Part shown: positions 1 through 41,986 of the stretch, in pieces
How positions within the stretch are numbered: position 1 is the stretch's first letter
How the letters are laid out: each line of letters opens with the position of its first letter
Assembly (NCBI GenBank): GCA_965644315.1
Contig: CBFFRQ010000184.1
Location: forward strand, 1 to 41,986
Reading direction: 5' to 3'
From: Caecitellus pseudoparvulus
Taxonomy: Eukaryota; Protista; Bigyra: Bicosoecida
DNA length: 41,986 bases
Translations under genes and position numbers: made by a program
Notes under the pieces: generated by a model
The model's input: the letters and a program-made list of their open reading frames with translations, nothing else
The model's database searches: none
Told to the model about the DNA's origin: nothing

Positions 1-1068
1 TAACCCTAACCCTAACCCTAACCCTAACCCTAACCCTAACCCTAACCCTAACCCTAACCCTAACCCTAACCCTAACCCTAACCCTAACCCTAACCCTAAC
101 CCTAACCCTAACCCTAACCCTAACCCTAACCCTAACCCTAACCCTAACCCTAACCCTAACCCTAACCCTAACCCTAACCCTAACCCTAACCCTAACCCTA
201 ACCCTAACCCTAACCCTAACCCTAACCCTAACCCTAACCCTAACCCTAACCCTAACCCTAACCCTAACCCTAACCCTAACCCTAACCCTAACCCTAACCC
301 TAACCCTAACCCTAACCCTAACCCTAACCCTAACCCTAACCCTAACCCTAACCCTAACCCTAACCCTAACCCTAACCCTAACCCTAACCCTAACCCTAAC
401 CCTAACCCTAACCCTAACCCTAACCCTAACCCTAACCCTAACCCTAACCCTAACCCTAACCCTAACCCTAACCCTAACCCTAACCCTAACCCTAACCCTA
501 ACCCTAACCCTAACCCTAACCCTAACCCTAACCCTAACCCTAACCCTAACCCTAACCCTAACCCTAACCCTAACCCTAACCCTAACCCTAACCCTAACCC
601 TAACCCTAACCCTAACCCTAACCCTAACCCTAACCCTAACCCTAACCCTAACCCTAACCCTAACCCTAACCCTAACCCTAACCCTAACCCTAACCCTAAC
701 CCTAACCCTAACCCTAACCCTAACCCTAACCCTAACCCTAACCCTAACCCTAACCCTAACCCTAACCCTAACCCTAACCCTAACCCTAACCCTAACCCTA
801 ACCCTAACCCTAACCCTAACCCTAACCCTAACCCTAACCCTAACCCTAACCCTAACCCTAACCCTAACCCTAACCCTAACCCTAACCCTAACCCTAACCC
901 TAACCCTAACCCTAACCCTAACCCTAACCCTAACCCTAACCCTAACCCTAACCCTAACCCTAACCCTAACCCTAACCCTAACCCTAACCCTAACCCTAAC
1001 CCTAACCCTAACCCTAACCCTAACCCTAACCCTAACCCTAACCCTAACCCTAACCCTAACCCTAACCC
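1..1068. repeat. Terminal telomere, (TAACCC)n / (TTAGGG)n, ~178 units; left chromosome end
   Basis: Perfect TAACCC tandem array from base 1, with the C-rich strand on +, as expected for a left arm end. Confidence 0.98.
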
Positions 1069-1274
1069 CACCGGGGCGGGCGCTGAAGCGCCAAGACAGA
1101 CGGCGACTTATACAACGGACACGAGTCTGTGCTAGTCGCAAAGCCGTGCAAGCGGTGCCGTCGTGGTGTCTGTGTCACTGCATTCTGTTGTGGCGCAGGT
1201 GGCACCACATGTCCAAGCCCAAGCTGTACCATGATGTAGCCTGCATGGAGGCAATCTGCAATGCATTGAGTAGC
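1067..1274 (+). mobile_element. 5'-truncated 3'-terminal fragment of family A telomeric retroelement
   Basis: Identical to 3995-4202 (offset 2928). Joined to the telomere through shared CC(C) bases; followed by only TAAC before copy A1. Confidence 0.93.
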
Positions 1275-1501
1275 TAACTTTCCAAATGTCAAGCTAATCA
1301 CAAGTTGTGAAGTGCTAACATTGCCTAATCCAGGCGCTCGTGCACCCAAGTGTGGTGTTGCACAGTGCTTGCTGGTTGGGTGGTGCGCACCGGGGCGGGG
1401 TAGTGCGAATTCCGCACACCATCGCACCGTGGCTCCCAGTTTGCGCCCTCGGTCGGGGCATGCACCTGGGATCGACATCAAAAGCATCATTGACAAGCAT
1501 C

Positions 1502-3586
1502 ATGAACGCCCAAGTGGATCAAGTCCTGGGGGTCCTCTTCGTGGAGGGGTGCCTGAAGCGCAAGCAAGTGCTCGGCCCCAGAACAGGTGTCTTCACTGAC
1601 ATGCCACGTCGGGGTGCCGCACGCACCTTCGAGCTTGGAGGACCCCTGCCCAAGACTGATCATGATAGTTCATCTTCGGCACGGGACATGTGGCTCGAGG
1701 TCTATGGGGAAGCCGCCGAACGGCTGATCCCAGGGCTGAGTGCGGAATTCGGCAACGCCAATGCGGCCCTGCGCCAGGGACCCACCGGATCGCCAACCAT
1801 CCTCGTCACGCTCGGAAGTGAGGGTGATTCACCAACAGTGGCACGTCAACTTCGCATTCTTGCTGCTCAAGAGGACGACTTCGCCATTCGAGTCGGCCAA
1901 GGTGGGTTCGTCGCCGTGGCCTACACCAACACCAAGCAGTTCGCATCGGCGAAGGCGAAAGTGAAGGTGAAGGCCCACCCCACCGCCATCCAAGTGGCCC
2001 ACCAAGTGACCAAGGAAGCAACCGAAATCGCCTGCCAGTCAGGTGATGTTGCCAAGGTCATGTGCCTCGTTAGGTCCCACTTCGACCATGGCCCCGTGCC
2101 AGCCCAAGCCGTCCGTCCCAGTGTCAGACAATCCGTCCCCTCCGAGGGTGATGCACCTGTCGACACCAAGACACCATCGACCTGGACTGACACTCAGCTC
2201 GACAAGGCACCGAAGAAGAAGAAGACCCGTCGAGGCAAGCGAGGAAAGGGCAAGTCAGCCGGACGATCCCTCACCTTCGAGGACGTCTTCATCAAGAACG
2301 TCCGGCCACCTGCACCTCGACCAACCTCACCACCTGCCACCCAAGGCTCACCCAAAGATACCGTCACCACCCCTGTGGTGCATGCCATGTTGCCTTCATC
2401 AAGGGTGCAGCGGGGCGTCGACCGCAAGTGGCCGTCCCCCACCCCGTCGGGCGAGGCAAGCCCCGAGGTGCACCGGTATCGGCCGTCTGCAGCAGCAGCA
2501 TGGGAGGTGATCACAAGGGTGGTGCCTCTTCATGACAGTGTGCGGACACCCGAGCACCTGGCCGAGTACCCCATCAAGCCTGGCCCTCTGGCCGACCTGC
2601 TGTCATCGACCCACGTGTACTCTAACGTGGGGGGGCGGGCCTGTGTCCAGGCCTGTCTCGAGACGGCAGCAGGGGAGAGGGTCTTCGAGGCTGGGGACCT
2701 CCTCCTACTCCAGCATGCAGCCACCATCAACGCTGCCCAGCTTGCCTTCAAGCACATGGTCAGGCAGCTGGAGGGGGTGGTCAGTGACTCGTCCAGCTCG
2801 GACATCATGGACGTCGGCCAGAAGCCACCCTCCCCCTTCCGCTCAGACGGGCAACGGGTGGCCGTCTTCCGCAACATGCTGCACCAGCACTCGCCGGATG
2901 ACACCTTCCTGGCCCCAGGTACACCACCAGTCCTGCTTCCCGGCCTGCACCTGCTCATCGACCGCATCAACCAAGGGTACCGTGCCCCAGCCGGGCATGA
3001 TGACCTTGGCCAGGCCGGCGTCGACCCCAGCCAGGTTGATGAAGAGGGTGACCAAGAGGGGCACCTCGACGGAGTGCTGTATGCCTTCGCACTTCGAGAG
3101 GTGTGGACCGACAACACGGCCCATCTGCAGCTCATCCTCGTCGACCATGATCGAGGCAAGCTGGTGCTGTGGAACCCCGACATCCCTGACCTCCATGACG
3201 AGCTGCCCCTGCACAAGTGCATGACCCGGCTGGCAGCCGAAGGCATCAACGTCTTGTACCGGATCTGGACCACACCCGAGGCGGGCAGTCCAGCACCCTT
3301 CCGGGACAGGCTTCGAGGGGCACTCCAGTCTCTCCGAGATGACTTCCCCCCCCTGCCTCACAAGGCCACCGACGGCACCGTGCACCCCCAGACCCTCATC
3401 GCTGGCAAGGGCACAAGGGTGGCCATGCCTCATGGGCGGATGACCCGACAGCAGGCCGCCACCCTGGAGGCTGAGGTCAAGGACCCCCTCAAGCGGCTGG
3501 TGCCTGAAGACGGCGAGGGTCGCCTGCCCAAGGTCAAGGATGTGCCCCACATCTCGATCGGGCAGATGGGTGGACGCCTGATGTAA
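1502..3586 (+). CDS. Family A ORF (~694 aa; alternative ATG at 1460): ORF1-like protein with basic NLS-like patch and putative Josephin/papain-like cysteine protease domain
   Basis: Open 2.1 kb frame. Colinear homology with B polyprotein N-terminus (TKQFASAKAKV/TKQFASARAKV, SVPSEGDAPV, HVYSN..CVQACLETAAGE, AHLQL.L.DHD.G.L..WNPD). Basic patch KKKKTRRGKRGKGK. Confidence 0.85.
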   Translation: MNAQVDQVLGVLFVEGCLKRKQVLGPRTGVFTDMPRRGAARTFELGGPLPKTDHDSSSSARDMWLEVYGEAAERLIPGLSAEFGNANAALRQGPTGSPTILVTLGSEGDSPTVARQLRILAAQEDDFAIRVGQGGFVAVAYTNTKQFASAKAKVKVKAHPTAIQVAHQVTKEATEIACQSGDVAKVMCLVRSHFDHGPVPAQAVRPSVRQSVPSEGDAPVDTKTPSTWTDTQLDKAPKKKKTRRGKRGKGKSAGRSLTFEDVFIKNVRPPAPRPTSPPATQGSPKDTVTTPVVHAMLPSSRVQRGVDRKWPSPTPSGEASPEVHRYRPSAAAAWEVITRVVPLHDSVRTPEHLAEYPIKPGPLADLLSSTHVYSNVGGRACVQACLETAAGERVFEAGDLLLLQHAATINAAQLAFKHMVRQLEGVVSDSSSSDIMDVGQKPPSPFRSDGQRVAVFRNMLHQHSPDDTFLAPGTPPVLLPGLHLLIDRINQGYRAPAGHDDLGQAGVDPSQVDEEGDQEGHLDGVLYAFALREVWTDNTAHLQLILVDHDRGKLVLWNPDIPDLHDELPLHKCMTRLAAEGINVLYRIWTTPEAGSPAPFRDRLRGALQSLRDDFPPLPHKATDGTVHPQTLIAGKGTRVAMPHGRMTRQQAATLEAEVKDPLKRLVPEDGEGRLPKVKDVPHISIGQMGGRLM

Positions 3587-3994
3587 GTCACCTGTGGGGG
3601 CATACTCCCTGTGCCACACATGACTGAAGCTTTGTGTCGCGACCGACGCACATAGCTGACATCGGACATTGGAAAGTCCAACCCAACCTCACCATCACCA
3701 ACCCAACATCGATACCAACACATCAGGACTCGGCTCAGTGGAAGGGGAAGGCACTTGCAGCAAGATCTGTGAGGCCGCCCCCAAACCTGAGCCGAAGGGA
3801 CAGCCGGGCTGGGTCGTGTGCTTGCATCTCAGCAACACCCAGTCCGTGTCGAGTCCATATCCTCCAGCCCACACCGCCACCCAAGCCAAGCAAGTCGGGT
3901 CTCCACCCCTGGACATCGGACCGAGACGGACGAGACTGGACTGGACGGACAAGACAAGAGTGGACCGAGACCTGGACCTACACCTCAAGACCAT

Positions 3995-4202
3995 CCCACC
4001 GGGGCGGGCGCTGAAGCGCCAAGACAGACGGCGACTTATACAACGGACACGAGTCTGTGCTAGTCGCAAAGCCGTGCAAGCGGTGCCGTCGTGGTGTCTG
4101 TGTCACTGCATTCTGTTGTGGCGCAGGTGGCACCACATGTCCAAGCCCAAGCTGTACCATGATGTAGCCTGCATGGAGGCAATCTGCAATGCATTGAGTA
4201 GC
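3995..4202 (+). ncRNA. Conserved structured 3'-terminal RNA element, family A version (also 1067-1274 and 7265-7472)
   Basis: Stems GGCGC/GCGCC, GACGGC/GCCGTC, ACGGAC/GTCTGT, GCCGT-GCAA-GCGGT, GTGGTGTC/GGCACCAC and CCATG/CATGG, all with compensatory counterparts in family B. Confidence 0.75.
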
Positions 4203-4546
4203 TAACCCTAACCCTAACCCTAACCCTAACCCTAACCCTAACCCTAACCCTAACCCTAACCCTAACCCTAACCCTAACCCTAACCCTAACCCTAACCCTA
4301 ACCCTAACCCTAACCCTAACCCTAACCCTAACCCTAACCCTAACCCTAACCCTAACCCTAACCCTAACCCTAACCCTAACCCTAACCCTAACCCTAACCC
4401 TAACCCTAACCCTAACCCTAACCCTAACCCTAACCCTAACCCTAACCCTAACCCTAACCCTAACCCTAACCCTAACCCCTAACCCTAACCCTAACCCTAA
4501 CCCTAACCCTAACCCTAACCCTAACCCTAACCCTAACCCTAACCTA
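4203..4546. repeat. Internal telomeric tract (~57 TAACCC units) between A1 and A2, with variant units TAACCCC and TAACC near the proximal side
   Basis: Direct reading of sequence. Confidence 0.97.
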
Positions 4547-7472
4547 AACTTTCCAAATGTCAAGCTAATCACAAGTTGTGAAGTGCTAACATTGCCTAAT
4601 CCAGGCGCTCGTGCACCCAAGTGTGGTGTTGCACAGTGCTTGCTGGTTGGGTGGTGCGCACCGGGGCGGGGTAGTGCGAATTCCGCACACCATCGCACCG
4701 TGGCTCCCAGTTTGCGCCCTCGGTCGGGGCATGCACCTGGGATCGACATCAAAAGCATCATTGACAAGCATCATGAACGCCCAAGTGGATCAAGTCCTGG
4801 GGGTCCTCTTCGTGGAGGGGTGCCTGAAGCGCAAGCAAGTGCTCGGCCCCAGAACAGGTGTCTTCACTGACATGCCACGTCGGGGTGCCGCACGCACCTT
4901 CGAGCTTGGAGGACCCCTGCCCAAGACTGATCATGATAGTTCATCTTCGGCACGGGACATGTGGCTCGAGGTCTATGGGGAAGCCGCCGAACGGCTGATC
5001 CCAGGGCTGAGTGCGGAATTCGGCAACGCCAATGCGGCCCTGCGCCAGGGACCCACCGGATCGCCAACCATCCTCGTCACGCTCGGAAGTGAGGGTGATT
5101 CACCAACAGTGGCACGTCAACTTCGCATTCTTGCTGCTCAAGAGGACGACTTCGCCATTCGAGTCGGCCAAGGTGGGTTCGTCGCCGTGGCCTACACCAA
5201 CACCAAGCAGTTCGCATCGGCGAAGGCGAAAGTGAAGGTGAAGGCCCACCCCACCGCCATCCAAGTGGCCCACCAAGTGACCAAGGAAGCAACCGAAATC
5301 GCCTGCCAGTCAGGTGATGTTGCCAAGGTCATGTGCCTCGTTAGGTCCCACTTCGACCATGGCCCCGTGCCAGCCCAAGCCGTCCGTCCCAGTGTCAGAC
5401 AATCCGTCCCCTCCGAGGGTGATGCACCTGTCGACACCAAGACACCATCGACCTGGACTGACACTCAGCTCGACAAGGCACCGAAGAAGAAGAAGACCCG
5501 TCGAGGCAAGCGAGGAAAGGGCAAGTCAGCCGGACGATCCCTCACCTTCGAGGACGTCTTCATCAAGAACGTCCGGCCACCTGCACCTCGACCAACCTCA
5601 CCACCTGCCACCCAAGGCTCACCCAAAGATACCGTCACCACCCCTGTGGTGCATGCCATGTTGCCTTCATCAAGGGTGCAGCGGGGCGTCGACCGCAAGT
5701 GGCCGTCCCCCACCCCGTCGGGCGAGGCAAGCCCCGAGGTGCACCGGTATCGGCCGTCTGCAGCAGCAGCATGGGAGGTGATCACAAGGGTGGTGCCTCT
5801 TCATGACAGTGTGCGGACACCCGAGCACCTGGCCGAGTACCCCATCAAGCCTGGCCCTCTGGCCGACCTGCTGTCATCGACCCACGTGTACTCTAACGTG
5901 GGGGGCGGGCCTGTGTCCAGGCCTGTCTCGAGACGGCAGCAGGGGAGAGGGTCTTCGAGGCTGGGGACCTCCTCCTACTCCAGCATGCAGCCACCATCAA
6001 CGCTGCCCAGCTTGCCTTCAAGCACATGGTCAGGCAGCTGGAGGGGGTGGTCAGTGACTCGTCCAGCTCGGACATCATGGACGTCGGCCAGAAGCCACCC
6101 TCCCCCTTCCGCTCAGACGGGCAACGGGTGGCCGTCTTCCGCAACATGCTGCACCAGCACTCGCCGGATGACACCTTCCTGGCCCCAGGTACACCACCAG
6201 TCCTGCTTCCCGGCCTGCACCTGCTCATCGACCGCATCAACCAAGGGTACCGTGCCCCAGCCGGGCATGATGACCTTGGCCAGGCCGGCGTCGACCCCAG
6301 CCAGGTTGATGAAGAGGGTGACCAAGAGGGGCACCTCGACGGAGTGCTGTATGCCTTCGCACTTCGAGAGGTGTGGACCGACAACACGGCCCATCTGCAG
6401 CTCATCCTCGTCGACCATGATCGAGGCAAGCTGGTGCTGTGGAACCCCGACATCCCTGACCTCCATGACGAGCTGCCCCTGCACAAGTGCATGACCCGGC
6501 TGGCAGCCGAAGGCATCAACGTCTTGTACCGGATCTGGACCACACCCGAGGCGGGCAGTCCAGCACCCTTCCGGGACAGGCTTCGAGGGGCACTCCAGTC
6601 TCTCCGAGATGACTTCCCCCCCCTGCCTCACAAGGCCACCGACGGCACCGTGCACCCCCAGACCCTCATCGCTGGCAAGGGCACAAGGGTGGCCATGCCT
6701 CATGGGCGGATGACCCGACAGCAGGCCGCCACCCTGGAGGCTGAGGTCAAGGACCCCCTCAAGCGGCTGGTGCCTGAAGACGGCGAGGGTCGCCTGCCCA
6801 AGGTCAAGGATGTGCCCCACATCTCGATCGGGCAGATGGGTGGACGCCTGATGTAAGTCACCTGTGGGGGCATACTCCCTGTGCCACACATGACTGAAGC
6901 TTTGTGTCGCGACCGACGCACATAGCTGACATCGGACATTGGAAAGTCCAACCCAACCTCACCATCACCAACCCAACATCGATACCAACACATCAGGACT
7001 CGGCTCAGTGGAAGGGGAAGGCACTTGCAGCAAGATCTGTGAGGCCGCCCCCAAACCTGAGCCGAAGGGACAGCCGGGCTGGGTCGTGTGCTTGCATCTC
7101 AGCAACACCCAGTCCGTGTCGAGTCCATATCCTCCAGCCCACACCGCCACCCAAGCCAAGCAAGTCGGGTCTCCACCCCTGGACATCGGACCGAGACGGA
7201 CGAGACTGGACTGGACGGACAAGACAAGAGTGGACCGAGACCTGGACCTACACCTCAAGACCATCCCACCGGGGCGGGCGCTGAAGCGCCAAGACAGACG
7301 GCGACTTATACAACGGACACGAGTCTGTGCTAGTCGCAAAGCCGTGCAAGCGGTGCCGTCGTGGTGTCTGTGTCACTGCATTCTGTTGTGGCGCAGGTGG
7401 CACCACATGTCCAAGCCCAAGCTGTACCATGATGTAGCCTGCATGGAGGCAATCTGCAATGCATTGAGTAGC
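4547..7472 (+). mobile_element. Family A element, full-length copy A2
   Basis: Apparently identical to A1 (offset 3271, then 3270) except G7 to G6 at ~5900-5905. Confidence 0.9.
4773..6856 (+). pseudogene. Family A ORF with -1 frameshift in a G homopolymer (possibly a sequencing error)
   Basis: Split into ORFs 4611-6494 and 6026-6856. A1 has AACGT-G7-CGGGC; A2 has AACGT-G6-CGGGC. Confidence 0.7.
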
Positions 7473-7478
7473 TAACCC
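7473..7478. repeat. Single telomeric unit separating A2 and B1
   Basis: GAGTAGC-TAACCC-TGCCCTG. Confidence 0.8.
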
Positions 7479-10400
7479 TGCCCTGCTTGTGTCCATGAGT
7501 GGCACTGGAGACAGCCCAAGGCTTGCCCAATGTCTGCGCGAGGCTGCTGCTACTGCGGATGACGCCACTTTTCACCTTCAGGGGGGAGGGAGCATCTCTG
7601 TGGCGTTTGTCAAGACCAAGCAGTTTGCTAGCGCGCGGGCCAAGGTTCGGGTTGTTGCACCGACCTCTGTGCTCAAGGCAGCTGAACGTGTGCATGACCA
7701 GGCCACCATGCTTGCACAAGCCACTGGCAACGTTGCATCAGTGGTGAACCTTGTCAAGACTTCCCTGGCTGCACAACGATCTCAGCCAAAGACCATGTAC
7801 AATGTCACCGGACATTCCGTCCCCTCTGAGGGAGACGCCCCTGTCGGTGAAAGTACAGTCAAGGAGGCCCAGCCTCACACCCAAGCACTGAAGGATGGCA
7901 GAAGGCAGAAGAAGGTGCGGCGAGGCCTGCGAAAAGGAAAGAAGGAACCCAAGCACCACCGCACCTTTGCCGACTTGTTCAAGAGCGAATCTGTTCCGTC
8001 TGAGGAAGGCACAGGTTCCCCCAAGCCGAACCTGCCTGCATGTACCACCCCACCTCGCACCAAGGCCGACGTGGCCCTTCCAACGTCTCGAGTCAGCAAG
8101 GGCACGGCCACACGGTGGGACCAGCTCTTCCCAAGCCCAAAGGCACCCCCCGCAACAACTGGACCTGAACCGAAAGCAGCTGCAGCTCCCGCCCAGCCCC
8201 CAACCAAAGTGGTTGAGCTTGCTGCGTGTCCTCGAGTGCCGGCATGCCTACCGAAACGGTCTATCAAGCACCACACAAAGCTGTGTGACCTCCTGTCCTC
8301 TGACCATGTGTACAGCAACACTGAGGACAGAAACTGTGTACAGGCCTGTCTTGAGACTGCCGCCGGTGAACCAATCTTGCAGCGAGATGACCTCGCTCTT
8401 CTTCACCACGCAGCAACCATCGCTGCAGCCCAACATGCGATGGGCAACATCAAGGCCTCTGCAGGCATGGCAGCCTCACGAACGCCTGACTCCGATGTCG
8501 TCCCCGTCACCAGAACTGGGAGTGGGGAGGTGGATGCGGCACCGGATGATCTGACGACCTTCCGCAGTCTCCTGGTGCGCTTTGCACCCGATGACTCCCT
8601 GCTGTCAGCTACATCCCCGCCTGTCCTCCTCCCCGGCTTACACCTACTCATGCAGCACATCAACAACGGTCACAAGGCGCTGAAGGGCGCAGACCTCCTA
8701 CCAAGCAGTCAGCTTGATGTCCGAGCTGTGATGGAGGACGAACGGCAGGAGGACTACTTCGAGGATGTTTACTTTGCCTTTGCTTTGACCATTCCATCCA
8801 AGGCGCATAGTGCCCACCTTCAGCTTCTCCTCATTGATCATGACCATGGTGTGCTTCACATGTGGAACCCAGACTTGCCAAGCTCTACCTCAGAACTTTC
8901 CCTACACAAGTGTCTGCTCCGGCTACATACTGAAGGGGTGACCACTGTGTACAGAGTAGCGGTCACTCCACTGTCAGGCCACACACGGTCCTTCCGCGAT
9001 CGACTGCGTGACGCGTTCAAGACCATCCGAGACGAGTACCCTCCCCTGCCGCTTGTGGTAGATGACAGCACTGCGTATGCGCGTACACTCATCGCAGGAA
9101 AGGCAACCCGGGTTGTCCTTCCAGAAGCACGACGTACACGACACAGTGCCTCCATGCTGGAGAAAGCCACGGCCAATGATCCACTCACGAAGTTCATCCC
9201 ACAGAGTTGGGACTCAATATCTGCTCGATGGGACCAAGGCCCACACACCCCTGTTGGTCGAAAGGGCTTGACCAAGTTGGCCTTCGTCTCCTGGAACGTC
9301 GCACGGTCCTGTGGAACCCACCTTCACCAGCTCATACACTGTGCACGAACCCCCCAAGCTCACACCGCCTTGCTTGCACTTTGTCTGACAGAACCCGGAG
9401 GGCATGGGACTCTTGACACTGAGGTGGTGGGACTCCAGTGCTTTAGACCCAACCCACCTGACAGACCACCAGGGAGAAGTGAGGTGGCCCTTCTTCTGGA
9501 CAAACGCCTTGGAGCCACACAACTACTCGACCTGGGACTTGACGGCCGCTGCATCGTTGCATGTTCAGTCCCAGCCAAGCCCAAACCACTTGCCATCATT
9601 GCTGCATACGTACCAAACTGGTACACGGCACAGCGCAAGAAGCCGCTGGCCGACCCGGACACGAAGCTCCCCCACAGACAGGAAGTCTGGGAACAACTGC
9701 ACGCGGCCGTAGAGTCCCTGCAACACACGCACATGATGGTGGTTATGGGGGATCTGAACTGTCACCCGGGTGACAGTGGTGTACAGTGCTGGGGGCAAGA
9801 GGCATGGGTCAATGAGACCGGCGTATCAGAGCCAAACGAAGATGTTCAAGAACTTGACAGGCTCTGCCAAGTGGCAGGTCTCTCACCCCCTGGCAGGGCA
9901 GGTGTGTCAACTCACGCGACTCACAAGAGAGCACTTGATCACATCCTTTTGTGCCCACTGCTGAAGACAACAATGACGAGTCCCCTGAAAGTCACGACGA
10001 AGTTCTCCAGTGCTGGAAGACAGCGGAAAGCAGACTTGATCTTCAGCGACCATTACTTGCTGTCCTCCACTGTGGTTGTCAAGCTTGTGAAAGAGACCAG
10101 GTCCTCTCACAGCCTGACCCGACCCCACTCTGTCCCGCCATGGTGGCCGGCCTCGACACCGTCAGGCCAAAGAGCGCAAGCGCTTCACCGGAACCTTCTC
10201 GACCAAGCCCAGGCTACCACACCCTTGCCCACAGCCGGCGCCGAAGAAGAGCAGGCATTGTCCCAGCTGGACCGGCTGGTCGCTGCATCGGCTGAGAAGG
10301 CACACGCCACCTGCAAAGGAACATCCCCTGAAGTACTGCAAGTCTTCACCGATGTATCGAAGTACAGCAAGCTGAAGAAGAAGATGACGGCGCGCGCGAA

Positions 10401-13400
10401 GAAGTTGCGGCGTGAGCTATGCCGCATTGACCGACGCCTTGTCTTGGTCCACAACACTGCAAGATCTTCAGATCCTGTCATGTCCTGTCTCCTCAAGGAC
10501 CAGAGAGGTATGATAGCGGAAGATCTTGCACACACTGTGCGGATGAGAAAGGAGTCAATGCGGCGCTGCACTCACCTACTCAAAAAGAAGCACAAGCACT
10601 CCGTCAGTCAGATCAAGCAGCGTATCAAGGAACTGGCACTCACTGATCCCTTCGCTGCCCATGTTCATGTCAGGCGTCTGTCTGGCCGACGAAAGAAGGC
10701 TGGGGTAACTTCCATTCAGTCTGTGTATGGGGGAGACGGAAAGCTGGTGTATGCAAGTGCGGCGGTAAAACAAGCTGTCCGTGAACAGATGGCAGCGATC
10801 ATCAGCCCAGATGTGACAGCTCTAACCCCTCTGCGGTTTGGGCTTGCAAGGCTGCTGCCCTCCATGCATGAAGAGTTTCGCCCCCCAGAAGTCTGGCTCC
10901 CCACGAAGCGAACGGTCATGTCAGCCATCGATGCTCTCAACTTGCACCGCAACCCTGGAACAGGTCAGTTTCAAGCTGAACACCTCAAGTACTCGAGCCC
11001 GGCCTTCAAAGAAAGGTACACCCAAGCCTTGCTAGACACGCTGGCTCACGGGTCCTGTCCTGCAAAGTACCACGAGGGTGTGGGCACTCTCATTCCCAAG
11101 AAGTCTAGCAGACCTGGACGCGTGGACACGTACAGGCTGATCGTCTGTCGGCCTCCACAAGCTAAACTGTACTTCTCCGTCGTCGCGGCCTGTGTGGAAG
11201 CATGGATGAAATCTTGGATCTCGCGAGAGCAAGCAGGGTTCAGCAAGTCACGCAACACACACGAGCAAATCATTGCTCTTCAAGAGGCTGCAAACGGATA
11301 CCTCAGACGCTCACCAGACAAGCACGTCCTCGTCATGTTCATCGACTTTAAGGCAGCGTTCGACTCGGTCAGCCATGCTGCGATCCTTGAGATCCTTGAA
11401 GCTGCCCGGCTGCCTGATCCCCTGCTCAAGGCCGTGTCAGAGTACATGTCACGGGCCAGTGTCTCCATCCACACGGCCCACGGACTGTGCGATCCCCTCC
11501 TTGTCACAAGCGGCGTCCCTCAGGGTGGCGCCCTGTCACCCTTACTCTTCAAAGTCGCCATCGATGTTCTGTCCCAGCGCCTCCAAGAGCTCCCTGGACA
11601 GGGATACGCCGGAGCTGGGGTGCCTACATCTGCAGGCCGCCTCACTCACACTCTGTATGCCGACGATCTTGCTTGCTTGGCCACGTCTCCATCTGCGATG
11701 CAAAGAATGTTTCATGAAGTGCGGGCTGTGGGAGCACGTGTTGGCTTGAAGATCAACCCAAGGAAGTCAGGCATTATGGTGATTACCAACGCAGCACCAG
11801 TCAATGGAGTCTGTGCGAACGAGAGGCGCAAGGCAATTTGGCGATCCAGGTGGCTCAAGTCTGGAAAAACACTCACCGTCGGTGGTGTTCCCATCGAGCG
11901 GACACGCAGCTATGTCTTCCTTGGTGCCCCTCTATGCGAAGATGTCCGCAAGACACGGGCCTCTGCTCTCAAGCAGGCCAGTCTTTCCTGCACGCAAGCA
12001 GGGTTTGCCTGCAGTGCTCTGCTCACTGGCGAGTGGGTGGGCGTTGACCTCAAGCAGCGAATTGGTAGTGCCTCCATCACGGCAGCGGCGGACTACATAC
12101 TGGCTACTCAGGTCCGCAACTCTGTCCTTCCCCTGCGCGAAGTAGACCGGGGCCTCGCTACTGCTCTGAGCAAGACCCAGATCGGCATGCAGAGTTCCCT
12201 GGCAAGGATGCATAACTATGCAAAACTTGCCGTGTGCGGCTTCCTACCTGCACACATACGCGCCACCAAGCTGCGCTCGAACATCTTCCGCAAGCTCATC
12301 TCCGATCTCCATGCCGGGACTCCAGTAGCGAGAGTCATGCTGCAGACCCTGCCGGTCGCCCTCGACATGCTCCCCTCCCCAGTCACGATGGAGTTCCTCG
12401 TCGGCCTGAACGGAGACCTGGATCGCGCACGGTCGGGCATCCCGCCCCCCTTCGCCCTTCATGGCCTGCTTGACTTGTGGCTGCACGGCTGCCTGCCAAG
12501 CCGCAGTGCCCTTGAGCAGTTGGTTCAGGGAGACGGGGATGCGGACACCTCATCCGACGACAGCGTGGCGGATACGCTAGATCTGGATCCCACACCACCC
12601 AAGATCAAGTACCTTGGGCTGGCTGCGTCCTCCTCCTCCAGCCTGATGATGCCCCCGGACTTCCCTGCCAAGATGTCGTGGCGCGCCCGACAGCACGTTG
12701 TGTGCTCCTTCTTGCACATCGCCCAGTCGTCCAAGTGCCCCGCTCTCGGGTACTCCCCCTCTGGTGATCTGCACCGTGTGCGTCGCCCGCGGCCGTACCA
12801 TGTGGGTGTGGGGGCTCGATTCTTCTGCTGGCTCCACCCCATCCCGTCAGCCCCAAGCCCATTGCTGTGGGTGTGCGAGGACAACCGTCCACAGGTTGTG
12901 AAGGTCCATCTCTGGCAAACCCTTCAGCTTTTCCATGGCGAAGACACCCCGACACTCTTTGAGGAGTGTCCACTCTGCGGGAGTGTCTCCTGGGCCACGC
13001 TGCACGAGCACGTCTTGCTCTCGTGCCGCCACCCAGCCTTAGACGAGGCCAGACAGGATGCCTTGGCAGCCATGCTGGCCACCGCGGCCCAGTCCAACAG
13101 CGTGGCCCAAGGTGGGCACCCCTCCGCTCTTTTGACCATCCCTGCTCCCCTGACTCGCGCCCTCCAGTCGGCGAAGTCCCGGAGTGCCCTCCCTCGATCG
13201 TCCTCCAAGCTCCTCCTCCGCCTGCTCTTGTGTGGCCAATGGCCCTTCCGCATCGATGAGGATCCTGCGCAGCAACTGTGGAGTCCTGAAGGGGCGGCTG
13301 TCATGAGCCACCCCCACCTCCGCCTTCGCTCCACTCGTGGTCCAGTCAAGCCCCCAGCCTTCTGGAAGAAGCTGCTCCAGGCTGGGGCTGGCTTTGCTTC

Positions 13401-13752
13401 ATCTGCGTGGGACATTGTGCTGCAGCGCATGCTTAGACTTACCTCGCCAGAGCACGTGCATGTCCAGCGGCACGCAAGGTACCTCTGGTGGGCAGCTCAT
13501 GGCCGTGCCTGTCCTTTTCCTGGCCACACGAAGCCGGTGTCCAGTGCTGTGAACAGGCAGACTCGAGATGTGCGCACGCGGAGGACACAGCGTACGTACT
13601 TCCCTGACCGCTCACAGCGCGGGCCACCCCGGTCCTTCTCCCAGCAGTCCACCTTGTTTGATCACGGCTTGGTCCAAGAAAGACAGTCCATACCCATGAG
13701 AGATGGTCCTGAGAGTGGAGGGGGGGCAGCAGAGGGGGCGGGCGAGCAGTAG
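7477..13752 (+). CDS. Single-ORF polyprotein: putative cysteine protease + apurinic-like endonuclease + reverse transcriptase + CCHC zinc knuckle (first ATG 7495; N-terminus truncated)
   Basis: APE motifs FVSWNVA, LCLTE, AAYVPN, MGDLN, LDHIL, FSDH (~9285-10055). RT motifs EQAGF, FIDFKAAFDSVSH, GVPQGGALSPLLF, LYADDL (11656), GLKINPRKS, YVFLG. Zinc knuckle CPLCG-x8-EHVLLSC (12967-13026). Confidence 0.95.
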   Translation, partial: PALLVSMSGTGDSPRLAQCLREAAATADDATFHLQGGGSISVAFVKTKQFASARAKVRVVAPTSVLKAAERVHDQATMLAQATGNVASVVNLVKTSLAAQRSQPKTMYNVTGHSVPSEGDAPVGESTVKEAQPHTQALKDGRRQKKVRRGLRKGKKEPKHHRTFADLFKSESVPSEEGTGSPKPNLPACTTPPRTKADVALPTSRVSKGTATRWDQLFPSPKAPPATTGPEPKAAAAPAQPPTKVVELAACPRVPACLPKRSIKHHTKLCDLLSSDHVYSNTEDRNCVQACLETAAGEPILQRDDLALLHHAATIAAAQHAMGNIKASAGMAASRTPDSDVVPVTRTGSGEVDAAPDDLTTFRSLLVRFAPDDSLLSATSPPVLLPGLHLLMQHINNGHKALKGADLLPSSQLDVRAVMEDERQEDYFEDVYFAFALTIPSKAHSAHLQLLLIDHDHGVLHMWNPDLPSSTSELSLHKCLLRLHTEGVTTVYRVAVTPLSGHTRSFRDRLRDAFKTIRDEYPPLPLVVDDSTAYARTLIAGKATRVVLPEARRTRHSASMLEKATANDPLTKFIPQSWDSISARWDQGPHTPVGRKGLTKLAFVSWNVARSCGTHLHQLIHCARTPQAHTALLALCLTEPGGHGTLDTEVVGLQCFRPNPPDRPPGRSEVALLLDKRLGATQLLDLGLDGRCIVACSVPAKPKPLAIIAAYVPNWYTAQRKKPLADPDTKLPHRQEVWEQLHAAVESLQHTHMMVVMGDLNCHPGDSGVQCWGQEAWVNETGVSEPNEDVQELDRLCQVAGLSPPGRAGVSTHATHKRALDHILLCPLLKTTMTSPLKVTTKFSSAGRQRKADLIFSDHYLLSSTVVVKLVKETRSSHSLTRPHSVPPWWPASTPSGQRAQALHRNLLDQAQATTPLPTAGAEEEQALSQLDRLVAASAEKAHATCKGTSPEVLQVFTDVSKYSKLKKKMTARAKKLRRELCRIDRRLVLVHNTARSSDPVMSCLLKDQRGMIAEDLAHTVRMRKESMRRCTHLLKKKHKHSVSQIKQRIKELALTDPFAAHVHVRRLSGRRKKAGVTSIQSVYGGDGKLVYASAAVKQAVREQMAAIISPDVTALTPLRFGLARLLPSMHEEFRPPEVWLPTKRTVMSAIDALNLHRNPGTGQFQAEHLKYSSPAFKERYTQALLDTLAHGSCPAKYHEGVGTLIPKKSSRPGRVDTYRLIVCRPPQAKLYFSVVAACVEAWMKSWISREQAGFSKSRNTHEQIIALQEAANGYLRRSPDKHVLVMFIDFKAAFDSVSHAAILEILEAARLPDPLLKAVSEYMSRASVSIHTAHGLCDPLLVTSGVPQGGALSPLLFKVAIDVLSQRLQELPGQGYAGAGVPTSAGRLTHTLYADDLACLATSPSAMQRMFHEVRAVGARVGLKINPRKSGIMVITNAAPVNGVCANERRKAIWRSRWLKSGKTLTVGGVPIERTRSYVFLGAPLCEDVRKTRASALKQASLSCTQAGFACSALLTGEWVGVDLKQRIGSASITAAADYILATQVRNSVLPLREVDRGLATALSKTQIGMQSSLARMHNYAKLAVCGFLPAHIRATKLRSNIFRKLISDLHAGTPVARVMLQTLPVALDMLPSPVTMEFLVGLNGDLDRARSGIPPPFALHGLLDLWLHGCLPSRSALEQLVQGDGDADTSSDDSVADTLDLDPTPPKIKYLGLAASSSSSLMMPPDFPAKMSWRARQHVVCSFLHIAQSSKCPALGYSPSGDLHRVRRPRPYHVGVGARFFCWLHPIPSAPSPLLWVCEDNRPQVVKVHLWQTLQLFHGEDTPTLFEECPLCGSVSWATLHEHVLLSCRHPALDEARQDALAAMLATAAQSNSVAQGGHPSALLTIPAPLTRALQSAKSRSALPRSSSKLLLRLLLCGQWPFRIDEDPAQQLWSPEGAAVMSHPHLRLRSTRGPVKPPAFWKKLLQAGAGFASSAWDIVLQRMLRLTSPEHVHVQRHARYLWWAAHGRACPFPGHTKPVSSAVNRQTRDVRTRRTQRTYFPDRSQRGPPRSFSQQSTLFDHGLVQERQSIPMRDGPESGGGAAEGAGEQ

Positions 13753-14349
13753 CAGGCTTACGTATGGCGTGGTGACAACCACGGTCACCATCCTGCGAAG
13801 CAGCGCCTCTGCTGAAGCTCCCCCCGATGATTGACGAATAGCTCTGCGAAAGGAGGAGGAATTGCTGAATGAGCGGTCCATGGGCACTTACCTGACGATG
13901 ATGGAGCCTCCTGAAGTCCTCGAAGAAGCCCTGCGGCAACGCGGGTGGAACAAGCCGTGCTTGACGTACGGACGTTCCACGCGCGGCGCCGCAGGCATGG
14001 ACTCACCGGCTCCGGACTCAGCATCCAAGTGCAAGAGAAGTTGGACCTTGATATGAAGAAAGTATCCTGTGGAAGGGAAGGGGTGCTGCGGCGCGCGCTC
14101 GTGCGCCAGGCGGTCCCTCCGCCGCCGTGGCGTTTCGAGCGAAACGCCACGACCGCACCTCGCCCTCCCAACAGCCTGCAGTTGCCCCACAAGGGTCTCT
14201 CGCGGCAGCAGGCACGTTTAAGGCAACAAGCATGAAGAATGGTGCAGAGAAGTGAATTGGATTATGATGTGAAGTGCTGATTGGTGAGCGCGCCACCTTG
14301 ATGGACTCTCTGTGGTGTGGTTCAAGCTGGCCAAGGACGGGACTTTCTC

Positions 14350-14555
14350 CCCACGGGGCGGGCGTAGGACACGCCCTAGCAAGCGGCGACCTCTACAACG
14401 GTCGCAAGACTGTGTTGGTTGCAGATCCACGCAAGTGGAAGCCGCTGCGGCGCTTCTGCAGTGCATTCGTGCACGGCAGCGAGCGCCGCATGTGACGCCC
14501 AAGCCGAACCGCGCAAGTTGCAAGCGTGGAGGTGAAGTGCAATGCATTGAACAGC
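14350..14555 (+). ncRNA. Conserved structured 3'-terminal RNA element, family B version (also ~16768-16972)
   Basis: GGGCGT/ACGCCC, AGCGGC/GCCGCT, ACGGTC-GCAA-GACTGT, TCCAC-GCAA-GTGGA, GCGGCGCT/AGCGCCGC, GTGCA-TTCG-TGCAC, CCGCGC/GCGTGG. Confidence 0.75.
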
Positions 14556-14573
14556 TAACCCTAACCCTAACCC
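14556..14573. repeat. (TAACCC)3 spacer between B1 and B2
   Basis: Direct reading. Confidence 0.93.
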
Positions 14574-16171
14574 TTGCCATTGCACTGAGCAAGACGCAGA
14601 TCGGCATGCAAAGTTCCCTGGCAAGGATGCACAACTATGCAAAACTCGCCGTATGTGGCTTCCTTCCTGCACACATACGCGCAACCAAGCTGCGCTCGAA
14701 CATCTTCCGCAAGCTCATCTCCGATCTTCACGCCGGGACACCAGTAGCGAGGGTCATGCTGCAGACCCTGCCGGTCGCACTCGACATGCTCCCCTCCCCA
14801 GTCACCATGGAGTTCCTTGTCAACTTGAACGGAGACCTGGACCGCGCTCGATCAGGAATCCCCCCTCCCTTCGCTCTTCACGGCCTGCTGGACTTGTGGT
14901 TGCACGGCTGCCTGCCCAGCCGCAGTGCCCTTGATGGGCTCATCCAAGGGGGTGGAAGCTCAGGTGCTGCTTCCCAAGACAGCGAGACTGACACACAGGA
15001 CCTGGACCCCACGCCTCCCAAGATCAAGTACCTTGGTCTGGCTGCCTCCTCCTCCTCAAGCATGCTGTCGCCTCCTGCCTTCCCTGCCAAGATGTCGTGG
15101 CGTGCGCGGCAGCACGTTGTGTGCTCCTTCTTGCACATCGCCCAGTCATCTGAATGCCCTGCCCTCGGATACTCCCCCACCGGTGACTTACACCGCGTGC
15201 GCCGTCCACGTCCGTACCATGTAGGCGTGGGGGCCCGGTTCTTCTGCTGGCTCCACCCCATCCCGTCAGCCCCAAGTCCACTACTGTGGGTCTGCGATAA
15301 TGACCGGCCACAAGTTGTGAAAGTCCATCTTTGGCAAACTCTTCAGTTCATCCACGGCGAAGACACCCCGACGCTCTTTGAAGCGTGCCCACTCTGCGGG
15401 AGTGTCTCGTGGGCCACTCTGCACGAGCACGTCCTGCTCTGGTGCAGCCACCCAGCTCTGGACCAAGCCAGGCAAGACGCCTTTACCACCATGCTGTCCA
15501 TCGCAACCCAGTCCAACAGTTACGTACATGGCGACCGCCCCCCTGCTCATCTGTCCATCCCTGCCCCCCTGACCCGTGTCCTTCAGTTGGCGAAGGCTCG
15601 GTCTGCCTCCCCTCGGTCGTCCTCCAAACTCCTCCTCCGCTTGCTCCTGTGTGGCCAGTGGCCCTCCCGCATTGACGAGGACCCGGAGCAGCAGCTGTGG
15701 GGTCCCGAAGGGGCGGCGGTCATGAGCCACCCCCATCTCCTCCTTCGTTCCGCTCGTGGTCCAGTCAAGCCCCCTGTCCTCTGGAAGAAGTTGCTTCAGG
15801 CAGGCGCTGCCTTCGCTTCATCTGCGTGGGACATCATGCTGCAGCGCATGCTTCGACTTACCTCGCCAGAGCATGTGCACATCCAGCGGCACGCAAGGTA
15901 CCTCTGGTGGGCAGCTCACGGCCGTGCCTGTCCCTTTCCTGGCCATACAGTTCCTGTGTCAAGTGCTGTGAACAGGCAGACTCAGGATGTACGCACGCGA
16001 AGGACGCAGCGCACTTACTTCCCTGATCGCTCACAGCGCGGGCCACCCCGATCCTTCTCCCAGCAGTCCACCTTGTTTGACCACGGCTTGGTCCGAGGGA
16101 GACAGTCAGTCTCCATGGGAGAAGGCTCTGAGGGCGAAGAAGAGGCACTGGAGGGCGCGGGCGAGCAATAG
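14573..16171 (+). pseudogene. C-terminal fragment of family B polyprotein (frame still open; CCHC knuckle retained)
   Basis: ALSKTQIGMQSSLARMHNYAK...GAGEQ* matches the B1 C-terminus. Many differences are synonymous. Confidence 0.85.
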
Positions 16172-16972
16172 CAGGCTTACATGTGGCGTGGTGACAACCA
16201 CGGTCACTCTTCTGCGAAGCAGTGCGCCTGCTGAAGCCCCCCCGATGATCGTCGAATAGCTCTGCCAAAGGAGGAGGAATTGCTGAAGCATGGGTTCGCG
16301 GGCACTTACCTGACGATGATGGAGCCTCTTGATGTCCTTGAAGCAGCCCTGCGGTAACGCGGGTGGAACAAGCCGTGCTTGACGTACGGACGGACCACGC
16401 GCGGGGCGGCAGGCTCGGACTCACCGGCTCCGGACTCAGCATCCAAGTGCGACAGATGATGAACCTATATATGAGGGAAGTAACCTGCGAAGGGGATGTG
16501 GTGCTGCGGCGCGCGCTTGTGCGCCAGGCGGTCCCTCCGCCGCCGCGGCGTTTCGACCGAAACGCCACAGCAGCACCCCTCCCTCACAACGGCCTGCAGT
16601 TGCCCCGCAAGGGTTCACCGCGGCAGCAGGCACGTTGAAGCGAGCAAGCATGAGGTACAGCACAGAGAAATGATTTGGATTATGATGTGAAGTGCTGATT
16701 GATGAGCGCGCCACCCGGATGGACTCTCTATGGTGTGGTTCAAGCTGGCCAAGGACTGGACCTTCTCCCCACGGGGCGGGCGTAGAACACGCCCTAGCAA
16801 GCGGTGACCTCTACAACGGTCGCAAGACTGTGTTGGTTGCAGATCCACGCAAGTGGAAGCCGCTGCGGCGCTTCTGCGGTGCATTCGTGCACGGCAGCGA
16901 GCGCCGCATGTGACGCCCAAGCCGAACCGCGCAAGTTGCAAGCGTGGAGGTGAAGTGCAATGCATTGAGATC
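14573..16972 (+). mobile_element. Family B, diverged 5'-truncated copy B2 (post-RT region and 3' UTR only)
   Basis: Colinear with B1 from ~12154 to 14555. Ends GCATTGAGATC|TAACC. Confidence 0.92.
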
Positions 16973-17007
16973 TAACCTAACCTAACCCTAACCCTAACCC
17001 TACCCCC
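16973..17007. repeat. Proximal degenerate telomeric tract TAACC TAACC (TAACCC)3 TACCCCC; boundary of the retroelement array
   Basis: Direct reading. Confidence 0.9.
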
Positions 17008-17200
17008 AGACTATAAACTTATTCTCGACGCACCGCACCTTCACTGCAGCGGCGAACTCACCCGGCAGCAGAGGCATCAGAAAACCTGCACAGCCTTCAC
17101 ACCTCACGTCAAACAGTGCCTCCAAGACATCAATGCGCTTTTCTTGGCAAGCTTTTTCCCACCTTGCCGCAGCTTCAGTAGAATCTCCTGCCCCAGCCAT
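17000..17200 (-). pseudogene. Possible 5' stub of a host gene running into the telomeric tract
   Basis: MAGAGDSTEAAARWEKACQEKRIDVLEALF..., with the stop supplied by the telomeric tract. Faint resemblance to EEWKAACKGRKTETL in the ankyrin gene N-terminus. Confidence 0.25.
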
Positions 17201-17763
17201 GACAAGCGCGACCAATTTCCGCAGCACAGTTACCCGCACAAGAGACCTCCCTGGCCGCCTGTCGCAAAGAAACGACAGAAACGCAACTCCTAGAATGTAA
17301 CACCACACAGGAGTACTCAAAAAAGGCTTCTGGGGCTCCCCGCTCCTGCCCCTCTCGCCGCTGAGATGCAGTGCCTCGATGGCTGGCTCAGCTTCCGACT
17401 TCGAACCTGAGCTGTTCACCGAACTGGCAGGCAACTTTCCGAGCAACCATGCGGTAGGTCTTTGACCGGCGTTGCGAAAAAGTATGATAACGTTCACCCT
17501 GTATGCGGGTTCCCCAGCGGAAGGGAGTACCACTTCTCGCTTCGCTATGCTTGCCGTTGAGCTTCCCCTCCTCTGGACGAGCAGAGATCCAGACCCTTCG
17601 CCAGTATGTCGTTATTCCCTCGAGCAGAGGGAACAGAAGGACAACACAAGCGATACTCTTGAAGTACACTTTCAGCGTCAAGGGCCAACGAAAACATAGA
17701 GGCCAAAGCAAATATAGATGACAGAGATTGCATTGAATGGAGATGGGAAGCTCACAAATGAAG

Positions 17764-20700
17764 TCACCCTTGGTGTCTTGGAAGCGCGACGGTCGATCGC
17801 GCAAGTGCAACCGTTTTGCCTCCCCACACACACAGCGGGTCGGGGAGTGGCATCGCGTGCGGTACTTCCTCGACCTCCACTGCAACGTGCTTTCCCAACT
17901 CCACTGTTTCAGGATCCCACTCTTCATCTATCCAGTCAGCGTCGTGCAGCACCATGATGGAGTCGTCTTCTGGAGCGGGAAGCCCCACTGCCGCGTAGCA
18001 GGCCGCCACTTGCTCCGCAAAAGTCTGAGTTGGATCAAGCTGGACCGCGATGGGGCCGGCCAACACCTCACGGCCACCAACATGTTGGGTTCCCAAGGTT
18101 TCCAAAGCCCGAATGTCCTGCTCCATATCACTTACGACGTACAGGGCTACATGGCAGGCCTGCCTTGGGCGAACGTGGATGCTTTGCAGCACCACGCCGG
18201 ACAGGTCGCTGCCAGGCGCCTTGGTTCCGGCAGAGGTGCAAAATTCCACGATAAACTTGTCTCGAGAGGATGCTGGAACGTGCACCTCGTCGAAGATTGC
18301 CCTCACATTCACCGGCACGCGGATGTCGAGCTTGATCTCTGTTTGCGCTTCGAGCTCCCGCCCAGTTGGGCCGTCGCCAGGCAAGCCCAGCAGCAGCAGG
18401 GGAACCGCTTGCATGCATGCATCCATGCTCACCACACCCACACTGAAGCGACTCTCGCTCGGCGAGCGCAGGGCTGTCTTGAATGCAGCAAAGTTGGCTT
18501 CGTTCAGGGCAACTGGAGTCGGGATGCCAGTCCATTTGAGCATGAAGCAGTGCTCACTCGGAGGGCTGCGCTTCTTGAGGACTTTCAGCACTGCAGCTTG
18601 GAACTCTGGGATGGACTCCAATATGCTATCTGTCAGCCTGATCTTCCTGCTTCGCTGCATACTGCGCAAGAAGCAGGAGTCCGAGCTTGGATCACTCGCA
18701 CCAAGCAAGGTCACAGAAAGTGTGATGCCTTTGCTTTCCTGGCCTGCACTGCTTGGCGCGTGCTGCTCAACCAGGTCGTCTACGCCGTTTGTGAACTCTA
18801 TCACCTTGAAGTCTGACAATACATCACGCAGGTCACCATCCAAAGCTTCGCGGACACGCGAAGCGAGGTGCATGCTTTCGTCGTCCAGCGTGCCACAGGC
18901 CAAGGCAGAGGCGTTCAGGTGTGCCAAAGCATTGACCACATCTTGCTCACATTCAAGCGGCATTTCACCGGGAGGCTGACCGATTCGACGCATCGGCTGT
19001 TCCTTCTTGGCCGCTGTCCCAGCCTGTGGGTGTCCACCGCCAAAATGTAAGCTTCCTCGCCCCCCAGTGCGCAATGGCTGAGGCATGGCTTGCCCTCCGC
19101 GTGACTGCGCTTGGGGCATTGCTTGGCCTCCAGTTGGCTCCAAGCGCGCAGCTTCCCTTTCTTGCTCCCGCATTTGCTTGTGAGCGTCCAATTTCAGAGC
19201 CTCATCCGCTGCCAAGGCGTGATCGATGGGCGCGCTGTCCAAGAAGTCTGGTTTGCTTGTGTCTGACGCAAAGCGGAGCTTCGGAGCATACTTGTGGCGT
19301 GGGCTCTTCCCAGAGCCATCACCCTGCTTAAAATCTTCCGCGCTCTGCAAGATCGCCCGAAGGCGTTGAGAAAGTTGCTGGATGGTATTGGTGACAAGGA
19401 CAAATGCGCCTACAAGCACGCCTTCGGCGGCCGTACCGTCAGCCTTGGTGATGCCCAGCAGAACATGAGCCATGGAGTTCTTTGGCTTCTTTTCTCCGTA
19501 CAGTGCTGCGTGAACAAACTGGTTATCGGCTAGCAGCGACTCTGAGGAGCTTTGGGACAGCCACGAGACGGATGCTTCCGCGAGTGCGTTCTTGAGGTGC
19601 TGCAGCATGTCCAGATCACTCTGGGCACTCTTTGTGTCACCTTCAGCAACAAGCTCCTCAATCTTGCGAAGACATTCGTCCACTTCTTCCATGATTGAAG
19701 CTGGAAGAGCGTTCTCAGCCGCCTCCTTTTCCAGGTGCTTCTGGAACTGCCGCACGAAGGACCTGTAGCTCCCCACCGCCAGCCGCCTGAGCCTTCGTGA
19801 GGTACCGGACACTTTCCCGCTGAACAAGGGCTTGCTGAGGCTGGTTGCTAGGATGCCTTCCTCGAGCAGCTTCCTCACGGAATCTGTGGCGGAGCGCAGG
19901 AGTTCGCGCCACTGCTTGTCTGTGAGTGACGAAGCCATAATCTTGCTGTCCTTCCACTCAACACCAGCTTCCTCGCAGAGCAGCAGGGCTTCTTCAAGCA
20001 GGGACTGCTCCTCGGACACTTCGGGAGCTTCGGGAACTTCAGGAACTTCCTCTGCTTGATCTTCATGTTGGTCAAGCAATGGCTCAAATTTTAGTTCCAT
20101 GCTCAATTGACCATCAAATTCTGGCTCAGCGGCGCTTGTCGCTGCCTGTTCAACCTCCCGCTTGAACCTGCATGCCTCCTGCAGGTCAGACACATCCAAC
20201 CGCACTTTCCCCCGCATGATCAGCGGGAGTATGAAGCGGGCTAGATTCTCAGCGTCCACCCTCACGTGCCCAGCAGCAAAGGGCTGCGAGTCTGCGGAGG
20301 CAGCTGTCCGTGCTGCGAGCCACTTTGCACGCGCCTCCTCACTGCTCAAGCGAAGCTTGTACTTTTCCGGCAAGAACAGATCCAGAGGTGGCTCACCTGG
20401 ACTCGGTTTCGGCACTCGTTGGGCGATGTAGCTGAAGCGCGTCCCACATCCACGCTTCTTCCCGCTCTGCCTCTCGGCTTCAAGACGTGCCGCAGTCTCG
20501 GCGGCACTCTCATGTGAGTGCTGGCCGCATACTCCTGCGTCAGAGTACATCGCCCTTTCCATGAGGCGTTGGCAGTCTGGGTTCGGGCAGATGCTGTACT
20601 TTTGCTCGTGCATGAGTTGCTGCGTACTTCGCCCTTCGTCGAAAGCAGCTTCTCGCTCCTGCTGATCAAGAAAGTCGGCCTCCTCCATAGCCTTTGAGTC

Positions 20701-23700
20701 GTGCCCGGGTTCCACATCGTTGTACTCCACATCCGCTTCCCAGCGCAGAAAGAATGGAATGAGTCGGCGAAGCTTGTCCACGAGTGAGAGAGGGGCGGCT
20801 TCGCCTCCTTCTTCCTGATCAACATAGGGATCGACCTCCCCGGTGTGCATCACAAGTTCACGGAACGAGATTCCAGTGCTGGCAATGTGCTTCAGCGCGC
20901 GACTGCCGTGTGTTGCTTCAAGCAAGCATCCTCCTCGATTGATGCCAGTCAAGGCTGTCATCGCTCTCAGCTGCCTTGTTGCATCTAACTCCATCATCGC
21001 GTTCTGAGATTTGACCAGGCGCTCTCTGAGCATCCGCAGAGGCAGAGCTCTCTCCATTTCACTCTCGGTGAACGAAAAGCTTAATACATCGCTCACCATG
21101 AGCTGCTTACAGCCGTCTTCGTTGCCGATGCAAAGCCTGGGAATGCCCTGCTCGAGCTCAGCCTGGTGGCCACACACAGCTTCGTACATGCCAAATGCTG
21201 CTTGCAGCAAGTTCCAGCTCTTCACAAACTCGTCAAGCTTCTTCCTGCCTACATCGACCGTCACTTGATCAAGCCTCTTTCTAGACAGCGCGTCCACCAT
21301 TGGCAACTCCCAAGCTTCAGCCTCACTGACCTTGCCTGCGAGCTCCTCATTGCACCACTGGTAGAACGACAGCATGACGGGGATGTGGGTGGCGAAGTGC
21401 AAGGAGTTACCGTGCTGGCCATCTACAAGCTCGTGGAGCACCGCGCCTGCCAGGAGAGACCCAGGCAGCTCCATTCCCTCTTCAGCTTTCACCTTCGCGT
21501 CGCCTGCAGCAGCTTCTAGTCCGAGGACAAGCTGTGTGGTCGGGCTAGTCAGCCAGTGGGTGCAGCGGTGGCTCTTCAAGCCGGCGGCACAGCGACCGAG
21601 GGCGGGACGCAGAGCCAACACTTTGGAGCTGCAAGCCTTAACAAGAGCGACCAACTTGTCGTGAAAGTCATCAGCAGACAAGGGCGTCGAGACGAACTCC
21701 GCGCACACAGCCTTTGCTTCCTCTGAGCTTTCAGCAAAATAAGCCAAGTGCCAGGCCTCCAAACCCAACTCCTTCAGAATGCCTTCATGTGCCAGAACCC
21801 TGGTCAGGCGATCGTATCCCCTCTCTGAGCCTGCTATGTGTGCCATGACCACTGCACCCCATGCAGGACTGGCCCCCTGGAGCCGCTTCATGGCTTCCTT
21901 CACAGGCCGTGCACGAACACTTTCGTGATCTGGATTCGATCCAAGCATTGCAGCAAGCAGCTCGCAGAATACCAAGCTCTCTGCAGCAACCCTGGCCTTG
22001 TCCAGGGTTGACCGCGCATCCGCATGTCTGGAGGACAGTACTTCAGCGGCCGCTGGCTCCAGCGGGCATGTGTTTGTGGGTCCGATGTGAAGGATGTGCT
22101 CAGAAGTGTGCCTTGCGAGCATCCACACGAGCAAGTCGTAGGAAGCATGGGTCTCAAGATGCGCGACCTCCCACCCGTACAGCGCTGCAACCTGGCGTGA
22201 CAGAGCAATACAGAGGGCAGTCGGCACGAACGTGGCACTTTCTGTCTTGAACGAGACTTGTGCAAGCTGCTCACTGAAACCAGCGTGAGTGTGCAACTGG
22301 CTCAGCAGCTGCACCCTTGCCAAACATGGCAGCGCGCTCGGTGCATCTTTGTTCAGCAGCCGCAGTAAACTCATTGGTGCCTCCCCTCCAGGCAAGGTCA
22401 AGGGAGTGCTCGGCTCCATGAACAGGGCTGTGCGGATAATTGCCTGCTTCGCTGCTGTCGAGCCAAAGGCGCCCTCACAGCCAGGGAGGATCCACTGGAA
22501 GCAAGCCAGGAAGGCTGAAGACATCATGCAGTGGAATTCCTCCAAGTAGCCGTCAGGGACGTCTGCAGAGAGTGATGCATACTGCCCAAGCACAAACAGC
22601 ATGGTATCCAGTGGAAGCTGGCCCCGCAGGCCAGGATCAGTTGCTACAGCCTTGATGCGGGCAATGAGCAGGCCCAGAATGCCCTCCGGGGCCCGCATCA
22701 GAACTTCGGACATGCACACCAGCTGAGCGCACTTGCCAAACAACTGCTCGTCATGGCAAACCCCCTCTGCTGTCCTGCACGATCCTTGGCGGGCAGCAGC
22801 CACACGCCCCAGCCATTCGCACACCTGCGATTCAGACTCGGGGCCGTCTAGCAAGCCCTCGACTGCCGCTTGCACTGCGTCCAGGATTCGGCCAGCCCCA
22901 CTTGCAGAACCAGAAACAGGAACAGCGGGAGCAGCGCCCAGTGATCTGGAGCTGTACACCGAGGCGATGACCTCGGAGACAAACCGAGTCAAGGCTCTGT
23001 GTCGAAGGAAGAACGTCAGTGGAACTGACCCAGGGAAGATGTGCTGGGTTGCCAATGCCCTGACTCTCTGGAGCAGCTCCCCAGCAATGTGGTCGAATTC
23101 ATGGGGCATCATCGGCACCACGGCTTTGGCAAAGCCTTGCAGATGCCGCCCCTCACTCACGAAATCTGCATCGTCAACTTCCACAACGTTGCAGTACAAC
23201 TTCAAGAAATCGCGGGACAGGAGAAGCATGAGCTCGTCCCGCTCTTGCAGGAGCTCAAAACAAGACTGCATGTGCTCGAACCCAAGCTGCACATCACCGT
23301 CAGCTGCTAGCAAGGATCTTGCCAGTGCGAACTGTTCCTCCAACCCCTGAACACGCTGCTTGCAGGCGTCAGACACAAGCTTCAAACTGCGGAGGACAGT
23401 GAAGCCGAAAGGAAGCTCAGCTGCAGCTGGAACAACTGGTGAGGGCACTTTCTCACGGCCTTGCTTGCGGGATACGCTTGTCAAGGACACGTGCCTGCCG
23501 ACTTCGATGTTCAGGACGCTCTTCACTGCCTCAGCTGCGAACTCGAGAAGAACGGGCGATGATCCTTCAGCACGCAGCTTGCACATAGCCTCGAAGCCGA
23601 AGTCTCTCGCCGACCGAGCCAGGAACGCCTGCACCATGCCAAAGCTCAAGTCCTGCAACCGTTTACGAAGGTGCACGACCATGCTCTCCGTCACTGCCGA

Positions 23701-26700
23701 GCTCGACACACCCTCAGCGGCGTCGCTCGTGAGCGTTCCCACAAGTCCCCTCCACACCAGCGCAAACATGTCCATGAGGGCATCAAGCAGCACCCCGTGA
23801 GCCACAGAGTCCTGCATGACTTCCCGGGCTTTCTTTCGCAGAGCAGGAAAGCCTTGATAAATCGCAGTAGACAGCACCACCCCTCGCTTGGCCAGTGTCT
23901 CTGGTTTCATCCCCATCACAGATGCATCCAGGTTGGAGCAAGCTTCTTTCACCCCGCTCTCCACGGAAGGGCGCAGTTTAGACTTGAACCACGAAATGTC
24001 TTTCGACAGCTCTCGCTGGGCTGCTGCGAGCAACCACTGCTTGGCTTCTTCATCCGCACTTGCCTGGGCTGCCGCGTCACTCTCGCTTACCTCATCCACA
24101 GCGTCCGCGACAATGTGTTGCCAATCCAGTCCAGTTGGGACGAACGGGAATCGCTCCACCAAGTTGCGCTCATCCGAGCCAGCGTGCAGCACGAGCACAG
24201 CACGGGGCTGCAAGGCCCTGAGGCATTCGTGAAGCGAGCCCCACTTCCTCGACAGCATGCGTTTCATGAGCGCCACTTGCGGATGGCTTCCCTTGTGCAC
24301 GTGTTCGGTGATGGTGAAAATCAGCGTCGGAAACACTGCATCTGGCGAGCGGTCCGCAGTGGCAACTCGCGAGCACACCTCCAGGAACTCGTCCACGAGG
24401 TGCTCAGCCGTCGCGGCCGAGGGGCAGTCGGAAAGAGCGGCCACGAACGCACATGGCTGCCCAGATCCAAGACCCGAAACCTCCTTCCACTTCACTTCGC
24501 GGTGTCCCTTGGTCACATGCACAACTGGGCAGCCAAGCATGATACTGGCTCTCTCCTCATCTTGCTGCAGCTGCAACACACCAGTGGACGACCTGCAGGT
24601 CAACAGACTCAAAGGCCGAGCATTGCTTCCCCGCCCAGAAGCGGCGATGGCGTTTCGCAAGAACTGCGCCCCGCTGAAGTGCTCCTGCTCCTTCATGTAC
24701 ACATCAATGTACGCACTTGGAAGTCGCTTCAACACACCACTTTGCATCACAAAGTCTGGTCGCAGGATGCTCAGCAGCTCCATGTTGCACCGCTCAACGA
24801 GCTCAAGCGCCAAAGCATCATCCGTCATGGCTGGCGATGTGCCACCCGACTCGGCAGCCTTGCTCAAAACTTGCAGGATCAACGCGGGGATTGTCTCACT
24901 GGAGTCAAAGCCAGTGAATGCAGCTTCTGGTTGGCTGCTACAAACAAACGCTACAAAGTCACGGACACCGTGCAAGACGTTCTGGAGCAGCCGGCTTTGC
25001 GCTGCGACTTCGCCCTGAAGGAACTCAAAGCTCTCCAGGTACCTGTGCGCAGATGCCTTGAGTATCTGAGCAGCACTCACGGAGAACTTAGAGAAACGAT
25101 TCAAGAGTGGGGAAGGTAGCTCTGGCAACTTCCAGAAGGGCACGTGCACGACGAGTCTGAAGTCCTGGTGCACAGCAACTGCCAGCGACAAGGCTCCGAT
25201 CGTGATGTTGGCGTAGTACGCATGCCCGCTGCCGGTGCTGATAATGTGGTAGCGGTGATTCAACAAGTCGTACATGGCTGTGAAGATGACATGGTTGCAG
25301 TTCACCAGCAGCAGTGTCTTGCCGCCTTCAGCTGCAGCCTTGACTTGACGCAACACTTCAGCAGTGCGCAGCTGCTCTGCATCCACCCCAAGGTCAGCCA
25401 CGTTCACCTCAATGGTGAGGTCTTGCTGTAAAATTCCGCGCTGGAAGAGCCAGTGCACGCCTGCCTCAGTGTCAGATCGGTCGATGATCATGGTGTGGCG
25501 GTGCGGCGACTCGGACGGGTCGTCAGCAAAGCCTGCTCGGATGTTGCTCTCCATGGCGCGCAAAATGTCCGGCTTCAGCTCTGTGGCGCTAATCTGGCGT
25601 TTCATGTCCACCACCTCATCGCGCGACATGACCACTTGGAAGCCGCACCCAGGTGTAGCTACAGCGCCCCCAGTCTCTGACGAAGATGCCACTCTGCCGT
25701 CCATGAAGGTCCGCGCGATGGCCCCAAACTCACTCATAGCGTCGGTGCTGCACTCAACAACTTGCATGCAGCGCTGCAACGCGAGGAGCAAGATCTTTGG
25801 CGTAAGTGTGTCCAGCGGCTTCTGACCCAGCTCGTACCTCAGGAAGCGGCAAAAGTACACGAAGTCGCGAAGGTGCAGCCACTTGAAGCACCGGACCGCA
25901 TCTTGCACGAGTTGGAACGCATCCGCTATCCCGCAGACAAGGTCGATCCTTCGCTGGAGACGCTCTTTCAGTGGATCGTCAGCCTTGACGATGACTCGGC
26001 TCACAGATGGGCGATTCCACGGCAGCAACAGCAACGCAGAACACAGCAGCCGTATGTCGTGGGAAGAGGCAGCAGTGTGTTGCACGTGCATGCACCGGTT
26101 GGTCTTGGCAGCGTCGAGAATGCTGTTTGACATCAAGATGGTCGGAACCCCGCTGGGGTCGTCCCACGTGTCGTGAGCAGCCTTCAGCGCATGCTGCTTC
26201 TCACTGGGAAGCCCAGCCTCGTCCATGACAACGACAAGGCGAGTGTGTGCACTTCCAGAACGAGCATGTCCTGCACGCTGCGCGTATGCCGTAGAGTACA
26301 GAGCCTCGATCTCCTCCACTGACGTTGCCTGCGAGCACTGGTAGTTCAAAACTTTCATCCGTTTCAGCTGGCGGAAGAGAGGCGAGCCAGACTCCCGACC
26401 TTGGGAGTTTTCACCACACATGCCCACAGCAAGGGTCTTTCCACAACCTGGCGGGCCGGTAATCAACAAAGACATGGCTGGCTCGACATTCACGCACAAC
26501 ACTGCGCTGAAGAAGTTCTCAAGCAATGGGACGGTCTCCGCCAAGCCGAGGGGTCGGAAAGAGATCTTGCTGAACAAGTGCCTCGTTGCAGCACTCACGG
26601 TGGTAGCGACGTCTTCACAGACAAATCCGACTCCCTCGCAGTGCTCGTGCAGGGCTTCACTGAAGTCTGAGCGAAGGTCTAGGAGATCAGAGCCGTCGTA

Positions 26701-29700
26701 GCCCTTGTGGCCTTCACCTGGCAGGCGCATCCAGTACACACAGCCGATGGCGACAAGTGCGACCTGCACCACGTGTGCAAACAGCGACTCGGTGCTTGTG
26801 ACGAGAATGCCAGGTGGAAGAAAGGGGTTTACGACACGGGTCTTGTCCAGCAACGAAGATCCTCGCAAAGTTGGGTGCACTTTCAGCTGCAAAAGCCACT
26901 TGAACAGGTTGGTCGCCCGGACAAGGTCTCGGAAGGAAAGGTGCATGCGGTTCAAGGCATACGAGCGCACTTTCTCCTGTGCGAAGGAAAGCATGCTTCC
27001 GAACGCATCCAGCCCTTGCTGGAATGCGGCCATGACACTCGCTTCATTCTGCATGAGACCTGCTCCAGCCCCGACTCGAAGCTGGGCGACAATGCTGGCG
27101 AGCCTGCCTGAGGATGCCTGCTGCATGATGCGTTCTTTGATGCCGGCGATGAAAGCCTCTTCAACACCAGTGGTCAGCTTTGGAGAGTTCACGAGGAGTC
27201 GCTCCAGAGGACCGGGCAAGTGCTTCACCACGAAGCTTGTTGTGGCAAGGCGTTCATGCTCTGACGCACCTGCGCCAGCATGAGCTTCCCCTGACGGCAG
27301 GCTTGACGAAACGTGAGTTTGATCCACTGAGCTCTTCGACTCCCCAGCCCGGAACCCGTGCGGATTGATGGCGCCAGCCAAGAAAAGGACACCCGGCAGA
27401 GGCTCCCCATCCATGGTGTGGTTTGAGAATGCCTCAGCAATCATGTGCAGCGCGCCGGCGGTGTTCAGCTCGTCGATGAACAGCACGTATACGAAGTCAT
27501 CGCCATCACTGGCCAGCTCGGTGAGAGCTTGCACGTTGGCCTTGGCGTTGTTGACAATCGCCCTCCAAACATCAGGCGTCACACCCTCGTGCATCAGGTG
27601 GCGCTCGAATTGTTGTGGTGGCCGAGCTATCAGGGCTGCCTGGACGAGTCGCACAGCATCTGAAAGTATCGTGGCCGTAACCGACAGTTTCGGGGCTGCA
27701 ACCCTTGACCCGCGACGTGGTGCTTCCTGGCCAGAACGCGCATTCTCGAGCTCCTGCGTCTTTTCATGCAGTTTTTTCAGCAGTCCATCCCTGAAGTTCA
27801 TTCCAGGGAGCAGGCCCGCCCTCTTGATATCTTTAACAGACGCCATGGCAATGGGTGCTGGGGCTTTGCTCTTCATGTAATGTTCCACAGCATCTGTCGC
27901 AAGTGTAGCCACTTCCGGCGGGATGAGCTTGGACAGGGCAGGGGAGTGCTCCAGCACGACAGCAAGCACAAAGAGAAGCATGTACACGAATGAGCTCTGC
28001 TCTTCGCCCTCAGACGCCTCCACCACAGCTTGGATTGCGCCAGAAAGATCCCGCGCAGAAGACGACGTTTGCAGGTTGAAGGTGAACGCAGATTCTGCAA
28101 GAACGGGGACTGCCCAGTGTGGTACTCTTTGAGTGGCCGCGGCACCAGAGCCTTCGCTACCTGCAACAAACGCCCGAGCCTCCTCAACATTGCGGAGTCG
28201 ACCAATGGCTGCCAACCGCTGGGTCACATGCTCCACTGTAGCGTCCAGTTCATCTTCTGGAGCTGCCTTCACAGCTGCAGACGTCGCGTGCACCAAGTAC
28301 CTGCGCATTGCAAGAGCAATGATGGGCAGAACGTTCAGCTTCTGCATGAATGTCGCATTGCGAACTGTGCTGTACGCCTGCATCAAGAGGTCTTTGCCCA
28401 CACCAGTGTCACCTGACATCAGCACAGGCTGCCGCGAAAGACAGCGCTGGTGCACGTTAAGCATGTTCATGAGCACGAATGGCGTGAGGATGAAGCCACA
28501 AGATTCCAGTGCAGGCTGCAGAAGACTCGTGTTGAGCATGCCCAATGTGGGCGCAATGGTCATTCGCATGTGGGCCAGCTTGACTTCATCCATAGCGCGA
28601 TCTTCGCACACTGACAGCACGAATGGGTGCGATGAGTCAATGCCAAACACTGTCGCAGGGGGTTCTTGTCGGTCTCGGCTGGACACCATGATGCTCCAAT
28701 CAAGCACCTTGTTTTCACGATCGGTTAAGGCTTTCACACCTGTGTCCATCACGGAACTGAACAAGCTGCTGTACCTCACTTTCTCGCTGGAATCTGTGGC
28801 GACTCGGCAGCTCTCGGACAGGATGACGTTCAGCACTGGTCGCCAGAAATCGTCGATGCACAAGGAAAAAATCTTCCCTTGCATCGCCTCTGTGCCTTTG
28901 GATTCATCGCCGTACGCAAGTGAGTTGAATGCTTTCAAGTGTTTCTTCTGGAGAGAAAAAAATTCCGGAGTGGGTGTGAGGTTTACGATGCTTGGAGCAG
29001 TACCTGCGTGTGCAAACCCACGACCTCGTCGCTTCATCTGCTGATCTTCAGGGGGTGGAATTCGAGCCGCGTTGTGCTCGCCCGCCTCCAGGAGTTTTCG
29101 CCACAGTCGAGACAGAACCTTGACAAAGGCTGCAAGGTGGCCAACGGTGGGTGTGCCGGTGCGCCAGCCGCCGCCTGCTGATGGCTGAGACTGCAGCGCT
29201 CGTAGCACGCCCAGGCTTGTCAGCCCTTGCTCCAGGATGCGCCGACATGCATCGTCCGTTAATTCTGGAAGCTTGGAACGGACCAGTCGGCCCATCTCGC
29301 GGATGTCTTTCACGGACTCTTGAAACGCTTGGTGGACAGGGTCTGTCGCCCCGCCAAGAGCAGACGCGAGCCCGATCGCCAAGCATGCATCTCTCCATGT
29401 CTCATCGATGACGATGTGCTGCAGCCCTGAGTGAGTAGCAGTCCACGTGGCTGGCAGTAGGGACAGACTGGGGAGCTTTGGCAAGAAGGGGTGGTCTCGG
29501 GGTTCGGTAGTGCCGGCCTCGGGTGGCCACGCTGGCTGTTTTCCGTGCTTCACGATGGCAGGCAGCTCCACCACCACATGGAGCTTGAAACCGGGGCGGA
29601 ATCCAGAGACCGTGCCATGCGCTGAATCCCCCAGACAGTTGCACAAGGCGAGGTGTGCAAGAATGCTGTCAAGCATAGCCAAGTCAGCCCCTTCTGTGAG

Positions 29701-31476
29701 CGACAAGTGCAGCCCCCAAACTTTCAGGGAGCTGTCCCCACACAGCGCAGTCGTGTACGCTTCAATCAGCGAGTCTGCAGTGAAGCCCTCGTGGACGTGA
29801 AAGCTGCTCACGTTTGAGCCTGCTACTTTGCTCAGCTTCTGTAGAGCTTCAGTGGTTTTGCCACACCCCGGGCCGCCTGTGATGACCTCAAGTCCGGCCA
29901 GGTGTCGCATGCTTTTGCCAATGTCTGCAGTCAAGGACTGGACGTCAGCCTCAGAAGGCTCCGGGCACAGTGGTAGCTCTGAAAGCTCAGTTAACAAACC
30001 CACACCTGCAGGAGAAGTAAAGATGAGGTGCACATGCACACGCAGAGGTTGCCCGGCCACAGCAACAGCGAGTTGCTCCAGCACAGTGGTTGGCAAGGTG
30101 TTAGGGGCAAGCACGTATGCGTAGCCATAGGAGGCGTCAGCGCACGCCAAGCAAGTCAAGAAGTCACTCAGATCGATGGGTGTTGTCGAGGCAGAGCATG
30201 AGAGCACTTGGTGAGGAGCAGGAAATGAGTCCTCTTCTGCCCGGGAATGCAACAGGCATCCAGCAAGACAACTTCGCAGCGACGCGCCGGCACACAGCTG
30301 CCAGGTGGCTTGGATGGGATCGGGCTCTTCCGGGTACCGTTGTACGCTTTGCAGAGCTTTAGCAAAAGCCTCAGCCGCCCAATCCAGTGCCTCACGTGCT
30401 GTGGCCACTTGCGCCAACGACTCGCAGCTATCCGCCATGGAAGCTGCAACAGCGCTGCGGTTTTCACCAGCGAGGTCAATTCTTGCAGCCAACTCAAAAA
30501 CCGCAACTAAAGAGTCCAAGTGCAAGTCCTTCTGAACTGCAGCCTTCTCTGCATCGGGCTCAGACTCGCTCGTGCCCTCTCCTGAGGCAGCGCCGCCAGG
30601 AGCAGCCCTGTCCTTTGCCATGGTCAACACCAGTTCGAAGAGGCCCAGCAGCTGCTGTCGAGGCAAGTGGCACAGGCGTGGGGACAGAAGGCGAGTTTTC
30701 TCCAGCGCTTCTTTCCACGCTGTCAACTCCTTCTCCAAAAAAACACAGAAAGCCTTCGTGGCCACAAGCAAGTTGCCTTCGTCAGATTCCACTCTCAGTG
30801 AGATGTCTCCCACCCTAGCCTGGTAGGCAGGATGCCCGAGCTGCTGCAAGTTGGACAACAGCGTCGCACAGAGCTGCGATGCTTCATAGCTTGCAATGAA
30901 GTCATCTATCGCCGGATTTTTGACGGATGTCCGCGACAGTCGCGCAAAGAAAGCGTTCTCATTCAACTGCTCTGGGGAGAGCACAAAGCTGGCTGACTCG
31001 CCTTGGGAGTACTCGAGCTGCACACTTGCAGGACCACCTAGCGAAGACGTTCGAGCGAAGAAGGTTCCGCTTTCGACGAAAACGGGGGCTTGAAGCAGGA
31101 CCACTGCAGAGCCACTCGAGCCCAGTTGCTTCGACTCTGAGGCGACTGTTCCAGTGCGCCTCAGCTTCACACCAACTTCAGTGGAGAGAGTGTCCCCCGC
31201 CGCTTGGGCCAGGACTTGTCGCGAGCCCTTGCTCGAGGCAGTTGCGCTGGAGCCTCGCACAGCCTCTGCATACTCGAAGACAGTGCCACCTGAGGTGACA
31301 TACTTGTTGATGGGTTCCATCCAGCGCAGGATTCCGAGGGTAGGATGGCGAACTGAGTCCAAGTGGTGGCCATGTTGAAGAAAACGCCCAAACTCTTCGT
31401 CCCATGCAATTTCCGCAATCCGCGGGACAGCGCTCTCTTCCACGCCATGAACTAAAAAACCACCATCAGCTGCCAT
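17764..31476 (-). CDS. Giant RNF213/mysterin-like multi-AAA+ ATPase (~4570 aa in this exon; may have additional exons)
   Basis: Walker A motifs GPGCGKT (~29860), GDTGVGK (~28400), GPPGCGKT (~26445). Walker B motifs LFIDELNT and VVMDEAGL. RNF213-type motifs YQCSQAT, ILDAAKTNR, MYDLLNHRY, VHQDFRLVV, PLLNRF. Cys/His cluster CPNPDC...CGQHSH...GCGTRF (~20430-20590). Acceptor-like CCCTGTGCAG just upstream of ATG 31476. Confidence 0.8.
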   Translation of the reverse strand: MAADGGFLVHGVEESAVPRIAEIAWDEEFGRFLQHGHHLDSVRHPTLGILRWMEPINKYVTSGGTVFEYAEAVRGSSATASSKGSRQVLAQAAGDTLSTEVGVKLRRTGTVASESKQLGSSGSAVVLLQAPVFVESGTFFARTSSLGGPASVQLEYSQGESASFVLSPEQLNENAFFARLSRTSVKNPAIDDFIASYEASQLCATLLSNLQQLGHPAYQARVGDISLRVESDEGNLLVATKAFCVFLEKELTAWKEALEKTRLLSPRLCHLPRQQLLGLFELVLTMAKDRAAPGGAASGEGTSESEPDAEKAAVQKDLHLDSLVAVFELAARIDLAGENRSAVAASMADSCESLAQVATAREALDWAAEAFAKALQSVQRYPEEPDPIQATWQLCAGASLRSCLAGCLLHSRAEEDSFPAPHQVLSCSASTTPIDLSDFLTCLACADASYGYAYVLAPNTLPTTVLEQLAVAVAGQPLRVHVHLIFTSPAGVGLLTELSELPLCPEPSEADVQSLTADIGKSMRHLAGLEVITGGPGCGKTTEALQKLSKVAGSNVSSFHVHEGFTADSLIEAYTTALCGDSSLKVWGLHLSLTEGADLAMLDSILAHLALCNCLGDSAHGTVSGFRPGFKLHVVVELPAIVKHGKQPAWPPEAGTTEPRDHPFLPKLPSLSLLPATWTATHSGLQHIVIDETWRDACLAIGLASALGGATDPVHQAFQESVKDIREMGRLVRSKLPELTDDACRRILEQGLTSLGVLRALQSQPSAGGGWRTGTPTVGHLAAFVKVLSRLWRKLLEAGEHNAARIPPPEDQQMKRRGRGFAHAGTAPSIVNLTPTPEFFSLQKKHLKAFNSLAYGDESKGTEAMQGKIFSLCIDDFWRPVLNVILSESCRVATDSSEKVRYSSLFSSVMDTGVKALTDRENKVLDWSIMVSSRDRQEPPATVFGIDSSHPFVLSVCEDRAMDEVKLAHMRMTIAPTLGMLNTSLLQPALESCGFILTPFVLMNMLNVHQRCLSRQPVLMSGDTGVGKDLLMQAYSTVRNATFMQKLNVLPIIALAMRRYLVHATSAAVKAAPEDELDATVEHVTQRLAAIGRLRNVEEARAFVAGSEGSGAAATQRVPHWAVPVLAESAFTFNLQTSSSARDLSGAIQAVVEASEGEEQSSFVYMLLFVLAVVLEHSPALSKLIPPEVATLATDAVEHYMKSKAPAPIAMASVKDIKRAGLLPGMNFRDGLLKKLHEKTQELENARSGQEAPRRGSRVAAPKLSVTATILSDAVRLVQAALIARPPQQFERHLMHEGVTPDVWRAIVNNAKANVQALTELASDGDDFVYVLFIDELNTAGALHMIAEAFSNHTMDGEPLPGVLFLAGAINPHGFRAGESKSSVDQTHVSSSLPSGEAHAGAGASEHERLATTSFVVKHLPGPLERLLVNSPKLTTGVEEAFIAGIKERIMQQASSGRLASIVAQLRVGAGAGLMQNEASVMAAFQQGLDAFGSMLSFAQEKVRSYALNRMHLSFRDLVRATNLFKWLLQLKVHPTLRGSSLLDKTRVVNPFLPPGILVTSTESLFAHVVQVALVAIGCVYWMRLPGEGHKGYDGSDLLDLRSDFSEALHEHCEGVGFVCEDVATTVSAATRHLFSKISFRPLGLAETVPLLENFFSAVLCVNVEPAMSLLITGPPGCGKTLAVGMCGENSQGRESGSPLFRQLKRMKVLNYQCSQATSVEEIEALYSTAYAQRAGHARSGSAHTRLVVVMDEAGLPSEKQHALKAAHDTWDDPSGVPTILMSNSILDAAKTNRCMHVQHTAASSHDIRLLCSALLLLPWNRPSVSRVIVKADDPLKERLQRRIDLVCGIADAFQLVQDAVRCFKWLHLRDFVYFCRFLRYELGQKPLDTLTPKILLLALQRCMQVVECSTDAMSEFGAIARTFMDGRVASSSETGGAVATPGCGFQVVMSRDEVVDMKRQISATELKPDILRAMESNIRAGFADDPSESPHRHTMIIDRSDTEAGVHWLFQRGILQQDLTIEVNVADLGVDAEQLRTAEVLRQVKAAAEGGKTLLLVNCNHVIFTAMYDLLNHRYHIISTGSGHAYYANITIGALSLAVAVHQDFRLVVHVPFWKLPELPSPLLNRFSKFSVSAAQILKASAHRYLESFEFLQGEVAAQSRLLQNVLHGVRDFVAFVCSSQPEAAFTGFDSSETIPALILQVLSKAAESGGTSPAMTDDALALELVERCNMELLSILRPDFVMQSGVLKRLPSAYIDVYMKEQEHFSGAQFLRNAIAASGRGSNARPLSLLTCRSSTGVLQLQQDEERASIMLGCPVVHVTKGHREVKWKEVSGLGSGQPCAFVAALSDCPSAATAEHLVDEFLEVCSRVATADRSPDAVFPTLIFTITEHVHKGSHPQVALMKRMLSRKWGSLHECLRALQPRAVLVLHAGSDERNLVERFPFVPTGLDWQHIVADAVDEVSESDAAAQASADEEAKQWLLAAAQRELSKDISWFKSKLRPSVESGVKEACSNLDASVMGMKPETLAKRGVVLSTAIYQGFPALRKKAREVMQDSVAHGVLLDALMDMFALVWRGLVGTLTSDAAEGVSSSAVTESMVVHLRKRLQDLSFGMVQAFLARSARDFGFEAMCKLRAEGSSPVLLEFAAEAVKSVLNIEVGRHVSLTSVSRKQGREKVPSPVVPAAAELPFGFTVLRSLKLVSDACKQRVQGLEEQFALARSLLAADGDVQLGFEHMQSCFELLQERDELMLLLSRDFLKLYCNVVEVDDADFVSEGRHLQGFAKAVVPMMPHEFDHIAGELLQRVRALATQHIFPGSVPLTFFLRHRALTRFVSEVIASVYSSRSLGAAPAVPVSGSASGAGRILDAVQAAVEGLLDGPESESQVCEWLGRVAAARQGSCRTAEGVCHDEQLFGKCAQLVCMSEVLMRAPEGILGLLIARIKAVATDPGLRGQLPLDTMLFVLGQYASLSADVPDGYLEEFHCMMSSAFLACFQWILPGCEGAFGSTAAKQAIIRTALFMEPSTPLTLPGGEAPMSLLRLLNKDAPSALPCLARVQLLSQLHTHAGFSEQLAQVSFKTESATFVPTALCIALSRQVAALYGWEVAHLETHASYDLLVWMLARHTSEHILHIGPTNTCPLEPAAAEVLSSRHADARSTLDKARVAAESLVFCELLAAMLGSNPDHESVRARPVKEAMKRLQGASPAWGAVVMAHIAGSERGYDRLTRVLAHEGILKELGLEAWHLAYFAESSEEAKAVCAEFVSTPLSADDFHDKLVALVKACSSKVLALRPALGRCAAGLKSHRCTHWLTSPTTQLVLGLEAAAGDAKVKAEEGMELPGSLLAGAVLHELVDGQHGNSLHFATHIPVMLSFYQWCNEELAGKVSEAEAWELPMVDALSRKRLDQVTVDVGRKKLDEFVKSWNLLQAAFGMYEAVCGHQAELEQGIPRLCIGNEDGCKQLMVSDVLSFSFTESEMERALPLRMLRERLVKSQNAMMELDATRQLRAMTALTGINRGGCLLEATHGSRALKHIASTGISFRELVMHTGEVDPYVDQEEGGEAAPLSLVDKLRRLIPFFLRWEADVEYNDVEPGHDSKAMEEADFLDQQEREAAFDEGRSTQQLMHEQKYSICPNPDCQRLMERAMYSDAGVCGQHSHESAAETAARLEAERQSGKKRGCGTRFSYIAQRVPKPSPGEPPLDLFLPEKYKLRLSSEEARAKWLAARTAASADSQPFAAGHVRVDAENLARFILPLIMRGKVRLDVSDLQEACRFKREVEQAATSAAEPEFDGQLSMELKFEPLLDQHEDQAEEVPEVPEAPEVSEEQSLLEEALLLCEEAGVEWKDSKIMASSLTDKQWRELLRSATDSVRKLLEEGILATSLSKPLFSGKVSGTSRRLRRLAVGSYRSFVRQFQKHLEKEAAENALPASIMEEVDECLRKIEELVAEGDTKSAQSDLDMLQHLKNALAEASVSWLSQSSSESLLADNQFVHAALYGEKKPKNSMAHVLLGITKADGTAAEGVLVGAFVLVTNTIQQLSQRLRAILQSAEDFKQGDGSGKSPRHKYAPKLRFASDTSKPDFLDSAPIDHALAADEALKLDAHKQMREQEREAARLEPTGGQAMPQAQSRGGQAMPQPLRTGGRGSLHFGGGHPQAGTAAKKEQPMRRIGQPPGEMPLECEQDVVNALAHLNASALACGTLDDESMHLASRVREALDGDLRDVLSDFKVIEFTNGVDDLVEQHAPSSAGQESKGITLSVTLLGASDPSSDSCFLRSMQRSRKIRLTDSILESIPEFQAAVLKVLKKRSPPSEHCFMLKWTGIPTPVALNEANFAAFKTALRSPSESRFSVGVVSMDACMQAVPLLLLGLPGDGPTGRELEAQTEIKLDIRVPVNVRAIFDEVHVPASSRDKFIVEFCTSAGTKAPGSDLSGVVLQSIHVRPRQACHVALYVVSDMEQDIRALETLGTQHVGGREVLAGPIAVQLDPTQTFAEQVAACYAAVGLPAPEDDSIMVLHDADWIDEEWDPETVELGKHVAVEVEEVPHAMPLPDPLCVWGGKTVALARSTVALPRHQG

Positions 31477-32149
31477 AATCTGCACAGGGATGCAGCAAGC
31501 GTCAGTTTTCCAGTTTATTGGCCGGATTCCCCCGAGGCAGCGCACAAAAGAAACCCGCAAGCGCCTACGACAAGCACTTGAGATACAAGCACGTGGGGAA
31601 TCTAAACAACTCCGATGGCCGATGCCAGACACAGCAACGATAAGCACCCATAACATACAAACTGGCTGATGCTTTCGTTCGGCTGCGCGCAGCAATCCGC
31701 AGGAAAGGGAGCTTGAAGTCTGCTGCACAGGGTGCTCTTCAACTTCAACTACACACCGGACGATGTGGAGGACACCGACGCACCTCACAGAGCTAGCAAG
31801 CTTCGATGAGGTGGGTGGAGGGAGTGCAATGCTTCATGATCAAATGGTCTGAAGCATGTTGGTTTTTGAGTGGAAGGGAAGACTGCCCGCAGAGTTGGCC
31901 ATCCTGAGGTGGTCAACACAGCTGCGGCAGCTTCACTCGAAGGGAAGATCCATGGGCAGCACGGACCGTGAGCGATTTGTTCATGGTTTGAGGTCTGCGG
32001 TGGTAGTGCCTGGCAGTGTACATAGCTTGCTGCAGCGTCAAGGTCAGACCGTCAGCACGCTGCGACTTCGAGGTACCCACACAAGCCCTGGCCACTGCCT
32101 GGTTCGTCGGGAAGCCACAGCACCAGTGCGGCAGAGGCGTCCGGAGTTC

Positions 32150-33421
32150 TCAAGACGCCCCGCACATCCTAATCAGCACTATGTCACGACGGGCGAGTCG
32201 CGTGCTGGTTCCGTACCATGCAGCGTCCCTGCCAGGCTGCACAGCCACCTTGCCCACCGCTTGCCTCACCCCCAACGGTACTGCACGCTCACCGGTCAGG
32301 CCCAGCAGCTCGCGCGTGATGTCCCCTCGCTGACTTGCACACGCCAGTCGGAAGGCGGCGTGGCGTGTGCCCCATGCTGGCGCATGCACATCCACCTCTC
32401 GCTCTCCAGTCAGAGCCAACATCTCGCGCACCACTTCAATTTGGCCATGTAGACAAGCAGCCCGAAAGCTAGCCTCAGGCCCGCTCCTGTCTGCAGCGTG
32501 TACGTCAACTTCTCGCCCGCCAGTCAACCCCAGCAGCTCGCGCACCACCTGCAAGTGTCCAAGTTTGCATGCTGCTCGGAAACCTGCCTCAGCCCCAGCT
32601 ACATCCATCGCATGCACATCCACTGAACGGGCACCCCTCAGCGCCAATAGCATGCGAACGACCTCCACGTCACCGCTTGCACATGCTGCGCGAAACCCAG
32701 CTTCTGGTCCACTGCCGTCCCCTGCGTGGACATACACTGCCCTGCTTCCTTTGAGCGCCAACAGCTCACGCACAACCTCCACACGCCCCCACGCGCACGC
32801 CAGCCGGAAGGCATCTTCAGGACCATCAGTGTCTGCTGCGTGCACGTCCACCTTTCGAGCACCATTCAGAGACAGCAGCTCACGCACCACACCTATGTGC
32901 CCATTCATGCATGCTCTTCGGAAGGCAGCTTCAGGCCCAGTTTCATCAGGAGCATGCACGTCCACTGCCCGGCTCCCACTCAGGGCAAGCAGCGCACGCA
33001 CGGTGTCCAAGTGACCGCGCGCACAAGCTTCTCGAAAGCCGGCCTCGGGCCCAGTTCGATCGGGCGCATGCACATCAACGGCACGGTCGCCAGCCAACTC
33101 CAACAACTGGCGCACAACCTCCGCCTGGCCGTTACCGCAGGCAAGGCGGAAACCATGCTCAGGGCCAGACCAGTTTCCAGTGTGCACATCCACTGCCCTG
33201 CTGCCGCTCAAGGCCAGCAATCTTTGCAGAAGGCGAACGTGGCCCACCCTGCAAGCCAGTAGAAAGGCCGCATTTGACTCCTCCCCGGTCAACCAGGCAA
33301 GCCCAGGTTTACCCAGTTGACATGAGCCCTCCATGGTCAAGAATAACGTTTCCGTCTTTCGCCCTTTGCAAGCAGCCTTCCACTCTTCGGGGCTGCTGAT
33401 GAGCTGAACAATGTGCGCCAT
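32150..33421 (-). CDS. Ankyrin-like repeat protein with nine 38-aa repeats
   Basis: Consensus AxFRxACxxGHxEVVRELLALxGxRAVDVHAxDxxGPE repeated 9 times. Likely ATG at 33421 (MAHIVQ). Confidence 0.85.
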   Translation of the reverse strand: MAHIVQLISSPEEWKAACKGRKTETLFLTMEGSCQLGKPGLAWLTGEESNAAFLLACRVGHVRLLQRLLALSGSRAVDVHTGNWSGPEHGFRLACGNGQAEVVRQLLELAGDRAVDVHAPDRTGPEAGFREACARGHLDTVRALLALSGSRAVDVHAPDETGPEAAFRRACMNGHIGVVRELLSLNGARKVDVHAADTDGPEDAFRLACAWGRVEVVRELLALKGSRAVYVHAGDGSGPEAGFRAACASGDVEVVRMLLALRGARSVDVHAMDVAGAEAGFRAACKLGHLQVVRELLGLTGGREVDVHAADRSGPEASFRAACLHGQIEVVREMLALTGEREVDVHAPAWGTRHAAFRLACASQRGDITRELLGLTGERAVPLGVRQAVGKVAVQPGRDAAWYGTSTRLARRDIVLIRMCGAS

Positions 33422-34091
33422 GGCGTGGTGAGCTACACCTTCGTTCGACGTCGTCTCGTGACCGTAGGACTCGCTAGAAGACACCGATTGGGACGCCGAA
33501 TCAGCCCAACTACAACTGGAAGGAAATCCGTGGTCTTGTTTTGTGCTCTTGGCCAGCAAAACTAGCCGAAGGCGGGTAGTGCCACACTCCCCAAGTGTTG
33601 TCAAATTCCGCAAATGTACCGGGCCTTCTCGCGTAAACTCGAGTCTCTAGGTTTGGCAGTACCCTACGAAACTGCACGAGTACTTTTGAGTTTAGGTGCA
33701 TAGGGCGAGGGGCGTGCCATACGCCTTATTTCAATACATTGGGAAGTGACATTGTGAAAATTCGAAGTTGATGCTAAGGTGTCGGACGACCGTCGCAAGC
33801 CATAGATGTTGTTGTCCCGATATCATCATGAAGCAATGCATTCATGGTCATCACGCACGGTTGGGCAGAGTTTGGCCACCTTGCTCCAGCACACGTCAGT
33901 GTGCTGGCCAACTCTCTCGCCTCCCTGGTGGATGGTGCTCCGACATGGTCACTCAGTGCTGTTCGCCGAGCTACTTTGGCGCGCACGACCTTTGCATAAA
34001 CACAGTCCACCCTCTCCTCCCCTTCAATGAGCGAATGGTTTCGCGAGACACCTGCTGCCGAGCCAAGTGCCTCGCCCTGACGACTAGGGGC

Positions 34092-37000
34092 TCACTCCCA
34101 GTCGTCGTCCCCCTCTCCATCACGATGCACTTCCGTGTGCGCATCCTCTACGAGCGCGCCGACTAAGTCGAACCCGCCCTCAACATCAGCCGTTGAGCTG
34201 TCGCTATCCGAGTCTCCAGTTGACTCGTGGAAACCAAAAGCATGGATGACCGCGCGGTCTCCGGTGGCCTCAGTCTTGCGCCACACGGTTCCCTGCATCA
34301 AGCCGGAAGCAGCGCCGGCTGCCGCGTCGGCTGCAACAGCGGTTCGCAGGATCCAGGTTCCACGACGAAGTGTCGGGTCCACAATCGGCTCGCTCGTCTC
34401 CACACGTGACACCTCCTGACCGCGGTCCCCACCCACCACGTACTCAGTGCTCAGCTTCCAGGCACCGCTGGCCGGCACTGCCGTGCCAGGCGTCCACGCC
34501 AGCGCAACATCCTCGCCATCCTCCCCTGCCCCCTGGACGTACAGCGTGTCGTCCGCGAAGCGCCAGGCACCCGACACCGCATGCAGGGGCTGGTGGGAGG
34601 GCACGCGGTGGTGCATGCCGGCTGCATCCTGCACCACCACAAAGTACGCCAAGCGCCACCTGCCGCGTGGCACGCTTCCCAGAGGATCGCTTTCGGGCAC
34701 CACTTGGCGGTGCACAACGTCACCTGAACCTGCTAGAAGCACCCTCACTGCGTCCGTTTCAGACAGTGCCTCTGATGCATCCGTCTCCTGGCTCACGGCA
34801 CTCTGCAAGTTCCACCTTGAAGACACTGTGGTCAAGGTCAGTTCGTCCGCCATGGCCTTGATCATTGCCTGTGTCACAGCGTCTGACTCGGAGTCTTCAG
34901 ATGCATCTGAACTCTCGTCTGCGTCGACGACAGCCCACCTTGGGTTCCGGGCTGTAGACACAGCCCACCCGCCACTCGCAGGTGCTGGTTCAGGCTCGGC
35001 ACCCAATGCGACATGCCTCCACTTACCGCTGAAAGCAGCCCCCACCATCGGCTCGCTCGTCTCCACACGTGACACCTCCTGACCGCGGTCCCCACTCACC
35101 ACGTACTCAGTGCTCAGCTTCCAGGCACCGCTGGCCGGCACTGCCGTGCCAGGCGTCCACGCCAGCGCAACATCCTCGCCATCCTCCCCTGCCCCCTGGA
35201 CGTACAGCGTGTCGTCCGCGAAGCGCCAGGCACCCGACGCCGCATGCAGGGGCTGGTGGGAGGGCACGCGGTGGTGCATGCCGGCTGCATCCTGCACCAC
35301 CACAAAGTGCTCCACATTCCAACGCCCACGCGTCCATCGAGTATCAGCACCAGTGTACACTGGTAGCTTGGCGGCTTGGTGGCCCTCATCATCCTCAAGC
35401 AATCGCCAGCCAACGAGGGCGGTATCTGGCTTTGGCGGCTTGGCCATGGCCAGATCTGCTGGGCCTGCTGCCGCCTTTGGCTTCCCAAGCGGAGCCAGTG
35501 CCACCTTATTAGGAGTTGAGCGCCAAACCCCGCCTTGGCTCATGCGAGGGGTATAGGCCGCGACAGCTTCGTCCTCCGAGGATGATGACTCAGCGGCAAA
35601 AGCAAAGGCGTCAATGACAGCGCCCCGTCCGGGGCCAGAGGACTCAGAGTCTGATGTGTCTTCGTCGACTGCCAGGAAGGCCCACCTACCGCTGGGAGCA
35701 GCCCCCACCATCGGCTCGCTCGTCTCCACACGTGACACCTCCTGACCGCGGTCCCCACCCACCACGTACTCAGTGCTCAGCTTCCAGGCACCGCTGGCCG
35801 GCACTGCCGTGCCAGGCGTCCACGCCAGCGCAACATCCTCGCCATCCTCCCCTGCCCCCTGGACGTACAGCGTGTCGTCCGCGAAGCGCCAGGCACCTGA
35901 GGCCGCATGCAGGGGCTGGTGGGAGGGCACGCGGTGGTGCATGCCGGCTGCATCCTGCACCACCACAAAATGTTCAGACTGCCATTCGCCGTATCGACCA
36001 GCTGCTTCAACGGAAGCAGGGTCCACGACCTCCAGACGAGCCACTTCCACCTGCTGGTCATCCTGCAGCACGCGCCAGCCAACAAGCGCAGGCTCGCGTT
36101 GGTCCGGAACGCGCACGGTGCGAACTGGCTCCTCTTCCTCTTCACTGCTGAGGGTGCCCAGCACGTCATGCACCGCCAGCATGTCATCGCCTGGGATGGG
36201 AGCGACCCTGGAAGAAGACTCTTCGCCATCGCTGTCCTCAGAGTCACTCATGGGCTCAGGGGCAACCTTTGCGCCCTTTGGCGTGGGGTCGAAGTCCTTG
36301 AAGTGGCGGAACAAGTTAAGGCCAGGGTGCTCCTTGGCCTCTTCCACCAGCCAAATTGCTGTGCACACAGCAATGGCAACGAGAAGCAGCACCAGAGCAG
36401 TGATGGTCATGGGCTTTCCAGCTGCCAGCTGGTCAAAGTTGTCCACCACGGCTTCTGGTGCCTGGTCGTCATCATACTCTGAGCCGTCAATGAGGTACAC
36501 CAGGAAGAGTAACCACACCGTCAGCGCCGACAGGAAGAACATGAACTGTGGCAGGCGCCGCAAGCGGTGCAGTGTAAGCGGCGGGTTGCGTACAACCCAG
36601 ACAAGGACACCGGACAATGTGAGTCCAGCAACGACGAAGGCGGCGATCGGCACACTGCGAGCCAAGATAATGCCACAGTAGGCAACTGTGATCTTGGCTG
36701 CGACGAGAACCAGTGCGAAAGAAGGCGCCATCTGCACCTCCAACTTGTCCATCCAGCGCTTTGCCGCCTCTCTAAGCCAGGCACGTCGGGGCACACGAGG
36801 CAGCTGCCTTCCGTCAATGTCCAAGACGCTCAATGGAGCAATGTCCAAGTTCACTTCATCCCAGCGGAACTGGATGCTCAAGCTGGCAGCAGCGAGCGGG
36901 AGCACGATTGCAAGCAGAATGCCACTGACAACCATTGTGGCAATGTGCCTCCAGTGCCAGCAGGCAACCGGGAAGCACTGCAAGGCATCGGCACCGAACC

Positions 37001-40000
37001 TGTAGCCACCCCAAGGGAAGCCACACTGCCACACCATGAGCAGGATGTCCAGCACCGGCACCAGCAATATGCCGCAGAACACGTAGAAGAAGAAGACACC
37101 CCATTCGTAACCAGCCATGCTGGCGCGCACGGCATCGTCTTGCTCTGGCTGCAGGCCTTCGTTTGGTGTAGGGCGCAAGTACCCCTTGAGCTTCAAAGGC
37201 TTCTTGGGGTCACGCACTTCATCCTCAGAGTCTGAAAGTCCGCCTGTGTGGTCCACTGGCTGGGCCCGAAGCTGGCCGTCTTGCTTAGCAGGAGAGCCAC
37301 CAGGGGGGCCGCCTGAGCTGCTGTGCGAGCTGCCAGTTTCCCCATCGCTTTCAGAGTCAGAGGATGGGGCGTGGGCCATAACCCGCTTTCGCGCCTCCCG
37401 GCCTCGCAGCCGCTGTACCTTGTCTCCCCTCACACGGGCGTACCACAACCGCAAAATGAGCAGCAGGACGATGATCACACCAAACAGCCCGAAGAAAGTC
37501 CAGAAAACTCCAACGTTGCGGACCGCTGTCAAGACAACAAGGCGCAGGATTGCTTTCAGGGGAACGTAGGGGTGCCACGGGACAGCCGCAATGAACAATG
37601 GGCCAGCAAGCATCGCTGCTTCAGCATTCAGGGCAAAGAGGAAGAGGTGGTTTCTCCAATTGTGCCACAGCTGGGGAGTTCCTGCCAGCCATCCTGTTGG
37701 CTTCCACACTGTCCCATAGTCTGCTCGCTTCATGTAGAGGGCCAGCACAATCATCACAAGCAACAACCACACTGTCAGAACTGCCGTTGCAATCCACTGC
37801 TCTGGGGAAGTGTCCAAGGGAAGCTTGACTGAGACAGCAAACTGGGTATTTGAGGCCTCGCACAAAGCCAAGGCGGCGGCGTTGGTGCATGCCTGCTCAT
37901 TACAGCGGCGAGTTTCCTCGAGCGCTGGGCAGGCGGCGCCCCCGTAGGTCGCGGGCACCGTGACATTTCGGAATCGAGTCTGAGTTCCATTGCCGCATGT
38001 TCGCGTGCAAGTGCTCCAGTTGCCCCAGGCAGACACTTGGCACTCACCAGCACACGTACCAGTCAAAGCTGGAGGAAGGGCTGAGTACTGGGAGCCGTTG
38101 ACTCGGTCGCACAACTCGGGGGCATCCTCGCACAGAAGTCCACGACAGAATGGATCTGTCGCGTTTGCGCCGTTCGGGCTGACATTGCATGAGCACTGCC
38201 CGCCGGAATCCGAAAGACACTGGCCTTGGCCATGACACTGGTCAGCAGGTGCGGCTGTGCTATCACAAGAGCAGCAGCTATCGCCTAGCCACCCAGGGGA
38301 ACACTCACAACGAGCCTCTCCCCCTGTGAGAGACAGTGGGACGCAGCGGCCGTTCCCAGCACACGAAATCTGCGCGTCGCAAACCACACTCAGTCCGGCC
38401 ACTGCAGCTGACACAGATGTCCTGCGGTGCTCCACAGACCCAGCGCTTGCTGCAGAAGAATGGTACTGTGCAAGCGCGGCGTGAGGCAGCAGCAAACCTG
38501 GAGCGAGGGCAGGAAGCGCTGCCGGGGTAAGGACGAGACGAGCTTCCTGGCCAGGGTACAGCTCGGGAATCGTGACTGCCATGACATCAAACTGAACTTC
38601 ATCGACAGCCTGCAGCCTTCGTCCGCGGGAAGCAAGCTCTGCGCCATAAGCTCCCAGCCGGCGCCCTTGGCTTCGGAGTGTCAAGTTAAAATCGACACCA
38701 GGATCCCCGACAACAGGAGCTCGCTTCGGCAGCTCCGTGACGTTGAAAACGGACGTCAAGTTAGACCGAGGAACGGCAACTTGGGTGTACAAGTGAGCCT
38801 CAGTGGACCCAATGGGGCCGAACACAGGCGTTGAAGTGTTCCACACAGTGCTGTTGTACGTGACATTCTGCACGGTGGTGATGGACTCTGCAGGGTCGCC
38901 GAGGCGCAAGAAGCCCGTTGGAACTGCAAACACGATCAGGACATCCAAAGCTCTGGCTTTCGTGGTGTCATTCCGAGCTGTCAACACGATCGTTGCATCG
39001 TATGGTTGCTCTGTGTTCACGGAGTCAGGGTGCACGACAATGTCAATGTCAAGTGCAATGGTATCCACCAAGCTGATTCCGCCAACGCCTGAAATGCCGT
39101 CAGGTCCAGGGAGAGACCCCAATGAAATCCCCTGGATGAGCCCCTGAGAAGTGGTCACATTGGCGGAGAGCCCACCACTGCAGCATGTGGCAGAGGGTTC
39201 ACCCACTACAACAGCGCCAAACCGGACCACAGCAGTCGCAGGCTGGGGCCCTGAACCTGTGTTCTTCAGCGGGCAAAGGTGCAACTGAACAGACTGCCCA
39301 TCACTTGAAACAAGTGCTGGCCCAGGAGACACGCCTGGCGGGCACTCTTGCACCACTCCAGGAGACAAGATAATGTCAAACTCCGAGCCGATGTCCAGGA
39401 ATGGCTCCGAACCCGTGACCTCCAAGTCAACCACTAGGCCCTTTGATGTACCCACGGGAAGCGTCAGGACAGCTTCCAGATCAACCGAGTCACCCTGGCT
39501 CACTGAGTCTGGGGATGGGTCAGCATCAGCAGGCCGCATTCGCACACCCACATCAGGGGTCGTGGTCGGGATCGTTGCCTGTGGAACGATCTCATGAGGC
39601 GCCACACTGTACTGCCTGCCGCTACCGTTCGGACCTGAGTTGTAAGTCATGGACATGTTCGTAGTGATTGGCGCACCCACTTCAATGTTGGGGGTCAGCT
39701 TTAGGCCCCATCGAACTGACACCTCTTCCCCTGCTGCAAGAACAGGCTGAGAATAGATCAAGCCTGAGCTTGGGTCAACGCCAGACGACCCAGACACCAG
39801 TGAACCATTCCTAAATACGACCACACCGTCAACTTCCACAAAGTCCAGTGTGTACAAATCATCCTCCAACAAGCCCAAGTCATACAGGCTGACGTCGTAT
39901 CCAGAGCTGTTGAAAGGCTTGGACTGCTGCTTGAGAGTTGTGTTGAACTCCAGCACCTCCAGCCCTGCTGCAGGCGGCTGGGCTGCCGGTCCAATGACAG

Positions 40001-41986
40001 CTGGCTCAACGCTTGGCTCCACAATCCGGATTGGGACAGAGGAGCTTGGCATCGTCACAATCTGAGCAACACTGCGGTTCGCACCTGCCATGAAGGAGAA
40101 AGAAAAGTCAGTCCTGACAGTCAAGCCTGCTTGTGCGCTTGGTGTGTCCTGCACAACACCAAGGATGCTGCCGAACCAGTACTCATCAGACACGTCGTCC
40201 TGAGCAGTGTTGCGAACATCTCCGAACGTCAGGTTCAAGACCCGTCCATCCACTGAAACAGCCTCTGACCCGACCAAGGTCGCGAGCGAAGCGGTGGTCG
40301 GAGCAGACCAAACTCGAACTGATTCGTTCGCAGAACTCTGCAGGCGGGTGACATTCAATAGCTTAACGATTCCCGCCGAGTCCAAAGCAGCAGCAAGTGC
40401 GACTGAGGGCAAGGTACCCTGAGGGACGGAAATGTTGAACCACACCTCGACTTGCTGACCAATAGCCAAACGGATGTCGCTTCCGATCGGCTGGATGGCC
40501 GGAGCAATCTCCGAAAAGATGTACTCTGGTGAAACAGAAATGCTTGGAAGAGCTGGAGAAGTCAGAATGGGCGGTTCGCCGTCAGCGGGCACCTCATACG
40601 CCCGTGGGGTCGTCACGAATGACGGGGCTGTCGAAGATGACAACACCCAAACGTCAGGCAGGGACTCTTGACCAGGGATTACATCAGCCCCTAGCTGAAG
40701 AAGCAGCGTCACATTCAAGGAGGAAGAAGTGTTCAGCCTGGTTGAAATGTTAGCGATGACACCTGACGGGCCAGGAGCGGCAGAGAACGGAACCGGCATC
40801 CCGTCCACAAGCACGCCGCTCACGGAATACAGCTCGTTGCCGGCAGCAAAGTTGCCGTTCACATCCACAAGGACGAGCGCGTGTGCAGAGGATGAAGAGA
40901 CGTTTGCATGGCTCACGATGCCACTCAGCGCAACAACATCCCCTGCATCCCCTGCAAACGTGAGGGGCGTCAGCTCGCTCAGAGACACCGCAGGCTCGAC
41001 AACATTCAGCGCAGCAGCAGTTGCCCCGAGAACAAGAGGGTCATTCACAGCGTCTGTTGTCAAAGAGGTAGAACTCAGGACGGAAGCACCGGCTTGCAGA
41101 TTAAGGTCGCTAGCTTGCGATTCGGCGCGGAGTGTAACACGTAACGACATGTTCCCAGCGGAAGCCCCCAACTCGGCATTCGTCAAAGCCCCGATGCCGA
41201 CAGGCACCAGTAAGCTGCCAGACAATGGATCGAAGACTGATGCTCCAAGCTCCAGTGCAGGCAAGACAGAGGCTGACCCATTCAGCTGGAAGTGAGCCGA
41301 GGAAGCACCTGCGATGCTCCCTTCTGAAGAGCTGGCCACCGCCTCCACGATCTGCAGTGATGCAAGTTGCTGACTGGCGGCAGGAGCTAACGCCTCGGAC
41401 AAAACAGTCAAGTTCAACGTAACAGAAGCATTGTACACAGATCCAGGAGGCAACAGAAGTTCAAACGTGAAAAACCCAAAGTCACCGACGGCCAAATCAT
41501 GCATAGCCTCTGAGCTGCTCCCTCCCGCGCTAACCAGGGATGTTGTCGGAAGCACCGTAGAGACAGTCACATTCTCAGAGGCATCACTCGAGTAATACCG
41601 TGCAGGGAACGAAGACGCACTTGAAGCCCAGTGACCAGACATCAGGGATTGTACGACAGTACCAAGCTCAACTTGGGCTTCCAGAGCAAACCAGTACTGA
41701 AGCAAGAGAACACCGCCAACTTGAAGTGAAGGATACTGCGCGATGCTTCCGTTGCCATGCAATAGCGACCCGTTAGCGACAACGTCAAAAACTTCTGTAC
41801 CATTCCACGCCAGACGTACTGGGCGAAGTGCGCCAGGTCCCCCTTGTTGAGAATCAAGCACTTGGATCTGCCAAGCAGGACTGGTTGACAGTGCAGTGTG
41901 CCGGATTACAACCTCAGTCATTAGCAGCTGTGCCGCATGCACTGGACCAAAGTCGGTCTCCCCAACAACAAAAAACTCCAAGTCTG
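34092..41986 (-). CDS. Giant cell-surface multi-pass membrane protein (5' end outside window): beta-rich repeats, EGF-like domains, thrombospondin type-1 domain, ~9-11 TM helices, acidic repeated cytoplasmic tail
   Basis: More than 2600 open codons. EGF-like CAGNGRC...CECSPGWLGDSC. TSP1 CQVSAWGNWSTCTRTCGNGTQTRFR...CPALEETRRCNEQAC. Many NxS/T sequons, RRL motifs and hydrophobic segments. Confidence 0.85.
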   Translation of the reverse strand, partial: DLEFFVVGETDFGPVHAAQLLMTEVVIRHTALSTSPAWQIQVLDSQQGGPGALRPVRLAWNGTEVFDVVANGSLLHGNGSIAQYPSLQVGGVLLLQYWFALEAQVELGTVVQSLMSGHWASSASSFPARYYSSDASENVTVSTVLPTTSLVSAGGSSSEAMHDLAVGDFGFFTFELLLPPGSVYNASVTLNLTVLSEALAPAASQQLASLQIVEAVASSSEGSIAGASSAHFQLNGSASVLPALELGASVFDPLSGSLLVPVGIGALTNAELGASAGNMSLRVTLRAESQASDLNLQAGASVLSSTSLTTDAVNDPLVLGATAAALNVVEPAVSLSELTPLTFAGDAGDVVALSGIVSHANVSSSSAHALVLVDVNGNFAAGNELYSVSGVLVDGMPVPFSAAPGPSGVIANISTRLNTSSSLNVTLLLQLGADVIPGQESLPDVWVLSSSTAPSFVTTPRAYEVPADGEPPILTSPALPSISVSPEYIFSEIAPAIQPIGSDIRLAIGQQVEVWFNISVPQGTLPSVALAAALDSAGIVKLLNVTRLQSSANESVRVWSAPTTASLATLVGSEAVSVDGRVLNLTFGDVRNTAQDDVSDEYWFGSILGVVQDTPSAQAGLTVRTDFSFSFMAGANRSVAQIVTMPSSSVPIRIVEPSVEPAVIGPAAQPPAAGLEVLEFNTTLKQQSKPFNSSGYDVSLYDLGLLEDDLYTLDFVEVDGVVVFRNGSLVSGSSGVDPSSGLIYSQPVLAAGEEVSVRWGLKLTPNIEVGAPITTNMSMTYNSGPNGSGRQYSVAPHEIVPQATIPTTTPDVGVRMRPADADPSPDSVSQGDSVDLEAVLTLPVGTSKGLVVDLEVTGSEPFLDIGSEFDIILSPGVVQECPPGVSPGPALVSSDGQSVQLHLCPLKNTGSGPQPATAVVRFGAVVVGEPSATCCSGGLSANVTTSQGLIQGISLGSLPGPDGISGVGGISLVDTIALDIDIVVHPDSVNTEQPYDATIVLTARNDTTKARALDVLIVFAVPTGFLRLGDPAESITTVQNVTYNSTVWNTSTPVFGPIGSTEAHLYTQVAVPRSNLTSVFNVTELPKRAPVVGDPGVDFNLTLRSQGRRLGAYGAELASRGRRLQAVDEVQFDVMAVTIPELYPGQEARLVLTPAALPALAPGLLLPHAALAQYHSSAASAGSVEHRRTSVSAAVAGLSVVCDAQISCAGNGRCVPLSLTGGEARCECSPGWLGDSCCSCDSTAAPADQCHGQGQCLSDSGGQCSCNVSPNGANATDPFCRGLLCEDAPELCDRVNGSQYSALPPALTGTCAGECQVSAWGNWSTCTRTCGNGTQTRFRNVTVPATYGGAACPALEETRRCNEQACTNAAALALCEASNTQFAVSVKLPLDTSPEQWIATAVLTVWLLLVMIVLALYMKRADYGTVWKPTGWLAGTPQLWHNWRNHLFLFALNAEAAMLAGPLFIAAVPWHPYVPLKAILRLVVLTAVRNVGVFWTFFGLFGVIIVLLLILRLWYARVRGDKVQRLRGREARKRVMAHAPSSDSESDGETGSSHSSSGGPPGGSPAKQDGQLRAQPVDHTGGLSDSEDEVRDPKKPLKLKGYLRPTPNEGLQPEQDDAVRASMAGYEWGVFFFYVFCGILLVPVLDILLMVWQCGFPWGGYRFGADALQCFPVACWHWRHIATMVVSGILLAIVLPLAAASLSIQFRWDEVNLDIAPLSVLDIDGRQLPRVPRRAWLREAAKRWMDKLEVQMAPSFALVLVAAKITVAYCGIILARSVPIAAFVVAGLTLSGVLVWVVRNPPLTLHRLRRLPQFMFFLSALTVWLLFLVYLIDGSEYDDDQAPEAVVDNFDQLAAGKPMTITALVLLLVAIAVCTAIWLVEEAKEHPGLNLFRHFKDFDPTPKGAKVAPEPMSDSEDSDGEESSSRVAPIPGDDMLAVHDVLGTLSSEEEEEPVRTVRVPDQREPALVGWRVLQDDQQVEVARLEVVDPASVEAAGRYGEWQSEHFVVVQDAAGMHHRVPSHQPLHAASGAWRFADDTLYVQGAGEDGEDVALAWTPGTAVPASGAWKLSTEYVVGGDRGQEVSRVETSEPMVGAAPSGRWAFLAVDEDTSDSESSGPGRGAVIDAFAFAAESSSSEDEAVAAYTPRMSQGGVWRSTPNKVALAPLGKPKAAAGPADLAMAKPPKPDTALVGWRLLEDDEGHQAAKLPVYTGADTRWTRGRWNVEHFVVVQDAAGMHHRVPSHQPLHAASGAWRFADDTLYVQGAGEDGEDVALAWTPGTAVPASGAWKLSTEYVVSGDRGQEVSRVETSEPMVGAAFSGKWRHVALGAEPEPAPASGGWAVSTARNPRWAVVDADESSDASEDSESDAVTQAMIKAMADELTLTTVSSRWNLQSAVSQETDASEALSETDAVRVLLAGSGDVVHRQVVPESDPLGSVPRGRWRLAYFVVVQDAAGMHHRVPSHQPLHAVSGAWRFADDTLYVQGAGEDGEDVALAWTPGTAVPASGAWKLSTEYVVGGDRGQEVSRVETSEPIVDPTLRRGTWILRTAVAADAAAGAASGLMQGTVWRKTEATGDRAVIHAFGFHESTGDSDSDSSTADVEGGFDLVGALVEDAHTEVHRDGEGDDDWE
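34384..35969 (-). repeat. Three near-identical ~260-nt intragenic repeats (34384-34643, 35047-35306, 35710-35969) at an exact 663-nt period
   Basis: Each encodes FVVVQDAAGMHHRVPSHQPLHA...SRVETSEP, with only a handful of nucleotide differences. Confidence 0.93.

Follow-up and report, generated by a model that had tools for sequence, protein, structure and literature searches.

The chromosome end contained in contig CBFFRQ010000184.1 of Caecitellus pseudoparvulus (positions 1–41,986, the window) carries an array of APE-type non-LTR retrotransposons (LINEs) set between telomere repeats. We consider it probable that the array consists of stacked elements specific for the telomere repeat together with one non-autonomous partner, A. 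The terminal telomere tract occupies positions 1–1066 and contains 178 perfect CCCTAA units, (CCCTAA)178; its G-strand is on the minus strand and this is therefore a left chromosome end. Five element pieces follow, all on the + strand and with their 5′ ends facing the chromosome tip. The first comprises the last 207 nt of a 5′-truncated A (1067–1273, +), whose junction with the telomere is formed by a CCC microhomology. Only CTAAC (1274–1278, +; ~ 4–5 nt) separates this tail from A copy 1 (1279–4201, +), which is full length, starting with TTTCCAAATG and ending with GCAATGCATTGAGTAG. An internal telomere tract of 57 units (4202–4549) has an irregular CCTAAAC at its end, adjoining the 5′ end of A copy 2 (4550–7471, +). 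About one telomere unit, CTAACCC (7472–7478), separates copy 2 from B (~ 7479–14554, +), a 7.1-kb copy of a LINE with APE and RT that is 5′-truncated with respect to a 7.6-kb full-length form, and ~ 3 units (14555–14573) separate B from B′ (14574–16971, +), an older 5′-truncated B-type copy of 2.4 kb with 86% identity to the last 2.4 kb of B. Approximately five degenerate telomere-like units (16972–17005) mark the border with unique subtelomeric DNA; the telomeric tracts and unit-length spacers are given no strand. These borders were determined by self-BLAST and reading of the junctions, which confirm the arrangement described in the initial annotation of five co-oriented pieces with spacers of 0.7, ~ 57, 1 and 3 units under a 1-kb telomere.

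The order of the pieces in the window might be an artefact that arose when near-identical subtelomeric repeats were assembled, given that dozens of other A copies have the same sequence as these, that the order is the one in the assembled contig and that the assembly contains homopolymer errors. The A-to-B junction of this array was sought in contigs and not confirmed. Even so, an artefact is very hard to credit: A-CTAAC-A, A-telomere-A and element-between-repeats junctions are found on dozens of contigs, on a metagenome scaffold and in unrelated runs, and the finding would hold whatever the exact order of the pieces here.

The genome-wide matches support the conclusion that, in this assembly, the elements sit only in telomere-repeat context, in one orientation and with one junction phase. 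The matches comprise 59 of A and 71 of B-type; those on the + strand all fall within the first ~ 22 kb of their contig and the others are on the − strand, within the last ~ 12 kb in every − strand contig measured. In at least 16 contigs, 0.8–2.2 kb separate the start of the contig from the first A, and (TTAGGG)n lies distal of the elements in seven of the nine − strand contig ends fetched. Copies of A that are near-identical number at least 56, at distal contig ends, always 5′-distal and with nested 5′ truncations. The telomere-only context and single polarity proposed earlier thus hold for the A and B-type matches, though only tentatively for one fragment (C79:360695-362059). On a metagenome scaffold, a full-length B is flanked by CCCTAA repeats on both sides.

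The junctions themselves are equally regular. At the 3′ side, CTAACC directly follows a family-specific 3–7 nt in 27 of 28 cases, and the flanks of full-length copies are compatible with a 5-bp CTAAC duplication. The 5′ truncations of A are nested, at 29, 30, 107, 174, 212, 507, 1748, 1905 and 2687 nt, always with the 3′ end kept. The A-CTAAC-A junction recurs at several other chromosome ends and in contigs of other runs. Could the arrays and the copy number of A have been made mainly by recombination, break-induced replication or gene conversion between subtelomeres, with A a passenger and little ongoing retrotransposition? The ~ 100% identity of the at least 56 A copies and the presence of the same A-to-A junction on several contigs would fit, as would the uniformity of A within this genome when the A sequences of other strains and metagenomes are 2–3% different, which looks like concerted evolution. 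We nevertheless judge this explanation quite improbable. The nine truncation points of A are distinct, its neighbours and tract lengths vary between chromosome ends and the telomere phase is the same at every 3′ joint; varied 5′ truncation, varied neighbours and a constant 3′ phase are marks of target-primed reverse transcription rather than of segmental copying.

The open frame of B (7489–13752, +) extends over 2087 aa without an ATG and contains the N-terminal region, a protease-like domain, the APE, the RT and a C-terminal region of ~ 640 aa. The AP-type endonuclease domain (9289–10053, +), in which the motifs WNV, TE, GDLN and SDH are all found, lies N-terminal to the reverse transcriptase domain (RVT_1; 11092–11823, +). 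Profile matches were obtained to RVT_1 (3e-31) and to Exo_endo_phos (9e-8, profile positions 2–225), and a PDB sequence search with the endonuclease alone gave nothing useful. The best relatives of the RT among solved structures are those of R2 and L1 ORF2p, while the database proteins nearest to the RT core are unnamed metagenomic proteins of at most 33% identity. The C-terminal region carries a conserved CPLC...H...C (CCHC-type) motif (12967–13026, +), and in a poor model (mean pLDDT 51) its 648 aa are mostly helical with no RNase H-like sheet. LTRs are absent, and the copies of A and B are 3′-anchored with variable 5′ truncation. The LINE-type RT together with the APE rules out a Penelope-like element, and the AP-type endonuclease rules out one of MoTeR/CRE type.

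B had been taken to be the autonomous element of the array. In the copy in the window, however, 527 nt are missing at the 5′ end, made up of a 317-nt leader and 72 codons, the ATG among them, and this copy is thus not autonomous. At full length, autonomous elements measure ~ 7.6 kb and have a single ORF of ~ 2160 aa; the genome contains at least seven autonomous families, of which B is one. Among B copies dN/dS is 0.13–0.15 overall, 0.14–0.24 in the protease-like domain and 0.04–0.12 in the APE, the most constrained of the B domains.

A (2.9 kb) contains neither APE nor RT. Its open reading frame (1601–3586, +; ATG at 1601, 661 aa and stop) ends where the endonuclease would start, and the protein aligns over its full length and colinearly with aa 1–665 of full-length B at 42% identity, bearing out the earlier description of A as a homologue of the N-terminal part of B alone. 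The same 42% rules out A being a recent deletion derivative of B. More than 30 copies at other places in the genome match copy 1 with 100% identity. The sole difference between the A copies in the window is G7 versus G6 at 2629/5900, which breaks the frame of copy 2; short-read-type contigs have only G7 at this site, and the G6 at 5900 is probably a homopolymer error of the assembly. Matches to A are either 96–100% identical, with frames of at most 755 aa, or at most 48% identical, and none of the A matches in the genome is an A-type copy carrying its own RT. The full-length A-type copies with RT that the initial annotation had named as evidence against a two-component system are thus absent. 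We infer that A depends on an RT supplied in trans.

Whether the A protein contributes to this is a separate question. A may be a young deletion derivative in which the ORF is intact by inheritance and the protein has no role in the spread of A. Ends acting in cis suffice for a non-autonomous element, and because all the copies are identical, selection on A is not measurable within the genome. We regard this reading as doubtful, since the protein of the nearest autonomous family is at most 48% identical to that of A and yet the frame of 661 codons is open, with its CVQAC, AHL and WNPD motifs kept. The RT-less structure is, moreover, common to strains that are ~ 3% diverged, and the apparently frameshifted A copies are probably assembly errors. 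The retention of the ORF and its motifs suggests that the A protein may be under selection.

A and full-length B have both termini in common. The first ~ 95 nt of A and of full-length B are ~ 93% identical, compared with just 42% for the proteins. In the 3′ domain of A (3968–4202, +) the invariant TGCAATGCATTGA comes after a multi-helix RNA structure, and the structured domain of B lies at 14321–14555 (+). The structure common to the two spans ~ 190 nt and is supported by covariation: it has 63 pairs, 95% of cells are paired and 17 pairs show compensatory changes, as against 7.8 ± 1.7 in shuffled controls (0 of 500 reach the observed value) and at most 9 in slid controls. The structured 3′ end that A and B had been said to share is therefore well supported. 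It matches no known RNA family in Rfam (search of positions 1–17100). The 3′ end of A is 66–68% identical to that of B and 72% identical to that of another autonomous family. The further proposal that B specifically mobilises A is not supported: the B copy is truncated, there are at least seven autonomous families and the 3′ end of another family is closer to that of A.

The region that A shares with the autonomous elements is an orphan in sequence. Pfam gave no match to the A protein, even at E values up to 10, and gag features (zinc knuckles, major homology region) are not seen. In an exhaustive HMMER search against 1.84 billion representatives, the only hits were a 48-aa piece of this protein itself and a repeat protein, the latter spurious. 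A feature search of the protein atlas gave weak cysteine-protease leads (0.82) for the conserved C-terminal domain (2477–3583, +) and nothing for the N-terminal 175 aa. The best fold matches of this domain, of modest score, are to papain-like cysteine proteases, to which almost all the top matches belong (Josephin, Z 7.0; C39 peptidases, Z 6.8; staphopain, Z 6.6); Z is at most 7.0, the Foldseek E-value is 0.025 or worse and the mean pLDDT of the model is 66. In the model, the first Cys of CVQAC is residue 56, at the start of helix 56–65, His216 lies on strand 214–223, and Asn233/Asp235 (WNPD) follow strand 228–232. The Cys, His and Asn/Asp positions are conserved in all sequences that cover them, in A, in the B family and in three other element copies. 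The domain thus appears to resemble, to a modest degree, a papain-like cysteine protease (clan CA) rather than gag.

How the elements might reach their positions can be outlined as follows. The RT complex of at least one autonomous family would, acting in cis or in trans, recognise the conserved 3′ RNA structure with its invariant UGCAAUGCAUUGA tail. The G-strand would be nicked by the endonuclease at a fixed phase (GGGTTAG^GG), or its 3′ end used directly; judging by the constancy of the CTAACC 3′ junction and by a duplication compatible with CTAAC, the endonuclease may be specific for the telomere repeat. Reverse transcription would begin at the 3′ end of the RNA, which would account for the constant ...CTAACC 3′ junction, and the 5′ ends would be joined through microhomology, often following truncation. 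The A RNA would end in ...GCAATGCATTGA(N4-5), with or without CUAAC read-through. A would spread on borrowed machinery to become the dominant element at chromosome ends, and the arrays would continually be capped by telomerase. The near-100% identity of A, which could partly reflect recombination between chromosome ends, goes against this explanation.

The direct use of the 3′ end is the basis of a different account, in which elements are attached, in the manner of Drosophila HeT-A and TART, to the natural G-strand 3′ end once a telomere has become critically short, telomerase rebuilds a tract on the 5′ end of the element and the arrays are a back-up for end maintenance. The polarity is exclusively 5′-distal, which speaks for this account, but a strand-specific nick would explain a fixed polarity too. 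The window shows an age gradient, with the diverged B′ proximal and identical A copies distal, and 5′ junctions consist of a short irregular T-run and then regular G-strand repeats, both of which are in favour of end addition. So is the length of the internal tracts, mostly just 1–5 units compared with a perfect terminal tract of ~ 1 kb; tracts this short are also not predicted by random endonuclease insertion into a long tract, which counts against the explanation that we prefer. On the other side, a staggered cut that duplicates 5 bp is in keeping with the flanks of full-length copies, and the endonuclease has its catalytic motifs intact and, as noted above, is the domain under the strongest constraint. 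TART and TAHRE likewise retain an endonuclease domain, so its conservation is compatible with end addition. Taken as a whole, we consider end addition possible but not probable, and favour insertion into telomere repeats by target-primed reverse transcription.

Among known systems, the closest in functional class are TRAS1 and SART1 (R1-clade) of Bombyx mori. These too are APE-type LINEs confined to telomeric repeats, with a fixed orientation and nick phase, in a host that retains telomerase-type repeats, and the elements described here are co-linear with the C-strand, as is TRAS. Their 3′ UTR is recognised in trans by proteins of the element (PMC7265360). The elements described here differ in having no poly(A) tail, one long ORF in place of ORF1 and ORF2, an orphan N-terminal region with a protease-like domain in place of a gag-like ORF1, a TTAGGG rather than TTAGG target and an abundant RT-less coding partner.

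That partner recalls Drosophila, where HeT-A, TART and TAHRE form head-to-tail arrays with the 5′ end distal. As with A, the commonest element, HeT-A, has no RT, encodes a homologue of the N-terminal portion of an autonomous relative and must obtain its RT in trans (for A, as inferred above). The differences are that the host here has a TERT and long perfect telomerase repeats, with which the elements are interleaved, that the A protein has no gag features and that attachment by end addition is, for these elements, only the alternative considered above. Of the HeT-A/TAHRE-like partnership originally suggested, the RT-less coding partner with N-terminal homology stands; the gag-like domain is missing and the host keeps telomerase, and the analogy is functional only.

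In Magnaporthe/Pyricularia, MoTeR1 and MoTeR2 are inserted in the TTAGGG telomeres of a telomerase-positive microbe, and an autonomous and a short element have common 5′ and 3′ ends and a different middle. CRE-type elements have a restriction-like endonuclease, in contrast to the AP-type endonuclease found here. MoTeR1 is listed in the CRE clade (PMC10088271). The host, moreover, belongs to another kingdom, and the ORF of A is a homologue of the autonomous N-terminus. Partners with LINE termini that are mobilised via recognition of the 3′ end are known in ingi/RIME and L1Tc/NARTc of trypanosomes and in LINE/SINE pairs such as UnaL2/UnaSINE1, but these are non-coding and dispersed, whereas A is coding and telomere-restricted. 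Athena and Coprina, also telomere-associated retroelements, occur in telomerase-bearing hosts, and short telomere repeats lie between their copies; they have a Penelope-type RT without endonuclease, unlike the LINE-type RT and APE here.

Telomere-specific retrotransposons are known from few lineages only. The lineages given in a survey from 2023 are insects, Giardia, Chlorella, the rice-blast fungus, rotifers and one lizard, with no stramenopile among them (PMC10088271), and our literature search for such elements in stramenopiles or labyrinthulomycetes found no earlier description. The fly-like arrangement with an RT-less partner is thus not yet described for this protist group. The combination, in a marine protist, of diversified telomeric LINEs and a dominant RT-less coding partner with canonical telomerase alongside offers an independent, microbial and possibly culturable system in which to ask how retroelements come to target chromosome ends, how non-autonomous partners take over and whether such elements can aid in maintaining chromosome ends before the loss of telomerase. 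The N-terminal orphan region, which may include a cysteine protease, is an accessory module of which we found no description for telomeric LINEs.

The presence of a host TERT had been left open by the initial annotation. We have found an intact gene, with an open frame of 1389 aa that contains the telomerase RBD and RT domains. That the elements are an intermediate between telomerase-based and retrotransposon-based end maintenance is speculation. One could go further and suppose that they are more than telomere parasites and form a second, regulated route of end extension at telomeres eroded to a few repeats, each being added at the tip and then re-capped by telomerase. The orphan protease-like protein of A would then be a telomere-targeting or assembly factor needed by the autonomous families, corresponding by convergence to HeT-A Gag in a cell that has telomerase; this we regard as decidedly unlikely. 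The 1 kb of perfect terminal repeats and the intact TERT fit a normally functioning telomerase.

The layout of the array was determined by self-comparison of the window and by direct reading of its junctions. The left chromosome end coincides with the start of the window, where 178 perfect CCCTAA units form the terminal telomere tract (1–1066). Moving inwards, there follow a 207-nt 3' fragment of A, the RT-less protein-coding element of ~2.9 kb (1067–1273), a CTAAC (1274–1278), A copy 1 (1279–4201), an internal telomere tract of 57 units (4202–4549), A copy 2 (4550–7471), CTAACCC (7472–7478) and B, a LINE of autonomous type (~7479–14554). Three telomere units (14555–14573) separate B from B', a diverged 3' tail that matches the final 2.4 kb of B at 86% identity (14574–16971), and about five degenerate units (16972–17005) lead into unique DNA. 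Every element piece lies on the + strand, with its 5' end facing the chromosome tip. The arrangement described in the initial annotation, five pieces separated by 0.7, ~57, 1 and 3 units beneath a 1-kb telomeric cap, proved accurate.

The ORF of A starts at the ATG at 1601 and encodes 661 residues, which align end to end with residues 1–665 of full-length B at 42% identity; its stop falls at the point where the endonuclease would start. No traces of APE or RT coding were found in the 620 nt 3' of the stop, in agreement with the earlier proposal that A is a homologue of the B N-terminus only. Genome-wide, matches to the A domain fall into two classes, either 96–100% identical with frames of up to 755 aa, or at most 48% identical and within autonomous elements. 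None is a full-length A with its own RT, the form that the initial annotation had named as incompatible with its A/B partnership. A copies 1 and 2 differ solely in a run of guanines, G7 versus G6 (2629 and 5900, respectively), and G6 is present in ~24 A copies of the assembly. Contigs from sequencing run X1, which contain Illumina adaptor remnants and share an organism label with the best holders, have only G7, in one unbroken contig. G7 is also found in two unrelated data sets (X5 and X7), and G6 predominates only in the noisy run X3. We attribute G6 to a homopolymer error of long-read sequencing; on this view, virtually every copy probably has an intact A ORF. The split suggests systematic homopolymer errors in the assembly, and other genes may be affected too. 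Selection on the A protein is suggested by a frame that is open though no relative is closer than 48%, and by the motifs CVQAC, AHL and WNPD of its C-terminal, protease-like domain, which are kept in every covering sequence of the alignment. Upstream of the conserved structure, the A 3' untranslated region has 2.2 tandem copies of a 19-nt repeat, GACGGACAAGACAAGACTG (3925–3965 and 7195–7235).

The 2087-aa frame of B contains an AP-type endonuclease (residues 601–855), in which the motifs WNV, TE, GDLN and SDH are all found, and a reverse transcriptase (residues 1202–1445) similar to the solved RTs of R2 and L1 ORF2p. The 640 residues C-terminal to the RT are kept across families and include a CPLC...H...C motif; no RNase H-like sheet was seen in the model of this region, which is itself poorly folded. 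On metagenome scaffold L041, CCCTAA repeats flank both sides of a 7.6-kb element whose 2159-aa protein is 98% identical to that of B. Compared with this element the B of the window lacks 527 nt, made up of the entire 317-nt leader plus 72 codons, the ATG among them, and is by its sequence a dead, 5'-truncated copy. In the genome itself, B is present at full length on contig C114. Grouped by identity class, the autonomous elements form seven or more families, whose open frames span 1900–2390 aa. Among B copies dN/dS is 0.13–0.15 overall, 0.04–0.12 in the endonuclease, 0.05–0.10 in the RT and 0.14–0.24 in the protease-like domain. Distant AP-endonucleases, 32–37% identical to that of B, occur on the − strand at C42:709675–710583, C13:976966–977874 and C147:56573–57481 of the genome assembly (G000), and the open frames that enclose them measure 1017, 2779 and 3394 aa. 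All but one of these sites adjoin telomeric arrays on the inner side, and the frames may represent another LINE-like family. At another chromosome end (L025:1711–3129, from G000:C207), a far more divergent relative, 26% identical to the C-terminal region of B, adjoins A and B tails, which makes the group both more ancient and wider than the set of families compared.

A and full-length B have a common 5' terminus, TTTCCAAATGTCAA.CTAATCACA.GTTGTG, and their first 95 nt are ~93% identical, far above the coding region. The last ~210 nt are also common to both. When 3' ends from A, from several variants of B and from three further families were aligned, the consensus fold had 63 pairs in 11 helices, with 95% of cells paired compared with 26–46% for slid partners. 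Compensatory changes are seen at 17 pairs, whereas shuffles give 7.8 ± 1.7 (none of 500 attains 17) and slid controls never exceed 9, which backs the structured 3' end noted earlier. Downstream of the structure come an invariant TGCAATGCATTGA, 3–7 nt that are specific to each family, and CTAACC, with no poly(A) at the 3' end of the aligned elements.

Full-length copies of A number at least 46 in the genome, alongside several truncated ones, all ~100% identical, and the A C-terminal domain has at least 56 copies. All + strand A copies lie within 15 kb of the contig start, and the first A starts 0.8–2.2 kb from it in at least 16 contigs. In the − strand contigs that could be measured, all element copies lie in the last ~12 kb, and (TTAGGG)n is distal to seven of nine − strand contig ends retrieved. 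The telomeric location and single polarity that had been predicted hold in the assembly contigs, and B-type and related autonomous elements are placed as A is. A 505-aa N-terminal/endonuclease fragment (G000:C79:360695–362059, − strand) is the one copy whose distance from a contig end could not be measured. Truncated A copies of 29, 30, 107, 174, 212, 507, 1748, 1905 and 2687 nt each keep the 3' end, a signature of target-primed reverse transcription. CTAACC is found at 27 of 28 3' junctions, and the A-end-plus-telomere junction occurs in 33 exact copies (0 for the reversed control pattern). Contigs of a marine metagenome and of a run under another organism label contain A-end/telomere units/A-start and A-end/CTAAC/A-start arrangements, as well as the 5' sequence of full-length B. 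Word depth in X1 is 25–40 times higher for A than for B; depth does not equal copy number, but it fits with A outnumbering every other element by a wide margin.

These data are consistent with a TRAS/SART-like cycle. The conserved 3' structure would be recognised, a G-strand 3' end (...GGGTTAG) would prime on the RNA end, and microhomology would join the 5' end. Examples of such microhomology are CCC at 1066/1067 and 7476–7478, with variable A-runs at full-length 5' junctions. The flanks of full-length copies are compatible with a 5-bp CTAAC duplication, as would arise if the G-strand were nicked after GGGTTAG and the C-strand after CCCTAAC. The primer may come from a nick made by the endonuclease or be the chromosome's own end; the sequence fits both. 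The internal telomere tracts are very short, mostly 1–5 units, the terminal tract is a pure 1 kb, and the elements run from old (proximal) to young (distal), none of which would be expected if elements inserted at random within a long tract. Tract lengths and age order suggest either insertion into the innermost repeats or element addition to eroded ends followed by re-capping by telomerase. The latter is kept as a less likely alternative. The host TERT, whose presence had been left to be checked, is encoded at one locus: a 1389-aa frame is open there and contains an RT domain as well as a Telomerase_RBD, which scores 79 bits and so passes the cut-off.

By sequence searches the N-terminal protein of A is an orphan, and its first 175 residues were not explained by a feature search. 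An AlphaFold model of residues 293–661 (mean pLDDT 66, core 70–90) places the first Cys of CVQAC at model residue 56, the start of helix 56–65, the conserved His at residue 216 on a strand, and the Asn/Asp beyond the next strand. In an exhaustive structural search the matches were almost all papain-like cysteine proteases, namely Josephin (Z 7.0), C39 peptidases (6.8) and staphopain (6.6), and also streptopain and calpain, with weak agreement from Foldseek. These scores are modest, and we take a papain-like cysteine protease fold as a reasoned lead from the predicted structure. Neither sequence nor structural searches found gag-like features in this protein.

The HeT-A/TAHRE-like partnership originally proposed is retained as a functional likeness: as in HeT-A with TART/TAHRE, the dominant partner is coding and RT-less. 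Unlike HeT-A, however, the system here has no gag, and telomerase is present. TRAS/SART elements are alike in function, in that they target telomeres and their 3' UTR is recognised in trans (PMC7265360). MoTeR1/2 likewise have shared ends and a TTAGGG host, but use a restriction-like endonuclease rather than the AP-type found here. Stramenopiles are absent from a 2023 survey of telomere-inserted retrotransposons (PMC10088271), and literature searches found no earlier account of such a system in stramenopiles or labyrinthulomycetes.

Directly inside the telomeric array, the − strand of the window carries an uninterrupted 4674-aa ORF (17764–31788) with weak AAA/Rad17 P-loop matches only. It is accompanied on the same strand by a 487-aa ankyrin-repeat protein (32150–33613) and by a reading frame longer than 2629 aa (34092–41981), which runs past the window end and has one thrombospondin type 1 (TSP1) domain.
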